Shown here: positions 1-64,000 of the stretch, one piece after another
Layout of the letters: the number at the start of each line of letters is the position of its first letter
Numbering within the stretch: the first letter of the stretch is position 1
Origin: Candidatus Angelobacter sp.
Lineage (GTDB): Bacteria; Acidobacteriota; Terriglobia; Terriglobales; Acidobacteriaceae
NCBI GenBank assembly: GCA_035294925.1
Contig: DATGJZ010000142.1
Location: 65,357 to 129,356, forward strand
Direction: 5' to 3'
DNA length: 64,000 bases
Position numbers and translations under genes: made by a program
Notes under the pieces: generated by a model
Seen by the model: the letters and a program-made list of their open reading frames with translations, nothing else
Told to the model about the DNA's origin: nothing
Databases searched by the model: none

Positions 1-2579
1 TCTCTTTCACTCCGAATCTTGCCGACGCCACGTTCAGCGGCGAGGAGGTGATTCAGGTCAACATCCAGAAGCCCACGAACAGCATCACGTTGAATTCGGC
101 GGAAATTCAGTTTCAGAAAGCGACCGTAACTCAGGGCACGAGCACTCAGGAAGCAAGGGTGAATCTTGATGCGCAAAAAGAGCAGGCCACGCTGACCGTA
201 GACCTGCAGTTGGCGCCTGGACCGGCAACCATTCAGGTTCAATTCACCGGAATCCTCAACGACAAGCTGCGCGGCTTTTATCTGGCCAAAACAAAACTCC
301 GCCGCTATGCCACCACGCAGTTCGAGTCCACCGATGCGCGGCGTGCCTTCCCGTCCTTTGACGAGCCTGCGCTCAAGGCCACGTTTGACATCACGCTGGT
401 GGTGGACAATGGCGATACAGCCATCTCCAATGGGCGGATCGTCTCCGATACTCCCGGCCCCGTTCCGGGCAAACGCACATTGAAATTTTCTCCTACACCC
501 AGGATGTCAACCTATCTGGTGGCCATGGCAGTGGGTGATTTTCAGTGCAATGAAGGTCAGGCCGATTCCATTCCCATCCGCGTCTGCGGCACGCCGGATA
601 AGAAGCCGCTGAGTGACGTGGCGCTGCGCTATGCTCAGGAGGTCCTGAAGTACTACGACCAGTATTACGGCATTAAATATCCTTACGGCAAACTGGATAT
701 CGTGGGCCTGCCTGATTTTGAGGCTGGAGCCATGGAGAATACGGCTGCCATTTTTTACCGTGAATCGTATCTCTTCATTGACGACAAGAATTCAGCGGTT
801 GACTCGCACGTTGCGGTCTTTCTCGTGCTGGCGCATGAAATGGCCCACCAGTGGTTTGGCGACCTGGTCACCATGAAGTGGTGGGACAACATCTGGCTCA
901 ACGAGGGCTTTGCCAACTGGATGGAGAAGAAGCCGATGCAGGCGCTGCATCCGGAATGGAATGCGGTGCTGGAGGCAGTCAAAGACACAAACCAGGCCCT
1001 GCAGATCGACGCCCTGCGCAATACGCATCCTATTCGCGCCAAAGCCGAGACGCCAGAAGAGATCAATGAGCTGTTCGACTCCATCTCCTATGACAAGGGC
1101 GCCGCCGTGATGAGGATGATCGAGTCCTACATCAGCCCCGAGGTCTTCCGTCGTGGAGTCAATGTCTATCTGCGAAAATTTCAATACAGCAATGCTACCG
1201 CTGAAGACTTTTGGGACACCATGTCCCAGGCCTCAGGTCGGCCGGTGGATAAGATCATGCCGACGTTTGTAAATCTCCCGGGCGAGCCTCTGGTCAAGGT
1301 GAAAGCCGAATGTGTGACTCCAAAGGCCCAGGCGGTTTCCAGCCGCAAGGGAAAGCGTTCACGAAAGCCGGTTCAACCCCACCCCAAGACCGAGATTACC
1401 CTTTCACAGCAACGCTTCCTCGTCGATGGAAGCGCGGACAACAGCAACCAGTTATGGGTGATTCCGGTTTGCATCAAAACGGACGACAACAAGCCTTTCT
1501 GCCAGCTTTTGGGAGAAAGGCAGCAGGTGGTGCCCGTGGTCGGTTGTGCTTCATGGGTTCTTACCAACGCAAATGCCGTTGGCTACTACCGTACGCAGTA
1601 TGAGTCTGATGGTTTGAAGAAACTGAGTGACGTGGCCCTGACCGGGTTGACCACCGCCGAACGTATGTCATTGGTCCAGGATGAGGCGGCGCTTGTCAGG
1701 GCGGGAAAAGATAAGGTCGGCTCCCTGCTGGACTTGATCAGCGCATTGAGTCGTGACCAGGAGCGCGCGCTGATGGATAGCTATGCTTTCGCGCTCGATT
1801 CCATTGATAACTATTTGGTCACGGCTGCGGATCGTGAAACCTATCATTCCTGGCTTCGCGCGGCTTTCCGGCCCATGCTGGCAAATGTGGGATGGACGCC
1901 GGCTGCAGGCGAAAGCGATGACACGCACGGCCTGCGCGCCGATCTGGTGATCATACTGGGCTTGGTGGCGCAGGACCCGGACACCATCAGGGAGGCCACC
2001 AGGCTGGCCAGGCAGTACCTGCAGAATCCTAACTCGGTGGATCCAACCCTGGCGCAAAGCATACTGCTGGTTGCCGCCCGTGCCGGGGACGCAGCGCTGC
2101 TCAATGAATACCTGGCGGCCATGCCGCACATGACTGCGCCGGAGCAGTATTACAACGTCGGTGGGGCGCTATCGGAATTTCGTGGTCCGGAGTTGGCTGG
2201 GCGCGTCCTGGAACTGGCCATCTCTCCTGCGGTTCGCAACCAGGATGCGCCGCACGTGATCTCCGCGGTGCTGGGCAATCCTGCCAACCAGGACTTTGCC
2301 TGGCAATGGATCAAGGCCCACTGGGCCGACGTGGAAAAGCAGATCACCATGTCCAGCGGCCCCGAGATCGTCGGTGGCGCCGGCAGTTTTTGCGATGCCG
2401 GGCGCCGGGATGATGTGCAGCGTTTCTTTACTGAACACAAAGTACCGTCATCAGAACGCCTTCTGAAACAGGTGACGGAGCGGATCAATGCCTGCATCGC
2501 CTATCGTGGCCACCAACAGAGTAATTTAGCCTCCTGGCTGGGACAACACGCCGGAGCCACAGTAGCAGGCCAGAACTGA
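1..2579 (+). CDS. pepN: Aminopeptidase N, M1-family zinc metallopeptidase (5' end outside window)
   Basis: Gluzincin motifs HEMAHQWFGD and WLNEGFA in the 843-aa ORF. The frame stays open upstream of the listed GTG back to base 3, so the true N-terminus lies outside the window. Confidence 0.9.
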   Translation, partial: SFTPNLADATFSGEEVIQVNIQKPTNSITLNSAEIQFQKATVTQGTSTQEARVNLDAQKEQATLTVDLQLAPGPATIQVQFTGILNDKLRGFYLAKTKLRRYATTQFESTDARRAFPSFDEPALKATFDITLVVDNGDTAISNGRIVSDTPGPVPGKRTLKFSPTPRMSTYLVAMAVGDFQCNEGQADSIPIRVCGTPDKKPLSDVALRYAQEVLKYYDQYYGIKYPYGKLDIVGLPDFEAGAMENTAAIFYRESYLFIDDKNSAVDSHVAVFLVLAHEMAHQWFGDLVTMKWWDNIWLNEGFANWMEKKPMQALHPEWNAVLEAVKDTNQALQIDALRNTHPIRAKAETPEEINELFDSISYDKGAAVMRMIESYISPEVFRRGVNVYLRKFQYSNATAEDFWDTMSQASGRPVDKIMPTFVNLPGEPLVKVKAECVTPKAQAVSSRKGKRSRKPVQPHPKTEITLSQQRFLVDGSADNSNQLWVIPVCIKTDDNKPFCQLLGERQQVVPVVGCASWVLTNANAVGYYRTQYESDGLKKLSDVALTGLTTAERMSLVQDEAALVRAGKDKVGSLLDLISALSRDQERALMDSYAFALDSIDNYLVTAADRETYHSWLRAAFRPMLANVGWTPAAGESDDTHGLRADLVIILGLVAQDPDTIREATRLARQYLQNPNSVDPTLAQSILLVAARAGDAALLNEYLAAMPHMTAPEQYYNVGGALSEFRGPELAGRVLELAISPAVRNQDAPHVISAVLGNPANQDFAWQWIKAHWADVEKQITMSSGPEIVGGAGSFCDAGRRDDVQRFFTEHKVPSSERLLKQVTERINACIAYRGHQQSNLASWLGQHAGATVAGQN

Positions 2580-2893
2580 AGACTTAGTTCGCGAGAAGCG
2601 AAGGTCCTGCTAGGGTCTATTCCATCAGGGTATGGCCTTGTAAAGGCATATGCTATTTCCCGAAATGCCATAGCTAAATCTGGTCCAATTCGGAACACAG
2701 CGTGGCTGCGGCTTATTCGCATTACCTTCGCTCTGTTAATTTTATTTCTGGGACTTTCGAATCAGTGAGAGAATGCTTGTATTCGGTTCCTGAAAACTTT
2801 ACGCCAGTAAGACGCCTTTACCGCCGCGAAACTGGGCCTGGCTCCAGCGCGTCCTGGCGGGATTAGACCGTTAGTATCACAAGGAGAGACTAG

Positions 2894-3415
2894 ATGCGAT
2901 ACAAGATTCTGCCGCTTTTCGTTATTTTTGCCTTGGCCACTTCCGTCTTCGGGCAAGCGTCCCAGCAAGCTCCAGTGGAAACAAAACTTGTGCTGAAGGA
3001 TGGCACTGATGTGAAACTCAAGTTTGCTGAAGCTGTTAGCTCAAAGACAGCCACTGAAGGCGACTCTGTCAATCTATTGCTCGACGAAGACCTGAAGATC
3101 GGCGATGTCGTGGTCGCCAAGGCCGGTGCTAAGGCCGTGGGTACCATCACACACTCAAAGAAGGCGGGAATGATGGGAAAGGCCGGCGAACTGAACATGC
3201 GGCTGGAGTACTTGTTAGTGAATGGTGACCGTGTGCGTCTCCGGGGTAGCAAGGGAAAAGAAGGAGAAGGTAAAGAAGGCACTGCGGTGGCCTTGACCGT
3301 CTTGTTCGGTCCTATCGGCCTGATCAAGCACGGAAAAAATGTTGAAGTGAAGGAAGGAACAGCCTTGGCGGCTTATGTGGACCAGGACTATGTCGTGCCG
3401 CCGCCCAAGTCATAG
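2894..3415 (+). CDS. Hypothetical secreted protein
   Basis: N-terminal signal-peptide-like MRYKILPLFVIFALATSVFGQ. AGGAG-like RBS (caaggagagactag) precedes the ATG. No recognisable domain. Confidence 0.6.
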   Translation: MRYKILPLFVIFALATSVFGQASQQAPVETKLVLKDGTDVKLKFAEAVSSKTATEGDSVNLLLDEDLKIGDVVVAKAGAKAVGTITHSKKAGMMGKAGELNMRLEYLLVNGDRVRLRGSKGKEGEGKEGTAVALTVLFGPIGLIKHGKNVEVKEGTALAAYVDQDYVVPPPKS

Positions 3416-3437
3416 CTGAGAGACTCGCCGATTGATA

Positions 3438-3492
3438 ATTTGTGATTTCTGATTGAGCCACTGCCAGTTTCGCGATTCAGCAAATCACAAAT
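3438..3492. repeat. Imperfect inverted repeat between convergent genes (possible bidirectional terminator or palindromic element)
   Basis: atttgtgattt (3438-3448) pairs perfectly with aaatcacaaat (3482-3492), with extra partial pairing (ctga/tcag). Lies between the stops of the 2894-3415 (+) and 3512-3955 (-) ORFs. Confidence 0.4.
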
Positions 3493-3511
3493 CTGAAGTC
3501 AAAAATTTCCA

Positions 3512-3955
3512 TCACCGCGTATCAAAGAAATACGTGATCGTCACGTCCCTCCACCGCTCCACCCGCTTGCGCAAGAACGCCGTCTGGCAATGAGAACATG
3601 AAATTGCCAGGCGGTTGGGCGCGGTCCAGTTCAAAACTACATCTGCCGACTGGGCATCCTGCTCCAGCAGGAAAACCTCGCCTTCGTCCGCTTTGCCCGA
3701 AAAATATCCCAGCTTGATCGTCTCCGTTCCAACGCGCAGGTTTACATGGGTCAGGAAGGGTGCGTCCTCGCCGCATCGGGCCTCCAGGACCGCTGCGGCC
3801 CAGCGGCCGTCCGGGCTCACTTGATTGGCAAACACCTGGTCAGAGCAGCGCGGCCGGAAATGAAGATAAGCAGTGGTCAGTCCCGCGAACATCACCATGA
3901 GGACGCCAGCATAGACCAGCGAGCCACGAACCATCTTCTTGGCAAAAGGATCCAC
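3512..3955 (-). CDS. Hypothetical membrane-anchored protein
   Basis: 147-aa ORF with one N-terminal hydrophobic helix (LVYAGVLMVMFAGLTTAYL). No recognisable domain. Confidence 0.5.
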   Translation of the reverse strand: MDPFAKKMVRGSLVYAGVLMVMFAGLTTAYLHFRPRCSDQVFANQVSPDGRWAAAVLEARCGEDAPFLTHVNLRVGTETIKLGYFSGKADEGEVFLLEQDAQSADVVLNWTAPNRLAISCSHCQTAFLRKRVERWRDVTITYFFDTR

Positions 3956-4092
3956 AGCTACAAGATTGCCACAATCGCCCGAATTGCCAAAGTTGGCGGA
4001 ATTGAAAACCGGGTGGCGGCAGCAAGCAGTAGGTTTTGATCTTGGTTGCTATGGCGGTTTTAGAAATAGTGTATCCAGCGACCCGGTGGAAG

Positions 4093-4132
4093 CCCCGAAC
4101 TTTAGTTCGGGGAAGTGGGCTTTCAAGCCCAC
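4093..4132. terminator. Twin perfect hairpins downstream of engB (terminator or REP-like element)
   Basis: ccccgaac-ttta-gttcgggg (4093-4112, 8-bp stem) is followed directly by gtgggct-ttca-agcccac (4115-4132, 7-bp stem). They sit in a repeat-rich spacer between two minus-strand genes. Confidence 0.35.
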
Positions 4133-4374
4133 GGAAAGCGCCCGCATTATTCATTAGCGCTTTAGCGCTGGCGCGAAGCAGCCGCCCTCTTGGATAACAG
4201 GATTTCCTAACCGCTGTAAGTTCTAAATACTAAGCACTAAATACTGGATCTTTAGTCTTCGAGATCAGCGTCTCTCAGCGTAAATCAGCGGCGAATAGCC
4301 TTTGACTTTCAATTTTGGCACTTTTTGGCAATGTAGCCTGCCCTCAAGGCGAGCTTGCGGAGCCGAAGGGACGA

Positions 4375-4968
4375 TTATGGCAATCTCTTATTGATTTGCC
4401 GCCACAACTCTTCGCGGCCCGCATCAGTCTTGGTCGAGTAAGGCAAAAGGCTCTCAACCCCGTGCTCCTGGGCAAGAGAAACAAGCGTGCTACGTAGCTT
4501 ATTGCCGGAAAGCCTGTCGCCCTTGGTGGCTACCACCAGGAACTCTCTGCCTGTGCTGCGCAAAAAATGGATCAACTGGCGATCGCTCTCCTGCGGCGGC
4601 ACATTGCAATCAACCAGTACAATTGCCAGCACCAGCGTCTCGCGTTTCTTGAGATAGGGCTCGATGAATTTTGGCCACTCGGCTGAAATCTCGCGGGAGA
4701 TTTTGGCGTAGCCGTATCCCGGCAGGTCAACCAGCAGGAATGCCGGATGCGGCTGGTTGGGCTTGGCATAAATGCCGATGAAGTTAATGGTGCGCGTCCT
4801 TCCCGGCGAGGAACTCACGTGCGCGAGCTTTTGGCCGAGCAGGGAATTGATCAGGCTGGACTTACCTACGTTGGAGCGCCCAAGGAAGGCGAACTCCGGT
4901 GGCCCCTCGGCAGGGAAGAGCCGTGCATCGGCCGCAGCCGCCAGAAATTTGGCCAGAGGTTTTACCAT
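4375..4968 (-). CDS. engB: Ribosome-biogenesis GTPase EngB/YsxC/YihA
   Basis: G1 motif GRSNVGKSSLINSLL, G3 DLPGYG, G4 TKGDR. Size and position after lon are typical. Confidence 0.9.
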   Translation of the reverse strand: MVKPLAKFLAAAADARLFPAEGPPEFAFLGRSNVGKSSLINSLLGQKLAHVSSSPGRTRTINFIGIYAKPNQPHPAFLLVDLPGYGYAKISREISAEWPKFIEPYLKKRETLVLAIVLVDCNVPPQESDRQLIHFLRSTGREFLVVATKGDRLSGNKLRSTLVSLAQEHGVESLLPYSTKTDAGREELWRQINKRLP

Positions 4969-5186
4969 GATGGAGAAGGCGAGTGTTGCTGCTCAATCCC
5001 TTGAATGCTCTGTCATCCCGAAGTCCCCGTTAAGCTCGCGCGCGTTTTCTCGAGCGCGCGAGTAGGGGCGAGGAATCTGCTCTGCCCAAGTATCGCTACA
5101 ACCAGGTTGCCGGCAATTCCGGAGCCACTAAGATCGTTGGAATGGGCGTCGAGGAGCCGGCACAACAAGAGAAGATTCACCAGCAG

Positions 5187-7598
5187 CTAGAGGTACTGCT
5201 GCGACACCGGCGGCTCCGCGGTTGGCGGAACGGCCGGAATGCCTTCAGCATGCTCAGTGGCAATCTCCGGCAACGACTTTTCCAGCGCAATCTTGAGCAC
5301 ATCGTCCATGCTCTCCGCCAGATGAATCTTCATGTTGTTGCGGATGCTCTCCGGGACCTCGGGCAGATCTTTCTCATTGTCTTTGGGAATAATTGCTTCC
5401 GTAATCCCTGCTCGTAAAGCCGCCAGAAGTTTTTCTTTCAAGCCGCCGATCGGCAGCACCTTGCCGCGCAGAGTAATCTCGCCCGTCATGGCTATATCGC
5501 GGCGGACAGGAATCTTGCTTAGTGCGCTGGCCAGCGCCGTGGCCATTGTGATGCCGGCGGACGGGCCATCTTTAGGAATTGCGCCCTCCGGCACGTGGAT
5601 GTGGATATCGCAGGTGCGATAGAAATCGCGTGGGACGCCCAGCCTTGCCGCTCGGGAGCGCACATAGGACATGGCCGCCTGAGCCGACTCCTGCATCACG
5701 TCGCCCAGCTTTCCGGTTAGTGTCAATTTGCCTTTGCCGTCGACAATGGCAACTTCTGTGCTCAGGATGGACCCGCCTACCTCAGTCCAGGCAAGCCCGG
5801 TCACTAGGCCAATTTCACTCTTTTCATGGGCCAGGGTGTCGCGGAATTTGATTACACCCAGGAACTCGCCAACATTTTCCACCGTGAGAGTAAGGGAATA
5901 GCCTTGTCCTTCTTTCACCACTCTGCGGGCCACCTTGCGGCACACGTTGCCGATTTCGCGCTCCAGGTTGCGCACGCCCGCTTCACGGGTGAACGAGCGG
6001 ATGATCTCCGTAATGGCCTCGTCAGTGAATTTGAGCTGGTCTTCCGTAAGGCCCGTGGCTTCGCGCTGCTTGCGCACCAGGAACTGCTTGGCAATCTCAA
6101 CCTTCTCGAGCTCAGTGTATCCGTGCAGCCGCAATACCTCCATGCGGTCCTGTAAAGCGGGAGGAATGGTGTGCAGCACATTGGCGGTGGCAATAAAAAA
6201 GACCTGCGAGAGGTCATATTCAACATCGAGGTAATGGTCCTGGAACATCCAATTCTGCTCCGGATCGAGCACTTCCAGCAGCGCCGCCGCCGGATCACCG
6301 CGGAAGTCGGAAGCCAGCTTATCCACTTCGTCCAGCATGACCACCGGGTTCTTGGTCCCGGCTTTTTTCATCATCTGGATGATCTGGCCGGGCAGCGCGC
6401 CAATATAAGTCCGCCGGTGCCCGCGAATCTCCGCCTCATCCCGTACGCCACCCAGGGACAGGCGGACGAATTTTCTGCCCGTCGCCTTGGCAATCGACAT
6501 GCCCAGCGAGGTCTTGCCGACGCCCGGAGGTCCAACGAAGCAAAGAATCGAGCCTTTGGGGTTTTTCACCAACTGGCGTACGGCCAGGAACTCGAGAATG
6601 CGCTCTTTGATCTTTTCCAGTCCGTAATGGTCGGAATTCAGGATCTTTTCCGCATGTTCGATGTTGCGGATCTCTTTGGATTTTTTCTTCCATGGAACCG
6701 CCAGCAGCCAATCCAGATAATTGCGCGAGACCGTGGATTCCGCGGACATGGGCGGCATGGCTTCCAGCTTTTTCAGCTCCTGGATGGCCTTTTCATGCAC
6801 GTCCTTCGGCATGCCGCTGGTATCGATCTTTTTCTTCAGCTCGTCGAACTCGCTCTTTTCGCCCCGTCCCAGCTCTTTCTGGATGGCCTTGATCTTCTCG
6901 TTGAGGTAATACTCTTTTTGTGCGCGCTCCATCTGGCGCTTCACCCGGGTCTGGATGGTGCGGTCCATATTGAGCTTTTCAATTTCAATGTCCAGGACGT
7001 CGGCAATGCGGGTGAGACGCTCGACCGGGTCGAAAATCTCCAACAGTTCCTGCTTTTCTTCAATCGAGAGCTGGAGGTTCTGGGCGATATTGTCGCTCAA
7101 CTTGGCGGGGTCGCTTACCGCCTGTGTGTTGACTGCGGGCTCCTGGCTTAAGGATTGGCAAAGCTTGGCATACTGGTCCCACAGGCTGTGGACTCGCTGG
7201 ATGGCAGCTTCGAGCACCGGAGTGACTTCCGGGAAATGTTTGACCGTTCGGACCGTAGCCTCAAAATAGCCGTCAGTATTGACCAGTTGCAGGACCTTGC
7301 CGCGCTCCACCCCTTCCACCAGGACCTTGATATTGCCGTCGGGTAGTTTCAGGTTCTGGACGATATTGGCAATTGTGCCAACCTGATAGATCTCGTGCGG
7401 CTTAGGCTCGTCCACGCTGGCGTCATGCTGGGTGGCCAGAAAGATCTTGCGGTCGGCAGCCAGCGCCTCTTCCAGCGCGCGGACGCTGGATTCGCGGCCA
7501 ACAACAAATGGGGTCATCATGTGGGGGAAGATGACCACATCGCGAATAGGCATCATGGGGAGCTTGCGGGTCTCGAATTTTTCTTTGTTTTGGGTCAC
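5187..7598 (-). CDS. lon: ATP-dependent Lon protease
   Basis: 803 aa with an N-terminal LON domain, AAA+ Walker [10 protein letters not shown], and a C-terminal protease motif [15 protein letters not shown] containing the catalytic Ser. Confidence 0.95.
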
Positions 7599-7755
7599 GT
7601 GGTTGCCTTTGGAAGCTGCCAGAAGGTGCGGCTCATTAACAGCTTCTTAACCTCTAAGAATATCACGTTAATCAAGCGGTTATGGGGAGAGTACGTTAGT
7701 GTCTTATCCCAACCGCTAATAGAATCAATCAGTTCCGGGAAGGATGAATCAAAGT

Positions 7756-9045
7756 CTAACCCGCTTCTTTCATGGCCGGAAGCGATACGTCGCGCCGTTC
7801 GACCATTTCCTTGCTGACTTCGAACTCTTTTATACGTTTCTGGCTGGGGAGGTGATACATCAGGTCCAGCATCAACTCCTCTAGGATCATTCGCAAGCCG
7901 CGCGCTCCTACCTTACGATGTAAGGCTTCGCGGGCAATGGCCTGCAACGATCCCTCCGAGAAGCGCAGCTTCACATTCTCAAATTCAAACATGCGCTGGT
8001 ACTGCCGGATAATCGCATTGCGCGGGCGGGTGAGGATTTCAATCAGCGCCGATTCATCCAGGTCATTCAGGATACCCACCACCGGCAGGCGGCCTACAAA
8101 TTCTGGAATAAGCCCAAACCGCACCAGGTCCTGCGGCTCAGCCTTTTGCAGCAGTTCGGTGTCGCGCTTGCTGGCTTCCGTAAACTCTTTCTCTTTCTGT
8201 TCATTCGTGCGGAAACCCATGGACTTCTTGCCGATCCGCCGCCCTACGATTTTTTCCAGGCCAACAAATGCGCCACCGCAAATGAAGAGGATGTTAGTGG
8301 TGTCCACCGGTGTAAATTCCTGGTGCGGATGCTTCCGGCCGCCCTGTGGCGGAACGTTCGCAATGGTGCCTTCCAGGATCTTCAATAACGCCTGCTGTAC
8401 GCCCTCGCCGCTTACATCGCGGGTGATCGATGGGTTTTCGTCCTTGCGCCCGATCTTGTCGATCTCGTCAATGTAGATAATGCCGGTTTGTGCCCGTCCC
8501 ACGTCGCCATCCGCGGACTGCAACAGCTTGAGCACAATGTTTTCCACATCTTCGCCCACGTAGCCGGCTTCTGTGAGGGTGGTCGCGTCCACGATTGCAA
8601 AGGGCACATCCAGCATCCGGGCTAAAGTCTGCGCCAGCAGGGTCTTGCCCGTACCTGTGGGTCCGATGAGCAGGATGTTGGACTTGGTCAGCTCAACTTC
8701 GCTGCCTTTTACCCGGTTCATGTGAATGCGCTTGTAGTGGTTGTAAACCGCCACGGAAAGTTTCTTCTTGGTCTGTTCCTGGCCGATTACGTATTCGTCC
8801 AGGAAGGTCTTCACCTCATGGGGCTTGGGCAGGTGATTGGGCGCGGCGGCGGCATGCGTCTCGGAGCGGTCATCCTCCAGAATGGAATTGCAGACCGCCA
8901 CGCATTCATCACAAATGTAGGCTCGGGGATAATCGTTGGGGGAAGAGATGAGCTTGGCAACGGCGTCCTGCGATTTGTGGCAGAACGAGCATCGGAGAGT
9001 TTCTTCCGGAGACCTCGGCTTCACATCATGCTCCTTAGTAACCAA
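7756..9045 (-). CDS. clpX: ATP-dependent Clp protease ATP-binding subunit ClpX
   Basis: N-terminal zinc-binding CSFCHK...CDEC, Walker A GPTGTGKT, typical ClpX length of 429 aa. Confidence 0.95.
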
Positions 9046-9108
9046 CTAGTAACGGACTGGGAGCCCCGTCGCATTCCCAGATAACGGACTTTTTTCAGAC
9101 TTTATTCC

Positions 9109-9702
9109 CTACTTATGCTTGTAGATAATATCGTCAATAATGCCATATTCTTTGGCTTGTTGTGCATTCATTATAAAGTCTCGTTCCACGTCTTTTTCCA
9201 CTTTTTCCATCTTTTGACTGGTGTGCTTGGAAAGCAACTGGTTCATGATCTCCCGCATGCGCAGGATTTCCCTGGCCTGGATGTCAATATCAGTCGCTTG
9301 GCCGCTAATGCCACCCCCCATAATCAGTGGTTGGTGGATGAGAATCCTGGAAGTAGGTAAGGCGAAACGCTTACCCGGCGCGCCCGCGCACAACAGCAAA
9401 GCCCCCATGCTGGCCGCCTGACCGCAACAGATCGTCATGACATCTGGGCGGACGAACTGCATGGTGTCATAGATGGCCATGCCGGCGGTGATTGAACCGC
9501 CAGGCGAGTTGATATAAAGCTGAATGTCCTTTTCCGGGTCCTCAGCCTCCAGAAACAGGAGCTGAGCAATTACCAGGTTGGCGATGGTGTCATCAATTGG
9601 TGTGCCGATAAAGATAATGTTGTCCCGCAGCAGCCTGGAATAAATATCGTAAGCGCGCTCTCCGCGGCTTGTCTGCTCCACGACCATTGGTACAAGTGCC
9701 AT
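9109..9702 (-). CDS. clpP: ATP-dependent Clp protease proteolytic subunit ClpP
   Basis: [25 protein letters not shown] is a typical ClpP N-terminus, and the catalytic Ser lies in GQAASMGA. I prefer the ATG at 9702 (RBS aaaggaag 8 nt upstream) to the longer ORF start at 9720. Confidence 0.9.
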
Positions 9703-9716
9703 GTAGGGTCTTCCTT

Positions 9717-11201
9717 TCACTCCGGATCGTTGCCATCTTGGGCGTTACTGGTGGATTTGTTGTATAAGAACCGCAGCGCCTTATCACTGCGGATGCGGTT
9801 GCGAATGCGATCCATTGCGCCTTCCTGGGCCAGGCGCTGCTGCAGGGCTTCCGGCGTCTGCTTTGATTGTTGGGCCAAGGCAAGGATTTCCTGGTTTACT
9901 TCTTCGTCCGTGGCCAGGATGTTTTCAGCTTCGGCAATTTTTTCCAGCAGCAGGTTGGCCTTTACTTCTCTAGTTGCAGCTTCCCGCTGGCTGGCGCGAA
10001 GACGCTTGAAATCCATGCGCTTCATGTCTTCCGTGCGCATACCCTGTGCCGCCAGACTTCTCAGCCACTGCTCCAGTCGGAAATCAACCTGTCGCCGGAC
10101 CAGAGTTTCCGGAACAGGAAAATCATGTGTTTCTGCCAGTTGGTTGAGCAGCTTTTCCCGGGCCTCATGCAGTGTCTTATGCTGCCGCTCGGCAAGAATA
10201 CCTTCGTGCAGCCGTTTTTTGAGATCATCGAGGGTCTGGAAGTCCTGGCTCAATTCCTTGGCGAACTCATCCGTCAACTGCGGTGTAGTCTTCTTTTTGA
10301 TGGCGCTGACTTTGGCCGTGTAGGACAGAGTTTTTCCCGCCAAGCGGCTTTCGTAATATTCGGCAGGATAGGTTACGTCGAAGGTACGCTCTTCGCCTGA
10401 CTTGGCGCCGCGCAAATTTTCCGAAAACTCAGGCAGGGTATTCGTCCCCGCAATCTCCACCAGAACTTCGTCGACCTGCACCGGTTGATTGGGATTCGCC
10501 TGCGATTTAGCTGACTCCGAGGCTTCAGCGCGCTCAGGTTTCTCCTCAATCGGCGTTTCTGGTGCGGCCTCTTTCGACACAGCCTGGAATGAGATTTGGG
10601 CAAAATCTCCATCCTGCAAAGGCCGATCCTCATCCAGAGGATCAAAGCTGGACTGCTGCTCCTGCAATCGTTTCAGTTCAGCGTCCACATCTTCATCGGT
10701 TACTTTAACTTCCGGCACATCAACCTTGATCTCCTGATAATTGCCCAACTGAATATCGGGCATGATCTCAAACGCAGCCTTGAAACGGACGGGTTGCCCT
10801 GTCTCAGTTACCAGGCTGTGAACTTGTGGCTGGGAGATCGGCGTGAAGCCTTCTTTGACTACTGCCTGCCGGAAGTACTCAGGAACAAGGGATTCCAGCA
10901 CGTCACCTTTGATCTCCTGGGCAAAGCGGTTGCGGACGATACTTGCAGGAACCTTTCCTTTGCGGAAGCCAGCCACACGCGCGACCTTTGTATAGCGCTG
11001 AACGGTGGAATCGAATTCTTTGTTAACGACGTCTGCCGGAATCTCCACCGCGACTTCCCGGAGACAGCCTGCATTGATGTCAATGATCTCTTCGTCCTCG
11101 GCGGGCTCCTGAGGTGCGGATAAGACGGGGCCGGCTTCGGACGTTGAGGCCGACTGAATTTGGTTTTCGCCGGGCTTTTCTTCTGGGTTTGCTGAACTCA
11201 A
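9717..11201 (-). CDS. tig: Trigger factor (ribosome-associated PPIase chaperone)
   Basis: 494 aa directly upstream of clpP-clpX in the classic tig-clpP-clpX arrangement. Acidic N-terminal extension followed by trigger-factor-like ribosome-binding, FKBP and C-terminal regions. Confidence 0.88.
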
Positions 11202-11503
11202 GCGATGGCTTCCTTTATCTCCTGGCTAAGTCAAGCGGGGAGCTACGACGAAATCCCCTGCAGTTTCAGTGTAAGAGACGTTGCCGGATGGGTCAAACCA
11301 GAGGATTGGGATTTGCCGTTGCTGGTGGGAGATTGTCTGGTTGCTGTCCGTTCCGGCGAAATAAAACGGATGATTGGATGGTCGCAATTGCACAATAAAT
11401 GGTGCAAATTTACGGTGTTGCTTTACGCTTGCTTTCCGCCGGGTTCAGCGAAATACTTCAGGAGCAAACAGCTCACATTGCAGATCCATCTGGAAAGAAC
11501 CCC

Positions 11504-11854
11504 ATGCGGTCTTTCATCCTGTCTGTGTCTGCGGATCGATGGCTGACGCCCATCCGCAATACTGTGCTGGCCCATGCCGGCTATGCAGTTATCCCGTCTT
11601 TATCGGCGGAGGCGGCTATGCAGGTGCTCTTGAACCGGCGTGTCTCCGCCATGGTGATTGGCCATTCCATTCCGCCGCATGACCGGCAGCGATTGTGTTC
11701 CGAAGGCAGGCGGCACGGTGTTCCGGCGGTGGTGCTGGACCGGAATACGCAGGTGTCTGATGTGGCACGGGAGATCCATGTTGATCCTTCTGATGGACCA
11801 GAGGCATTTCTGAATGCAATCGCGGCTTTGCTGGCAGACCGTGCGATAAACTGA
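11504..11854 (+). CDS. Small receiver-like (possible pseudo-receiver) protein
   Basis: 116 aa counted from the internal ATG (MRSFILSV...). It shows an alternating beta/alpha pattern like CheY-type receivers, but the expected phospho-acceptor position reads AMVIGHS (no Asp). The start is uncertain. Confidence 0.4.
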   Translation: MRSFILSVSADRWLTPIRNTVLAHAGYAVIPSLSAEAAMQVLLNRRVSAMVIGHSIPPHDRQRLCSEGRRHGVPAVVLDRNTQVSDVAREIHVDPSDGPEAFLNAIAALLADRAIN

Positions 11855-11860
11855 AAGCAG

Positions 11861-12553
11861 ATGCCGTCCAATCTGGTTCAACTCAATCAGGAGATCGTTG
11901 CCTGCACGCGGTGCCCGCGATTGATTGCACATTGCCAAAAGATCGGACGGGAAAAGCGCCGCGCTTATCTCGATTGGGATTATTGGGCGAAGCCGGTACC
12001 CGGATTTGGCGATCCCAATGCTCGACTGTTGATTCTGGGACTGGCGCCCGGCGCTCATGGCTCAAACCGCACCGGCCGGCCCTTCACGGGTGACGGTTCC
12101 GGATACTTTATGTATCCGGTGTTGCACAAGGCGGGATTTGCGTCACAGCCGACGGCAACACACCGCGACGACGGGCTGCGCCTGAAGGATGCCTATATCA
12201 CCGCTGCTGTCCGCTGCGCGCCGCCGCAGAACAAGCCTGCGCCGGATGAGATCGCCAACTGCTCCATCTTTCTGGACCGCGAGATGGAGGCATTGAAAAA
12301 TGTAAAGATCGTGGTGGCGCTGGGCAGGATCGGTTTTGACGCGTACTTGAATTATCTGAAACGGCGCGGGCTGGCAGTTTCCAAGACCAGCATTGTGTTT
12401 GGTCACGCAGCGCACTACGAAATGCCGGATGGACGGATCTTACTTTGCTCGTATCATCCCTCACAGCAAAATACCCAGACCGGGAAGCTAACGGAGAAGA
12501 TGTTTCTGGAAGTTTTCACGAAGGCGCGTAAGTTGTTAACGAAAGGCTCTTGA
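11861..12553 (+). CDS. Uracil-DNA glycosylase superfamily protein (family 4/5-like, Fe-S type)
   Basis: N-terminal CTRCPRL cysteine motif and active-site-like GLAPGAHGSNRTGRPFTGD. C-terminal HPSQQN motif. Confidence 0.85.
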   Translation: MPSNLVQLNQEIVACTRCPRLIAHCQKIGREKRRAYLDWDYWAKPVPGFGDPNARLLILGLAPGAHGSNRTGRPFTGDGSGYFMYPVLHKAGFASQPTATHRDDGLRLKDAYITAAVRCAPPQNKPAPDEIANCSIFLDREMEALKNVKIVVALGRIGFDAYLNYLKRRGLAVSKTSIVFGHAAHYEMPDGRILLCSYHPSQQNTQTGKLTEKMFLEVFTKARKLLTKGS

Positions 12554-12611
12554 AAAAACCTTACCTGATGGAGCTGATCTGCACGGATGAAACAAGGTCC
12601 TTTTAGTCTGA

Positions 12612-14381
12612 TCAGCGGAAATCAGTCTCATCCTTGTTATCCGTGGCAAGGGTTTCGGTTGAATGCTGATTGCCGAGTGCCGCGCTTGTACCAGGTTCCT
12701 CCATTTCCAACACGGCTACCCATTCCGCTTTTTTTCTTTCCAGCAAAACGATTTTTCCGCCGAGGAGGTTGGCGATCAGTTCGGGCGGGAGATCTGTGTG
12801 GTAGTCAAAATAGCGGCGGGTCAGGCCGTCCAACCTGGAACCGAGCCATGTGGGTTGATCGTATTTCGTGGAAAACAGAAAAGCCACCTGATACCGGCTC
12901 CGCATGGCGCGCGCTTTGAAAACTTCTTCCGCGGTGAAGTTCTCCACGGCAACCACGGACAGCGGCTTGTTCACATAGCCTAAATAGGGCCGGGTAAGTT
13001 CGTCGCTGGCGGGCCAGGCGGTGAGCACGGCCTTGCCCTGCTCATGCTGTTCCAGAAAATGACTGGCACTGGCGTGCAGCTCGACAAAATCCTTGTAGGT
13101 GAGATTGTCTTCCGGAGCCAGCTTGTACGGGGGATCAAAGAATAGAGCCAGGACAAAGGCAATGACTATCAGGGCTGCGGGCCATTCCCATCGGGTTATC
13201 CGCCGGCGCAATGTGGACATTCCAATGATGATGACCAAGGGATAGGCGGAAAGCAGGTAGCGCGGCAGGAGCGCGCCGCCGAGGAGTGAAAACGTGACCA
13301 GTTGGACGAGCATGATCAGCGCGAACTGAAGCTGCACGGGGATGGAGATCCGTTGGCGTTCGTCGTTATTCTGACCGGCGTTGTTCTGACCGGCGTTGTT
13401 TTGACCGGCGTTGTTCCGACCAGCGTTGTTCCGACCGCCGTTGTTCCGACCAGCGTGGTCCCGTACCGCCGGAAACCACATGGCTGCGATGGTGGCGGCG
13501 GTCAAGGCCAGCATGTTCATGAATCCCAGCAGGTGCCAGATCCTGATCCCAAATGCGGCGAGAAAACGCAATGGGGCCATGGCGTTGGTGACGTTGTAGC
13601 GGTAAAACTGCGCGTCGCCCAGGAAGCGCCCCGTCGCGTGATGGTGATAGAGAAGCCAAGCCGCCAATGGCAGCACGGGAACCAGACAGATGGCAGCACG
13701 GCGAATTTTTTCTCGTTTGGGCGCGGCTTCCGGAGAGAGAAAGTATTGCCATATCGCCACGGCCAGAGGAGTGACCACGGCCGTTTCCTTGCTCAAGACC
13801 GCCAAGGTAAAGGCGAATTGACTGCACCATAGGCGTCGCTCCATGCCCAGCCGGATTCCCCACAGGGTAAATGCCGCAGCGGCGAGGTCGGCGTGGGCGA
13901 GCGAGCTCTGGGCGAAGAAGACGGGATAGACAGCGGTAGCAATGGTGGCGGCCACTGCAACTCCTATGTTGGCCACGCGCCGGGCCAGGAGAAAGACGTT
14001 GCTCAGGGCGAATGCCGCCAGCAGCAACATGGCAATGCGCGCGACTGCAGGCTTCCATCCGCTTAATGTGAACCAGAGCGCCAGATACGCGGCCGGGAGC
14101 GGCGGGTGGCCGGTATCCATGGTGGTTCTGGGAATGACGGAGTGGAAGTGAGCGAGATCGTAGGCTGCCGGGACGTAAAAGCCAGCTTCGTCCCAGAAGA
14201 ATGGCAGGCGCAAGAGCGGCGCATGCAGGATGAAAATAGCGGTAAAGATGATGGAAAAGATCTGGATAGAGAAAACGCGCGGCAGTCGGTCTGGCGAGGA
14301 TGTCGGCAATTTCCAGTGCAATCTATTGCTAGTTGACTTGGGTGTGCTGGGCGATGGTGGGATCGAGCTTGATTTCCCCAA
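12612..14381 (-). CDS. GT-C fold membrane glycosyltransferase (ArnT/PMT-like) with internal pentapeptide tandem repeat
   Basis: Many TM helices. A DE motif sits in the first extracytoplasmic loop (LPFFWDEAGFY) and the C-terminus is soluble. The listed start overlaps the DUF3467-like gene by 53 nt, so the true start may be internal. Confidence 0.75.
   Translation of the reverse strand: MGKSSSIPPSPSTPKSTSNRLHWKLPTSSPDRLPRVFSIQIFSIIFTAIFILHAPLLRLPFFWDEAGFYVPAAYDLAHFHSVIPRTTMDTGHPPLPAAYLALWFTLSGWKPAVARIAMLLLAAFALSNVFLLARRVANIGVAVAATIATAVYPVFFAQSSLAHADLAAAAFTLWGIRLGMERRLWCSQFAFTLAVLSKETAVVTPLAVAIWQYFLSPEAAPKREKIRRAAICLVPVLPLAAWLLYHHHATGRFLGDAQFYRYNVTNAMAPLRFLAAFGIRIWHLLGFMNMLALTAATIAAMWFPAVRDHAGRNNGGRNNAGRNNAGQNNAGQNNAGQNNDERQRISIPVQLQFALIMLVQLVTFSLLGGALLPRYLLSAYPLVIIIGMSTLRRRITRWEWPAALIVIAFVLALFFDPPYKLAPEDNLTYKDFVELHASASHFLEQHEQGKAVLTAWPASDELTRPYLGYVNKPLSVVAVENFTAEEVFKARAMRSRYQVAFLFSTKYDQPTWLGSRLDGLTRRYFDYHTDLPPELIANLLGGKIVLLERKKAEWVAVLEMEEPGTSAALGNQHSTETLATDNKDETDFR
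13365..13454. repeat. Six in-frame 15-bp tandem repeats inside the glycosyltransferase gene
   Basis: Units gttattctgaccggc / gttgttctgaccggc / gttgttttgaccggc / gttgttccgaccagc / gttgttccgaccgcc / gttgttccgaccagc. On the coding strand they encode GRNNGGRNNAGRNNAGQNNAGQNNAGQNN. Confidence 0.9.
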
Positions 14382-14625
14382 AAGTTGTTTCGTACTGCAC
14401 GATGTTCTGCTCCAGGATGGTTACGAGGGCCTTGGCCTGCTGCGGGCTCAAATAGATCCCTTGAAAGTTGTGAACTTCAACGTCAGAGGCTGTCTGCGGT
14501 TGGAGACGGCCAAAAATCAACAGGAAATCCCACACGCTGGCCCGTATCTGCACCGAGTTAGCGTAACCTTCGCGATAGTCCGGCGTGTTGACCAGACGAA
14601 TATTGGGCTGGGGCTGATTCGCCAT
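14329..14625 (-). CDS. DUF3467-like small protein
   Basis: MANQPQPNIRLVNTPDYREGYANSVQIRASVWDFLLIFG...SPQQAKALVTILEQNIVQYETTFGEI matches the pattern I associate with DUF3467. The internal ATG at 14625 is preferred over the ORF start at 14685. Confidence 0.7.
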   Translation of the reverse strand: MANQPQPNIRLVNTPDYREGYANSVQIRASVWDFLLIFGRLQPQTASDVEVHNFQGIYLSPQQAKALVTILEQNIVQYETTFGEIKLDPTIAQHTQVN

Positions 14626-14667
14626 AAGAAGAATCCTCTCTCTAACCTGCCTTGATAGATTAGGTGA

Positions 14668-16095
<1,428 letters not shown>

Positions 16096-16228
16096 GAACT
16101 TTCTTCTTTGCATCGAACGGAGTGAGAGATCCCTACTTTCATGAAAGCGAGTGCCGGGGTATCCCTCCCTCCGGTCGGGATAAACTACAAAAGCACCACT
16201 ATGCCAGGTTAGTTGGCCGTTGTGATGG

Positions 16229-16366
16229 TTACGAGTCGCCGAAGAGAGGGCTGGTAAAGTGGGTCACTACAGCATCGCCTTTTCCCAGAATCTTCTGCAG
16301 TTCCTCGGCGCTGAGATGGCGCGCATTTGCGCGGCTGAGTACGCGATTCCCGTTATTGTTTGGCAT
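16229..16366 (-). CDS. Candidate 45-aa small ORF (not in ORF track)
   Basis: The minus strand reads ATG...TAA encoding MPNNNGNRVLSRANARHLSAEELQKILGKGDAVVTHFTSPLFGDS. A strong RBS (gaaaggagaaacgt) precedes the ATG. It is convergent with eno. Confidence 0.3.
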   Translation of the reverse strand: MPNNNGNRVLSRANARHLSAEELQKILGKGDAVVTHFTSPLFGDS

Positions 16367-16442
16367 ACGTTTCTCCTTTCGAGAGTTGTTCCCCGCCAGG
16401 GATAGCGGGTTTTTATTCTAACAGCTCGCGGACCGCGCATAT

Positions 16443-17640
<1,198 letters not shown>

Positions 17641-18042
17641 GGCTCCGCTAGCCTCTCAGCGGTGCGTTGAGCCTCATGGAGAGATTGCTCCAGAAGATCA
17701 AACTGCGGATTGACAGGGCTTATCTCTATGCGGCAAGAAAAAAAGGCTCACTGGTCAGGTAAGCCATATTTCTCGTGTTACGTTGAAGTTGCGTTTCATA
17801 GAGCCGGAACGATTCCGTGCTGGAGAAGTACAGCGCTCTATTCGGGTGAGTTTCCCACAAAGCAAAGCCGGAAGGCCGCGTATTGCTCGTATCCCAGCCT
17901 TCCTTCCTGACGCAAGAATTCGCGCCCTCCCTTACGAAGCAGTAAGCGATTGCAAAGTTTTGGAGGTGGGTTCGTCGGCCCGCCTTGTTAAGAAGGCGCG
18001 AAAAAATCCCGCAAGAGAACCGCTGGGAATTTCGTATTAAAC

Positions 18043-19344
18043 TTGATTGGCGCTTTAGCTGCTCAAAAGAGGTCGAGTGTGGCAGGACGTCCACCAAAAT
18101 CTTCGCCAATTTCGGTTAGGACTGCGTTATCCAGGTTGCGCAAATCCAGGGAGCAAATTGCCGAGTTAACCCGGGAGCGACTATGGTCTGGACAAGCTGC
18201 CGAATGGCAGCGAAACCTAAGGAGCACTCTCATGCGCCTCGATCCTCAGGATTCAAGTCGTGTTGATGAATTTGACCGAATCTCCTTTGAGCCGCCCTTG
18301 GCAATCCTGAGCTTAGCTATAACATTGCAGATTGATGAACGGACCAAAGCTTTTCTAGCAGGGCTTGAGCAGGCAAAAGTGTTTCTGGATACTTGTATCC
18401 GCGAGCTAGAGAGACAGGGCAATGACACCGGCCCTAATGATATTCGTACACAATGGAAAATAGCACCGAACATGTTCCTGCCGCACAGCGCACCGTCGAG
18501 CCGCACTGCGTTAGAGGACACCGGATCTCAAACTATGACTGCCGAGCAAATCCTCAGTGAAATGAATTGGTACGAAACTGAATTCGCAGGTATCCTTTCC
18601 CGTTTCAACAGAAACCGGGACGGCGTTTGGATAGGAGAAGGCGACGATCCGATCTTTCGTCAATACGTGCGCGAAATCATTGACCTATTCAATGACGTGT
18701 TTGGGAACAACGTGTACTCCCAACAGATTGCTGAGGAGTTCAACCATGGAATCTCTAATTACACGAGTTCACCGTCATATAAATGCGTGGAAAATATCTT
18801 GTCCATTGTGCGTGCCGTGCTCACCCGCCTCAACCGTAACCCGAGATTATTGGAAGGGCAAGAAGCGCAAGAGAATGATGCCGGCCAACAGCGAGTCGAC
18901 GCTGTGCTTGGCATTTGTGATCGCTTCCACGAGGTCGCGCGGCAACTCCTTCATCGCCGTGAGAACCGATCCACTCTTGAAATCAAAGATGAGTATGACG
19001 TTCAGGATCTCCTTCATGCATTACTGCGCATTCACTTTGAGGACGTCCGCACGGAGGAATGGACGCCGTCTTACGGTGGAGGTTCGTCGCGGATGGATTT
19101 CCTTTTGAAGGAGTATGCGATTGTCGTAGAAGCGAAGATGGCACACAGGACGCTGAATACAAAGGAGGTGTCAGAACAACTCATAATCGACGCTGCCAAG
19201 TATCGACAACATCCGAACTGCAAGACCCTGATCTGTTTTGTATATGACCCCTCGGGGTTGTTGAAGAATCCTCGGGGAGTCGAGCGGGATCTAGCTAAAT
19301 TGTCCGGGGATGGACTAGATGTAATATGCCTTGTCATGCCATAA
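18043..19344 (+). CDS. Hypothetical protein with C-terminal PD-(D/E)xK (restriction-endonuclease-fold) nuclease signature
   Basis: The C-terminal about 120 aa carry an E...D...ExK arrangement: EYDVQDLLHALLRIHFEDV ... SSRMDFLL ... AIVVEAK. The N-terminal about 300 aa are helical and unassigned. G+C is low relative to the core genes. The listed start is TTG and is uncertain. Confidence 0.65.
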   Translation: MIGALAAQKRSSVAGRPPKSSPISVRTALSRLRKSREQIAELTRERLWSGQAAEWQRNLRSTLMRLDPQDSSRVDEFDRISFEPPLAILSLAITLQIDERTKAFLAGLEQAKVFLDTCIRELERQGNDTGPNDIRTQWKIAPNMFLPHSAPSSRTALEDTGSQTMTAEQILSEMNWYETEFAGILSRFNRNRDGVWIGEGDDPIFRQYVREIIDLFNDVFGNNVYSQQIAEEFNHGISNYTSSPSYKCVENILSIVRAVLTRLNRNPRLLEGQEAQENDAGQQRVDAVLGICDRFHEVARQLLHRRENRSTLEIKDEYDVQDLLHALLRIHFEDVRTEEWTPSYGGGSSRMDFLLKEYAIVVEAKMAHRTLNTKEVSEQLIIDAAKYRQHPNCKTLICFVYDPSGLLKNPRGVERDLAKLSGDGLDVICLVMP

Positions 19345-19461
19345 AATACCTTCATGAACGAGGGAGTGTTGTTGATCGTTGAGGCCAATGTGGGCCTTTT
19401 TGGCACCTGTGAAGAGTGCTTCCGTGCGGGCTAATTTAGAGGTAAGTGCTTGATTCTAAAT

Positions 19462-19490
19462 TGGCTGCCTCACCAGGATTCGAACCCCGA
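19462..19490 (-). other. tRNA 3'-end-like fragment (T-arm + acceptor + CCA), minus strand
   Basis: The reverse complement reads tcggggTTCGAATcctggtgaggcagCCA. No matching 5' acceptor, D arm or anticodon arm lies upstream, and the T stem has one mismatch. Confidence 0.35.
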
Positions 19491-19600
19491 TATGCTCATC
19501 CAGGATCAACGTGCCGTAAACGTTGCACTCCTCCGGTGTCGAGTGTCAGTTTCCGCGCGAACTTCGCGATGCATCTGCCGCGAGTTAGGAATCCCCTGGT

Positions 19601-19650
19601 TCGGGGTTCGGGACCAGGGGGCGGGGGTTCAAATTCCCTCTCCCCGACCA
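19601..19650 (+). other. tRNA 3'-end-like fragment (T-arm + acceptor + CCA), plus strand
   Basis: ...gggggTTCAAATtccctctccccgACCA. No complementary 5' acceptor strand (cggggag) lies within 400 nt. The element begins with tcggggttcg, the exact inverted copy of 19481-19490. Confidence 0.35.
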
Positions 19651-19721
19651 ATCTTTTCAATAACTTAGAGTTGATTTCCGGTCTGTATGCCCAAGCTGAC
19701 GTTAAATCCTTTCACTTGCGA

Positions 19722-20006
19722 TTAGCCGTATCTTATTTTCAATAGGAGTATTGAGGTCATAAGACATAGCGCGACGCCATTAGCAACCCATATGGGAGGT
19801 TGACGTACTGCGATACCATAGAAAAACCAGAGTAGCGTCCCTGTTACGATAGCGACGTACATTGGGAGCGAAAGATCACGTGTCTGTTTCGTTCGCCATA
19901 CTTTTATCACTTGGGGCAGAAAAGAAAATGTGACCAGGGCGCCGGCGACATATCCCATCGCCTGTATATAGATCATTTTGTCAGCCAGTTTCAGCCAAGA
20001 TGCCAT
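19722..20006 (-). CDS. SemiSWEET / PQ-loop family small transporter
   Basis: About 94 aa with three predicted TM helices and the PQ motif in FSFLPQVIKVWRTKQTRDLS. The ATG at 20006 (MASWLK) is preferred. Confidence 0.8.
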   Translation of the reverse strand: MASWLKLADKMIYIQAMGYVAGALVTFSFLPQVIKVWRTKQTRDLSLPMYVAIVTGTLLWFFYGIAVRQPPIWVANGVALCLMTSILLLKIRYG

Positions 20007-20093
20007 AGCTTCTCCGCTCTCAATAGGATTCAAGAATTACCTCTTGGAACCGTCCGTTAGGCTCATGCTCGCCCTCTTAAGGAGGAATCTCAG

Positions 20094-21128
20094 TTAGCGA
20101 CCTGACCTCGCCATGCGTTTCTTTTCAAGTGTTTGTGCCAGAGCTGCTGCAATTCTTCCTGGCCCAAAATCATGCACTATCTCCAGAAGCTTCTTCCTTT
20201 TTCTTTGGAGCCTATCTCTCAGATCACTGGGATCAGAATGCATCTCTCCCAGGTGCTCAGCGTACACCGGTCCTTTGATCAGGGACCGGTCTTTCAAGTC
20301 ATTGAAGCTTCCCAACCAACAACTGCGGCCAAGAACCGGCTTGAGTTGTGAAGTGCGCAATTCCAAATAACCATCGAATTCCGACGGCGAATTCTCAATC
20401 GCTTTCACTGAGGCCATCGTATATATGAATTTGATCATGTCACTTCTAAGCCATACCAAATCGGACCGCCAGTTGCCGCGGTGAATCAAGGAGTCTTTGA
20501 TTACCCAAAAAGCCCTTCCTTCGCTGATGATGTATCGGTCCTCGCGATGCTGAATGTCAAAATATCCTATTGTGTCTCGCATCCCATCTGGCGTTTCGGC
20601 CAGCAGGCTGTAAATCCACCAGCCCTCGAAAGCGTTGGTCTCCGATCGCGCTGTCTGAATATGCTTGTCCAACTTAGGCCAGAGCAGATCAAATCTTTCT
20701 CTCAGGAGTGAACTGCTAACCTGCAGACCGATGCGTTGGTTGACCGTAGAAACAAGATCGAATGTGCCTTCCTTCGTTGCAGTCTTTGCCTGAAAGTGCC
20801 TCAACGGACCAACTAAATCAGTGATCTGTAAATCGATTAGATATGGTATGACTGCACTTTTGTCGAGCGACTTAGAGAGAGCACCAGCCTCAAACATGAT
20901 CCAGGGAGATGTTTTGTTTTCACGAGTCAAGCACAGAATTCCGCAGTCTCGCCTTTCCAGTTGATGGCCGAGTTCTGGGATGGATCTACTGCCGGCTGCA
21001 ATATCGGTTTCAGAAAACCAAGGATCTGCGTGCTCCCCGAGCACCAGGGGGAGCCATTCCTTTAGGGCGTTGGCGACGAGCCTGCTGCGCTCTCCGCTCC
21101 AACTAAGGAAGATATTGGGCGCTTTCAT
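20094..21128 (-). CDS. TIR-domain protein with unassigned about 200-aa C-terminal domain
   Basis: The N-terminal about 135 aa (NIFLSWSGERSRLVANALKEWL...DCGILCLTRENKTSPWIMFEAGAL) match the bacterial TIR pattern, with a candidate catalytic Glu80. The C-terminal domain is not recognised. The start overlaps the upstream gene's stop (ATGA). Confidence 0.8.
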   Translation of the reverse strand: MKAPNIFLSWSGERSRLVANALKEWLPLVLGEHADPWFSETDIAAGSRSIPELGHQLERRDCGILCLTRENKTSPWIMFEAGALSKSLDKSAVIPYLIDLQITDLVGPLRHFQAKTATKEGTFDLVSTVNQRIGLQVSSSLLRERFDLLWPKLDKHIQTARSETNAFEGWWIYSLLAETPDGMRDTIGYFDIQHREDRYIISEGRAFWVIKDSLIHRGNWRSDLVWLRSDMIKFIYTMASVKAIENSPSEFDGYLELRTSQLKPVLGRSCWLGSFNDLKDRSLIKGPVYAEHLGEMHSDPSDLRDRLQRKRKKLLEIVHDFGPGRIAAALAQTLEKKRMARSGR

Positions 21129-23518
21129 TGCCGAGATCCGCCCTCGCCTTCATCGCTGATCAGCATCACGTTGGTTGTGACTTCGCCACGAGACACCGCG
21201 AGCCTGCCATCTTGGGACCATGCGAAGAACTGAATCTGGCCAGAGGTGAAATGAGTCAATGGTTCTGCGCGTTGCGTCGAGAGCGAATAGGACCAGATAT
21301 TTCCTATGCCATTGATGTGTTCAACGTAGCTTAAAGTTCGGTCATCCTTCCATTGTAGACGACTTCCCCAAGGAGAAAGATCGAAGTTATGGAGAACAAA
21401 TACGATCTCAGTCTCACGGTTCGGATCTCGCACCATCTCCCTGAACGCAAGTGGAATAATCTTTACGGCTCTCTTGCCAGCCACATAGGCGCGGACGGCG
21501 AGCAGTTGCCCGTTAGGCGAAATGGCCGGATCATATACATCCCGTTCGGGCGTCATTTGTTCAGGCGGTTCTTTCTTGTCGAGGGCAATGCGCCATATCG
21601 TCGTCTCCTTGCCAGGGCCTGATGCGTAAACGACCCAGTTTCCAAAGACTCGCGGATTGTAGTCAGAACCGCCGGAAGTAAGCCAGCTTAGTTCACGCGT
21701 CTGGATATCCATCTTCCAAATATTCGAGCCGTGCAAACCAGCCTGTTCATTCAAAAAACTACTGTTTGAGACAAATACCACAATTTTGCCATTGGCCGAA
21801 ACAGCCGGGGAAAAATAATTATCTTCACCACGGCCTAGCTCTCCCACAAGGCTGGCCGCGTTGTGTCCATCGGAGTCGACTATCCTTATTTTACTAGTGC
21901 GGCCATCTAGCGCCGTATAGACCAAACGGTTATCTGGAGTCCAAGTCAATCCGGCCATCCCGGCTGACTCCCCTTTGCGGAACTCGACAGGCATCGGGTC
22001 ATAAAAGACCTCTTTAGCGCTTTTCAGTGGCGCGAGTACCTGCAATTCGCATTTGACATCTTTTGCCAAGACAACGAAGTGCTTTGAGTGGTTACTTAGA
22101 TTCAGGACGTCATACTTTTGCGATTTATTGTCTATCAATTGCCTTGACCGACCGCTAGGATAGGCTACAAGAGAAAGCTGATTTGGAAATGCCGGATCTA
22201 GTGTCTCTGTAATGATACCGCTTCCATCTGAAAGCCAGACCAAGCTACTTTGAGTGTTCCACTCATCACCGGTCTTCAGGGGTTGCTCTTTGCCGTTAGC
22301 AGTGTCAACAACAACCAAATCTGATTTAGGAGAACCTGCCTGACCAGCGAGAAGTGCGATCAGCCTTCCGTTAGGCGACCAAGCTGCAGTCTGTGCATAG
22401 TAGCGACTTGGCGATTTGCGCTCCGCAAAAATTTGCACGGTCCGACCATTGTCAGATAAGGCATCCAGTTGCCGTATCACTATGGAAAATGTCGGGTCGC
22501 CACCACCCTCCCGGCGACGCACGAACGCATAACGCGTACCATCCGGAGAAAGCGTTATGTGGTCCGCCACTTGTCGTTGTACGAGTGTGCTCTCCCCTCC
22601 CAAGGCACCTATCTTGTAGAGCGCTGCCGGGCCACCCTCATTCGAGCCTTGGCCGTAGTAGATGTATTCTCCATCGGGAGAGAAGAGGATCTGCCGATAC
22701 GTAACGGCTGCGGAGCGCACAAGAATCTGGCCAGGTTCCGTCCAGTGCGCACTGACTTGTTTGATGTGAAGTTCTTGATGGCTAACCAGCGAACTGCGAT
22801 CGGAATCTGCCGTCTCAGCCTCGGCATACCTAGCATAAGCCAAGTATTTACCGTTAGGCGAGATCGCCGCCATTGTTACTTTGCTCCCACTGGTCAAAGG
22901 ATAGGCGTTGAGTGGATTCTGGCGAAAGGCTTTCTCGTAGTCGCTCAGCGGATATATCAGCCATGCAAGAAATGCAATTATGACCGTAGCTAATCCGAGC
23001 CCCCACGTAGATTTCAGAACTCGTCTTTTTAACGGCACACGCTTGGAAAGATCCTTGTCTACGGCGGGTGGTTCAGGGCGTGGTCGGTGCAAAGCAAGCA
23101 ACAGATCTCGGTAATTGCACTCGTAATTCTTACCATCACGGAGATCAATATAGGACTTCCCGAGTTGAGTCGAAGGGGCAGCTGTCTCCCAGGTGCCCCG
23201 TCTGAGTACAGGAACGAACTTTCGATGATTACCCTTTACGAAAACTTCACCTTGGATGATATCGCCCTCATAGGCGGCACCCCCGTCGTCGCCATCCGCT
23301 TTGAGTTTGTATTTGGGCGTACAAATAATTAAGACAAAATCATTCTCAGAGACTGCTTTAGCCATAGAGGCTGGCAATTGATCTCCTGGCGCGACGTGCC
23401 ACTGGTCGAGAGTTACCTCCACGCCGTCCTTGCACAGGCGGGTGGCCAATTGGCGAACCCAACTCATATGTGGGTCATCGTCCCAAGAATACGAGATGAA
23501 GGCTTTCGGGCTATCCAC
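21125..23518 (-). CDS. TIR - transmembrane helix - PD40/TolB-like beta-propeller protein
   Basis: N-terminal AFISYSWDDDPHMSWVRQLATRLCKDGVEVTLDQW...FVLIICTPKY is TIR-like. One TM helix (WGLGLATVIIAFLAWLIYPL) follows a KRVPLKRRVLK positive patch. At least 8 PD40-type motifs follow (ISPNGKYLAY, FSPDGEYIYY, LSPDGTRYAF, WSPNGRLIAL, WTPDNRLVY, VSANGKIVVF, ISPNGQLLAV, WSQDGRLAV). Confidence 0.85.
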   Translation of the reverse strand: MDSPKAFISYSWDDDPHMSWVRQLATRLCKDGVEVTLDQWHVAPGDQLPASMAKAVSENDFVLIICTPKYKLKADGDDGGAAYEGDIIQGEVFVKGNHRKFVPVLRRGTWETAAPSTQLGKSYIDLRDGKNYECNYRDLLLALHRPRPEPPAVDKDLSKRVPLKRRVLKSTWGLGLATVIIAFLAWLIYPLSDYEKAFRQNPLNAYPLTSGSKVTMAAISPNGKYLAYARYAEAETADSDRSSLVSHQELHIKQVSAHWTEPGQILVRSAAVTYRQILFSPDGEYIYYGQGSNEGGPAALYKIGALGGESTLVQRQVADHITLSPDGTRYAFVRRREGGGDPTFSIVIRQLDALSDNGRTVQIFAERKSPSRYYAQTAAWSPNGRLIALLAGQAGSPKSDLVVVDTANGKEQPLKTGDEWNTQSSLVWLSDGSGIITETLDPAFPNQLSLVAYPSGRSRQLIDNKSQKYDVLNLSNHSKHFVVLAKDVKCELQVLAPLKSAKEVFYDPMPVEFRKGESAGMAGLTWTPDNRLVYTALDGRTSKIRIVDSDGHNAASLVGELGRGEDNYFSPAVSANGKIVVFVSNSSFLNEQAGLHGSNIWKMDIQTRELSWLTSGGSDYNPRVFGNWVVYASGPGKETTIWRIALDKKEPPEQMTPERDVYDPAISPNGQLLAVRAYVAGKRAVKIIPLAFREMVRDPNRETEIVFVLHNFDLSPWGSRLQWKDDRTLSYVEHINGIGNIWSYSLSTQRAEPLTHFTSGQIQFFAWSQDGRLAVSRGEVTTNVMLISDEGEGGSRQ

Positions 23519-23597
23519 GTGCTGTTCCTTATCAGATTTCCAATTTGTGCGTTGAGAAAAAGTATCACGGTTTGGCTTAGAAACTAAAGCCTAATTT

Positions 23598-24262
23598 GAA
23601 GCAGTGATTCAGCGGGTGGCATCTTCGGGATTCTGGCCGGTTCCTTCGCTGCGCTCAGGATCTCGCCCTTCGACAAGCTTATTAATAGGGCAGGCTCTGC
23701 GGGTTCCTGCTCCGCTCACACCCGCAAGACGGCTCGACTTCCGCCCACAGAGCGGCGTCAGAATGACAGGCGTTGAGTTTCTGGTTCATGCAGCCACCTG
23801 TGCAAAAGAAAGAAGGCCGCAGGGCCTGACGGTTCTGTGCGAATTCCCTGAAGCAACGATTCAGCGGGTAGCATCTTCGGGATTCTGGGCAGTTCCTTCG
23901 CTGCGCTCAGGATCTCGCCTGCGGGTTCCCGCTCCGCTCACACCCGCAAGACGGCTCGACTTCCGCCCAAAGAGCGGGCGTCAGAATGACAAGGCGTTGA
24001 GTGTTTGGTTCATACAACCACCTCCGCAAGAGGTTGGTTGCGCCTGACACACTTCACGGGTTCCCCAAAACACTTTTTTCCACGCGAGACTCGCCCTGCA
24101 AGCGAGTGCCAGAGTGTAGGGATCCCAGGAGAATTTGGTAATTGGGAAAGTTGGTAAGAAGATCCTTCGGCTTCGCTCAGGATTTCGCCTACGGGCTCGG
24201 ACGCCCGCAAAACGGCTCAAGTCGGTAATTGAAAGTCAAAGACGAAATTCTCTCGACGCCTA
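23598..24262. repeat. Cluster of intergenic repeats (two full family-A units, one shortened A unit, one family-B unit)
   Basis: The unit ...gattcagcgggtRgcatcttcgggattctgg...ttccttcgctgcgctcaggatctcgcc...gctccgctcacacccgcaagacggctcgacttccgccca.agagcgg.cgtcagaatgaca.ggcgttgagt...ggttcat occurs at about 23600-23800 and 23850-24030. A degenerate copy lies at 24160-24222, and a ggtaattg-type family-B unit at 24127-24262. Confidence 0.85.
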
Positions 24263-24561
24263 CGGGTTGCGTTCGTTGAATTATTGCGGGGACATTGCGA
24301 GTCGCTCCGCAAAGCCCGCATCGAGGGGCGTAACATCAAGAAAACAGACAACGACGGAATGATGGCGGGCAGTACAAGAGTGCAGTTGTTGCGACCCGAA
24401 TCAAGAACCTGGCTATTCAGGAACTGCTCTAAGGCTGACGTTGCCCATAAGTTCGCCACAAAGCGAAGGGCGAGAGAATCGCCGGCTGCGGCACCTAACG
24501 TCTGCAGGTCAAGATCTCTTAGAGTGATTTTGTTGATGACAAGCTTATTGGGTTTCTTCAC
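24217..24561 (-). CDS. GG-leader-type peptide paralog with extended or degenerate core (possibly a pseudogene)
   Basis: GTG start with a gaggagg RBS. The first 26 aa, MKKPNKLVINKITLRDLDLQTLGAAAGD, are near-identical to the 26007-26165 peptide leader, but the GG is lost. The ORF then reads 85 more codons through repeat DNA and the antisense of an eno-tail remnant. Confidence 0.35.
   Translation of the reverse strand: MKKPNKLVINKITLRDLDLQTLGAAAGDSLALRFVANLWATSALEQFLNSQVLDSGRNNCTLVLPAIIPSLSVFLMLRPSMRALRSDSQCPRNNSTNATRRRRENFVFDFQLPT
24266..24314 (+). pseudogene. eno: Diverged remnant of the last about 16 codons of eno (fragment F2)
   Basis: 49 nt align without gaps to eno 16044-16092, with 38/49 identical by hand count. 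It translates as LRSLNYCGDIASRSAK versus the eno C-terminus [16 protein letters not shown]. Confidence 0.6.
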
Positions 24562-24585
24562 ATGGCCTCCTCAAGACAGATAAAA

Positions 24586-24790
24586 CTTAACAGGCTTGGA
24601 GAACCTTTTTCGTTAATGCTGAACACAAGGTCCCTCCAATTTACCCGCGCTGGCGCGCGAGTAAACTCTCGGGATGACGCCAGGATTTTTCACGGTCTTC
24701 ATTCAGTGAACAGTATTGCGGTTAATTGCTATTTGCTAAATACCCGTGTTCCACCCCGGCAGGTCGGCCCGCGCTACCATATCTCGATCT
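24586..24790. repeat. Family-C repeat plus duplicated 3' end of the HAF-like gene
   Basis: acaggcttggagaacc...aaggtccctccaatttacccgcgctggcgcgcgagtaaactctcgggatgacgccagg...gtgaacagtattgcgg...tatttgctaaatacccgtgttccaccccggcagg is a near copy of 26783-26965. The family-C core also recurs at about 32670-32730. Confidence 0.85.
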
Positions 24791-24828
24791 AACGCGTCTA
24801 TCTAACTTATGAAAAAAGCACGAGGCTT

Positions 24829-25580
24829 ATGAGAAAAGCACCAGGACTCGTAGCGATTGCACTGACGCTATTTGCGGTTGCCGTGGCGCCGGCGAAGGCC
24901 CAATCTCCAGTTGAGTTTGACCATGTTTGGATCATGGTTTCATCCAACGCTCCGGAGCGCGCGGCCCTGCAACGTGCAGGCTTGCTGATATCGCCGGACA
25001 TTAACCGCCACGACGGACAAGGAACCGCATCGATTACGGTGGAGTTCGAAAATGCTTTCCTGGAGTTGATGTGGCCTGACTCTACGGTTGCTGTAAAGCC
25101 TGGTTTAGAGCGGGCCGTTGAAAAGTTCCGGCATCGTATGCTCTGGCGCTCCAGCGGCTGGTGCCTCATCGGCATTGGGTTTCGCCGAATGACCCTGTCG
25201 GATGATGCCTTCCCGTTTCCAACCTGGTCTGTGAGTGCGCCCTGGTTGCCGGAAGGCTCGGCGATTGAAATGCTGACCCCTCGCGACGACACGGCAAGCC
25301 CATCATTGTTCATCAGCCCACGCGCTATGGCGGATCAAGGTGATCAAGCAGCACGAGCATCGCGCTTCCATCATCCCATCGGTGTTCATCGGGTAACTGC
25401 CGTTCGTCTCATATTCCCAAAGACGTATCGGCCTATCGAGCCGATTTCCTATCTAGACAGGTGCATGTTCTCGAAGTCCAACAAGGCGACGAATGGGCAG
25501 TGGAGTTGACATTCGACGGTGGCCTGAAGGGAAAATCGAGAGACCTCAGGCCAGATCTTCCTCTCGTTATTCGATATTGA
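24829..25580 (+). pseudogene. Secreted glyoxalase-like (VOC-fold) domain protein with an apparent frameshift near the 3' end
   Basis: Signal peptide, then EFDHVWIMVS...HDGQGTASITVEFENAFLELMWPD, which is typical of the glyoxalase-like domain family. The listed ORF stops at 25509. A different frame continues as ...VSAYRADFLSRQVHVLEVQQGDEWAVELTFDGGLKGKSRDLRPDLPLVIRY* to 25580, which looks like the authentic C-terminus. Confidence 0.6.
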
Positions 25581-25640
25581 TTCACAAGCGATCAAATCAT
25601 CAGGCTCTGCATTCCCGACAAGGCCCTTGCGTAGCATTCC

Positions 25641-25990
25641 CCAGGAGAATTTGGTAATTGGGAAAGTTGGTAAGTTGGTAATTGAAAGTCAAAGACGAAA
25701 TCCTCTCGACGCCTACGGGGTATCAAGGGCCGAGGCCCTTGGTTAGTCAGGAGAATCTGATCCAGTGCAGCATGAAGTTCCGCAAAAACTTTTTCGTGAG
25801 AACTCCCTGAAGCAGCGATTTAGCGGGTAGCATCCTCGGGATTCTGGGCGGTTCCTTCGCTGCGCTCAGGATCTCGCCTGTGGGTTCCCGCTCCGCTCAC
25901 ACCCGCAAGACGGCTCGACTTCCGCCCAAAGAACGGGCGTCAGAATGACAAGGCGTTGAGTGTTTGGTTCATGCAACCACCCCCGCAAGA
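25641..25990. repeat. Composite repeat block (family B + connector + family A)
   Basis: ccaggagaatttggtaattgggaaagttggtaag..ggtaattgaaagtcaaagacgaaatcctctcgacgcctacgggg...gtcaggagaatctgatccagtgcagcatgaagttccgcaaaaac.ttttcgtgagaactccctgaagcagcgatttagcgggtagcatcctcggg... is repeated almost exactly at 26329-26640. Confidence 0.85.
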
Positions 25991-26006
25991 GACGGCTACG
26001 CCCCCC

Positions 26007-26165
26007 TTATGGGCACTTGCAACGGGTAGGGCAGGTAAGAGCCGTGGCGCAAAGCTGATGTGTGGGACAAGGTGACGAGAAGCCGCCGGCTACGGCACCT
26101 AACGTCTGCTGGTCAAGATCTCTTAAAGTGATTTTCTTGATGACAAGCTTATTGGGTTTCTTCAC
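26007..26165 (-). CDS. 52-aa GG-leader, Cys/Thr/Ser-rich RiPP-like precursor peptide (not in ORF track)
   Basis: Hand translation gives GTG-start MKKPNKLVIKKITLRDLDQQTLGAVAGG|FSSPCPTHQLCATALTCPTRCKCP*. The RBS gaggagg lies about 5 nt upstream. The leader resembles the KL-x-L-x-K-x-T-L-R-x-L...VAGG double-glycine precursor type. The 24-aa core has 5 Cys, 4 Thr and 2 Ser. Confidence 0.6.
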   Translation of the reverse strand: MKKPNKLVIKKITLRDLDQQTLGAVAGGFSSPCPTHQLCATALTCPTRCKCP

Positions 26166-26328
26166 ATGGGCCTCCTCAAGACAGATAAAACATCCTGATG
26201 GTGAGTTTATTGAATTTGTCCAATTTGGGTTCCTTGTCCTTCACGGTCTGCTTTCTGAAAGATTGCGGAACTTGTTACGGCCCAAAATGGTACTGCCAGA
26301 AAGCAAGGAGTGTCAAATGCAGTTCATT

Positions 26329-26640
26329 TCCGTAATTGAAAGTCAAAGACGAAATCCTCTCGACGCCTACGGGATATCAAGAGCCGAGGCCCTGGTTAGT
26401 CAGGAGAATCTGATCCAGTGCAGCATGAAGTTCCGCAAAAACGTTTTCGTGAGAACTCCCTGAAGCAGCGATTTAGCGGGTAGCATCCTCGGGATTCTGG
26501 GCGGTTCCTTCGCTGCGCTCAGGATCTCGCCTTTCGACAAAGCTCAGGGCAGGCTCTGCGGGTTCCCGCTCCGCTCACACCCGCAGGACGGCTCGACTTC
26601 CGCCCAAAGAGCGGGCGACCGGGAATGAAGTAATGCGGCG
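26329..26640. repeat. Second copy of the composite B/A repeat block, nested inside a larger duplication
   Basis: Near-identical to 25676-25990. Its family-A part carries the same type of internal insert (tttcgacaaagctcagggcaggctc) as the A unit at 23665-23697. Confidence 0.85.
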
Positions 26641-26782
26641 TGAAGGGGCCACTCTTGTCCAGACCTGGCCGCCGCTCGCAGTTCACCAAAGTGAAACAAA
26701 AAGGAGCAGGCAACTGCCTGCCCGCCAATCACCTGCTCCCGCTGTTTACCAAGGGCCAACGGCTCATTGCAATACGGTTCAC

Positions 26783-26925
26783 TTGACAGGCTTGGAGAAC
26801 CTATTTCGTTAATGCTGAACGCAAGGTCCCTCCAATTTACCCGCGCTGACGTGCGAGCAAACTCTCGGGATGACGCCAGGGTTTTTCACAGTCTTCATTG
26901 AGTGAACAGTAATTGCGGCTCATTG
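26783..26925. repeat. Family-C repeat immediately downstream of the HAF-like gene
   Basis: Copy of 24586-24745 (acaggcttggagaacctatttcgttaatgctgaacgcaaggtccctccaatttacccgcgctgacgtgcgagcaaactctcgggatgacgccagg...). Confidence 0.85.
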
Positions 26926-27783
26926 CTATTTGCTACTTGCTATATACCCGTGTTCCACCCCGGCAGCAGTGAAGAAGTCGCCGACAATTGTGCCTTCGGC
27001 GTTAAGTCCGTCTCCATCCGTCGACGCAGCCCCGGGAAAATCCAGTTGAACAAATGTTCCATTCTGGTTTAGGAAGCCGTGCCCGTTCCCAGAGGCATCG
27101 GTGAAGCTGCCAATGATGCTTGTCCTGGCATTCAGGCCAAAGGCGAAGGCGGAGGTGGATCCCGGCGGATTTATCTGAGTGAAGGTATTACCAGTCTTGA
27201 GGAAGGCACGCTCCGCGCCCGACGGATCCACAAATGCGCCTACAATTTCGCCGCGATTGTTGATGCCGAACGCATTCGTATTTGTTCCGCCGGGAAAATC
27301 TATCTGCGTGAATGTGCCGGCAACATCAGTAAAGCCATGGGTGCGCCCGGCAGTATCGGTGAAGCTGCCCGCAATTTCCCGCGAGTCATTGATGCTAAGC
27401 GCCTGGGTAGAAACAGCCCCGGGGAAATCTATTTGGATAAAGGTGGCGCCTTCGCGAAGTAATCCGTGCTGGACCCCGGACGCATCTGTAAATGCGCCGA
27501 CAATGTCATCGCGGTTGTTCAGCCCTACGGTCTTGGTGGCCGTAGCGCTGGGAAAATCCAGCTGCGTGAAAGTGCTTCCGCTATGGAAGAAGCCATGCTG
27601 CCGCCCGGCCTGATCGAAGAAGAAACCGACAATATCTCCACGTGCATTGATGTTATCGGCCTCGGTCGAGGCGCTGTTGGGAACGTCAAAGAGCTGAAAG
27701 TTGAAAGAGGAGGTTTGCGCATGGATACCGGACGGCAGGATGCCGAGAGCCAGCAGCATAGCCGGCAGGAATTTTTTCAACAT
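26926..27783 (-). CDS. Secreted repeat protein, HAF-family-like extracellular repeats
   Basis: Signal peptide MLKKFLPAMLLALGILPSGIHAQ, then about 6 repeats of about 43 aa (F.QIDFPGA..T.A.GIN.RGEIVG.F.D..G..HGF). The ORF-track N-terminal extension (27784-27939) merely translates ggtaattgg repeats. Confidence 0.75.
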   Translation of the reverse strand: MLKKFLPAMLLALGILPSGIHAQTSSFNFQLFDVPNSASTEADNINARGDIVGFFFDQAGRQHGFFHSGSTFTQLDFPSATATKTVGLNNRDDIVGAFTDASGVQHGLLREGATFIQIDFPGAVSTQALSINDSREIAGSFTDTAGRTHGFTDVAGTFTQIDFPGGTNTNAFGINNRGEIVGAFVDPSGAERAFLKTGNTFTQINPPGSTSAFAFGLNARTSIIGSFTDASGNGHGFLNQNGTFVQLDFPGAASTDGDGLNAEGTIVGDFFTAAGVEHGYIASSK

Positions 27784-27859
27784 GATTTTGTCCTTTCGGG
27801 GAAAACACGTAATTGGTAATTGGTAATTGGTAATTAGTATTGAGTAATTAGCAAAGGAG

Positions 27860-28145
27860 AGAATTTGGTAATTGGGTAACTTGGTAAGTTGGTAATTGAA
27901 AGTCAAAGGCAAAATCTCGCGATGCAAACGGGATATCAAGGGCGGCTCGACTTCCGCCCAAAAAAGCGGGCGTCAGAATGACAAAGGGTTGAGTTCTGGT
28001 TCATGCGACCATCTCTGCAAAAGAAAGAAGGCGCAGGGCCTGACGGTTATGTGAGAATTCCCTGGAGCGGCATGGTCAGCTTCAACAGCTTCGGGGTCTT
28101 TCGACTACGCCCGCCACGGCGGGCTCGCTCAAGATGACAGGGTAA
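27860..28145. repeat. Family-B unit plus partial family-A units
   Basis: gagaatttggtaattgggtaacttggtaagttggtaattgaaagtcaaaggcaaaatctcgcg..., then ggctcgacttccgcccaaaaaagcgggcgtcagaatgacaaagggttgagttctggttcatg...aaaagaaagaaggcgcagggcctgacggtt, which matches 23738-23840. Confidence 0.8.
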
Positions 28146-28234
28146 ATGGGGTATGGCACCGCCGAGCCTTCTCCATGGTGTTTGCATGTCTTCGGATGTA
28201 GAACACCAGAGCGTGGGCAGCCACGCTCTGGTGT

Positions 28235-31200
28235 TTAAGGCTGATCGTCGTCTTTCTCTTCCTCCTCGCCGGCTCCTGAACTGGCTCCGCCTTCTGCTTT
28301 GATCTGGATGGGGTTGCCGGCGAACAGGGTGCTTGATCCATGCTCGGCGGCTACCTTGTTGAATGCGGGGACATCTGTGTTCAACAAGGCGTTCACTTCC
28401 TGGAGATGCTGCTGCAGTTCCTTGCGCAGAGAGGCGGCTTCTTCAAGCTGCAGTGGGCCGGGCGCTTCGCCATAGGGGCCCATAACTCCGCGCATGATTC
28501 CCTGCAACTGATCGTGGAAGCGTTGCAAGTAGTGGACGTCGTCCTGGCCGAATGGCTGTACTTCAGTGTTATAGAGCGGCTTTTGCAGGGCTATAAGCTT
28601 TTTGTCCAGCGACCTGGCCTGCTCCAGCACAGGCTTGTAGGAGACATCCACCTGGCTATCCTGGCCCTCCTGGCCGCCAATGAGTTCCTGGAGGCTGGAG
28701 ATTTGTTTGTGCAGGCTGTTGAGCCGGTTCAGGGCTTCATTCATGGCTGAGACTTCGTCGCGCAGCTCCAAAGCCAGCTTGAGCTGGGCGCGGAGGGCAT
28801 TCACGTCCGGGTTGAAGCGGGGATCGGTCTGAACTTGAACTTCCCGCGTTTCCGTCTTGCCATTGACGGTAACGGCTACTTTGTACGTGCCGGGCAGGGC
28901 GGTGGGTCCGCTGTTCGGGTCAAAGAAGAATCCCTCCTCTTCACGATCCGCGGGTGGGGCGGGCAGGAAGGTGAGTTTCTTAGGCCCGTCATACCGCAGG
29001 TTCCAGGAAACCCGATTGATGCCGAACTTGGACGGGCCGTACATGGTGTGAATGATCTGTCCGGAGCTGTCAGAGATCACGATCTTCACCGGCGTCTGAC
29101 CTTTCTTGCGATCTTCCGGGGTGACTTTGATCTCAGAGGGCAGGTAGTACGTGAGTTCGGCGCCGCTGGCGGGATTGGGCGCAACGTAGCCACCCGAACT
29201 GAAACCATGCTTGTTCCAGTTGTGCCAGTTGACCGCGGGCAAGCCTGAAAACAAGTGGAAATCACTGCGCGCCACCTGCGCACCACTTTCTTCCAGCGGA
29301 GTGATGTCGTCCAGAATGAACAGACCGCGCCCGTGGGTGGCCACTACCAAATCATGGGTCCGCTTGATGATTTTTATGTCATAGATGGGGACGGTGGGAA
29401 AATTGCTCTTGAGCGGCGTCCAGTGGGAGCCGTCGTCGGCGGAATAGAACAGGCCGGTATCCGTGCCGACCACCAGGAATCCTTTGTGATTCGGGTCTTC
29501 ACGGACCACCCGGGCGGGATCTTCTTCCGGCAGACCCTGCATGATTGCGGTCCAGGTCTTGCCATAGTCATGAGTCTTGAATACGAAAGGCTTGTTGTTG
29601 TCCACCTCGTGAAAATCTACTGCGACGTAGGCAGTGGCGGGATCGTTCGGAGAGGCCTCAATCTGCTGAATGCGCCCCCATTGCGGGAGATTCGACATGC
29701 CGGCGGTGACGTTGCTCCAATTTGCACCGCCATCGCGCGTCATCTGCACGACTCCATCGTCCGTCCCGACCCAGATGATCTTGGGATCAAGCGGCGAGAT
29801 GGAGAAGGAGAGGATGCAGTCAAAGGTTTCAGCGCCGCTGATGTCATATTCAATGGAGCCACCGCTGGTTTCCTGCTTGGTTTTATCGTTGCGGGTGAGG
29901 TCAGGACTGATGGGTGTCCAAGTTGCTCCAGCATCAGTCGATTTGAACAGGACGTTGCCGCCAATGTAGACCTCATTGGGATCGGTGTAAGAGACGGCGA
30001 TGGGGGAAGTCCAGTTAAAGCGATACTTCAAGTCTGCCGGCTTCTTGAGCTGCACGCCATGGAGATACGGGCGAATGAAGCTGGAGAGGCCGTTCTGGAT
30101 GTTGACACGCTGAACGGAGCCGTTCTGAGAATCCACGTAGACAAGGTGGGTATCTTTTCCGTGGGCCGGGACTGCGTACTCGCCATCGCCTCCGGTCACC
30201 GTGAACCAGTCGTAGCCGCTGATTCCGCCGCGGCTCAAGCTGTTGGAGGGGCCGCACCAGGCGTTGTTATCCTGAAGGCCGCCGCACAGGTTATAAGGAG
30301 AGCTATCATCCTCGGCGACCGAGTAGAACTGCTCGATGGGCAAATTATCCAGATAGCGCCAGGTGCGAGCTCCATCGGAGGTCACGTAAGCGCCGCCATC
30401 GTTGCCATCAATCATGCGATCCGGATCCAGAGGATCGATCCACAAAGCATGATGGTCGACGTGAACACCACCGCGCGTGGTGTTACGTCCGGTCTTTCCG
30501 CCATCCTCGGAAAGCATGATGTTGTAGTTGATGAAGTAGACCTTATTTTCATTGTTAGGGGCGACGGCGATCTGGCTGAAGTAAAAGGGGCGGGCATTGA
30601 AGCTGTGGTTATCGGAAATCTGCCGCCAGTGGTCGCCCAGATCGATGGTGTCCCAGGCGATGCCTTTTTTGGATTCAACCACGGCGTAGATGTGCCGAGG
30701 GTTGCTGATTGAGGCTGCGAGACCGATTCTTCCAGTCAGCCCCTCCGGCAGGCCTTCCGTCAGTTTCTTCCAGGTAATGCCGCCATCATTGGAGCGAAAG
30801 ATGCCGCCGGTTGTGCCGCCACTTTCCAGGGTCCATGGATAGCGGCGCAAGGGCCACAAGCCGGCAAAGAGCACCATAGGATTGTTGGGATCCATGATGA
30901 GCGAACTGACGCCCGTGGTGTCGTCAATATAGAGGACTTTCTTCCAGTTCTTACCGCCATCGGTGGTGCGGAAGACGCCGCGGTCCACGTTCGGGCCCCA
31001 GACGTGCCCGAGGACGCCAACCAAAACAATGTTGGGATCATGCGGGTCGATCACGATGTTGGAGATCTGTCCCGCATCTTTCAGTCCCATGAAATTCCAG
31101 GTTGCTCCGGCGTCAGGAGAGAAATAGACACCGCGGCCGGTAATAAGATCGTTGCGCGGATTGGACTCGCCGGTGCCGACCCACACCAGGTTGGGATTGG

Positions 31201-31573
31201 AGGGCGCGAGGGCGATGGCGCCAATCGAAGCCGTGCTCTCCTTCTCGAAGATGGCCTTCCAGGAGAGGCCGCCATCCTGGGTGAACCACACTCCTCCTCC
31301 GCCTGCTCCGGCATAGTAGACATTGGGCTTGCCGGGAATGCCGACGACGGCTGAGATGCGTCCGCCACCCACAGCGGGACCCAGGTTGCGGAATTTCATG
31401 TTCTCCAGCGGATCTTTGCCATGGTTGTCCTCAGCCTTTTGCGGAGTGTTATCTTCCGCGTTTTCGGCGGTGCGCGAGGAGCGCCGGTCAGAACGATGCT
31501 CCTGAGCGGTGAGTGAGGCCACAAGGCCCAAGACCAGGACAACTACAAGAAGGCATTTCACGAGTGTTTTCAT
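28235..31573 (-). CDS. Secreted BNR/Asp-box repeat protein (sortilin/VPS10-like beta-propellers)
   Basis: Signal peptide. At least 9 Asp-box motifs S/T-x-D-x-G-x-T/S-W (TQDGGLSWK, SPDAGATWN, TTDGGKNWK, SNDGGITWK, TSDGARTWR, STDAGATWT, TRDGGANWS, THDYGKTWT, SADDGSHWT). 1112 aa. Confidence 0.85.
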   Translation of the reverse strand: MKTLVKCLLVVVLVLGLVASLTAQEHRSDRRSSRTAENAEDNTPQKAEDNHGKDPLENMKFRNLGPAVGGGRISAVVGIPGKPNVYYAGAGGGGVWFTQDGGLSWKAIFEKESTASIGAIALAPSNPNLVWVGTGESNPRNDLITGRGVYFSPDAGATWNFMGLKDAGQISNIVIDPHDPNIVLVGVLGHVWGPNVDRGVFRTTDGGKNWKKVLYIDDTTGVSSLIMDPNNPMVLFAGLWPLRRYPWTLESGGTTGGIFRSNDGGITWKKLTEGLPEGLTGRIGLAASISNPRHIYAVVESKKGIAWDTIDLGDHWRQISDNHSFNARPFYFSQIAVAPNNENKVYFINYNIMLSEDGGKTGRNTTRGGVHVDHHALWIDPLDPDRMIDGNDGGAYVTSDGARTWRYLDNLPIEQFYSVAEDDSSPYNLCGGLQDNNAWCGPSNSLSRGGISGYDWFTVTGGDGEYAVPAHGKDTHLVYVDSQNGSVQRVNIQNGLSSFIRPYLHGVQLKKPADLKYRFNWTSPIAVSYTDPNEVYIGGNVLFKSTDAGATWTPISPDLTRNDKTKQETSGGSIEYDISGAETFDCILSFSISPLDPKIIWVGTDDGVVQMTRDGGANWSNVTAGMSNLPQWGRIQQIEASPNDPATAYVAVDFHEVDNNKPFVFKTHDYGKTWTAIMQGLPEEDPARVVREDPNHKGFLVVGTDTGLFYSADDGSHWTPLKSNFPTVPIYDIKIIKRTHDLVVATHGRGLFILDDITPLEESGAQVARSDFHLFSGLPAVNWHNWNKHGFSSGGYVAPNPASGAELTYYLPSEIKVTPEDRKKGQTPVKIVISDSSGQIIHTMYGPSKFGINRVSWNLRYDGPKKLTFLPAPPADREEEGFFFDPNSGPTALPGTYKVAVTVNGKTETREVQVQTDPRFNPDVNALRAQLKLALELRDEVSAMNEALNRLNSLHKQISSLQELIGGQEGQDSQVDVSYKPVLEQARSLDKKLIALQKPLYNTEVQPFGQDDVHYLQRFHDQLQGIMRGVMGPYGEAPGPLQLEEAASLRKELQQHLQEVNALLNTDVPAFNKVAAEHGSSTLFAGNPIQIKAEGGASSGAGEEEEKDDDQP

Positions 31574-31806
31574 GAGAAAACTCCAACCAAGAAGAGATAC
31601 TGACGATTGTTAAACGGCGAATGATACCGCAAATTGAGGCTTTCTGCACGGGCTTGTGGGCAGTGGGTAGTAAGGGATCAGGCTGGTGGAAATCTCAGGG
31701 GCTGCACATGTGGTTACGAAGGCAATACAGCAATGCATGATGGCGAGACGGTTCCGACACGGATTAGAATGCTAGACGCCAGTGAGCTGGCAAGAGGAGC
31801 GCCAAA

Positions 31807-32502
31807 ATGAAAAAGCTAAGCATCGTAATCACCGCGCTGTTACTGTCTGTTGCCGTTCAAGGCCAGCAAAAAGAGCAGGACCGTCTGCAGCATGCAGGCA
31901 AAGTGCTAGGCGAGATCCTGAACATTCCGGATAACCTTCCCAAGCCGGTGCTGGACCGCTCCGACTGCGTGATCGTGCTGCCTTCGGTGAAGAAGGGCGC
32001 CTTGGGAGTTGGGGCCAGCATTGGCCGGGGCGCAATGTCCTGCCGCACTGGAGCCAACTTTAACGGTCCGTGGGGTCCCCCGGCGATGTATGCGCTGGAA
32101 GGCATAAGCTTTGGATTTCAGATCGGAGGCCAGGCGACAGATTTTGTCCTCCTGATCATGAACAATCATGGAGTGAATATGCTGCTGAAAAGCAAAGCGA
32201 AGCTGGGCGCGGATGCCTCTGCCGCCGCCGGGCCTGTGGGGCGCGATGCTGAAGCTGCGACTGACGTGGCCTTGCACGCTGAGATCCTGACGTATTCCCG
32301 CGCAAAAGGTCTTTTCGCCGGCATCTCGCTGGAAGGTTCAACTTTGCGTCCGGATGGCAGCGCGAATCACAACCTGTATGGACGTGACATTTTGGCGAAG
32401 GAGATTGTGCGCGAAGGTAAAGTGAGGACACCCGCCGCGGGCCAGTTGATGGTGTCCACATTGGAGAAGGCCTCGCCTAGAAACAAGCAGGGAACGAAGT
32501 AG
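31807..32502 (+). CDS. SYLF (Ysc84/DUF500) lipid-binding domain protein, secreted
   Basis: Signal peptide, then DCVIVLPSVKKGALGVGASIGRGAMSCR...GISFGFQIGGQATDFVLLIMN...LGADASAAAGPVGRDAEAATD...ILTYSRAKGLFAGISLEGSTL, which is typical of SYLF domains. Confidence 0.8.
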   Translation: MKKLSIVITALLLSVAVQGQQKEQDRLQHAGKVLGEILNIPDNLPKPVLDRSDCVIVLPSVKKGALGVGASIGRGAMSCRTGANFNGPWGPPAMYALEGISFGFQIGGQATDFVLLIMNNHGVNMLLKSKAKLGADASAAAGPVGRDAEAATDVALHAEILTYSRAKGLFAGISLEGSTLRPDGSANHNLYGRDILAKEIVREGKVRTPAAGQLMVSTLEKASPRNKQGTK

Positions 32503-32864
32503 TAGCTCTTGGCCCTTGGCCTTTGGCCCTTGGGTCATGCATGGTTGTTCTCTCTTTTTGGTTGGGGCTGACCATTTGGTTTGGGCAATCAAGTACTGAA
32601 CTCCTGAAGACGAAAGCCAACGGCTAAAGGCAAATGCGGTTTACAGCGTTTCGGAACCGATTGGGTTAATGGGTAGCGCAAGGTCCCTCCGATTTACCCG
32701 CGCTCGCGCGCGAGTCAACCCTCGGGATGACGGAGCGTTTTGGGGTTAAGGAGCGTAACGACGAGTCCAATATTCCGGCGGCCCCACTACAAGGGAAGAA
32801 ACAACCATACACGAGCCGATGGCCGTTTGCTCATCGCTATTTGCTGTTTTGCTACACTCCTTTC

Positions 32865-34079
32865 ATGGGAAAAATTGCCTATCTGGAATGCTCGAAATGC
32901 GGCCGGCACATCGGGGCGGAGAAGCCACAGACGATCTGCCCGGAAGATGGTGGATCGTTGTACGTCCGCTACGACCTGGGTTCTTTGAAGGGAAAATTTA
33001 CGCGCGAGTCGTTGCGTGGGCGTCCTGCCAATATGTGGCGCTACGCGGAAGTTCTGCCCAGCGACCATCCGGTGACGCTGGGTGAGGGCTTTACGCCCAT
33101 GCTCCCCAGCCGTGAAAATCCTCATGTCTATATTAAAGATGAAGGATTGAATCCCACGGGATCATTCAAAGCACGGGGCCTGTGCGCAGCCGTCACTATG
33201 GCCCGGCATTATGGATTGAAGAAGCTGGCTGTACCTTCCGCGGGAAACGCCGCCAGCGCTCTGGCGGCATACTGCGCGGCCTGCGGCATTCAAGCTCACA
33301 TCTTCATGCCCAAAGACGTGCCCACGGCAAATTACGTGGAGTGCAAGGCTTATGGCGCCAAAGTCACGCTGGTGGATGGATTGATCTCCGACTGTGCGCG
33401 CATGGTGAATGAACGCAAGCAGGCCGAGGGGTGGTTTGACATCTCTACCTTGAAAGAGCCGTTCCGCGTGGAAGGAAAAAAGACGATGGGCTATGAAGTG
33501 GCCGAGCAGCTTGACTGGAAGCTGCCGGACGCAATCTTTTATCCTACGGGCGGCGGGGTGGGATTGATTGGCATGTGGAAGGCATTTGATGAGATGGAGC
33601 AGCTGGGCTGGATTGGGAAGGAGCGCCCGAAGATGATTTCAGTCCAGGCTTCAGGATGTGCTCCGGTGGCGAAGGCCTGGGATGAGCACAAATCCGTGGC
33701 GGAAGTCTGGCAGAATGCGCATACCCTGGCTGCCGGCCTACGCGTGCCCAAGCCTTATGCTGATTACATTATCCTGGATATTCTGAAGCAAAGCAGCGGT
33801 ACGGCGATTGCGGTTTCCGACGAGCAGATTTTCGATGCAGTCCAGCAGTGGGCGAGCCGAGAGGGAGTCTTCGCCGCTCCTGAAGGCGCGGCATCGCTGG
33901 CGGCATACGAGATCCTGCTGGAGCAGAAATTCCTGAAGCCCAGTGACAAAGTTGTGCTGTTCAACACCGGATCAGGATTGAAGTACATAGATGTAATTGC
34001 CAAGGCCATGGAGCCAGAGCAGGCGCGGCCGGCAATGCCGGCATCACGGAATATTGGGGGAATTATTCAACCATACTGA
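32865..34079 (+). CDS. thrC: Threonine synthase
   Basis: PLP-lysine motif GSFKARG, N-terminal Cys-rich ribbon (CSKCGRH...CPEDGG), tryptophan-synthase-beta fold length. The internal ATG at 32865 is preferred because the upstream extension translates a family-C repeat. Confidence 0.88.
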   Translation: MGKIAYLECSKCGRHIGAEKPQTICPEDGGSLYVRYDLGSLKGKFTRESLRGRPANMWRYAEVLPSDHPVTLGEGFTPMLPSRENPHVYIKDEGLNPTGSFKARGLCAAVTMARHYGLKKLAVPSAGNAASALAAYCAACGIQAHIFMPKDVPTANYVECKAYGAKVTLVDGLISDCARMVNERKQAEGWFDISTLKEPFRVEGKKTMGYEVAEQLDWKLPDAIFYPTGGGVGLIGMWKAFDEMEQLGWIGKERPKMISVQASGCAPVAKAWDEHKSVAEVWQNAHTLAAGLRVPKPYADYIILDILKQSSGTAIAVSDEQIFDAVQQWASREGVFAAPEGAASLAAYEILLEQKFLKPSDKVVLFNTGSGLKYIDVIAKAMEPEQARPAMPASRNIGGIIQPY

Positions 34080-34153
34080 GTACTTAGTATTTAGTAATTA
34101 GTAATTAGCAAAATCGCAGCAACTCCAAATGTTGGCACTTTTGGCAATCAACC

Positions 34154-35419
34154 ATGACTCATCGTCTTTACTATCACGACTCCTTCCTTTATAGCTTTGA
34201 GGCTCGCGTGCTTGAGTCTGTGGAGCGTGGGGGAAAGACTGCGGTTGTGCTGGACCAGACCGCTTTTTATCCCACCAGCGGCGGGCAGGTATACGATACC
34301 GGAAAGTTGATTCTGGAAAATGAAAGGGAAGCAGCGGTTGCGGAGGTCGCGGAAGAAGAGGATGGAAGGATCTATCACTTTACTTCGGCACCGGTGGAGC
34401 AAGGGCAGGCAGTCCGCGGGCTGGTAGATGCGGCGCGCCGCCGCGATCACATGCAGCAGCACTCCGGCCAGCATGTGCTTTCAGCGGCCTTCGTCCGCCT
34501 GTTCGATGCGCCGACCGTCAGCTTTCACATGGGGGTGGAGAGCTGCACCATTGACCTGGCGGTGAAAGCGCTGAGCAGCAGCCAGGTGGCCCAGGCCGAG
34601 CAACTGGCCAATGAAGTTGGCACGGAAGACCGCCCGGTGAGCATCAAGTTTGTCTCCCTGGATGAAGCGCGCCAGCTCAACCTGCGCAAGCTGCCACCAA
34701 AGCAGACGGGCCAGCTTCGCCTGATTGATATTGCCGATTTTGATTTGACTGCGTGTGGCGGCACTCACGTCCGTTCTACGGGACAGATCGGCAGCATACT
34801 GCTGCGCAAAATCGAAAATGTGAAGCAGGGCATCCGGGTGGAGTTTGTCTGTGGGTTGCGGGCCGTTGCCACCGCGCGCCAGGATTATGCGACGCTCAGC
34901 GAAGCTGCCGGACTTTTTTCAGCGCACATCCGCGAATTGCCGCAGCAGGTGCAGAAGTCGATTCAAGAGAACAAGGCTGCGGGCAAAGTGCAGCAGAAGC
35001 TGTTGGAAGAGCTGGCGGAGCTACATGCAGGACGACTATTAGCGCAGAGCACCGGCATGCCGCGCATCATCACCGCGGCCTTACCGGAGCGCGACGCCAC
35101 CTTTATCAAGCTGCTGGCGCAGAAGCTCACTGCGGCTCAGCCTGAAGTTGTTGCGCTGCTGGCCTCCGGCGCTGGCCAGATAGCGCTCTCACCCCTCCAC
35201 GCGCAAGGGCAAGAGCAGCGCGTGTTGGGGGCCCCGGCGCTAGTCTTCGCGCAGAGTCCGGGATTCAAGTTTAATATGGGCCAACTCATGAAGGACGCCA
35301 TGGCCAGCCTGGGCGGGCGCGGCGGCGGATCGGCGGACATGGCCCAGGGCGGGCTCTCAGCCAAAATGAGCTTGTCTGATATTGAAGGCTTGCTGCACGA
35401 ATTGGCAGCAAAATTCTAA
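34154..35419 (+). CDS. alaX: Alanyl-tRNA editing protein AlaX-L type (AlaRS editing + DHHA1-like C-terminus)
   Basis: Zinc-binding editing motifs HSGQHVL (HxxxH) and CGGTHV, plus a C-terminal GGRGGGSADMAQGG motif. Confidence 0.8.
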   Translation: MTHRLYYHDSFLYSFEARVLESVERGGKTAVVLDQTAFYPTSGGQVYDTGKLILENEREAAVAEVAEEEDGRIYHFTSAPVEQGQAVRGLVDAARRRDHMQQHSGQHVLSAAFVRLFDAPTVSFHMGVESCTIDLAVKALSSSQVAQAEQLANEVGTEDRPVSIKFVSLDEARQLNLRKLPPKQTGQLRLIDIADFDLTACGGTHVRSTGQIGSILLRKIENVKQGIRVEFVCGLRAVATARQDYATLSEAAGLFSAHIRELPQQVQKSIQENKAAGKVQQKLLEELAELHAGRLLAQSTGMPRIITAALPERDATFIKLLAQKLTAAQPEVVALLASGAGQIALSPLHAQGQEQRVLGAPALVFAQSPGFKFNMGQLMKDAMASLGGRGGGSADMAQGGLSAKMSLSDIEGLLHELAAKF

Positions 35420-35594
35420 TTGCAGAATTTCTCCTGATGCTGCTCACAAAGGCTGCCGGGTGTTCAGGAGCAGTATGGTACCCACTGCATATACGGTCAC
35501 GCACCCTCCGACCGGGCTTGACGCGAGAGGACTACACCTTTTGAGTGACTCTTGCCAGCTTCAATAGCCACTTTTCCGGTCTAAACTTCCCCTG

Positions 35595-36851
35595 ATGCTC
35601 TCGGTACGTATAGTTTTGTTCTCAACATTTCTGCTCTCGAACCTAGTTGCCTTCAGCCAGGTCAGAGAGGCGATTGATACTGCTGTCGCTCCGGGGCAGG
35701 GGAAGGTAATGGACGCTGACCCATTTGAGGCTGGGACCGGCATTTACTTTCGCGAACACACCGACCTGGTAGTCAAGGACAGCATTCCCATTGAGTTCGT
35801 GCGCACACAGAGGAACATGGATTCGAGATCCAGAGCTTTTGGAATTGGGGCCAGCACTTCCTACGACATGTTCATCATTGGCGACGTCAAACAGTTCTCA
35901 TGGGTTGCATTGGTGCTGGCCAACGGCTCACAGGTGAGATACGCGCGCACATCGCCGGGAACCGGGTACGCGGACGGTGTTTTTCTGGACGTGAGCGATC
36001 CCAGTGAATTTCTCGGTTCGCGTATTTCCTGGAATGGGCACGGAGGATGGACGGTGAAGATGCGTGACGGACGCGAGTACACGGTGCAAGGTTGTAATGC
36101 GAGTAGCAAGCCGGGACAATGTGCTGTCACCGAGATCAAAAACTCACAAGGGGAGCGTCTCGTCATTCAGAGGGATGGAGAGGGAAACATTCTCCGCATA
36201 ACTTCACCGCACGGGCATTTCATTTCTATGCGGAATGATTCAGAAGGGCGCATCTTGCACGCCCAAGACGACTCGGGCAAGTGGGCCAGTTATAGGTACG
36301 ACGATCACGGCTGCCTGATTGAGACAACCAACTGGCGGCGGGATCGCCAGGAGTTCCGTTACGACAGCAAATTCAACATGGTTTACGTTCACGAATGGGG
36401 GCCAAATGGCAGCGATGGGGAGGGGCCCTACAACTTTACAATCAGCAACAAGTTCAATGAGCAGGACCGCTTCTCGTCGCAACGGGTGAGTACGGGCGAT
36501 ATATGGTCTGCCGAGTATCACGTGGACGATCAGGGACATGTTCGACAGACTGACGTGAGAGACAACACCAGTTTAATCCGGTACTTCTTTGATGAAGCCG
36601 GGTACAGTTATCGGGAGGAGTTCGAACCCAGGAATCAGCAGAGGTGGGTTCTGGACTATGCCCGCGAACCTAAGACTCGGGAGATTCTGGGGGTAACGCT
36701 GTCATGTCCATTGTCCCAACGGCACTTACCCGGTAAGTTCGCAGAGCTGATTGGTGAAATGGGAGAGGCGCACAAAGCATTTGTTTCCCAAATGTGCCGG
36801 GAAATTCTTCCGCAACCCAACGCGGACGCCGGCACCAGGAGCAGTTTTTGA
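35595..36851 (+). CDS. Secreted YD/RHS-repeat protein
   Basis: Signal peptide, then YD-type repeats (GNILRITSPHGHFISMRNDSEGRILHAQDDSGKWASYRYDDHGCLIETTNWRRDRQEFRYD). Confidence 0.7.
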   Translation: MLSVRIVLFSTFLLSNLVAFSQVREAIDTAVAPGQGKVMDADPFEAGTGIYFREHTDLVVKDSIPIEFVRTQRNMDSRSRAFGIGASTSYDMFIIGDVKQFSWVALVLANGSQVRYARTSPGTGYADGVFLDVSDPSEFLGSRISWNGHGGWTVKMRDGREYTVQGCNASSKPGQCAVTEIKNSQGERLVIQRDGEGNILRITSPHGHFISMRNDSEGRILHAQDDSGKWASYRYDDHGCLIETTNWRRDRQEFRYDSKFNMVYVHEWGPNGSDGEGPYNFTISNKFNEQDRFSSQRVSTGDIWSAEYHVDDQGHVRQTDVRDNTSLIRYFFDEAGYSYREEFEPRNQQRWVLDYAREPKTREILGVTLSCPLSQRHLPGKFAELIGEMGEAHKAFVSQMCREILPQPNADAGTRSSF

Positions 36852-36988
36852 GTCAACCGACTACTACACGATCCTATACGTGAAGTCGAGGGCAGGTAAT
36901 TCGGTTCGGCTGGCAGGTCCAACTAAAGCGACACATGCCAGAGCTTAGTCTTGCAGAAAACGGCCCGAAAGCTCTAATCTTGCTGCCT

Positions 36989-38380
36989 ATGATTCGATTC
37001 GCATCTCGCGCTGTTTGCGTTGTATTGGTGCTGGCGGGGGCGTCTTTTGGCCAGGCATCCCCTGATTTCGGCAAAGCGCACGACGAGGCGCTCAAGTTTC
37101 TTTCCGACCTGATCAAGATCAATACCAGCAATCCTCCGGGAAACGAGACACGCGCGGCGGAGTACATCAAAGGTGTGCTGGCGGCCGAAGGTATTCCGTC
37201 TCAGATTTACGAATCCGCTCCAGGACGCGGCAACCTGGTTGCCCGGCTCAAGGGTAATGGCAAGAAGAAGCCGCTGCTGCTCATGGGACATCTGGACGTG
37301 GTGGGCGTGGAGCGCGACAAGTGGTCGCTCGATCCATTCGCCGCCATTGCCAAAGACGGCTATCTTTACGGCCGAGGCTCGCATGACGACAAGGCGATGG
37401 ATGCCGCCAACCTGGAAATCCTTTTACTGTTGCATCGGATGAAGGTTCCGCTCGATCGCGATGTAATCCTGCTGGCCGAGGCAGGTGAAGAGGGGACGAC
37501 GCAATTTGGAATCGACTTTATGGTGGCTAACCGCTGGGAGGAGATTGCCTGCGAGTTTGCTCTGAACGAGGGAGGAAATACGCCGGAGGAAGGCGGGAAG
37601 GTTGCGTACGTGGGGGTTTCGACCACGGAGAAGGTACCACGAGGGATCAAGCTGGTGGCACACGGGACCAGCGGACACGGCTCGGCGCCACGCGTGGACA
37701 ATGCTATCGTCCATCTGGCGGCCGCCGTGGCCAAGGTGGGAACGTGGGAGGCGCCGATGCGGCTGAATGAAACTACGCGGCGCTTCTTCCAGCAGTTGGC
37801 TTTAATCAGCCCGCCAGAGCAGGCGCGGCTCTATGCTCATGTGGAAGATCCGGCGGTGCAGCAAAAGCTGCATGAAACGGATCCGGCTTATTACTCGATG
37901 CTGCGTACGTCGCTGGCGCCGACGATCATCAATGGCGGTTTTCGCTCCAATGTGATTCCGGCGGAGGCGGAGGCGCGGCTGGATGTGCGCGCACTGCCGG
38001 ACGAAGATATGACGGCGTTGAAGGCGCAGCTGACCCGGCTGATCAATGATCGGCAGGTTGAGATCATCGATGCGGAGACACAGTTTCTGCGTCCGGCCAC
38101 GCCGCCTTCAGGATTGAACACAGATGCGTTTCATGCGTTGGAGCGCGCCCAACAAAAAGTCTTTCCGGGTGTGCTGACCATCCCCATTCTGCAGGCCGGA
38201 GCCACGGATTCTTCCGAGCTGCGCGCCAAAGGAGTGCAGGCGTATGGGATTGGAACGTCATCGAGCGCGGATGATCGCAAGCGCATCCACGGCAATGATG
38301 AGCGGGTGGACATTGCCGGGTTTGGAAAATTTGTGGAGTTCCTGTACGCAGCGACGATCAACATGGCCGGGTCGCAATGA
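36989..38380 (+). CDS. M20-family metallopeptidase (ArgE/DapE/ACY1/CPG2-like), secreted
   Basis: Signal peptide from the ATG at 36989. Metal-binding motifs MGHLDVV, GRGSHDDK and LAEAGEE. Confidence 0.85.
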   Translation: MIRFASRAVCVVLVLAGASFGQASPDFGKAHDEALKFLSDLIKINTSNPPGNETRAAEYIKGVLAAEGIPSQIYESAPGRGNLVARLKGNGKKKPLLLMGHLDVVGVERDKWSLDPFAAIAKDGYLYGRGSHDDKAMDAANLEILLLLHRMKVPLDRDVILLAEAGEEGTTQFGIDFMVANRWEEIACEFALNEGGNTPEEGGKVAYVGVSTTEKVPRGIKLVAHGTSGHGSAPRVDNAIVHLAAAVAKVGTWEAPMRLNETTRRFFQQLALISPPEQARLYAHVEDPAVQQKLHETDPAYYSMLRTSLAPTIINGGFRSNVIPAEAEARLDVRALPDEDMTALKAQLTRLINDRQVEIIDAETQFLRPATPPSGLNTDAFHALERAQQKVFPGVLTIPILQAGATDSSELRAKGVQAYGIGTSSSADDRKRIHGNDERVDIAGFGKFVEFLYAATINMAGSQ

Positions 38381-38416
38381 GAATCCAGAGGCCATTCAAG
38401 AGACTATAAAGAGATC

Positions 38417-39202
38417 ATGATGAGCTTTCAGGGACAGCGAGTTTGGATCACGGGCGCGTCTGCCGGCATAGGTGAGGCGCTGGCCAAGTTATTTCATCAG
38501 GCCGGCACAAAGCTGATTCTCTCCGCCCGGCGGGAAGATGACTTGAAACGCGTGCAGAGCGAGTGCGGCGGCGAAGCTTCAGCGCGAGTTTTGCCACTCG
38601 ATGTGACCCAGACGGCGGAACTCCCGGAGAAGGCCCGCGCAGCGCTCGAGATGTTCGGAGGCATCGATATCCTGGTCAACAATGCGGGCGTGACGCAGCG
38701 GTCCCTGGTTGAGGACACGAAGATAGAGGTGTACCGCAAGCTGATGGAGGTGAATTTCTTCGGGGCAGTGGCCCTGACCAAAGAGGTCCTGCCTTCCATG
38801 GTGCAAAACAAACATGGACACATCGTGGTGATTTCCAGCCTGGTGGGCAAGTTCGGGACTCCCCTGCGATCGGGTTACGCCGCAGCCAAGCACGCACTGC
38901 ACGGCTTCTTCGATTCACTGCGCGCTGAAGTCAACCGCCACGGGATCAAGGTGACGCTGGTTTGTCCTGGCTACATTCGCACGGATGTGAGTTTGAACGC
39001 GCTGCGTGGCGATGGCAGCCCGCACGCCAAGATGGATTCAGGACAGGCGCGTGGCATGTCTGCCGAAGAGTGTGCGGCCCAGATCTTGAAAGCTGTTGCC
39101 CGGGGAAAAGAAGAAGTGAATGTGGGCGGCAGAGACACATACTTCGTCTATCTCAAGCGGTTCTTTCCCGGCGTGCTTTCGAGAATGGTTGCCAGGTCTT
39201 GA
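38417..39202 (+). CDS. Short-chain dehydrogenase/reductase (SDR)
   Basis: Cofactor motif ITGASAGIGEALA, NNAG, and catalytic YAAAKHAL. Confidence 0.9.
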   Translation: MMSFQGQRVWITGASAGIGEALAKLFHQAGTKLILSARREDDLKRVQSECGGEASARVLPLDVTQTAELPEKARAALEMFGGIDILVNNAGVTQRSLVEDTKIEVYRKLMEVNFFGAVALTKEVLPSMVQNKHGHIVVISSLVGKFGTPLRSGYAAAKHALHGFFDSLRAEVNRHGIKVTLVCPGYIRTDVSLNALRGDGSPHAKMDSGQARGMSAEECAAQILKAVARGKEEVNVGGRDTYFVYLKRFFPGVLSRMVARS

Positions 39203-39311
39203 GTTTGTGTGCGACGGTGAAGCGGGCGTCAGGCCGTCCAGAGATCCGCGGGCGATTTTGCCGGACTCTGGGGCGCTGGTAAAATCTAAGCAGCACTTTC
39301 TTCCCTCATGT

Positions 39312-39387
39312 GGGGCTATAGCTCAGCTGGGAGAGCGCATCGTTCGCAACGATGAGGTCGTCGGTTCGATCCCGACTAGCTCCACCA
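39312..39387 (+). tRNA. tRNA-Ala (anticodon CGC)
   Basis: 76-nt cloverleaf GGGGCTA-TA-GCTC-AGCTGGGA-GAGC-G-CATCG-TTCGCAA-CGATG-AGGTC-GTCGG-TTCGATC-CCGAC-TAGCTCC-A-CCA, with a G3:U70 identity pair and encoded CCA. Confidence 0.95.
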
Positions 39388-39435
39388 AAATTCTGACTCA
39401 ATATTTTCAATCACTTCCAGGCGCTGCCATCCCCG

Positions 39436-40069
39436 GTGTCGGTAACGCCCTCATCCGGCAACGGCCTATCCCAGACCTTTACCGCCACCTACACTGACTC
39501 CCTGGGCGGATCGAACATTACCGAAGCAGTCTTCCATATCATGTCCAACACTGTGCCCGGCACGGCTTCAGGCTGGTCCGCGAATGAGTGCATTGTTCGC
39601 TTTGATCCTGGCAGCAACAATCTGTACGTGGTTGTGGATGGAGGCGGAGCCTGGTGGGCAGTTCACCGCCGCCTTCACCGATCCCAATGGCGGTGGGGAT
39701 ATTTCGGAAACCAATCTCTACGTGATGAACAACGTGGTTCCCGGCACCGTCTCCGGCTGGTCCGGAAATGAGTGCATTGCCCGCTACGATCCACCAACCA
39801 ATAACCTGTACGTGGTGATCGATGCGGGCGGATCGTGGTCCGCGCCAGTTCCTGCCGGAGGCAGCGGTGCGGTTTCCAACTCCCAATGTACGCTGTTCGG
39901 AGCCGGTTCATCCGCCTCGATTTCCGGCAACACTCTAACTGTGACGTTCAACATTTCCTTCAACACCGGGACCTTTGCCGGAGCCAAGCAGCTATTCCTG
40001 ACTGCTGGTAACTCTGTAGGCTTCACCGGCAACTTCCAGCACCAATTTGGAATCTGGAACGTGCCTTGA
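39436..40069 (+). pseudogene. 5'-truncated, frame-disrupted gene made of two copies of an about 100-aa repeat domain
   Basis: Unit 1 (from 39436) is SQTFTATYTDSLGGSNITEAVFHIMSNTVPGTASGWSANECIVRFDPGSNNLYVVVDGGGAW. Unit 2 (ORF from 39584) is GGQFTAAFTDPNGGGDISETNLYVMNNVVPGTVSGWSGNECIARYDPPTNNLYVVIDAGGSW..., in a different frame. No credible start or signal peptide; the element begins 49 nt after the tRNA. Confidence 0.5.
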
Positions 40070-40403
40070 GTGGAATGAGTGTGGACACATGCATAATGAT
40101 GCCGGCACAATCGGAAGGTCAGGCCCGGCAAACATTTTGATGCGTGTTATACGCGGCGCATTACGGTCGCATCATTAAACATATCGAACGGTTCTCTTGG
40201 TTGCGTAGCGACCACGAAGGTTTCTGGTATCCGGCGGTTGGGGTGAATGATCGAGTAAGGCCGGCCAGAACCTGGGCTTCGTTAGAATCCAGCGCGAACT
40301 TACGAGTGGGGTTCTCCTCGTAGTCAGGTCCCACCGATAAAACTCTCATTGATCTAACATCAAAACCTTGAACGTTGCTGGTTTCCCGGTGGATAATTAT
40401 GTA

Positions 40404-40808
40404 ATGAGCTTTCTTGACAATCTCGAAAGCGATTTAAAGAATCTTGAAAAGCAGGAAGATCGTGATCCCGAAGTGCAGAGGCGGCGCAATGCCGAACGCA
40501 CGTCCGCGTTCGCGGCCGCTCCCTGGGCAGAAAAACTCAAGAAGAGCCCGTACACCCAGGATGTTCTGGGAGAGGCAGCGCGTATAAGTCACCAAATCCG
40601 CAGCAGGATTCAGGTAGCATGGCTGGACACTACCTTGAAGTTGGAATTCAAAGAGTGCCGCCTGGAATTGCGGCCCACTGCGGATGGAATCGTGGCTGTG
40701 TTCCTACGTAACGGCAAAGAGGCGAAGAGGGTGCCGGTTGATCTCAATACAAACGGCAGCGAATTGGTGCGGGCTTGGTTGCAAGATGTCCTGCAAAAGT
40801 CCGAATAG
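40404..40808 (+). CDS. Hypothetical protein
   Basis: 134 aa from the internal ATG (MSFLDNLESDLKNLEKQEDRD...). No recognisable domain. Confidence 0.45.
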   Translation: MSFLDNLESDLKNLEKQEDRDPEVQRRRNAERTSAFAAAPWAEKLKKSPYTQDVLGEAARISHQIRSRIQVAWLDTTLKLEFKECRLELRPTADGIVAVFLRNGKEAKRVPVDLNTNGSELVRAWLQDVLQKSE

Positions 40809-41083
40809 GAATATTGCTTTCGCATACATGCCGTACCGACGCTGCGCTCCTACCGGTTGCGCGTGGCGGCCCTGACCGCGACAAGGACGAAGACAGCAAA
40901 ATGGCGAGGCGAAGCAGGGTTCGTGTTTCAGTTTGTGATAGCTTCGGCTCGCCAACTTCGCGGGCCGGCACTTGCGAACATCCGTGATGGAGAAGTATCA
41001 CAGACTGTGGAACACGCTGATGCGCGCATCGAAACGTGAGCCGCTCCGTCCGATATAATGAAACTTAAGAACACCCACCACCT

Positions 41084-42439
41084 ATGATCAGCATATTTGA
41101 CTTATTCAAGATTGGGATAGGTCCTTCCAGTTCCCATACGGTCGGACCGATGCGCGCGGCACGCATCTTTCTGGAGGAGATGAACTCCGGCAGCCTGGAG
41201 CAGGTAGCGGGAATCAAGGTAGAGCTCTTTGGATCCCTCGCGCTTACCGGCAGAGGACACGGTACTGACCGGGCCATCCTGCTGGGACTTCTGGGGGAAA
41301 AGCCGGAGGAGGTTGATCCAGCGGCCATTGAGGGCGAGTTGGCCAAAATCTATGCTGGCGAAGCTATTTCACTTATGCGTCAGCGGCCGATCGCTTTCCG
41401 GGTGGACCGCGATCTGGTCTTTCACCATGCGGAGCTGCTGCCCATGCACTCCAATGGCATGCGCTTCACAGCTTACGATTCCGGCAGCAACCAACTCAGG
41501 CGCGAAATATATTACTCGGTGGGTGGCGGATTCGTGGTGAAAGAGGGAGCAGCGCAGGAGGGAAAGCATGGAGTTGAGGCGCCTTTTCCATTCAGCCATG
41601 GAGAAGATCTCCTGGTGCTTGGCGCCAAATCGGGCAAGAAAATTGCTGAGATGGTTTTGGAAAATGAACGATGCTGGCGAACCGAGAAGCAGATTCGCCA
41701 CCAGATGGGCCGAATCTGGGAGGTGATGCAGGCGTGCGTGAAGCGCGGTCTTGCCATTGAAGGCGAGTTGCCCGGCGGACTTAACGTGCAGCGGCGGGCT
41801 CCGAGGCTACATGCCATGCTGGTGAAGAACAAATCAGATGATCCGCTGGACATCATGGATTGGGTGAACGTCTATGCCATTGCCGTGAATGAAGAAAATG
41901 CTGCTGGGGGACAGGTGGTAACTGCTCCCACCAACGGCGCCGCCGGAATTATTCCAGCCGTCCTGCACTATTACCAAAACTTCTGCAAGGGCGCTTCCGC
42001 AGAGGGAATTGAACGCTTTCTCCTGACCGCAGGCGCTATCGGCATTCTTTATAAGGAGAACGCTTCCATCTCAGGCGCAGAGGTTGGGTGCCAGGGTGAA
42101 GTTGGCGTAGCTTGCTCCATGGCCGCGGCTGGGCTGGTGGCCGCGTTGGGCGGCACTAACGAGCAGGCTGAGCATGCTGCCGAGATCGGCATGGAGCATC
42201 ATCTGGGCATGACCTGCGATCCTGTAGGCGGGCTGGTACAGATCCCCTGCATCGAGAGAAATGCCCTGGGCGCGGTGAAAGCCATTAACTCGGCGCGCAT
42301 GGCCATGCGCGGCGACGGCTCGCATCAAGTTTCACTCGATCAGGTAATCAAGACCATGTACCAGACGGGACTCGACATGCAGTCGAGATATAAAGAGACT
42401 TCACAGGCTGGGCTGGCGATTCATGTGGTGAAGTGTTAG
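41084..42439 (+). CDS. sdaA: L-serine ammonia-lyase (Fe-S type, fused alpha/beta)
   Basis: N-terminal [21 protein letters not shown] and C-terminal CSMAAAG...[17 protein letters not shown] motifs. 451 aa. Confidence 0.93.
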
Positions 42440-42450
42440 AACACGGGCTC

Positions 42451-42471
42451 GCTGCGCTGAGAGCGCAGTTT
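42451..42471 (+). terminator. Weak rho-independent-terminator-like hairpin after sdaA
   Basis: ctgcgct-gag-agcgcag (7-bp stem) followed by ttta, 12 nt after the sdaA stop. Confidence 0.35.
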
Positions 42472-42600
42472 ATGGAAGCCACCGATTGCTGTTCGAGAGT
42501 TGGGCAGTGCACGCAATCGGTGCATCGGGTCATCGGTGCATCGAAAAAAACCACCCAATGTCTCGATGTGGTAAGAGCCTTACTTTTAGTGGACTAACTG

Positions 42601-45600
42601 TTACCAGGCATCGATGAACGGACGTCGTTTGCCCGAGGCGCGGGCTGACGGGGGCAACGATTTCAACGCGCGCATGATGTACGTCCTCGTTTCGGCGGGA
42701 TCGATTACGTCATCGAATTCCAGAAATGATGCGACATTGATGGCTTTTCCGTTGTCGTAGGCGTTGGCCAGCATCTGCGCAAAGAGCCGCTGCCGTTCCT
42801 GCGGGTCCTGAATTGCCTCCAGCTCCTTGCGGTAGCCAAGTTTGACAGCGCCTTCCAGTCCCATGGGGCCGAATTCTCCGGTGGGCCACGAGACGTGAAG
42901 CAGGGGCGTGCTGAAGCATCCGCCGGCCATTGCCTGTGCGCCCAAACCATAGCCCTTACGAAGGGTGACCATCAGGTAGGGAACGGTCAGGTTGGCGCCT
43001 GACAGGAACATCCGCGATGTATGGCGCACCTGGGCTTTTTTCTCAATTTCCGGTCCCACCATGAAGCCAGGCGTATCGCACAGCGAGAGAATCGGCAAGC
43101 CATAGGCCTCACAAACTTGCATGAAGCGCGCCGCCTTGTCTGCTCCATCGGGATCGATTGCGCCTGCCAGATGTGCCGGATTGTTGGCTATGAGCCCCAT
43201 GGGCCAACCCTCGATACGAATGAATCCGGTGATCATGCCGGGAGCCCAGTCACGCCGAAGCTCCAGAAACCAGCCAGTATCCGCCAGCACCTCGATCACC
43301 TTGCGAATATCGTAGACACGCAGCCGATTTTCAGGAATCAGGGTGCGCAGAAGCCGCTGATCTGCAGCACTCGAGCCGGTCAAGTATCCCTGAAAACAGG
43401 ATAGGTATTTCTTTGCGGCTTGCACGGCCTCGGCTTCGTCTTGTACAGCGATATCGACGACGCCATTCCGCGTCTGCACCTGGATCGGACCCACCTCATC
43501 GGGATCGTAAACTCCGAGGCCACCGCCCTCGATCATGGCCGGCCCGGCCATTCCGATACTGGAATTCTGCGTCGCGATGATCACATCGCAGCATCCCAGC
43601 AACGCCGCATTGCCGGCGAAGCACCTGCCGGAGACCACTCCGATGAGCGGCGTGAGCCCGCTCAGCCTGGCGAACTTGTAGAAAGTGACCACGTCCAGAT
43701 GGGCGCCGGCAAGGCCGTCTGTGTCTCCGGGGCGCCCACCGCCGCCTTCAGCAAAAAGCACAATGGGCAGCCGCCACTGCTCGGCGAGACGGATCATGTG
43801 ATCAAGCTTTTTGTGATTCAGCGTGCCTTGCGTTCCCGCCAGTACCGTGTAGTCGTAGGCGATGGCCATGCAGCGGACAAGATCTTGCGAGAATAGGGCG
43901 CCGTTTACCGTTCCAATACCGGCCAATAATCCATCGGCCGGGGTGTTTTTGATGAGATCATCCAGCGAGCGCCGGCGGCGCTGCGCTGCGATGGCGAGCG
44001 CGCCGTACTCGGTGAACGATCCGGGATCGCAGAGGTCGGCGATGTTCTCGCGGGCGGTGCGCTGTCCGGTCTTGCGGCGGCGGGCCACCGCGTCTGGTCG
44101 ACGCTCGTCAGAGCCGATGGCATGACGTTCGATGACCTCAGCGAGGTCGGGACGCACGTGAGCCAGATCGATCTCGGTCTCTTTTTCCGCCGTTGGAGCT
44201 TCCACCGAGGCGGGTTCGAGGAAGAGCAGCGCATGTCCATCAAAGACCATGTCGCCGGGACGGACGTTCACGTGACGCACAATGCCCGCTGTCTGCGCGG
44301 TTACGACGTGCTGCATTTTCATGGCTTCAAGAACGGCGATCTGCCGGCCTTCATGCACGCGATCTCCTGCAATGACGTCAACGCTCACCACCGTTGCCTG
44401 CATTCCGGCGGAGACTGGGAGCGTGCCCTCTGGTCCCACCTGTAGCGGCAGGTTTTGATCGTTTACCGATGGCATGGTCACGGCGGCCGGTGCGTCTTCT
44501 CCAGTCAGCTCTGCGAGGTGATCTTCGAAGAACCGGGTGTACATTTGCCCGGCGCGAAAATCCGGATGCTGGAGCAGACGTTCCAGTAAGGGAATATTCG
44601 TGGGAACGCCGTCAATGCGGAATTCAGAGAGGGCGCGGCGCGCTCGCGCAAGCACGTCTTCGAATTTTGACGAAGGCGAATAGGTGATCAATTTCGCCAG
44701 CAGGGAATCGAACCGCGGATTGATGCGATATCCGCTGTAGCCAGAGGTATCTACGCGGATGCCGAGGCCGGAGGGAGGTTCGAAAGACGCGATCACTCCG
44801 TGCGACGGCCTGGCCCGAACCTGGGAATCGAGCGTTTCTGCGTTGATGCGCAACTCCATGGCAAAACCGGATTGGACGCGCGATTGCGATTGGTCCAGGC
44901 CGAGCTCGGCAAGCGAGGATCCAGAGGCAAGGGCGAGTTGTGTTTTGACCAAGTCGACCCTGGCTATCTCCTCGGTGACTGTGTGCTCGACTTGCAGGCG
45001 CGGATTGGCTTCAAGAAACGCGAAGATCTCATCGTTTGTGGCGTCCACCAGAAATTCGATGGTGCCTAGCGAATTGAAGCGGGTCTCGCGCGCCAGGAGC
45101 ATGGCGGCGCGGAGCAGTTGATCGCGGAGGGTTGATGACAATCCTGGGGCAGGAGAGATCTCTACGAATTTCTGGTGCCGACGCTGGATACTGCATTCAC
45201 GCTCGCCAAGGTGCGTGAATTGCACTCCATCGCCGATGATCTGGATCTCGATGTGACGCGCCCTGGGCAGGAACTGCTCGACGTAGAGATTGCCGTTGCC
45301 AAACGCCGCCTCCGCTTCTGCACAGCACTGGGAGTAGGCCTGTTCCAGTTCGGTGGGAGTGGAGGCGGTTCGCATCCCGCGGCCGCCCCCTCCGGCGATG
45401 GCTTTGACCATCACCGAGGCGCCATTACCAACAGAAGCCAAGAAGCCTTTCGCGTCGCTCAGATTGGTCGGGCCAGAGGTACCGGCGAGGATTGGAATGC
45501 CCAACTGTTGTGCCCTTGCCCGCGCTCGCGCTTTGTCTCCGAAGAGCTCGAGCAGGTCAGGCCGCGGGCCGACAAAAATCAGACCGCTCGCGGCACAGCG

Positions 45601-45936
45601 GCGCGCAAAGTCCGCGTTTTCGCTCAGGAATCCGTATCCGGGATGAATGGCGTCGCATTTTGCCTCAAGCGCCAGCGCGATAATCTCGTCCATTGCGAGA
45701 TAGGCAGCCGGCCCCGTGCCACGCAAAGGACGCGCTTCATCCGCCCGGCGAGTATGAAGCGATTGATCGTCATCCTCGGAGAAAATTGCTACCGTCCGGA
45801 TTCCCGATTCCGCAGCCGCGCGCGCGATTCGAATCGCGATTTCACCGCGGTTGGCAATCAGAAGCGTTTTGATTTCGGTCGCGCTTTTCACCGGGAATTC
45901 ACAGTCAGCGCTTGTAGCTTGCGTTGATGAAGTCAT
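42601..45936 (-). CDS. Single-chain acyl-CoA carboxylase (biotin carboxylase - BCCP - carboxyltransferase fusion)
   Basis: N-terminal BC (LLIANRGEIAIRIARAA, ATP-grasp), biotinylation motif EAMKMQH near the middle, and a C-terminal about 550-aa carboxyltransferase (crotonase-like) region. 1111 aa. Confidence 0.9.
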   Translation of the reverse strand: MTSSTQATSADCEFPVKSATEIKTLLIANRGEIAIRIARAAAESGIRTVAIFSEDDDQSLHTRRADEARPLRGTGPAAYLAMDEIIALALEAKCDAIHPGYGFLSENADFARRCAASGLIFVGPRPDLLELFGDKARARARAQQLGIPILAGTSGPTNLSDAKGFLASVGNGASVMVKAIAGGGGRGMRTASTPTELEQAYSQCCAEAEAAFGNGNLYVEQFLPRARHIEIQIIGDGVQFTHLGERECSIQRRHQKFVEISPAPGLSSTLRDQLLRAAMLLARETRFNSLGTIEFLVDATNDEIFAFLEANPRLQVEHTVTEEIARVDLVKTQLALASGSSLAELGLDQSQSRVQSGFAMELRINAETLDSQVRARPSHGVIASFEPPSGLGIRVDTSGYSGYRINPRFDSLLAKLITYSPSSKFEDVLARARRALSEFRIDGVPTNIPLLERLLQHPDFRAGQMYTRFFEDHLAELTGEDAPAAVTMPSVNDQNLPLQVGPEGTLPVSAGMQATVVSVDVIAGDRVHEGRQIAVLEAMKMQHVVTAQTAGIVRHVNVRPGDMVFDGHALLFLEPASVEAPTAEKETEIDLAHVRPDLAEVIERHAIGSDERRPDAVARRRKTGQRTARENIADLCDPGSFTEYGALAIAAQRRRRSLDDLIKNTPADGLLAGIGTVNGALFSQDLVRCMAIAYDYTVLAGTQGTLNHKKLDHMIRLAEQWRLPIVLFAEGGGGRPGDTDGLAGAHLDVVTFYKFARLSGLTPLIGVVSGRCFAGNAALLGCCDVIIATQNSSIGMAGPAMIEGGGLGVYDPDEVGPIQVQTRNGVVDIAVQDEAEAVQAAKKYLSCFQGYLTGSSAADQRLLRTLIPENRLRVYDIRKVIEVLADTGWFLELRRDWAPGMITGFIRIEGWPMGLIANNPAHLAGAIDPDGADKAARFMQVCEAYGLPILSLCDTPGFMVGPEIEKKAQVRHTSRMFLSGANLTVPYLMVTLRKGYGLGAQAMAGGCFSTPLLHVSWPTGEFGPMGLEGAVKLGYRKELEAIQDPQERQRLFAQMLANAYDNGKAINVASFLEFDDVIDPAETRTYIMRALKSLPPSARASGKRRPFIDAW

Positions 45937-47503
45937 CCACGTCTTTGTGCAGTTTGTGGTGCTCTTTTTCGTCGATGTACATCATGTGGCCGGCTTCGTA
46001 ATAGGTGAAGCTCACGTTCTTGCGCACGGACGGTTCCAGATGCATGTGAGAGACCGTATGCTCAATGCCGTTGAAGGGTGTGGCCACGTCATAATATCCA
46101 GCCACGACCAGGACCTTTAAATACGTCTGCTGGGTCATGGCGGCACGCAGCACTTCGGCTACATCAGTGTTTCCGGTCTGGTCCCATGGACGCACGTTGG
46201 CGCTGACGGTGTAATACATATCGCTTTCCCACCGCAACTCGCGGCGAACGTAGTCATGGAAGGTAGCCACAAACGCGCCTTCATAGGAGGCTTCACTGGG
46301 ATCGTAGTCCGGACGTTCGCCCGCCGCATCTGCTTCCATGCCGACAAAGCGTGAATCCAGTCGCCCGACAACCAGGCGCTTATCGCGCTGCAGTTCGCGG
46401 AACCAGCGGAAGGGGCTCACGCGCAGGTTGGCCTGCTCCACATATTTTGGTGAAAGCGCGGTGAAGTGCGCGATTTCTTCCACGATTTTCCTGTGCTCCT
46501 CCGGAGAGAGCGCGTCACCTTTCTCCAGCGCCGCCGCGTATTCACCGTGCGCGAAGGCGCGGGCTTTTTCAGCGACCTGCTCTATGGTGAGGTTCTGGAG
46601 ATCGGGCTGAAGCATGTGGTGATACCAGGCGGTGGTGGTGTACGTGGGCAGGAAGAATTCCGTGCGGTCGTCCGCGCCCCAATTGGCGAAGGCTACGCTG
46701 GAGACCAGGGCGATGCCGTTCAGATACATCTGATGACGTTCCTGCAAAACACCGGCCAGCTCAGCAGAGCGCGTAGTGCCGTAGCTTTCGCCGATGAGAA
46801 ACTTGGGCGAGAGCCAGCGCTGAGTGCGGTTGATGTACTGGTAGATGAAGTCGGCGAACCAGTTTGCATCCGCGATAATGCCGTGAAACTGTGCCGGGTT
46901 CTCGCCTGGCGCGGGTCTGCTGTAGCCGGTGGAGATGGCATCGATGAAGACAAGGTCGGTGGCATCGAGAAACGAGTCTTCGTTGTCCACGATGGAGTAG
47001 GGTGCGGGCAGGCCGTGGCCGTCCGCAGTGAGCGCCACACGCTTGGGCCCCATGCCCATGTGGGTGAAGAGCGAGGCTGAACCGGGCCCGCCGTTGTAGA
47101 CGAAGGAGACGGGACGTTTGGAAACATCCTGCACGCCATCCCGGGTATAGGCGACATAAAACATGGTGGCCTTCGGTGAACCATCATCGGCGCGAATCAC
47201 ATAGGTAGCGGCGGTGGCGGTGTAGCTGATCTGTTGCCCACCAATCCGGGCGCTGTGGTGTGTCACGGAGGTTTTTTCTTCCGGAGCCGGCGCGTGCCGT
47301 TGTGCCCCCTCACCCTGTGACTGCTCCGGTGGGCGTGGGCGCTCTCGCTGCTGCTGTTGAGGAGGCTGCTGCGCCGAGGGCACGGTCATGGGGACGCTCG
47401 CCGATGGTTGCTGCTCTGAGCGGCTGGCTTGCGGCGGATTTGCCTGTGCAATTGCTGCTCCAGTGGCCAGAATGGCCGTTGCGATAGCGAAAGCTTTCTT
47501 CAC
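45905..47503 (-). CDS. S10-family serine carboxypeptidase-like protein, secreted
   Basis: Nucleophile motif LIGESYGT and a signal peptide VKKAFAIATAILATGAAIAQA. The GTG at 47503 with RBS aggaga is preferred over the ORF start at 47572. The 3' end overlaps the carboxylase start by 32 nt. Confidence 0.8.
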   Translation of the reverse strand: MKKAFAIATAILATGAAIAQANPPQASRSEQQPSASVPMTVPSAQQPPQQQQRERPRPPEQSQGEGAQRHAPAPEEKTSVTHHSARIGGQQISYTATAATYVIRADDGSPKATMFYVAYTRDGVQDVSKRPVSFVYNGGPGSASLFTHMGMGPKRVALTADGHGLPAPYSIVDNEDSFLDATDLVFIDAISTGYSRPAPGENPAQFHGIIADANWFADFIYQYINRTQRWLSPKFLIGESYGTTRSAELAGVLQERHQMYLNGIALVSSVAFANWGADDRTEFFLPTYTTTAWYHHMLQPDLQNLTIEQVAEKARAFAHGEYAAALEKGDALSPEEHRKIVEEIAHFTALSPKYVEQANLRVSPFRWFRELQRDKRLVVGRLDSRFVGMEADAAGERPDYDPSEASYEGAFVATFHDYVRRELRWESDMYYTVSANVRPWDQTGNTDVAEVLRAAMTQQTYLKVLVVAGYYDVATPFNGIEHTVSHMHLEPSVRKNVSFTYYEAGHMMYIDEKEHHKLHKDVDDFINASYKR

Positions 47504-47651
47504 CCCGTTTGTCTCCTGTTCTCCTTCAGCGGCTGTTGTGACGTAACCCCGCATGAAGCGCGGGAAGATCATACTCGTTAGGAAAACAGAAAACCAGAAA
47601 GGGCAAGGATGATTCTGTCCGGGGAATCTGAAAAGCAGGTTTCATCTATCA

Positions 47652-48287
47652 TTGAGTACTTATTGTCCACTATCCATGCCTAACCTTCAGGAGCAATTCG
47701 GGCAGATCGACATCTACCTGTTTGACCAGATCTTGCGGGGCCGCATCGCTCCCGGGATGCGGATCTTTGATGCAGGCTGTGGCTTCGGCCGCAATCTCGT
47801 CTACTTTCTCCGGGAGGGATATGAGGTATTTGGCGTGGATTCGGATTTGCAGGCGATTGAGCATGTGCGCCGTCTTGCCGCGTCGGTGGGGTTGGCTCAC
47901 CCGGAAGAGAACTTTCGCCGGGAACCGATCGAACAATCATCCTTTCCCAACGACTTCGCCGACGTGGTGCTCAGCAACGCTGTTCTCCATTTTGCGCGCG
48001 ACGATGATCACTTTCTGGCCATGCTGCGCGGCGCATGGCGAGCGCTGAAGCCGGGCGGCTTTTTCTTCTGCCGCCTGGCATCCTCGATTGGAATGGAACA
48101 ACGGATGCAGAGCATTATGGGACGCCGCTTCCTTTTACCCGACGGCTCAGAGCGCTATCTGGTGGATGAGGCTTTTCTTATGAAACTCACGGAAGAACTT
48201 GGCGGGCGTTTGGCAGACCCGTTAAAGACAACCGTGGTTCAGAATCAGCGTTGCATGACCACGTGGGTGGTACGGAAAGACGCCTGA
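47652..48287 (+). CDS. Class I SAM-dependent methyltransferase
   Basis: Motif I IFDAGCGFGRNLVYF, followed by an acidic residue in FGVDSD. Confidence 0.8.
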   Translation: MSTYCPLSMPNLQEQFGQIDIYLFDQILRGRIAPGMRIFDAGCGFGRNLVYFLREGYEVFGVDSDLQAIEHVRRLAASVGLAHPEENFRREPIEQSSFPNDFADVVLSNAVLHFARDDDHFLAMLRGAWRALKPGGFFFCRLASSIGMEQRMQSIMGRRFLLPDGSERYLVDEAFLMKLTEELGGRLADPLKTTVVQNQRCMTTWVVRKDA

Positions 48288-48318
48288 TTCCGGCGCATGG
48301 CGCGCGCCTGTGGCTGGA

Positions 48319-49623
48319 TTACCGGCGATACACTACGCCGCCCTTCATCACAAAGGAGACCTTTTGCAGCAGGCTAATATCCTGCAATGGGTTGCCGGGA
48401 ACGGCCAGGACGTCAGCATAGTAGCCAGGCTTCAGGGCGCCGATCTGTCCCTCCCAGCCGAGCAATTTTGCTCCATTGAGGAGGCTGGCCTGTAGCGCGG
48501 CCAGTGGGGTCATGCCGTACTTTACCATCAGCACAAATTCACGTGCCTGGGCGCCGTGGAGAAAGGGACCAACATCCGACCCAACCGCCATGGGTACACC
48601 GGCGGCAAGCTGTTTGCGAAATTCTTTTGCATGGAAGTCGAGCGCCTGACGGCGGCGTTCACCTTCCGCAGGTGAAGCGGCATGGTCGGCGAAATATTCT
48701 GAGATGGCAAAGGTAGGCACGGCGAAAATCTGTTTTTCATGCATCAGCCGCATGGTTTCGTCGCTGAGTTGGTCTGCATGATCTACGGAAATGACTCCTG
48801 CACTGGCCGCATAGAGCGTACCGGGTTCACCCGTGGCGTGCACTGCCACATGCTTGCCGACCCGCGCGGCCTCCTGAACCGCAGCGCCAAGCTCGGCTTC
48901 CGTGTACTGATAAGGCGTGGAAAATTTGCCGTCACGAAACGAATCGCGTCCAGTTTCGTAGATCTTGATAAAATCGGCGCCCTGCTTGAATTGCTCGCGG
49001 ATTACGGCAACCAGTTCAGCGGCGTTGTTGGCCCGGGTGGCATTCGAGAGGAGGTGCTGCTCAGGGTTGTAGTTGTTTGCATCCTCGTGTCCGCCAAGGA
49101 TGTCCACTGCATTGCCGCTGATCCGCAGGCGCGGTCCGGGAATGAGACCCTGGTTAATGGCATTACGCACCGCCGTGTCAGCAGAACCGGCTCCTTCTGT
49201 CCCCATATCACGTTCCGCTGTGAATCCCGCCATGAGATCATCTCTGGCCGCCAGCGCGGCGAGAATGGTGCGCTGCGGGATTGACTCCTCGACCGTCTGC
49301 AAATCTTCCGCGCCAGGATGGAGAAACAGATGAACGTGCACGTCGATCAGGCCCGGAAGCAAGGTGCGATCCCCCAGGTCAATGATCTCCGCTCCCTCAG
49401 GATGGGTAACTTTCGAACCCACTTCGACGATGCGCTCACCCTGGACCAATACTTCTCCGGGTGCGACTATCTTCCCGCTCTCGATGTCCAGCAGACGCGC
49501 GGCGTGGAGCACCGTTTGGTGGGTGGAGTTTGAAGCTTGGGATTGGGCCTGGGTGGAAGATAGGCCAATCAAGACTGAACAGAAAAGAAGAATTAATACT
49601 GCGTGTGACAAAGTTTTCTTCAT
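48319..49623 (-). CDS. Amidohydrolase-superfamily metal-dependent hydrolase, secreted
   Basis: Signal peptide, metal-binding IDVHVHL motif, later H and D ligands (VAVHATG, GSDVG). Confidence 0.85.
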   Translation of the reverse strand: MKKTLSHAVLILLFCSVLIGLSSTQAQSQASNSTHQTVLHAARLLDIESGKIVAPGEVLVQGERIVEVGSKVTHPEGAEIIDLGDRTLLPGLIDVHVHLFLHPGAEDLQTVEESIPQRTILAALAARDDLMAGFTAERDMGTEGAGSADTAVRNAINQGLIPGPRLRISGNAVDILGGHEDANNYNPEQHLLSNATRANNAAELVAVIREQFKQGADFIKIYETGRDSFRDGKFSTPYQYTEAELGAAVQEAARVGKHVAVHATGEPGTLYAASAGVISVDHADQLSDETMRLMHEKQIFAVPTFAISEYFADHAASPAEGERRRQALDFHAKEFRKQLAAGVPMAVGSDVGPFLHGAQAREFVLMVKYGMTPLAALQASLLNGAKLLGWEGQIGALKPGYYADVLAVPGNPLQDISLLQKVSFVMKGGVVYRR

Positions 49624-49703
49624 AGTGGCGAAATAATACCACTGGGAGAAGCCAGCAAGTTTGAGCTAACGATTGGAAGTGAGCTGGCATTTAGGGCAGA
49701 AGA

Positions 49704-51506
49704 TCAAACTCCAGCCTTCTCTTCCAGCGCGTGCCACCGCTCATAGAGTTGATCCACGACCTTCTGCGCTTGATCCAACTCGGCCTGTGCGGCCAGGATT
49801 CGCGGTGCGTCGCTGGCGATGGCTGGATCATCGAGCACAGCCCGCCTGACCTGCAGCAATTCTTCAGCGTCAGCAATGCGCTGCTCGATGGTCGAGTACT
49901 CGCGTGCTTCCATATAGGACAGTTTTTTCCGGGTCAGAGCGGATTGTTCTCCTGCCTTGGGCTTCTCCGCTCGGGCTGGCTCCTTGACTGCCTGACTCTC
50001 GGCCATCCACGCCTCCCACTGCGAGTAGTCGGCAAAGCGTTCCGCTCTTCCCCGGCCATCCAAGCCCAAAACCGTAGTCGAAACGCGATCCAGCATGTAG
50101 CGGTCGTGTGTGACCAGAACCAGAGCACCGCGATATTCCAGCAGGCTCTCCTCGAGAATTTCCAGCGTGGGAATGTCGAGGTCATTCGTCGGCTCGTCCA
50201 GCAGAAGCACATCGGCGGGTTGCAGCATGAGCTTGGCGATGAGCAATCGCGCTCGCTCTCCTCCGGAGAGCCGCCCCACGGGTTGATTCAACTGTTCACC
50301 GGTAAAGAGAAACCGTGATGCCCAGGAAGCGACATGAATCACGCGATCCTGATAGACCACCGCGTCGCTGTCCGGAGCCAGGGCCCTGCGCAATGTGACA
50401 TCGGGGTCAAGCCTGCGCGTCTGGTCGAAATAGACGATCTGCAGAGCCTGCGCGCGGCGGATCTGACCGGCATCCGGATTAAGCTCTCCCTGCAGCAACC
50501 GCAACAGTGTGGTCTTGCCGCTGCCATTCGGGCCAACCAGGCCGACGCGTATGCCATTGGCAATGATGAAATCAATCCTGCTGAAGAGCTGCCGGCCCGG
50601 GGCGGAATAGCTGACGCCTTCCAGTTCCACCAGCCGCTTGGTCTGCCGGTCTGTGGCCGAGAAATCAATCTGTGCTGTTTCGCTGCGTGAACGGGTCTTG
50701 AGATCGGCCAGCTCTCCCATCAACTCATTGGCTTTGTCGATCCTGGCTTTGGACTTTGTGGTACGCGCTTTGGGGCCGCGCCGCAGCCACTCAATTTCCG
50801 TGCGGACGCGGTTCTCAAGCGCATCCTGATGCCTGGCCTGCGCGTGAAGATACTCTTCTTTCTTCTCCAGGAATTGGCTGTAGTTGCCCTTGACCCGCAG
50901 CAATCCATCGGGATAGGCACGATTCAGTTCCGCTACTTCGTTGGCGACATTTTCCAGAAAGTAACGATCGTGACTGATGGTCACACAGGTAAACTCGGCA
51001 TTTTCCAGCAGCCCTTCCAGCCAGTTGATGCCGGCGAGGTCAAGGTGATTTGTGGGCTCGTCCAACAGCAGTATGTCAGGATGTTGAACCAGCCCCTCGG
51101 CAATGGCCAGGCGCTTTTGCCATCCGCCGGAAAGGCTCGCCGCCTCGACGGCAAAATCTACAAATCCGGCGCGGCCAAGCGTCTCTCCGATGCGCGCCTC
51201 GTGTTCCGTCTCCGGTGCTCCAATCCGTTGCAGGGTCTGGTGCAACACTGACCGTACTGTTTCGCCTGGCGCAAATTGTGATTCCTGCTCAACGTAACTG
51301 ACCCTGGTCAGCCGCCGGACGGCAACATTCCCGCTGTCCGGTTCAAGCTGTCCGGCAAGGATACGCAACAGCGTAGATTTGCCCGAGCCGTTGGGGCCGA
51401 TGACGCCGATGCGGTCTCCCTGGGAAACCGTGAAAGAAACATCCTTAAATAGAGTGGTGGCCCCAAAGGACTTCGAGATGCCTTGTGCATTAATAATCGG
51501 TGGCAA
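49704..51506 (-). CDS. ABC-F family ATPase (Uup/EttA-like, no TM domain)
   Basis: Two ABC cassettes: Walker A GPNGSGKST and GPNGSGKTT, signatures LSGGWQKR and LSGGERAR. C-terminal coiled-coil tail. Confidence 0.9.
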   Translation of the reverse strand: MPPIINAQGISKSFGATTLFKDVSFTVSQGDRIGVIGPNGSGKSTLLRILAGQLEPDSGNVAVRRLTRVSYVEQESQFAPGETVRSVLHQTLQRIGAPETEHEARIGETLGRAGFVDFAVEAASLSGGWQKRLAIAEGLVQHPDILLLDEPTNHLDLAGINWLEGLLENAEFTCVTISHDRYFLENVANEVAELNRAYPDGLLRVKGNYSQFLEKKEEYLHAQARHQDALENRVRTEIEWLRRGPKARTTKSKARIDKANELMGELADLKTRSRSETAQIDFSATDRQTKRLVELEGVSYSAPGRQLFSRIDFIIANGIRVGLVGPNGSGKTTLLRLLQGELNPDAGQIRRAQALQIVYFDQTRRLDPDVTLRRALAPDSDAVVYQDRVIHVASWASRFLFTGEQLNQPVGRLSGGERARLLIAKLMLQPADVLLLDEPTNDLDIPTLEILEESLLEYRGALVLVTHDRYMLDRVSTTVLGLDGRGRAERFADYSQWEAWMAESQAVKEPARAEKPKAGEQSALTRKKLSYMEAREYSTIEQRIADAEELLQVRRAVLDDPAIASDAPRILAAQAELDQAQKVVDQLYERWHALEEKAGV

Positions 51507-51569
51507 GTACCAGACAATCTCCTCAAATAGGCTTATATGAGAATATCAACAAGCCCGGCGCATACGGTG

Positions 51570-53132
51570 CTAGCGGCCAACCATGGTTGGTTCATCGCTG
51601 GAAACAGCTTCAGGCTTGAGCCCTTTTTGTACCAGGCTGTGCTTGCGGCCGTAACCGAAGTATATGGCAAAGCCGATCAGTAACCAGACGACCAATCGGA
51701 CCTTCGCGCCGAAGGGAAGAGAATACATCATCAGCAGGCAAATGATAATGCCAAGCACTGGCACTAGCGGCACGAACGGAGTTCGAAAAGGCCGAGGCAG
51801 GTCAGGCCGTTTGCGGCGAAGGACCAGCACACCGCAGCAAACAATGACGAAGGCCAGCAGCGTTCCGATGGAACACAGCTCTACCAGCCAGACCAGAGAA
51901 AAGAGAGAGCCGAAGAGCGCAACAAACGTTCCTACGACCAGGGTGGCAATCCAGGGAGTTCGAAAGCGGGGATGAATTGCTCCAGCCCAGCGGGGCAGCA
52001 AGCCGTCACGCGACATGGCGAAAAGGATACGTGACTGTCCCAGCAACATTACCATCATCGTACTGGTTAGCCCCAGAATGGTGCCTATCAACACCACATA
52101 AGTACCCCAACGCACACCAGTGGCCTCAATCCCCACGGCCACGGGTGCAGCCACCTGAAGGCGGGTGTAGTTCACCACACCGGTGAGCAGGCCGGCGGTG
52201 ATTATGTAGAGGACGGTGCAGATCGCCAGCGATCCAAGGATGCCGAGCGGCATGTCCCTCTGTGGCTTGCGCGCCTCCTGCGCGGTAGTGGAAACAGCGT
52301 CAAATCCAATGTAGGCGAAGAAAACAAGTGAGGCGCCCCTTGCGATCCCCGACCATCCGAACTGGCCGAAAGTTCCCTGATTGGGTGGAATGAATGGATG
52401 CCAATTGCTCAACGCAACCGAGGGGTGCTGGAACACATATATCGCAGCCACGCCGATAAAGATCATGACCGTGGCGAGTTTGACCACAACAATCACGCTA
52501 TTGATATTGGCTGATTCCTTGATGCCGACGACCAGAACGAGCGTGATCCCCATGATCACCAGGAATGCCACCAGGTTGAAAACAGCATGAATCGCGGGCA
52601 AGCCCGCAATTGAAACCCCGGGAGGCAGGTTCGTAGCCGACTGCCAAAAGCCCTGATACTGGACCAGCAGGGCGCCGGGCGCATCTGTCAATTGAGGCGG
52701 CAGTGCCCAGCCGAGGTGCTGAAGAAGCAGGTTCAGGTTGCCGCTCCATCCTGAGGCAACCGTGGAGGAGCCAAATGCGTATTCGAGGATCAGGTCCCAG
52801 CCGATGATCCAGGCAAAAATCTCGCCCAAGGTGGCGTAACCATAGCTGTAAGCCGAGCCGGCGATGGGAATCATAGAGGCAAACTCGGCATAGCAGAGAC
52901 CGGCAAATGCACAACCCAGGCCGCTCAACACAAACGACAGGACAACGGCCGGCCCCGCCGCCTGGGCCGCAACCGTGCCGGTGAGAACAAAGATGCCGGC
53001 ACCGATGATGGCGCCGATGCCCAGGGACATCAGATTCACCGGGCCCAAAGCCCGCTTGAGAGAGTGGGTGTCTTCCCGGCGTGATTCGGCAATCAGCCAA
53101 TCCGGCGGCTTTATGGCAAACAGGTTCGACAT
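51570..53132 (-). CDS. APC-superfamily amino acid permease
   Basis: 520 aa with about 12-14 TM helices. The N-terminal LKRALGPVNLMSLGIGAIIGAGIFVLTG motif is typical of cationic amino-acid-transporter-like APC members. Confidence 0.9.
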   Translation of the reverse strand: MSNLFAIKPPDWLIAESRREDTHSLKRALGPVNLMSLGIGAIIGAGIFVLTGTVAAQAAGPAVVLSFVLSGLGCAFAGLCYAEFASMIPIAGSAYSYGYATLGEIFAWIIGWDLILEYAFGSSTVASGWSGNLNLLLQHLGWALPPQLTDAPGALLVQYQGFWQSATNLPPGVSIAGLPAIHAVFNLVAFLVIMGITLVLVVGIKESANINSVIVVVKLATVMIFIGVAAIYVFQHPSVALSNWHPFIPPNQGTFGQFGWSGIARGASLVFFAYIGFDAVSTTAQEARKPQRDMPLGILGSLAICTVLYIITAGLLTGVVNYTRLQVAAPVAVGIEATGVRWGTYVVLIGTILGLTSTMMVMLLGQSRILFAMSRDGLLPRWAGAIHPRFRTPWIATLVVGTFVALFGSLFSLVWLVELCSIGTLLAFVIVCCGVLVLRRKRPDLPRPFRTPFVPLVPVLGIIICLLMMYSLPFGAKVRLVVWLLIGFAIYFGYGRKHSLVQKGLKPEAVSSDEPTMVGR

Positions 53133-53362
53133 TTCCTGATCTACTCCCTAGCGCGGCAGCGGTTCGGTTGTGCCTGACCAGGCCCGGCAGTCATAGAAAC
53201 CCTGCCGTCTCCGCGTGCGCTAAAGCGGAGGCTCTTTTGCGCGCGTGGAGAAACACAACCATGCAGCTATGTGACCGTGACGCAAGGTCCGCGTGACAAT
53301 TTATTTTTCTGGGTCCTTCCTCCTGCCAGCATTCTTCCTGTGCTAGGATTCGGAGAAATCGC

Positions 53363-53995
53363 ATGGTTGCCCGTCCCAATCACGGAGCGTCATCTCAGCC
53401 CGATGAAGACCGGGATTTGCTGGAGCAGATCCGCGCCGGCCGGCTTGACCTTTTCCATGAATTGGTACGCAGACATGAAGCAGCTATCTTTCGCGGGGCG
53501 ATGGCCATTCTTGGTAATACTGCGGACGCCGAAGATGTGACCCAGGAGACTTTCTTACGGGCGTTCCGGAATTTGAACCGGTTTCGCGGCGAGGCAAAAT
53601 TTCGTACCTGGTTGATCCAGATTGCGGTCAATGTCGCCCGCTCCCGGCTCAGGGACATCCGCAAAGAGCGCTGGCAGCCTTTGGATGCTGACACCTCTGA
53701 ACCTGCTGAATTCGGGAGATGGGAGCCGCCGGCGCACACGCCAAGCCCGGAGCAAGAGTACTCATTCAAGGAACTGGGCCGCAGGATTATGGCGATTCTG
53801 GATGGCTTGCATCCGCGGTACAGGTCAGTCATCTACATGCGTGACGTCGAGCACCTGTCCACGGGGGCGACAGCACTGGCGCTGGGAATGACTGAGGAGT
53901 CGGTACGCACCAGGTTGCGCCGCGCGCGGAATGATTTGCGGGCCAAGATGCGACGAGTATTGGCAAAGCCCGATCGAAATGACGGAGTCTTATGA
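53363..53995 (+). CDS. ECF-type RNA polymerase sigma-70 factor
   Basis: Region 2 (AEDVTQETFLRAFRNLNRFRGEAKFRTWLIQIAVN) and region 4 (EHLSTGATALALGMTEESVRTRLRRAR). Confidence 0.9.
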   Translation: MVARPNHGASSQPDEDRDLLEQIRAGRLDLFHELVRRHEAAIFRGAMAILGNTADAEDVTQETFLRAFRNLNRFRGEAKFRTWLIQIAVNVARSRLRDIRKERWQPLDADTSEPAEFGRWEPPAHTPSPEQEYSFKELGRRIMAILDGLHPRYRSVIYMRDVEHLSTGATALALGMTEESVRTRLRRARNDLRAKMRRVLAKPDRNDGVL

Positions 53996-54351
53996 AGTGT
54001 GAACAGTTTCTTTTCGAAGCTTCGTATATATGCGATACCAGCGGGGAAGACATGCCTCAGGAGGCGCTGGATCATTTGCGTGAGTGTATCTCCTGCCGCG
54101 CGCAATTTCACCGGCTCGGGAACGGGTTTTCCTCAATCGAAAGCGAATCATCGGCGCAGATGAGCGGGCGCTTGCACCATGCGATTGACCTGATGATCGC
54201 AGAGAAGCCGGCACGACTCGAGCGTCGTGCATCTTTCGGCAGAATGTGGCTGCCAGCGGCTTTGGCCTTGCTCATTCTGGTTGGATCCATTGCCGGTATC
54301 GCGTATCAGAACCATCCCACCCAAACTATGCCCATGTATGCGCGGCGCTGA
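53992..54351 (+). CDS. Putative anti-sigma factor (zf-HC2-like, single TM)
   Basis: The start overlaps the sigma gene stop (ATGA). Has H-x3-C-x2-C (HLRECISCRAQF) and one TM helix (MWLPAALALLILVGSIAGIAY). Confidence 0.65.
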   Translation: MKCEQFLFEASYICDTSGEDMPQEALDHLRECISCRAQFHRLGNGFSSIESESSAQMSGRLHHAIDLMIAEKPARLERRASFGRMWLPAALALLILVGSIAGIAYQNHPTQTMPMYARR

Positions 54352-54377
54352 TTGTTTTTGATAAGGATCATTGACAC

Positions 54378-55826
54378 TCATTGGACGTGTGCCTGCAGCG
54401 CCCGCTTACTGTGGTAGCGGCCATACACCATGTAGATTGCCAGCCCGATCAGCAGCCAAATCAGAAAACGTATCCAGGTATTGCGGGAAAGGCTCGCCAT
54501 CATGACCAGAAGAGGAGCCAGGGAAGCCAGGCCCAGCCAGGGCATCCACGGCGCCTTGAATGGCCGCGGGCGTTGCGGCTGCGACTTGCGCAGGCAGATC
54601 ACGCAGATGGGGACCAGGGCAAAGGCGGCGAGAGCACCGTGGGCGGCCAGGTCCACCGATTCGCCAAGATCAATCAGGCCTGCGCACAGAGCCACACTGG
54701 CCCCGCTAATCCAGGTGCACCAATGCGGAATCTTTCTTGTTGGATGCAGTGACGAAAAGACTTCGGGCAGGAAACCATCGCGGGCCATGGCATACCAGAT
54801 GCGCGTCTGCCCGTACTGGCATACAAACAAAACGGAAACCGTGCCAATCAACATACCCGCGAGGGCGATGCCGAGAGTTGCGGCCCCTGTTCCAGAGTGC
54901 GCCAGGGCGTATATGGGCGAAATGGATGCGCCGGCGCCGTAGCTGAGTGTGGTGTACGGCAATATTCCCAGCAAGACCGCCGCGACAGCGATGTACAGTA
55001 TCCCGGAAACCACGACAGAACCCAGGATTCCAACCGGGATGTCACGCTTTGGCTGCCGGGCTTCCTCTGCAGCCACTGAAACACAGTCAAAGCCCACATA
55101 CACAAAAAAAATCATCATCCCACCGGATAGGACTCCCCTGATCCCGCCTGGTGCAAAAGGATGCCAGTTGCGCGGCTGCACCAAAGTGCTCCCTGCCACC
55201 ACGAAGAACAGGATGAGTGCTGATTTCAGGGTCACCATCAACATGTTTGTACGGGAGAAAGCGCGAGTCCCCAGCGACAAGATCAGCGTGATCAGCATCA
55301 CGATCAGAAAGGCGGGAACATTAAAGTAAGCGCCCGTCCATTTGCCGCCGGACCAGACCGGAAGCGACCACTGGTTCGGCATCAGGATATGGAGATCCGC
55401 CAGACGGATTCTCAGTTGTTCACTGAAGCTACTGGCCAGGGAGATATTCGCAAGACTGTATTCCAGAGTAAGAATCCAGCCTGTCATCCACGCTGCGAGT
55501 TCGCCCAGCGCCGCATAAGAGTATGTGTACACACTGCCGGCGAGTGGAAGCAGAGACGCCAGTTCCGCGTAGCAAGCGCCTATGGCAAGGCAAATGACAC
55601 ACCCGAGGGCCAAAGAGATGACGATTGCGGGCCCGGCCGGTAATCTTCCATGCTCTCCTGACGCAGCGATGCCAGGGAGAGAATAGATTCCCGCGCCAAC
55701 GATCGCGCCGACTCCGATGGCAATCAAGGACCAGCGCCCCATAGGTCTTTCCAGACGAAATCGGGGCAGGTCAGAGTCTGCCATCAGTTCGTCAATGGGC
55801 TTGGTTGAGCCGGATTGGCTGGCCAA
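54378..55826 (-). CDS. APC-superfamily amino acid permease (paralog of 51570-53132)
   Basis: 482 aa, polytopic, with the same family motifs (IGVGAIVGAGIYSLPG). TTG start. Confidence 0.9.
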   Translation of the reverse strand: MASQSGSTKPIDELMADSDLPRFRLERPMGRWSLIAIGVGAIVGAGIYSLPGIAASGEHGRLPAGPAIVISLALGCVICLAIGACYAELASLLPLAGSVYTYSYAALGELAAWMTGWILTLEYSLANISLASSFSEQLRIRLADLHILMPNQWSLPVWSGGKWTGAYFNVPAFLIVMLITLILSLGTRAFSRTNMLMVTLKSALILFFVVAGSTLVQPRNWHPFAPGGIRGVLSGGMMIFFVYVGFDCVSVAAEEARQPKRDIPVGILGSVVVSGILYIAVAAVLLGILPYTTLSYGAGASISPIYALAHSGTGAATLGIALAGMLIGTVSVLFVCQYGQTRIWYAMARDGFLPEVFSSLHPTRKIPHWCTWISGASVALCAGLIDLGESVDLAAHGALAAFALVPICVICLRKSQPQRPRPFKAPWMPWLGLASLAPLLVMMASLSRNTWIRFLIWLLIGLAIYMVYGRYHSKRALQAHVQ

Positions 55827-56092
55827 AAAACCTCCCTACACTTTACTCTTTGCCTGGATGGATGCCTGCTCGCCGATGGCGTCACCAAGTCTAACGCAAC
55901 ACGCTTGCATTCTTGGATCGCGGTAACCCGGTGCGCCAGCAATGGGGGTAGAGAGCTATCCTGGACACCATTCTGATAATTTGACCTTGGAAAAAGTGTC
56001 GCCGGGTCAGTTTATTTTGAGCAGCCTTACGACTGGCAATTGAGTTAGTTTAAGTGCCTGGATGTGGCCCAAATCTGCTAGAATCCTGCCCC

Positions 56093-58270
56093 ATGAATCG
56101 CCGACATCTATTGGTCGTCCTGACGCTTTTGTGCGTTGCGCCGGTTGTTCTGCAGGCTGCCAGTCAGGAGCAAATCGCCCAATCCGTCACCATTTATCGT
56201 GACAACTACGGTGTTCCGCACATTTACGGTCCCACCGACGCCAGTTGCGCATTCGGTTACATGTACGCTCAGGCCGAAGACAATTTCTGGCAGATTGAGG
56301 ATAGTTACATCCGTGCCCTGGGCCGCGGCTCGGAAATCTATGGCACGAAGACCCTGGAAGATGATGAATTGGTCCGGGCGCTGGAGATTCCAAGGCTATC
56401 GCAAGCGGAATATGAACATATGCCCGCCGGCACCAAGATGCTGCTCCAGGGAGCGGCGGATGGGTTGAATTACTTTCTGCAAACCCATCCTCAGGCCAAA
56501 CCGCGGCTGCTTACGCATTTCGAGCCTTGGTACGGCTTGGCTTTCAATCGCTACGCGCTTTATTTCCAGTTCATCTATTCCCGCGGCGGCTTGCGCAGGG
56601 AAGAGATCAAGACGGTGACCGAGCCTCAAACCGCCAAAGCGGATGCCACCCGTGCTAAATCGCGCGACCTGGATGCGGAGACAGCAGAGGCCTACAAGAT
56701 AGCTGCCGAGACGCAGGGATCGAACATGTGGGCGGTCATGCCGGCCAAGAGTGCTTCCGGGCATGCCATGCTCTTTATCAATCCGCACCAGCCATTTTTC
56801 GGCACCGGCCAGTGGTATGAAGGCCATGTACACAGCGATGAAGGCTGGGACATGTCCGGCGCGTCGTTTTTCGGCTCCGCACTGCCGACCCTTGGCCACA
56901 ATGAATTTCTGGGCTGGAGCCACACGGTGAATGCTCCTGACATAGTGGACGTGTGGGAAGAGGTTTTCGATAAGCCCGGCGATCCGCTGGCTTATCGCTA
57001 TGATGGCGGATACCGGCGCGCCACCGAGTGGTCCGACACGATCAAGATCAAGACCGAAAGCGGGATGACCGAACGTAAGTTCACCTTCCGCAAAACTCAT
57101 CATGGTCCGATCGTGGCCAAGCGCGATGGCAAGTGGCTTTCCATCAAGATGGCGCGCTTCGAAGAGGGTGGACAGCTCGATGAATGGTATGCCATGACGC
57201 GGGCCCACAATATGGAGGAGTTCAAGAAGGCGATGTCGGCTGCGGCCGTCCCGATGTTCAATGCCATCTATGCCGATCGCGATGGAAACATCTTTTATGT
57301 GTACAACGGCGCGGTGCCGCGCCGCTCGTTAAAATATGACTGGTCAAAACCCGTGGATGGCACCACGTCCGAGACCGAATGGCAGGGTTATCATGCGTTC
57401 AGCGAGCTTCCGCAGGTGACCAATCCCAAGTCCGGCTGGGTACAGAACTGCAACTCCACGCCGTTTTTAACCACCATTTTCGACAATCCGGACCCATCTC
57501 AATTTCCCAAGTACATGGTGGGTGAAGGCGACACGGCGCGGGCGCGGATCTCGCGGCGCATTCTCTGGAACAAAGACAAATTTACGTTCGAAGATTGGGC
57601 CCATGCCGGCTTTGATACCTATGTAATCCAGGCAGAGACTGAGCTGGGCGACCTGGCAAAGGCCTGGGAGAAGGCGCCCAGCACCAAGGCTGCCGAGGCG
57701 TTCGCCGAGCTGCAGAAGTGGGACCACGTGAGCCGCACCAACTCCGTCCCCATGACCCTGTTCATGCTATGGCACGAAAAGCAATACGGCACCGCTGTGG
57801 TCCGGTCGGCCAAGGCAAAGCTGGATCCGGTGCAGGCGCTGGAGCAGGTGGTGGATGATCTGAACGGCAAGTTTGGAAGCTGGCGCGTGGCCTGGGGCGA
57901 CCTGAACCGGCTGGAGCGCCGCCAGTCGGGAGGCGACGAGCCATTCCGGGACGACGTGAAGAGCCTGCCGGTGGCCGGCGCTCCGGGCGACGTGGGCATC
58001 GTATTTAACTTCTACGCGCGGCCGGAGAAAGATCAAAAGCTGCGTTACGGGGTGGCGGGACACTCATTTATCAGCGTGGTCGACTTTGGCCCGGAGATCC
58101 AGGCGCGGTCGATCCTGGTGTTCGGCGAGAACTCTGATCCGGCGTCGCCACACTATTTTGACCAGTCAGAACTTTACGCCAGGCAGCAGTTCAAGCCGGC
58201 TTACTTCAAGCTGGATGAGATCAAGGCACACGCTGAGAGAACGTACCATCCCGGCGCGGCAGGGAACTGA
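56093..58270 (+). CDS. Penicillin-acylase-family Ntn hydrolase (possible acyl-homoserine-lactone/beta-lactam acylase)
   Basis: Signal peptide from MNRRHLLVV. The autoprocessing site ...TQG|SNMWAV carries the Ser nucleophile. Family-typical length. Confidence 0.88.
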   Translation: MNRRHLLVVLTLLCVAPVVLQAASQEQIAQSVTIYRDNYGVPHIYGPTDASCAFGYMYAQAEDNFWQIEDSYIRALGRGSEIYGTKTLEDDELVRALEIPRLSQAEYEHMPAGTKMLLQGAADGLNYFLQTHPQAKPRLLTHFEPWYGLAFNRYALYFQFIYSRGGLRREEIKTVTEPQTAKADATRAKSRDLDAETAEAYKIAAETQGSNMWAVMPAKSASGHAMLFINPHQPFFGTGQWYEGHVHSDEGWDMSGASFFGSALPTLGHNEFLGWSHTVNAPDIVDVWEEVFDKPGDPLAYRYDGGYRRATEWSDTIKIKTESGMTERKFTFRKTHHGPIVAKRDGKWLSIKMARFEEGGQLDEWYAMTRAHNMEEFKKAMSAAAVPMFNAIYADRDGNIFYVYNGAVPRRSLKYDWSKPVDGTTSETEWQGYHAFSELPQVTNPKSGWVQNCNSTPFLTTIFDNPDPSQFPKYMVGEGDTARARISRRILWNKDKFTFEDWAHAGFDTYVIQAETELGDLAKAWEKAPSTKAAEAFAELQKWDHVSRTNSVPMTLFMLWHEKQYGTAVVRSAKAKLDPVQALEQVVDDLNGKFGSWRVAWGDLNRLERRQSGGDEPFRDDVKSLPVAGAPGDVGIVFNFYARPEKDQKLRYGVAGHSFISVVDFGPEIQARSILVFGENSDPASPHYFDQSELYARQQFKPAYFKLDEIKAHAERTYHPGAAGN

Positions 58271-58345
58271 GGAGCAGCACATTCGCCGCTGATTTACGCA
58301 GATGAGCGCAGATTTGCTCTGGTTCTGGGAAAGGTCTGAGGTGCA

Positions 58346-59917
58346 ATGGAAACTGCTTTAACTCCACTTGAATTTGCGCGCCGCGCGCGGCGGCTCTATC
58401 CCGACCGCGAAGCCGTGGTGGACAACGATCTGCGGCTGACCTACGGGCAGTTTTTGGAACGCTGCGACCGCTGGTCGGCGGCATTGCAGCGGCTTGGCGT
58501 TCGTCAAGGAGACCGGGTGGCTTACATTGCTCCGAACGTCCACGGGCAGCTCGAATCTTTCTATTCGGTGTTGCAGATCGGAGCCACGCTGGTGCCTATC
58601 AATTACCGGCTGACGGCGGACGATTTTGCGTATCTCATCCAGCACAGCGGGGCACGGGTGGTGTGCGCGCACCCGGATTACCTGGATGCAGTGGATAGCA
58701 TCCGCAGCCAGATACCGGAGGTCGAGCACTTTGTGGCGCTGGATGGGGCGCGGGAGGGATGGCTGGATTATGAGGCTACGCTGAAATCGTCTCCAACTGA
58801 GTTTGCGCGTCCCACCATCGGCGAGAACGACCTGGCCACCATCAACTACACCAGCGGGACCACGTCCAGACCGAAGGGTGTCATGATCACCCACCGCAAC
58901 GCTTATATGAATGTGGTGGGCACGCTGATCCACTTTCACATGACGTCTGCCGACCGCTATCTTTGGACGCTGCCGATGTTCCACGCCAACGGATGGACAT
59001 TCGTGTGGACGATCACGGCGGTGGGTGGAACCCATGTTTGCCTGGGAAAAGTTGAGGCCAAGACGGCATTTGAAAAGATCAACAGCGAGCGGATCACCTC
59101 CATGTGCGCCGCTCCCACGGTCCTGATTTTTCTGGCCAACGCACCGGAAGAAATGCGGCGCGGTGTCCGCCGCGGGATCAGGGTGGTGACGGCGGGCGCG
59201 CCGCCGGCGGCGGCTACCATCGAGCGAATTGAAAGCGAGTTTGGCTGGACCATGACGCACGTTTATGGCCTGACGGAGACCTCGCCGTTTATCTCCATCT
59301 GCGAGCCGCGCCAGGAACACGAAGCGCTTTCCGTTCGCGACCGATGCGTGATCAAGGCACGCCAGGGCGTGGAGTTGGTGACATCGGGCGAGCTGCGGGT
59401 GGTGGATGAGCAGGCCCACGAGGTCCCACACGATGGAGCGACGCTGGGCGAGATTGTGGCTGCAGGAAACGTGATTATGAAGGGGTACTACAAAGATCCG
59501 GAAGCGACGGCCAGGGTGATCCGCGATGGCTGGTTTTATACGGGCGATGCAGCGGTGGTGCATCCGGACGGTTATATCGAGGTGCGTGACCGGCTGAAAG
59601 ATGTGATCATCAGCGGCGGGGAGAATATTTCTTCGGTAGAGGTGGAAGGCATTCTGCTGCGTCATCCCGCGGTACAAGAGGCTGCCGTGGTGGGCCTGCC
59701 GCACGAAAAATGGGGCGAGGCGCCGCAGGCATTCCTGGTGCTGAAGGCCGGAGCAACCGCAACAGAGGATGAACTCAAAGAGTTTGCGCGGTCGCGCATG
59801 GCGCACTTCAAAGTCCCGCATGGGTTCGCTTTTGTTACGGAACTTCCGAAGACCGCCACGGGAAAGATCCAGAAGTATGTTTTGCGGGGAAAGGGATCGG
59901 CGATTCACAAGCAGTGA
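58346..59917 (+). CDS. AMP-dependent acyl-CoA synthetase/ligase
   Basis: AMP-binding motif YTSGTTSRPKGV, later YGLTET and GWFYTGD motifs, and a C-terminal lysine in PKTATGKIQK. Confidence 0.9.
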   Translation: METALTPLEFARRARRLYPDREAVVDNDLRLTYGQFLERCDRWSAALQRLGVRQGDRVAYIAPNVHGQLESFYSVLQIGATLVPINYRLTADDFAYLIQHSGARVVCAHPDYLDAVDSIRSQIPEVEHFVALDGAREGWLDYEATLKSSPTEFARPTIGENDLATINYTSGTTSRPKGVMITHRNAYMNVVGTLIHFHMTSADRYLWTLPMFHANGWTFVWTITAVGGTHVCLGKVEAKTAFEKINSERITSMCAAPTVLIFLANAPEEMRRGVRRGIRVVTAGAPPAAATIERIESEFGWTMTHVYGLTETSPFISICEPRQEHEALSVRDRCVIKARQGVELVTSGELRVVDEQAHEVPHDGATLGEIVAAGNVIMKGYYKDPEATARVIRDGWFYTGDAAVVHPDGYIEVRDRLKDVIISGGENISSVEVEGILLRHPAVQEAAVVGLPHEKWGEAPQAFLVLKAGATATEDELKEFARSRMAHFKVPHGFAFVTELPKTATGKIQKYVLRGKGSAIHKQ

Positions 59918-59930
59918 GCTAGCAGTCAGC

Positions 59931-60222
59931 ACTCAGCATTCAGCCTGCGGACGGCCTTGGCAGTCATTCAAATCGTCGTGGGCATGGAAACGAGAAGTTC
60001 AAAAAACCTTACCAGTGATGACGGTGATCAGACTGATTTCGACTGATTAAGACCAAGGAGAAGAGTGAGATCGCCTGGAAAGGGGATTTTTTCTCGCGTT
60101 CTCAGCATTCAGCCCGCGGACGGCCCTGGCGATCCTTGAACAGATCGTCGGCATGGAAACGGAAACTTCAAAAAACCTTACCACTGATGACGGTGGTTTG
60201 GCTGATTTCCACAGATAGGACC
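59931..60222. repeat. Two direct copies of an about 120-bp family-D intergenic repeat
   Basis: cagcattcagcc.gcggacggcc.tggc...ggcatggaaacg.gaa..ttcaaaaaaccttacca.tgatgacggtg.t....ctgatttc.ac.gat occurs at about 59931-60052 and 60102-60222. Partial copies lie at about 63775-63838 and 12554-12625. Confidence 0.8.
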
Positions 60223-60393
60223 GGAGATTTCAACAAGAACAGTTTCGTGAGAACTCCCTACAGCAGCATGGTCAGATCACGCAGCGTCGGGATTCCTTCG
60301 GCTCTGCTCAGGACAGGCTTTTCGACTACGCTCAAGATGACAGGGTGTTAGATTAACTTTATGGAATGAGAAGATTCAGGAGAAAAAGCGATC

Positions 60394-61215
60394 ATGGCAT
60401 TTACCGTCAACCAAGGGGCGAAGATTTATTGGGACGAGGAGGGAAGCGGAGACCCTCTTTTGCTGATCATGGGGCTGGGGTATCCTTCCGTCGCTTGGTA
60501 TCGCACGCGGCCTGGTTTATCCAAACAGTTCAGGACGATCGCTTTCGACAACCGTGGGGTGGGACAGAGTGACAGGCCGCCAGGCCCGTACCCTATCGCG
60601 CTGATGGCATCGGATGCCGCAGCAGTGATGGATGCGGCGGGTGTGGAAAGCGCGCATGTGTTCGGCATCTCCATGGGAGGGATGATCGCGCAGGAGTTCA
60701 CCCTGCAATATCCGCGGCGAGTGCGGTCACTGATTCTAGGCTGCACAGCAGCGGGCGGCCCAAATGCCGTTCGCGCCGATCAGGAAGCTACGCAGATGCT
60801 GTTGGCGCGAGGCAGCATGACTCGCGAAGAGGCGGCCCAAGCCGCACTACCATTTATCTATGATCCCGGCACGCCGCGAAAGCGAATTGATGAGGACCTG
60901 GAAGTGCGGAAGCCGTGGTTTCCGCATCCCGATGCATACAATGCGCAGTTACAGGGCATCATGGCGTGGGAAGCCTATAGCCGCATTGCCCAAATTGCGG
61001 CACCGACGCTGGTGATTCATGGTGAATCCGACCGGCTGGTGCCCGCAGGCAACGGCAAGCTGATCGCGGAGAAGATTCCAGGCGCGAAGCTGGTCCTGCT
61101 GGAGCGAGCCAGCCACATCTTTACCACCGACCAGCCAGAGGCAGCGCAACGGTCCATTCTGGATTTTCTGGCCTCGCGGCAGCGGGAAGCCGATAGGAAT
61201 TTGGTAAGTGGGTAA
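60394..61215 (+). CDS. Alpha/beta-fold hydrolase
   Basis: Nucleophile elbow GISMGG. Has the HG oxyanion region and a C-terminal His (ASHIF). Confidence 0.88.
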   Translation: MAFTVNQGAKIYWDEEGSGDPLLLIMGLGYPSVAWYRTRPGLSKQFRTIAFDNRGVGQSDRPPGPYPIALMASDAAAVMDAAGVESAHVFGISMGGMIAQEFTLQYPRRVRSLILGCTAAGGPNAVRADQEATQMLLARGSMTREEAAQAALPFIYDPGTPRKRIDEDLEVRKPWFPHPDAYNAQLQGIMAWEAYSRIAQIAAPTLVIHGESDRLVPAGNGKLIAEKIPGAKLVLLERASHIFTTDQPEAAQRSILDFLASRQREADRNLVSG

Positions 61216-61501
61216 GTTGGTAACTGGGTAATTGAAAAGGCAAAAACCTCGTGAAAATCAACTTTGTCCGCAGCGGACGAAGTTAAGGCCCTTTGTTTTC
61301 AATGCGTGAAATTGTTCTGCGCGGAACAGTTTAGGGCCCCTAAAGTTGCGCTTCCTGGCGTTTTATGGTTGCTGGAATGCGAATGCGAGCTTTTCCCAGA
61401 TTGAATAAATTCGGCTAAAATAAAATGTTAAGTCTGCCTAGACCCTTTGGGTAATCATCAGGCGCTGCATTTCACCCGGATTATTTTTAGGAGAGAGAAT
61501 T

Positions 61502-63439
61502 ATGTCGACCGCCCCCGTTGTTGAGTCTCTTCCATTTCAAGCTGAAACTACGCAGCTTCTTCATTTGATGATCCATTCTCTCTATACACAAAGAGAGATA
61601 TTTTTGAGGGAGTTAATTTCCAACGCGTCCGATGCGCTGGACAGGCTGCGATTCGAAGCGTTGACCAAGCCCGAACTGGTGGAGGATGGCCACAAATATG
61701 AGATCCGGATCAAACCGGACCTGCAGGCGCGAATTCTGACGATCAGCGATACCGGGATCGGCATGAGCCGTCCGGAACTGATTGCCAACATCGGAACGAT
61801 TGCGCGATCGGGGACGCAGGAATTACGAAAGCGCATGAAAGAATCGCAGTCGGCAGAGGCGGTGGCAGAACTGATCGGGCAATTTGGCGTTGGTTTCTAT
61901 TCAGCATTCATGGTGGCCGATAAGGTGACGATCATCACGCGGCGCGCGGGTGAAACCGGGGCCACGCAGTGGGACTCGGCGGGCGACGGCTCCTACACCC
62001 TGACTGAGGCCGAAAAGGCAAAGTGCGGGACGGACATCATCCTTCATCTCAAGGCGCCTGATGCCGAAAACGGAATTGAAGACTATACCGACCGCTGGAA
62101 GCTTTCGATGATTGTCCATAAGTATTCCGACTTCATTGCTTATCCGATCATCTATGAAGGCCCAAGCCAGGAACCGGGCGAGACGGAGGAGGCGGCGAAA
62201 GAGATCAAGATCGAGACCAAAACGCTGAACTCCATGAAGCCGATCTGGACGCGCAGCCGGTCGGAGGTGAGCGAAAGCGACTACAACGATTTCTATAAGC
62301 ATCTTTCCAATGACTGGACAGAGCCACTCAAAATGCTGCCGCTCAAAGCAGAAGGTACGTTTGAATATGAGGCGCTGCTCTTTATCCCTTCCCAGGCCCC
62401 ATACGATCTTTTTTACCATGGCTCGGAATCGGGCCTGAGGCTGTACGCGAGACGGGTCATGGTCATGGACCAATGTGAGGACCTGCTGCCCAAATATCTG
62501 CGTTTTATCAAAGGGGTGGTGGATTCCAGCGATCTGCCGCTCAATATTTCCCGCCAGAGGCTGCAGCAGGACCGCCATATCACGCAGATTCGCAAGTGGC
62601 TGACGCGAAAAGTGCTGGAGGCGCTCAGCGAAATGCGGGAGAAAGAGACGGAAAAGTACCTGAAGTTCTGGGGCCAGTTTGGACGGGCCATGAAAGAAGG
62701 CGTGGGTTCCGACTACGAAAACAAGGAAAAACTGCTGCCCCTGCTGCTATTTGAGTCCTCGCACGATCCCAAGGAGCTGACGACCCTCAAGGCTTACGTA
62801 GAAAGAATGAAGCCGGAACAGACCGAGATCCTGTATCTGACCGGGGAATCGCGGAAGGTAATCGAGAACTCTCCGCATCTGGAAGCGCCAAAACAGAAGA
62901 ATTATGAGGTGCTTTACCTCAGCGATCCGGTGGACGAATTGTTCGTTCAGCACATGTATGACTTTGAAGGGAAACACCTGAAATCCGTGACCAAAGGAAA
63001 GGTCCAACTGGGAACGGAGGAAGAGAAGAAACAACTCGAAGAGGAGCTCAAGAAGAAAGAAGAGACTTATAAGAGTTTTCTTGAGGCCGGCCAGAAAAAA
63101 CTGGACCAGTATGTCAAACAGATTCGGCTATCGGCGCGGCTGGTGGGTTCGCCTGCCTGCCTGGTGACTGAAGAGCATGAATACAGTCCTCACCTGGAAC
63201 GGCTGCTGCAGAAGGGAAAAGGGGGCGGTCCGAAACAACGCCGAATTATGGAACTCAATCCCGACCATCCGGTCATCACGAAGCTGTATGACCGCTTCAG
63301 CGCGAATGGCGAAGACCCGGTGGTGGGCAACTCGATTGAGCTCCTCTTTGAACTGGCGCTGGTGGCGGAGGGATCGGAGATTGCCGATCCGGTACGGCTG
63401 AACCAACTTACTCTGGAACTGCTGCAGAACGCTGTATAA
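61502..63439 (+). CDS. htpG: Molecular chaperone HtpG (Hsp90)
   Basis: N-terminal ATPase signature YTQREIFLRELISNASDALDRLRF, plus GQFGVGFYSAF. 645 aa. Confidence 0.96.
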   Translation: MSTAPVVESLPFQAETTQLLHLMIHSLYTQREIFLRELISNASDALDRLRFEALTKPELVEDGHKYEIRIKPDLQARILTISDTGIGMSRPELIANIGTIARSGTQELRKRMKESQSAEAVAELIGQFGVGFYSAFMVADKVTIITRRAGETGATQWDSAGDGSYTLTEAEKAKCGTDIILHLKAPDAENGIEDYTDRWKLSMIVHKYSDFIAYPIIYEGPSQEPGETEEAAKEIKIETKTLNSMKPIWTRSRSEVSESDYNDFYKHLSNDWTEPLKMLPLKAEGTFEYEALLFIPSQAPYDLFYHGSESGLRLYARRVMVMDQCEDLLPKYLRFIKGVVDSSDLPLNISRQRLQQDRHITQIRKWLTRKVLEALSEMREKETEKYLKFWGQFGRAMKEGVGSDYENKEKLLPLLLFESSHDPKELTTLKAYVERMKPEQTEILYLTGESRKVIENSPHLEAPKQKNYEVLYLSDPVDELFVQHMYDFEGKHLKSVTKGKVQLGTEEEKKQLEEELKKKEETYKSFLEAGQKKLDQYVKQIRLSARLVGSPACLVTEEHEYSPHLERLLQKGKGGGPKQRRIMELNPDHPVITKLYDRFSANGEDPVVGNSIELLFELALVAEGSEIADPVRLNQLTLELLQNAV

Positions 63440-63469
63440 AAAATCATAAATTGCTAAGGAGATGCTGCA

Positions 63470-63688
63470 ATGCCTGAAGAACGGGAAGATAAGACCATAT
63501 ACAAAGTTGTGTTAAATCATGAAGAGCAATACTCGATCTGGCCGGCCCATAAAGAAAACGCTTTAGGCTGGAAGGATGGAGGCAAGAGCGGCACAAAAGA
63601 AGAGTGCCTGGCCTACATCAAAGAAGTGTGGACGGACATGCGTCCGCTGAGCTTGAGAAAGAAGATGCAGGAGCAGGGGTTGGGATAG
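63470..63688 (+). CDS. MbtH-like protein
   Basis: 72 aa with the three invariant Trp in the MbtH pattern: [49 protein letters not shown]. Confidence 0.85.
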
Positions 63689-63774
63689 CAGGGGAGAATA
63701 GCAGCTAGCAATTAGCAAATGGCAATTGGTCAACCCAACCCCAACGGCAAAATCTTTTTGGCCGCGAATTTTCG

Positions 63775-63838
63775 CGAATGGAACTCAAAAAGACTTACCG
63801 GTGATGACTCTGATCGGAGTGATTTTCACAGATTAACC
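63775..63838. repeat. Partial family-D repeat
   Basis: cgaatggaactcaaaaagacttaccggtgatgactctgatcggagtgattttcacagattaacc matches the 3' half of the 59931-60222 units. Confidence 0.7.
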
Positions 63839-64000
63839 AATTGAAAGGCTAAGGCACCGACGGGGCTCCCGCAGGGAGTGCAGCGGCGGCGCCACACGTG
63901 CATGCCGGCCACCGGCAGTTTGGTTTATCCATTTAACTCTTATGGTTTCCTGGTGGTGAGTTTTTCGTTTTGAGGCTTTGAGAGTGTCGGTGGTTGTTTG

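Follow-up and report, generated by a model that had tools for sequence, protein, structure and literature searches.

A translationally coupled pair of TIR-superfamily genes, encoding a membrane-anchored SEFIR protein and a barrel-bearing TIR protein, in a low-GC island of Candidatus Angelobacter sp.

The gene pair and its genomic island

Two genes overlap on the minus strand of the 64,000-nt stretch of Candidatus Angelobacter sp. DNA analysed here (the window). According to the open reading frame list, gene A (21125..23518) encodes 797 aa from a GTG start, with its TGA stop at 21125-21127, and gene B (20094..21128) encodes 344 aa from an ATG start overlapping that stop. The overlap of 4 nt, reported in an earlier note on this sequence, was confirmed as ATGA at 21125-21128 (minus strand). 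The start codon of B agrees with where its four full-length homologs begin (52-55% identity), and the C-terminus of A aligns nearly to the end of its homolog P0137. We inspected the region upstream of B and found neither a promoter-like site nor a spacer of its own, whereas spacers of 53 to 390 nt precede its homologs elsewhere. A and B are translationally coupled, and the overlap, with no promoter-like site that B could use by itself, is an argument that the two genes must be expressed together. A SemiSWEET (PQ-loop) gene (19722..20033, minus strand; NCBIfam SemiSWEET_2, 9.3e-29; Pfam PQ-loop) with a GC content of 46% lies within approximately 90 nt of the stop of B. In each of the three assemblies it comes after B in the same orientation, and it may be a third cistron of the operon. 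Since A, B, and the SemiSWEET gene were found again in a JGI contig and a Logan assembly (L033, L034), the pair is no assembly chimera.

The base composition of the island is foreign. The GC content of 18043-23518 is 50.6%, compared with 55.8% in the whole window, and GC3 ranges from 0.46 to 0.54 in the island versus 0.60 to 0.71 in housekeeping genes. The low GC around the pair that had been claimed is therefore real, but the drop is smaller than stated. The same note had placed the pair between displaced eno fragments, which is wrong: eno is intact at 14776-16095, and its sole fragment (17145-17278, 94% identical to 15876-16009) lies on one side only, at a distance of 2.8 kb from the pair. 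The convergent neighbour within the island (18043..19344, plus strand, GC 50%) encodes a helical N-terminal region and a defence-type REase_DpnII-MboI nuclease (Pfam PF18742, 7.9e-53; PADLOC Aga_Helical-REase, 4.1e-34). As the note had it, the neighbouring genes that were scanned include no SIR2, Macro-SLOG, STING, or cyclase partner; no other nucleotide synthase was detected among them. We saw no phage or mobile-element genes flanking the pair.

Domain anatomy of the two proteins

The first 148 residues of A (23075..23518, minus strand) form a predicted cytoplasmic SEFIR-type TIR domain, recognized by PADLOC (bSEFIR, 2.1e-55), Pfam (TIR_2, 8.9e-19; SEFIR, 2.7e-12), and comparison with PDB entry 5Y8E, the Bacillus cereus SEFIR (6e-17). 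The TIR-like N-terminus proposed earlier thus belongs to the TIR superfamily but is of the SEFIR type rather than a generic TIR. Both Glu84 (codon 23267-23269) and Asp38 (codon 23405-23407) were 100% conserved in 49 homologs. From hydropathy and the translation, residues 149 to 192 (22943..23074, minus strand) comprise a linker with the positive patch KRVPLKRRVLK followed by a single strong hydrophobic helix (aa 170-192, nt 22943-23011; Kyte-Doolittle maximum of 2.08 at aa 173), in line with the patch and transmembrane (TM) helix noted before. By the positive-inside rule, A would be oriented with its N-terminus inside and its C-terminus outside.

The remainder of A (aa 193-797; 21128..22942, minus strand) is a PD40/TolB-type beta-propeller region, predicted to be periplasmic. 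The earlier count of at least eight PD40/TolB-type motifs held, with eight strict and about three degenerate ones, and the region probably has approximately 11 blades in two propellers. It matched Pfam PD40 (1.7e-17), DPPIV_N and Gmad1, TolB TIGR02800 (2.6e-20), and, in precomputed annotations, Tricorn_N and Tricorn_2nd; no other protein found shared more than 31% identity with it. The cytoplasmic SEFIR, one TM helix, and periplasmic propeller support the Toll-like topology that had been suggested for A. The propeller region is also collinear with that of dozens of signalling proteins of the wHTH-TM-PD40 and Ser/Thr-kinase-TM-PD40 types, which have their TM helix in the corresponding place; the alignment with the wHTH-TM-PD40 protein P0137 reached 29% identity (1e-65). 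A search of 5.8 billion proteins revealed no second SEFIR-TM-PD40 protein among the matches, and the three membrane-associated SEFIR relatives of A (SEFIR-TM, SEFIR-CHASE2, and SEFIR-DUF7019) are each encoded by a single stand-alone gene.

Protein B starts with a TIR domain (aa 1-162; 20643..21128, minus strand), as previously claimed, which matched Pfam TIR_2 (1.3e-7) and the TIR part only of the PADLOC 'TIR-TM' model (7.2e-47, aa 5-164). Its Foldseek matches were SPARTA TIR-APAZ, plant TIRs, and SpbK. The candidate catalytic Glu80 in PWIMFEAG (codon 20889-20891) proved 100% conserved in 120 TIR homologs. A Kyte-Doolittle scan gave no TM segment in B. The C-terminal region, described earlier only as beta-rich, forms in AF2 models an eight-stranded antiparallel beta-barrel (aa 169-294; 20247..20624, minus strand; pLDDT 93.3, pTM 0.87), after which a helical hairpin is packed (aa 300-342; 20103..20231, minus strand). 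In Foldseek, the top PDB match of the barrel was 7N34, the Cap15 cyclic-dinucleotide receptor (probability 1.00, TM-score 0.61 on the target), and the top BFVD match was an S-2TM-beta viral protein (E 1.1e-6), so that Cap15 and S-2TM-beta are its best matches in two independent structure libraries. The likeness to Cap15 is at the fold level only, with moderate TM-scores of 0.58 to 0.61, and no sequence match was obtained to Pfam S_2TMBeta, PADLOC models, or PDB. We regard the modelled barrel as a putative nucleotide or small-ligand receptor.

This barrel defines an unannotated family of 91 representative proteins, with no matching Pfam or PADLOC model, in which it sits C-terminal to interchangeable killing domains; the first helix of the hairpin is kept across the family. 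The majority of the fusion partners are 2TM, the others being TIR_2/SpbK-like, CAP12/Pycsar-type TIR, Trypsin_2, alpha/beta-hydrolase, PNP of the CBASS PN-superfamily effector type, and Lamassu LmuA-type FMO domains. One barrel on so many interchangeable killing domains is the pattern typical of a regulatory module for ligand sensing, and the Cap15-like fold combined with this effector swapping points to B as an executor under ligand control, not an adaptor.

Barrel-family genes usually stand alone. We read the context of B or barrel relatives, mostly on short metagenomic contigs, at 12 places representing 10 distinct loci (L001, L002, L003, the P0005 contig, L005, L007/L008, L009, L010, L013, L018, L022, and L023/L024), where L007 and L008 come from two assemblies of a single locus, and L023 and L024 are two contigs that share a single locus. 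The P0005 context was read from the gene map only, and at both L002 and P0005 the contig ends within the upstream gene, for which Pfam gave no assignment. No A-like partner occurred at any of these places, and neither did a SEFIR partner, TIR partner, or cyclase among the readable neighbours, suggesting that the usual ligand of the barrel is probably not made by an operon partner. The idea that one TIR senses and the other signals, taken as a conserved two-gene module, is not borne out by these contexts. The neighbours included a caspase-like gene, DUF6308, Trypco1, Xre-RES, a transposase, and housekeeping genes.

Possible modes of action

Our tentative preference, with less than even confidence, is for a joint action of A and B as a Thoeris-like relay across the inner membrane in which A senses and a signal from its SEFIR gates the TIR NADase of B. 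The genes would then be a horizontally acquired, co-transcribed pair encoding NAD+-consuming immune proteins. A would act as the receptor, with a tandem PD40 propeller in the periplasm, one helix through the membrane, and the SEFIR in the cytoplasm. An envelope event, for which phage adsorption or injection, a cell-wall fragment, or a foreign protein are candidates, would cluster A and switch on its SEFIR active site (Glu84), which may cleave or rearrange NAD+ into a nucleotide signal, rather than only deplete it. B would be the executor: its Cap15-like barrel would bind a nucleotide, which we suggest is what the SEFIR makes, and the ligand, presumably activating rather than inhibiting, would shift its oligomeric state so that the TIR (Glu80) depletes NAD+. 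Growth would stop and the infection would be aborted. There are precedents for the individual steps. In Cap15, OptE, and PanE, the barrel binds cyclic dinucleotides, which in turn govern how the effectors oligomerise (PMC12657218; 10.64898/2026.08.10.743972), Thoeris signal generators are TIR domains serving approximately 30 effector types (10.64898/2025.12.03.692087), and bSEFIR proteins provide defence and consume NAD+ via their SEFIR domain (10.1101/2022.05.11.491447; 10.1101/2024.02.11.579819). The Cap15-like fold of the barrel with its effector swapping, the ATGA overlap that leaves B no promoter-like site of its own, the low GC of the island, its defence-type nuclease gene, and the lack of another nucleotide synthase encoded nearby favour the relay. 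Against it, bSEFIR in the literature is an NAD+-depleting effector and not a signal maker, the A-B pairing is not conserved, the architecture of A is a singleton whose three SEFIR relatives stand alone, and the barrel is related to Cap15 at the fold level only.

The main rival, which we also consider a serious possibility while still doubting it somewhat, is that A and B are two autonomous single-gene abortive-infection systems packed in one defence island, the overlap providing co-expression only. A would be an NADase of the bSEFIR type that does its own sensing in the periplasm, and B a barrel-gated TIR NADase whose barrel responds to some molecule, of cellular or phage origin, that has no connection with A. 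The barrel-family genes without a conserved partner at the 12 places (10 distinct loci), the SEFIR-TM, SEFIR-CHASE2, and SEFIR-DUF7019 relatives encoded as single genes, the spacers upstream of the homologs of B, the unrelated defence-type nuclease in the same island, and the description of bSEFIR as a single-protein system (10.1101/2022.05.11.491447) all fit such autonomy. However, an exact ATGA overlap leaving B no spacer or promoter-like site would be unusual for independent systems, the barrels of CBASS, Panoptes, and PanDA obtain their ligand from a dedicated enzyme, and the SEFIR of A is the only candidate ligand-making enzyme near B.

It is unlikely, in our view, that the pair has no anti-phage role. 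A would then be an acidobacterial PD40 membrane sensor whose wHTH or kinase output was swapped for a SEFIR and which uses NAD+ turnover or a second messenger to report a cue from the envelope or from nutrients, with B and SemiSWEET as downstream physiological components and a role in physiology or in inter-bacterial or kin interactions. The collinearity of the propeller with dozens of wHTH- and kinase-bearing sensors, the SemiSWEET gene that comes next in the same orientation in each of the three assemblies, and flanks free of phage or mobile-element genes would suit this explanation. Yet SEFIR and TIR domains with a catalytic Glu are hallmarks of cell-suicide immune modules, as are the 2TM, trypsin, PNP, LmuA-type FMO, and CAP12-type TIR partners of the barrel; moreover, the base composition is foreign, a defence-type nuclease lies next door, and the genes close to members of the barrel family include Xre-RES, Trypco1, a caspase-like gene, and a transposase.

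We rate as still less probable a scheme resembling Toll/IL-17 receptors, whereby the SEFIRs of A, clustered once A has bound its ligand, would recruit B by direct SEFIR-TIR contact, as IL-17R recruits Act1, and nucleate an active TIR assembly with no diffusible messenger. Oligomerisation is the general means by which TIR enzymes are switched on, which counts for this scheme. The receptor topology of A, its translational coupling to B, and the invariant Asp38, which aligns by motif (LDQWH vs LDRWH of 5Y8E) in a region implicated in SEFIR-SEFIR contacts where D40A abolished defence (10.1101/2022.05.11.491447), agree with it, but the A SEFIR and B TIR belong to different subfamilies with no pairwise similarity detectable by sequence comparison, so that homotypic pairing is not suggested, the barrel would have no role although it behaves as a portable regulatory domain family-wide, and the A-B pairing is not conserved.

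Comparison with known systems

A and B are new combinations of known immune parts, and our comparisons support the earlier view that the pair fits no described system. The N-terminal domain of A is of the same family as bSEFIR (Millman et al. 2022; PADLOC PDLC03957; 5Y8E), with invariant Asp38 and Glu84, and its layout follows that of bSEFIR proteins, which have an N-terminal enzyme and a C-terminal sensor and act on NAD+. However, A matches only profile positions 35-185 of 412, and where bSEFIR has its C-terminal domain, A has a TM helix and a periplasmic propeller of approximately 600 aa, so that sensing would occur outside the cytoplasm. In addition, A is coupled to a second TIR gene whereas bSEFIR stands alone.

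With the S-2TM-beta effectors Cap15, OptE, and PanE of CBASS, Panoptes, and PanDA, B shares the minimal eight-stranded barrel fold. As in Cap15, most members of its barrel family are two TM helices plus a barrel, and the rare barrel-PNP fusions known in PanDA are also present. The barrel of B differs in giving no sequence-profile match to S_2TMBeta or PADLOC CBASS effectors, in the extra C-terminal helical hairpin of its clade, in having no adjacent CD-NTase, mCpol, or DAC synthase at the loci read, and in its fusion to a TIR, a combination for which we found no description in the literature.

As in Thoeris (types I-XI), a TIR-superfamily enzyme adjoins an effector with a small-molecule receptor domain, and for A-B we likewise propose that NAD+ is the probable substrate and that the outcome is abortive infection. 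Unlike Thoeris, in which ThsB is soluble, the candidate generator A is a membrane-anchored SEFIR with a periplasmic sensor, the killing domain of B is itself a TIR, its receptor is a Cap15-like barrel rather than SLOG, Macro, or another listed domain, and the pairing is known from one organism only.

The order of parts and predicted topology of A, with a soluble TIR protein encoded alongside, recall animal Toll-like and IL-17 receptors, but its ectodomain is a PD40 propeller instead of an LRR or fibronectin-type domain. Because the catalytic Glu is kept, the domains of A and B are probably enzymes rather than scaffolds, a further difference from these receptors. Domain shuffling, not descent, is the simplest explanation of the likeness. 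Finally, the TM helix and whole propeller of A are collinear with acidobacterial wHTH(Trans_reg_C)-TM-PD40 and Ser/Thr-kinase-TM-PD40 sensors (29-31% identity, E 1e-65), with the TM helix at the same position. No other SEFIR member was found in this PD40-sensor family, and it is in its output, a SEFIR rather than a DNA-binding or kinase domain, that A departs from these sensors.

The two-gene locus and its surroundings

The pair studied here belongs to a metagenome-assembled genome of Candidatus Angelobacter sp. (Acidobacteriota) and consists of gene A (21125..23518, minus strand, 797 aa, GTG start) and gene B (20094..21128, minus strand, 344 aa, ATG start). ORF coordinates confirmed the two minus-strand reading frames of the earlier note, including the ATGA tetranucleotide at 21125-21128 in which the ATG of B overlaps the TGA of A, and B is translationally coupled to A. 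Four full-length homologs of B begin at the same position in the alignment, which supports its start codon, and the C-terminus of A aligned nearly to the end of a homolog. The same gene order, with a SemiSWEET gene following B, was observed in JGI contig Ga0070735_10000137 and in the Logan assembly of SRR5579872, so that an assembly chimera was ruled out as the source of the protein A fusion.

The G+C content of 18043-23518 was 50.6%, compared with 55.8% for the window, and GC3 ranged from 0.46 to 0.54 in this stretch against 0.60 to 0.71 in housekeeping genes such as eno, clpX and trigger factor. The lower G+C content reported in the earlier note was therefore found, with a smaller contrast than it had estimated, and together with the reduced GC3 it supports the view that this island is acquired DNA. 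The note had also placed the pair between displaced eno fragments. We found eno to be intact (14776-16095), and tblastn and blastn searches returned a single 134-nt duplicate of eno codons 368-411 at 17145-17278 (inside ORF 16882-17469; 94% identical to 15876-16009), located 1.05 kb downstream of the intact gene and beside the pair, at a distance of 2.8 kb. Fragments of eno were thus rejected as borders of the island. Apart from the stretch holding this fragment, no convincing genes were seen in 16100-18042.

Two other genes share the island. A convergent gene (18043-19344, plus strand) encodes a 433-aa protein whose N-terminal region is helical and whose C-terminus carries a REase_DpnII-MboI nuclease domain (Pfam 7.9e-53); it matches the Argonaute-associated Aga_Helical-REase models of PADLOC (4.1e-34). 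No Argonaute gene was found near it, and its low G+C content equals that of the TIR pair; this could be a defence gene that stands by itself, separate from the pair. The SemiSWEET (PQ-loop) transporter gene (19722-20033, minus strand) is on the strand of B, at most about 90 nt beyond the stop codon of that gene, has the lowest G+C content of the island (46%) and is found 3' of B in all three assemblies. The operon might include it as a third cistron; it was not seen beside B homologs elsewhere, where contigs are short.

Upstream of A, about 4.5 kb are mostly non-coding and full of dispersed repeats (45-200 nt, 81-98% identity, several copies each) at 23597-28068, with further copies at 32654-32741 and 61197-61244, none of which matched an Rfam family. 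These repeats may break assemblies, since the JGI contig with the same operon stops approximately 2.9 kb upstream of A. Genes for a HAF-repeat protein (26926-27939, minus strand) and a 1112-aa Sortilin/BNR-repeat protein (28235-31573, minus strand) flank the repeat-rich region and appear unrelated to the pair. No tRNA or other RNA feature was found near the pair, the sole tRNA being at 39312, and promoter and terminator scans of 19300-24300 yielded no more sites than shuffled sequence.

Protein A, a SEFIR domain joined to a membrane sensor

Residues 1-148 of protein A form a TIR-superfamily domain that is most likely of the SEFIR type (PADLOC bSEFIR, 2.1e-55). In the PDB, this region matched the Bacillus cereus SEFIR structure 5Y8E at 6e-17, compared with 3e-4 for the best TIR structure. 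With Pfam hmmscan, the N-terminus scored higher against TIR_2 (8.9e-19, 68.6 bits) than against SEFIR (2.7e-12, 47.7 bits); the published selection rule for bSEFIR proteins requires a SEFIR match stronger than the TIR match by HHsearch (10.1101/2022.05.11.491447). The bSEFIR profile match was limited to positions 35-185 of 412. Asp38 and Glu84 were conserved in 100% of 49 homologs, and both regions align with 5Y8E (LDQWH/LDRWH and GGAAYEGD/GGVGTETM). By motif (LDQWH vs LDRWH of 5Y8E), Asp38 falls in the region corresponding to D40 of the tested bSEFIR, a residue predicted to make SEFIR-SEFIR contacts and whose mutation abolished defence (10.1101/2022.05.11.491447). The depletion of NAD+ by bSEFIR occurs through its SEFIR domain (10.1101/2024.02.11.579819).

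The SEFIR domain is followed by a basic patch (KRVPLKRRVLK), a single strongly hydrophobic helix (aa 170-192) and a propeller region in which eight PD40 motifs are strict and about three more are degenerate. Tricorn-like double-propeller profiles also match the propeller region. The architecture proposed in the earlier note, namely TIR, positive patch, single TM helix and at least eight PD40 motifs, was thereby recovered with Pfam, PADLOC, hydrophobicity and motif counts. Neither of two housekeeping identities was retained: the TolB score was 72.8 bits for an equivalog cut-off of 343, and a peptidase was rejected as no peptidase domain is present and scores were far below the equivalog cut-offs. 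All of A from the helix onwards aligns collinearly with P0137, a wHTH-TM-PD40 protein (29% identity, E 1e-65), and A is also related to Ser/Thr-kinase-TM-PD40 proteins, the TM helix being at an equivalent position in all of them. A therefore belongs to a large group of acidobacterial membrane sensors, with a SEFIR domain in place of the cytoplasmic output domain.

No second SEFIR-TM-PD40 protein was present among the matches of a search of 5.8 billion proteins. The SEFIR domain reached 67% identity to its relatives, and the propeller region (21128-22942) did not exceed 31% identity to any protein found in that search. The sensor part has either evolved rapidly or originated in an unsampled lineage. 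Membrane or extracytoplasmic parts were found in a few other SEFIR proteins, namely one TM helix (P0123), a TM helix and an FGE-sulfatase domain (P0133), CHASE2 (P0144) or two C-terminal TM helices (P0122 and P0125). Three membrane-associated SEFIR relatives are encoded by single genes, and no second TIR gene was seen near any of them.

Protein B, a TIR domain joined to a Cap15-like barrel

Protein B begins with a TIR domain (aa 1-162; Pfam TIR_2, 1.3e-7) in which Glu80 was invariant across 120 homologs. It also matched the TIR half, and only that half, of the PADLOC model TIR-TM (7.2e-47), a name for which we found no relevant meaning in the literature; a hydrophobic segment occurred in one of 115 TIR-family matches. 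That both proteins bear TIR folds was supported by Pfam, PADLOC and Foldseek (for B), and each has an invariant Glu (Glu84 in A, Glu80 in B). The two domains had no detectable pairwise similarity to each other. Only four proteins were homologous to B over its whole length (52-55% identity), the other matches listed being restricted to the TIR domain, and a sequence search of the PDB gave no match. Foldseek with full-length B returned SPARTA TIR-APAZ, plant TIRs and SpbK; because TIR and two-domain proteins (SPARTA TIR-APAZ, EF-Tu) dominated with low TM-scores, the C-terminal region was not assigned from this search.

This beta-rich C-terminal region, left unassigned in the earlier note, was modelled separately. 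An AlphaFold2 model built from 29 diverse sequences (pLDDT 93.3, pTM 0.87) has eight antiparallel strands, after which comes a helical hairpin. Invariant Tyr, Trp, Arg, Asp and Glu residues of the barrel fall in the motifs GWWxY, RGxW, FxDL and YAE. Its best PDB match was 7N34, the Cap15 cyclic-dinucleotide receptor of Yersinia aleksiciae (prob 1.00, E 3e-3, TM 0.61 on target), and its top BFVD match was an S-2TM-beta protein (E 1.1e-6, TM 0.58). From the agreement of these two independent libraries, and from the Cap15-type architecture that dominates among relatives, we conclude that the region is a Cap15/S-2TM-beta-like barrel and a putative receptor. Sequence profiles gave no link to the known Cap15 family: no Pfam or PADLOC model matched the domain itself, 29 barrel sequences had no common Pfam family even at E up to 10, two full-length 2TM members of the barrel family (P0221 and P0222) had no Pfam or PADLOC match, and the barrel profile retrieved only noise from the PDB, 7N34 not being recovered. 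The barrel belongs to a divergent clade.

A profile of the last 180 residues of B, searched against 1.84 billion representative proteins, found 91 proteins. This unannotated family comprises about 90 representative clusters and at least seven kinds of killing domain. Approximately 55 of 90 representatives are proteins of about 240 aa with two N-terminal TM helices followed by the barrel (2TM-barrel). In the remaining ones the barrel comes after Trypsin_2, Abhydrolase_6/DUF676, an SpbK-like TIR, a CAP12/Pycsar-type TIR, an effector domain of the FMO type known from Lamassu LmuA (4.3e-99) or a PNP_UDP_1 domain with a match to the model for 'PN-superfamily' effectors of CBASS. The Cap15-type barrel has been described as obligately fused to 2TM (PMC12657218), and rare barrel-PNP fusions have been noted (10.64898/2026.08.10.743972); we found no mention of a TIR-barrel fusion in the literature.

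Degenerate-motif DNA scans added two true loci from genomes and five from metagenomes, all 2TM-barrel genes, the other pattern matches being false positives (ORFs of about 70 aa, E ~1e-4). A metagenome scan with barrel alignment A2 gave 115 pattern matches and no true relative, and a protein search with barrel profile A5 gave one protein. The contig of P0221, at 877 nt, provided no gene context. Two of the 2TM-barrel genes, L013 158-893 (from a Thermoanaerobaculia MAG) and L015 1551-2301 (beside a transposase-like gene), are split by frameshifts and are either decaying copies or assembly errors.

The four full-length B homologs lie on contigs of 1.7 to 2.8 kb. One of them (P0004, L001 68-2683) is divergent from a caspase-like gene 390 nt away (Peptidase_C14; PADLOC 'caspase', 6.6e-14). 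The second follows by 53 nt a truncated gene ending in an FSPDG motif, the third is 310 nt after a DUF3221-like gene and the fourth about 140 nt after an unidentified gene fragment. Among barrel relatives, a DUF6308 gene lies 22 nt before a TIR-barrel gene (L007 7368-8966, the same locus as L008 in a second assembly), and in Paraburkholderia aromaticivorans CP051516 (L009 7708-9194) a Trypco1 gene overlaps the trypsin-barrel gene downstream of it, in surroundings that include Xre-RES and radical-SAM genes. These small upstream partners, Trypco1 and DUF6308, may be regulators or triggers of barrel effectors. The 2TM-barrel loci with flanks (L005/L006, L010, L013, L015, L018, L022, L023/L024) had no conserved neighbour and no synthase. 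No CD-NTase, mCpol or DAC gene was detected in the window around the pair or at 12 other places (10 distinct loci). The available evidence on A-B as a conserved module is negative: no TIR or SEFIR neighbour was found beside B homologs or barrel relatives where flanks were readable, and the expectation that homologs of the two genes would be neighbours in other genomes failed, as the assemblies in which the pairing occurred all seem to come from one organism and relatives stand alone.

A proposed relay, its rivals and known systems

The pair is assembled from familiar parts, namely a SEFIR/TIR NADase, a membrane sensor of the PD40 kind and a Cap15-like receptor. What is new is a SEFIR enzyme behind a predicted periplasmic sensor, a TIR effector putatively gated by a Cap15-like barrel, and a divergent clade of barrels, most of them orphans, that is combined with many effectors. 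Since the barrel occupies the position of the nucleotide receptor in CBASS, Panoptes and PanDA effectors and its killing domains are interchangeable, the anatomy of B makes it a putative ligand-gated executor.

In Thoeris, TIR-family enzymes are the signal generators, and about 30 effector types have been proposed (10.64898/2025.12.03.692087). The only nearby enzyme able to make a candidate nucleotide-type ligand is the SEFIR domain of A, and an upstream spacer kept by B homologs has been lost in B. On account of these observations and of the translational coupling, we tentatively favour a Thoeris-like relay across the membrane. A periplasmic event would cause A to cluster and its SEFIR domain to act on NAD+, the product would bind the barrel of B, and the TIR domain of B would then deplete NAD+. 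We infer the functional coupling of A and B from a single locus. The closest rival, nearly as likely, treats A and B as two self-sufficient single-gene systems that share no more than their expression; the occurrence of both families alone elsewhere fits it well. The pair would then be two new combinations of known immune modules, of annotation value and without surprise. A signalling role other than defence is improbable. Least probable is the direct SEFIR-TIR adaptor relay of the earlier note, which leaves the barrel without a role; the idea that one TIR senses and the other signals or executes was not borne out as a conserved two-gene arrangement.

In the bacterial TIR and SEFIR defences known so far, infection is sensed from within the cytoplasm. 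The Thoeris-like relay could be extended to an outside-in immune pathway, unlikely in this full form, in which a periplasmic propeller would sense attack on the envelope, the SEFIR domain would make an NAD+-derived messenger, and the Cap15-like barrel clade would read it, gating a TIR NADase in this pair and, in other members, effectors of the 2TM, protease, PNP, hydrolase or FMO type. If true, this would be the first bacterial TIR-family pathway triggered from outside the cytoplasm, and would give a ligand class for a new family of orphan barrel effectors. Which molecule these effectors read, be it a housekeeping nucleotide, a product of a phage or a signal that a different system makes in trans, is a question for which B is a convenient family member, as its soluble barrel is suited to ligand screening. 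Cap15 is switched on by its ligand, whereas OptE is inhibited by its own (PMC12657218).

The layout is compatible with Thoeris, a SEFIR/TIR gene adjoining the gene of a putative effector with TIR and barrel, but the pairing does not recur across genomes and the architecture of A is a singleton among the matches; in the text of the 29-type Thoeris survey there is no mention of a SEFIR generator or of an effector that joins barrel and TIR. The TIR and caspase pairing at L001 resembles type IV Thoeris, except that the genes are on opposite strands. With Cap15 and S-2TM-beta proteins, B appears by its model to have the minimal eight-stranded barrel fold in common, yet it was not recovered by their sequence profiles (Pfam S_2TMBeta, PF18153; PADLOC CBASS effector models), has no TM segment, carries a TIR domain in place of the two N-terminal TM helices, and is part of a pair lacking a CD-NTase, mCpol or minimal DAC partner. 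As judged from sequence, B has the TIR fold and the conserved catalytic Glu of catalytic TIR NADases, with Glu84 as the likely counterpart in A. Unlike bSEFIR, a soluble single-gene system, A has a TM helix and a PD40 propeller instead of the family C-terminal domain and overlaps a second gene, whereas the Asp (interface) and Glu (GG..E motif) of the family are both present. The Toll-like-receptor logic suggested in the earlier note agrees with the order found in A (extracytoplasmic propeller, TM helix and cytoplasmic SEFIR, in predicted topology). A matches TLRs and IL-17R in domain order and in its single TM helix, which has the positive patch on the SEFIR side. With a TIR-family protein of this receptor-like build, one could directly test whether NAD+-based immunity in bacteria can be set off at the envelope, while DNA enters or earlier.

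What the first reader, a model, noticed from the sequence alone, without database searches (positions are those of the whole stretch)
26007..26165. Unannotated 52-aa GG-leader, Cys/Thr/Ser-rich RiPP-like precursor with no maturase nearby
Seen: the minus-strand GTG at 26165, preceded by gaggagg, opens a 52-codon frame encoding MKKPNKLVIKKITLRDLDQQTLGAVAGG-FSSPCPTHQLCATALTCPTRCKCP. It falls below the ORF-track length cut-off. Established: leaders of the form MKK..KL.L.K.TLR.L......VAGG are typical of double-glycine natural-product precursors, which are cleaved by C39-peptidase ABC exporters and often modified by radical-SAM or lanthionine-forming enzymes. A 24-aa core with 5 Cys, 4 Thr and 2 Ser is what one expects of a thioether- or disulfide-rich peptide. 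Unusual: no exporter, protease or modifying enzyme lies within the window, and the gene is embedded in repeat DNA downstream of a secreted HAF-like repeat protein on the same strand.
Basis: partly seen in the sequence, partly recalled or inferred. Interest (0 to 1): 0.7.

Follow-up and report, generated by a model that had tools for sequence, protein, structure and literature searches.

The report
Orphan class I lanthipeptide precursor gene
A small, unannotated gene in a soil acidobacterium (Candidatus Angelobacter) encodes the precursor of a thioether-ringed peptide (a lanthipeptide) whose modifying enzymes very probably lie elsewhere in the same genome, so it is a new member of a known kind and not a new system.

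Summary
The 52-codon minus-strand ORF (26165..26007; GTG start, GAGGAGG Shine-Dalgarno) is real and not a chance ORF. A family HMM built without it scores it 73.5 bits (E=1e-21). It belongs to a large, mostly acidobacterial family (at least 276 protein clusters). Members have a conserved leader, MKKxxKLxIKK(V/I)TLR(D/N)LDxxxLxAVAGG, and a hypervariable Cys/Thr/Ser-rich core. The ORF just passes NCBIfam NF038153 (class I lanthipeptide leader).

Every family locus with enzymes nearby (15 of 15 groups) carries LanB and/or LanC; the well-flanked ones usually also have a C39-ABC exporter and an HlyD-like protein. Eleven of 26 assessable loci are orphans like this one. One 244-kb contig carries a solitary precursor 66 kb from its cluster.

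The window has no maturase. A LanB-LanC cluster with two family precursors (one annotated "class I lanthipeptide [Ca. Angelobacter sp.]") comes from the same sequencing run. It shares the window's accession series, short repeat families and tetranucleotide signature. It very probably belongs to the same genome.

A second leader copy at 24561 is broken at the Gly-Gly codons. Interest is modest.

The parts
26007..26165 (-). Complete precursor ORF (lanA-like), 52 codons plus stop, GTG start
   Evidence: Leave-one-out family HMM 73.5 bits, E=1.2e-21. NF038153 22.3 bits against cutoff 22. Best of the six reading frames by codon likelihood.
26082..26165 (-). Leader peptide, codons 1-28: MKKPNKLVIKKITLRDLDQQTLGAVAGG, ending in the Gly-Gly cleavage motif
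   Evidence: All seven invariant family columns are present (L7, K11, T13, L14, L17, A26, G27). Fits the LxLxKx5L...GG class I leader motif of PMC7268733. Codon LLR +7.1.
26010..26081 (-). Core peptide, codons 29-52: FSSPCPTHQLCATALTCPTRCKCP (5 Cys, 4 Thr, 2 Ser)
   Evidence: The family median core has 5 Cys and 6-7 Ser+Thr. It shares a PCPT...TC...C pattern with LanA-2 of the Angelobacter LanBC cluster. Unique in the window.
26171..26177 (-). Shine-Dalgarno GAGGAGG, 5 nt before the GTG
   Evidence: An equivalent AAGGAG(G) plus a GTG start is present at the three other intact Angelobacter precursors.
26287..26316 (-). Sigma-70-like promoter candidate TTGACA-18-TACCAT, 121 nt upstream of the start
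   Evidence: The relaxed pattern TTGACN-16..19-TANNNT occurs only twice in 128 kb of window sequence (both strands). It lies upstream of 4 of 4 intact precursors (window, L098_A1, L098_A2, L100) and not upstream of copy 2. Function is inferred, not shown.
24217..24561 (-). Copy 2: the same SD, GTG and leader (VKKPNKLVINKITLRDLDLQTLGAAAG), then Asp and 86 unrelated residues that run into a REP element; probable pseudogene
   Evidence: DNA 24480-24586 is 95% identical to 26084-26191. Homology stops at the Gly-Gly codons, with one nucleotide missing there, and no frame holds a Cys-rich core. HMM 40.1 bits from the leader alone. No promoter-like site upstream.
26781..26966 (-). Distal upstream block (3' end of the HAF gene plus intergenic DNA), duplicated at 24585-24762 directly upstream of copy 2
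   Evidence: 89-93% identity.
26192..26780 (-). 589-bp segment present in copy 1 and absent from copy 2; it contains the promoter candidate and a REP/MITE-like element (26332-26617)
   Evidence: Alignment of the two copies. 26332-26617 is 89% identical to 25678-25939.
25640..25991 (.). REP/MITE-like repeat array beginning 16 nt after the stop codon
   Evidence: 25796-25991 is 95% identical to 23837-24032; 25678-25939 is 89% identical to 26332-26617.
26704..26726 (-). Terminator-like hairpin plus T-run downstream of the HAF gene, suggesting the peptide is not co-transcribed with it
   Evidence: This is a consensus match only; the number of such sites in the region equals the shuffle expectation.
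26926..27939 (-). Neighbouring HAF-repeat secreted protein (probable true start near 27783); context only, not functionally linked
   Evidence: TIGR02913 61.8 bits. Signal-peptide-like N-terminus. Orthologues in L001 and L002 have no peptide downstream.

Best explanation
The ORF is a functional stand-alone lanA gene, that is, the precursor of a class I lanthipeptide.

Proposed mechanism:
1. The gene is transcribed from its own sigma-70-like promoter (26316-26287) and translated from GTG behind a strong SD.
2. The 28-residue LxLxKx5L...GG leader directs the peptide to a LanB dehydratase. LanB acts through glutamyl-tRNA-dependent glutamylation and elimination, converting some of the six core Ser/Thr to Dha/Dhb.
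3. A zinc-dependent LanC cyclase adds the five core Cys to these residues, forming up to five (methyl)lanthionine rings.
4. LanB and LanC are supplied in trans from a LanB-LanA-LanC-LanA cluster on another contig of, very probably, the same Ca. Angelobacter genome.
5. The leader is then removed after Gly27-Gly28, probably by a C39-peptidase ABC exporter with an HlyD-like partner, as in most clusters of this family.

The gene is one of several dispersed paralogues with conserved leaders and hypervariable cores. The neighbouring copy at 24561 is a dead duplicate.

Shown here: the ORF and its signals; family membership; the family's association with LanB/LanC/PCAT; orphan precedents; and the existence of the partner cluster. 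Inferred: assignment of that cluster to the same genome, expression, in-trans processing, ring formation and the cleavage enzyme.
For: - Family: exhaustive phmmer found 25 peptides of 46-74 aa with the same leader and Cys/Thr-rich cores. A profile search found 276 clusters. Sources name some of them 'class I lanthipeptide'.
- Leave-one-out HMM: 73.5 bits. NF038153 is passed by the ORF and matched by 21 of 26 family members.
- Family context: L006/7 and L010/11 carry LanB, 6-10 precursors, an HlyD-like protein, a C39-ABC exporter and LanC. Of 53 locus groups, 15 have LanB and/or LanC and 11 are clean orphans with at least 8 kb on both sides.
- Same-contig precedent: on ERZ25039587 contig_58261 the cluster lies at 13-33 kb and the solitary precursor P0100 at about 90 kb.
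- Partner cluster L098=L099=L014: LanB 1108 aa (Lant_dehydr_N 513 bits, Lant_dehydr_C 226 bits) and LanC 439 aa (LANC_like 107 bits; HG, WCYG and CHG motifs retained).
- Its LanA-2 is HLJ26455.1, 'class I lanthipeptide [Candidatus Angelobacter sp.]'.
- Same-genome indicators: same run SRR5579872 as the window's contigs; same HLJ accession series and organism label; highest tetranucleotide correlation of all loci, 0.971; at least three shared short repeat families; and codon fit of 0.22 per codon, within the window genes' range.
- Expression signals: GTG start, AAGGAG(G) SD and a TTGACN-17/18-TANNAT site are shared by all four intact Angelobacter precursors. That pattern occurs only twice in 128 kb of window sequence.
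- Composition: a positive leader and negative core codon score is also seen in the cluster-encoded LanAs.
- Paralogues: leaders are about 69% identical and cores about 27%.
Against: - No transcript, peptide or modification data exist.
- NF038153 is passed by only 0.3 bits.
- Codon likelihood is below that of housekeeping genes (-7.8 bits against +16±8 for 50-codon chunks). It is the lowest of the four Angelobacter precursors.
- The gene sits in repeat-rich, rearranging DNA next to a dead copy.
- No orthologue was found in related Angelobacter loci. The closest relatives are only about 57% identical, so purifying selection on this core cannot be shown.
- Assignment of L098 to the same genome is circumstantial, because no bin list could be read.
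- No C39 exporter lies within 10 kb of the L098 cluster. One was found only in a different Angelobacter MAG (P0150 = HET6843018.1).
Confidence: 0.72

Rival explanations
1. Non-functional relic. The ORF is a recently duplicated or translocated lanA copy that is still intact only because it is short and young. It is not expressed or not processed, and it is decaying like its neighbour.
For: - The adjacent copy 2 is broken exactly at the Gly-Gly codons.
- A truncated leader-only remnant also exists in the partner cluster.
- The locus is saturated with REP/MITE-like repeats.
- No orthologue exists in L001-L005.
- Its codon score is the lowest of the four Angelobacter precursors.
- A 589-bp repeat-bearing segment separates the gene from the upstream block that copy 2 retains.
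Against: - All signals are intact: the promoter-like site shared with the three other intact precursors but absent from the dead copy, the strong SD, all invariant leader residues, the GG site and a family-typical core.
- Orphan precursors are common and intact in this family. Some are identical across several MAGs, for example P0100 in four assemblies.
Confidence: 0.18
2. A GG-leader peptide matured by something other than LanB/LanC. It could be a radical-SAM-modified RiPP of the TIGR04149 type, or an unmodified disulfide-rich bacteriocin-like peptide that is only cleaved and exported by a C39 ABC transporter.
For: - TIGR04149 gives a weak hit (14.7 bits), and 12 of 26 family members match it at E<0.01.
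- PGAP names one family member 'TIGR04149 family rSAM-modified RiPP'.
- One family cluster (L006) has a B12-binding radical SAM next to LanC.
- Five Cys could in principle form disulfides.
Against: - The TIGR04149 score is below its cutoff of 25.
- An rSAM gene occurs in only 1 of 15 enzyme-linked locus groups, and there it accompanies LanB and LanC.
- Every enzyme-linked locus has LanB and/or LanC.
- No rSAM or PCAT is present in the window.
Confidence: 0.08
3. A chance ORF inside repeat DNA, with no coding meaning.
For: Gene callers did not call it. Many spurious ORFs overlap the REP elements here.
Against: - Leave-one-out HMM E=1.2e-21.
- The ORF itself lies in unique sequence between repeats.
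- It is the best of the six frames.
- The overlapping 133-aa plus-strand ORF has no family match.
Confidence: 0.01

Closest known systems
Class I lanthipeptide precursors with the LxLxKx5L...Gly-Gly leader (Bacteroidetes type, the pinensin-related family; NCBIfam NF038153 lant_leader_L1a)
   Same: The leader motif fits: L7-x-I9-x-K11-x5-L17 ... G27G28. NF038153 is passed. Family clusters encode LanB, LanC and a C39 double-glycine peptidase ABC exporter, as Walker et al. 2020 (PMC7268733) describe for Bacteroidetes.
   Different: The phylum is Acidobacteriota (Ca. Angelobacter, Ca. Sulfotelmatobacter). LanB is full-length (1100-1108 aa), not split as in pinensin. This gene is physically separated from any lan enzyme. 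No product of this acidobacterial family has been characterised in the papers I could search.
Prochlorosins (class II lanthipeptides of Prochlorococcus/Synechococcus; ProcM plus many ProcA genes)
   Same: It works alike in these respects: many paralogous precursors with a conserved leader and hypervariable core (leader about 69% identical, core about 27%); GG-type leader end; and precursor genes located far from the synthetase and presumably served in trans (PMC7268733 on distant procA genes).
   Different: It is not a member. The leader is not of the Nif11/NHLP type. The enzymes are separate LanB and LanC (class I), not a LanM. Substrate promiscuity of the acidobacterial LanB/LanC is untested.
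Nisin-type class I lanthipeptides (FNLD-box leader, NisB/NisC/NisT/NisP)
   Same: The enzyme pair is the same: a LanB dehydratase with Lant_dehydr_N and Lant_dehydr_C, and a LanC cyclase with conserved zinc-ligand motifs. The core is Ser/Thr/Cys-rich and suited to several thioether rings.
   Different: [quoted passage not shown] The leader ends in GG, implying C39 cleavage and not a subtilisin-like LanP. The host is Gram-negative, with an HlyD-like export partner in most family clusters.
TIGR04149 (GG_sam_targ_CFB) radical-SAM-modified RiPP precursors
   Same: The N-terminal leader shape is similar (MKK..L.L.K..I..L......GG). There is a weak HMM hit, and automated pipelines confuse the two families.
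   Different: The score is below the cutoff. The family's conserved neighbours are LanB and LanC, not an rSAM/SPASM maturase.

Membership tests
Class I lanthipeptide precursor, NF038153 (lant_leader_L1a) leader type | Leader HMM score at or above the curated cutoff (22 bits) | tested here: met
   22.3 bits, E=1.1e-4, residues 1-28 on model positions 1-32. This is marginal. 21 of 26 close relatives also match.
Class I lanthipeptide precursor, NF038153 (lant_leader_L1a) leader type | LxLxKx5L motif and a leader ending in Gly-Gly (PMC7268733) | tested here: met
   L7-V-I9-K-K11-ITLRD-L17 ... A26-G27-G28. The second L of the motif is Ile here, as in most family members.
Class I lanthipeptide precursor, NF038153 (lant_leader_L1a) leader type | Core contains both Ser/Thr and Cys in numbers that allow (Me)Lan rings | tested here: met
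   6 Ser/Thr and 5 Cys in 24 residues. The family median is 5 Cys and 6-7 Ser+Thr.
Class I lanthipeptide precursor, NF038153 (lant_leader_L1a) leader type | Genomic association with LanB and LanC | tested here: inconclusive
   Not met in cis: none in the 64-kb window. Met for the family: 15 of 15 enzyme-linked locus groups. A LanB-LanC cluster from the same run, with the same organism label and sequence signature, exists. Its membership of the same genome is circumstantial.
Class I lanthipeptide precursor, NF038153 (lant_leader_L1a) leader type | Peptide is actually dehydrated and cyclised to thioether rings | not testable with these tools
   Needs co-expression and mass spectrometry.
Class I lanthipeptide precursor, NF038153 (lant_leader_L1a) leader type | A double-glycine (C39) protease/exporter is available to remove the leader | tested here: inconclusive
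   Present in most family clusters. Absent from the window and from within 10 kb of L098. A homologue 82% identical to the L006 PCAT exists in another Ca. Angelobacter MAG (HET6843018.1).
TIGR04149 rSAM-modified RiPP (GG_sam_targ_CFB) | HMM score at or above the cutoff (25 bits) | tested here: not met
   14.7 bits.
TIGR04149 rSAM-modified RiPP (GG_sam_targ_CFB) | Adjacent radical SAM maturase | tested here: not met
   None in the window. Only 1 of 15 enzyme-linked family groups has an rSAM (B12-binding), and it accompanies LanB and LanC.
Prochlorosin-type (class II, Nif11/NHLP leader, LanM) | Nif11- or NHLP-type leader | tested here: not met
   NCBIfam at E<=10 returned only NF038153 and TIGR04149.
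Prochlorosin-type (class II, Nif11/NHLP leader, LanM) | Bifunctional LanM synthetase | tested here: not met
   Family clusters carry a separate LanB (1100-1108 aa) and a stand-alone LanC (439-459 aa).
Prochlorosin-type (class II, Nif11/NHLP leader, LanM) | Many dispersed precursors with hypervariable cores served by one synthetase | tested here: inconclusive
   Dispersal and hypervariability are shown. Processing by a single enzyme pair is not testable here.

The most novel reading that the evidence does not exclude
Soil Acidobacteria (Ca. Angelobacter, Ca. Sulfotelmatobacter and relatives) may run a class I counterpart of the prochlorosin system. In this reading, one LanB/LanC pair serves a genome-wide, rapidly turning-over library of solitary and arrayed precursors with conserved leaders and hypervariable cores. 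New members would arise and die through repeat-mediated duplication, with breakpoints at the leader-core junction, as seen for copy 1 and copy 2 here.
Probability: 0.4. Interest if true: 0.55.

Novelty: new member of a known kind. Interest (0 to 1): 0.35.

Why it matters
- Cluster-centred genome mining (antiSMASH and RODEO windows of a few genes around LanC) and ab initio gene callers both miss precursors like this one. The lanthipeptide repertoire of abundant, uncultured soil Acidobacteria is therefore under-counted.
- The family HMM built here, plus the shared GTG/SD/promoter signature, gives a direct way to find such orphans.
- If the dispersed precursors are all processed by one LanB/LanC pair, that pair would be a naturally promiscuous class I system. 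This would be useful for peptide engineering and would parallel ProcM.
- For this single gene, the result is an annotation fix and a candidate for heterologous production, not a new principle.

Tried and rejected
- Single-sequence word-indexed homology search: nothing. Only exhaustive phmmer and a profile search worked.
- Exact look-ups of the 52-aa and 114-aa products: not on record.
- Related genomes through the HAF neighbour (L001-L005): the HAF orthologues are 33-82% identical, but there is no peptide downstream.
- Extending the window by looking up edge genes: only short Logan contigs came back.
- Rfam on the window: only a tRNA. The third partial copy of the upstream block (32616-32741) is another REP-type element, not a riboswitch.
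- RNA fold of the 3' flank: not more stable than shuffles (z=+1.0) and no clear intrinsic terminator.
- Codon-likelihood test: inconclusive alone, because Cys/Thr/Pro-rich cores score negative even in annotated LanAs.
- P0001, a 4622-aa phmmer hit, is a repetitive junk ORF.
- The HAF protein as a functional partner: rejected, because co-occurrence is not conserved.
- The overlapping plus-strand 133-aa ORF as the real gene: rejected. It has no family match and lies largely in the REP element.
- Literature searches found no description of acidobacterial class I lanthipeptides or of orphan class I precursors. The Ca. Angelobacter genus paper does not mention RiPPs.
- The last homology search, for a C39 exporter, found one only in a different Angelobacter MAG.
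Full report
OBSERVATION. On the minus strand, GTG at 26165 is preceded by GAGGAGG (26177-26171). It opens a 52-codon frame that ends with TAA at 26009-26007. The product is VKKPNKLVIKKITLRDLDQQTLGAVAGG-FSSPCPTHQLCATALTCPTRCKCP.

The window (55.8% G+C) comes from a Candidatus Angelobacter sp. MAG in the Acidobacteriota, order Terriglobales. Its HtpG and enolase are HLJ30723.1 and HLJ30691.1. The HAF-repeat neighbour is 79-82% identical to genes in two Ca. Angelobacter MAGs.

The exact 52-aa product is not in the 15-billion-protein collection, although that collection holds this MAG's other proteins. JGI's gene calls on a 100%-identical contig (L092) call the 114-aa ORF next door but not this one. 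"Unannotated" therefore holds.

IS IT A GENE? A single-sequence indexed search found nothing. An exhaustive phmmer scan of 1.84 billion representatives found 25 peptides of 46-74 aa at E<1e-3. They share the same leader and have Cys/Thr/Pro-rich cores.

Their alignment (A3) gives the consensus MKKxxKLxIKKVTLRDLDEPxLxAxAGG. The invariant columns are L7, K11, T13, L14, L17, A26 and G27, and the window peptide has all of them.

A profile search returned 276 protein clusters, almost all 46-80 aa. Sources name some of them "class I lanthipeptide [Candidatus Sulfotelmatobacter sp.]", "TIGR04149 family rSAM-modified RiPP" or "natural product precursor".

An HMM built from the 25 relatives alone scores the window ORF 73.5 bits (E=1.2e-21) among 1877 small-ORF start variants of the window. 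The only other hit is a second leader copy at 24561. NCBIfam NF038153 (lant_leader_L1a, "class I lanthipeptide") is passed narrowly at 22.3 bits against a cutoff of 22. TIGR04149 is not passed (14.7 against 25), and Pfam has nothing. Of the 26 aligned peptides, 21 match NF038153 and 12 match TIGR04149.

The codon-usage likelihood makes this frame the best of six, but it is below housekeeping genes (-7.8 bits; leader +7.1, core -14.9). Annotated cluster-encoded LanAs show the same split: leader +10 to +18, core -5 to -13. This explains why gene finders skip such ORFs.

WHAT THE FAMILY DOES. Genomic context was read for family members.
- P0046 (L006/L007) sits among six precursors between a 1100-aa LanB (Lant_dehydr_N+C) and an HlyD-like protein, a C39-peptidase ABC exporter, a LanC and a B12-radical-SAM enzyme.
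- P0030 (L010/L011) sits in a LanB / 5 precursors / HlyD-like / C39-ABC / LanC / 5 precursors cluster.
- P0088 (L008/L009) is one of five tandem precursors with no lan enzyme in reach.

A metagenome scan added 78 loci. After collapsing redundancy there are 53 locus groups:
- 15 have LanB and/or LanC next to the precursors. The well-flanked ones usually also have the exporter pair.
- 11 are clean orphans with at least 8 kb of unrelated genes on both sides.
- 27 lie on contigs too short to judge.

Orphan and cluster-linked peptides do not differ in leader form or core composition; the median is 5 Cys and 6-7 Ser+Thr in both. Paralogues within a locus keep the leader (mean 69% identity) and not the core (27%).

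One 244.5-kb contig (ERZ25039587 contig_58261) carries the LanB/LanC/PCAT cluster at 13-33 kb. It also carries a solitary precursor (P0100) at about 90 kb, between a TetR regulator and a DNA methylase and downstream of metK, ahcY and amt. A precursor far from its enzymes is therefore a normal state in this family.

WHERE IS THE MACHINERY FOR THIS GENE? It is not in the window. Pfam scans of all large ORFs show Lon, ClpXP, trigger factor, enolase, acyl-CoA carboxylase, HtpG, transporters, TIR proteins and similar genes. They show no LanB/C/M, radical SAM or C39 exporter. tblastn with cluster enzymes hits only an ABC-F ATPase weakly.

However, the closest cluster-linked relative (P0007/P0135, 56% identical over residues 2-42 including a shared PCPT core start) is HLJ26455.1, [quoted passage not shown]. 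Its locus is L098 = L099 = L014, 100% identical in three assemblies. The locus reads as follows:
- PadR regulator.
- LanB, 1108 aa.
- LanA-1: ...VIAGG|CCPTVSFPRTCLCPTSANDTCAQKKG.
- LanC, 439 aa.
- LanA-2: ...AVAGG|LSHLPCPTITCTCNKTICIACA.
- A truncated leader remnant.

LanB has both dehydratase domains. LanC keeps the HG / WCYG / CHG motifs that carry the catalytic His and zinc ligands in solved LanC structures.

Five lines of evidence suggest this cluster belongs to the window's genome:
1. L099 comes from run SRR5579872, as do the window's own short contigs.
2. The organism label and HLJ accession series are the same.
3. Its tetranucleotide correlation with the window, 0.971, is the highest of all loci of 10 kb or longer. 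It exceeds that of a 16-kb piece of the window itself.
4. At least three different short repeat families are shared with the window.
5. Its codon fit is within the window genes' range.

This is strong circumstantial evidence, not proof. A further solitary precursor has the leader closest to the window's (P0014, MKKPNKLAIKKVTLRDLD...). It lies on a 155-kb contig of the same JGI metagenome as the window's twin contig, with a correlation of 0.959.

No C39 exporter lies within 10 kb of L098. One that is 82% identical to the L006 exporter exists in a different Ca. Angelobacter MAG (HET6843018.1). The leader-removing enzyme for this genome therefore remains open.

EXPRESSION SIGNALS. All four intact putative Angelobacter precursors (window copy 1, L098_A1, L098_A2, L100) share three features: a GTG start, an AAGGAG(G) SD, and a TTGACN-17/18-TA(A/C)NAT element 49-121 nt upstream. 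The relaxed pattern occurs only twice in the 128 kb of both window strands, and one of those two is the site at 26316-26287. A terminator-like hairpin with a T-run (26726-26704) follows the HAF gene, which suggests the peptide gene is transcribed on its own. These are sequence inferences only.

LOCAL ANATOMY. The region 23.5-28.1 kb is packed with REP/MITE-like repeats, which flank the gene on both sides: 25640-25991 starts 16 nt after the stop, and 26332-26617 lies upstream.

A second copy of the SD and leader lies at 24586-24480, 95% identical to 26191-26084. A block at 24585-24762 directly precedes it and is 89-93% identical to 26781-26966, which includes the 3' end of the HAF gene. Relative to copy 2, copy 1 has an extra 589 bp (26192-26780) that holds the promoter candidate.

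In copy 2, homology stops within a few nucleotides of the Gly-Gly codons and one nucleotide is missing there. The frame reads AAAGD and then continues for 86 unrelated residues into a REP element. No frame holds a Cys-rich core. Copy 2 is therefore a dead duplicate. Either it was frameshifted and decayed, or it is a partial duplication whose breakpoint lies at the leader-core junction. The independent JGI contig ends at 26442 inside a repeat, so the join to the HAF gene depends on one assembly.

MECHANISM (best explanation, confidence about 0.72). The ORF is a stand-alone lanA. It is transcribed from its own promoter. The LxLxKx5L...GG leader is recognised by LanB, which dehydrates core Ser/Thr. 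LanC then closes up to five thioether rings onto the five Cys. LanB and LanC act in trans from the L098-type cluster. The leader is cut after G28 by a C39 ABC exporter and the product is secreted. The enzymology follows from established knowledge of class I lanthipeptides. The leader type and its association with a C39 protease were described for Bacteroidetes by Walker et al. 2020 (PMC7268733).

Rival explanations:
- A still-intact but silent relic (about 0.18).
- Maturation by another route, such as rSAM modification or disulfides only (about 0.08).
- A chance ORF (about 0.01).

COMPARISON AND NOVELTY. The peptide meets the sequence-level criteria of the NF038153 / LxLxKx5L-GG class I LanA family. 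Physical linkage to LanB and LanC is not met in cis and is only circumstantially met in trans. The chemistry is untestable here.

It works like the prochlorosin system in having dispersed, hypervariable precursors served in trans. It is not a member of that system, because it has no Nif11/NHLP leader and uses LanB plus LanC and not LanM. It is not a TIGR04149 member.

The searchable literature holds no description of acidobacterial class I lanthipeptide products or of orphan class I precursors. That is absence of evidence in a partial library. I rate the gene as a new member of a known kind, with interest 0.35.

The most novel reading not excluded is a class I, prochlorosin-like combinatorial library with repeat-driven birth and death of precursors in soil Acidobacteria. 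I give it probability about 0.4 and interest about 0.55 if true.

Noticed in passing
window 20094-23518 (-): Two overlapping genes form a candidate anti-phage defence pair. One is a 344-aa TIR protein (PADLOC TIR-TM, 158.6 bits). The other is a 797-aa bSEFIR/TIR protein with a WD40/PD40 beta-propeller (PADLOC bSEFIR, 187 bits). They lie just downstream of the repeat-rich peptide locus.
   Followed up: partly
window 14776-19344 (+): The intact enolase (14776-16095) is followed by a 195-aa enolase C-terminal fragment (16882-17469). The fragment repeats 134 nt of the intact gene at 94% identity (15876-16009 and 17145-17278). Next comes a 433-aa protein with a DpnII/MboI-type restriction endonuclease domain (PADLOC Aga_Helical-REase). 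This looks like an insertion scar beside a housekeeping gene.
   Followed up: partly
window ~63470-63688 (+): An MbtH-like gene (72 aa, PF03621) follows htpG directly. A non-ribosomal peptide synthetase cluster probably starts at or beyond the right edge of the window, which fits the BGC-rich reputation of Ca. Angelobacter.
   Followed up: no
window 23597-24266, 25640-25991, 26332-26617, 27859-28068, 32616-32741, 60001-60216, 61197-61247: Several families of 40-290-nt REP/MITE-like intergenic repeats, some also present in L098/L014. An independent JGI assembly breaks inside one at window 26442. They served here as a lineage fingerprint. Their nature (REP, MITE or other) was not resolved.
   Followed up: partly
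L098 10240-10308 (+): A truncated leader-only remnant (MKEPGKLAIKKVTLRDLNHTH*) lies directly after LanA-2 in the Angelobacter LanBC cluster. It is a second example of precursor-gene decay in what is probably the same genome.
   Followed up: no
L006 16826-18313 (+): A B12-binding radical SAM enzyme (495 aa) lies immediately after LanC in a Ca. Sulfotelmatobacter cluster of this family. It could add a further tailoring step such as C-methylation to these lanthipeptides. It was seen in only 1 of 15 cluster groups.
   Followed up: no
L098 (whole locus, ±10 kb around LanB/LanC): Unlike most family clusters, the Angelobacter LanB-LanC cluster has no C39-ABC exporter or HlyD-like gene nearby. A PadR regulator and a HAAS-domain protein sit next to LanB instead.
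   Followed up: partly
window 35595-36851 (+): A 418-aa ORF with DUF6531 and a YD repeat (an RHS-type toxin N-terminal fragment) with no full RHS core nearby. It may be a truncated or orphan polymorphic-toxin module.
   Followed up: no
window 24829-25509 (+) and 24807-25313 (-): Two overlapping ORFs on opposite strands lie between the two leader copies. JGI calls the 226-aa plus-strand one, which has a weak Glyoxalase_3 hit below threshold. Neither has a confident family assignment.
   Followed up: no
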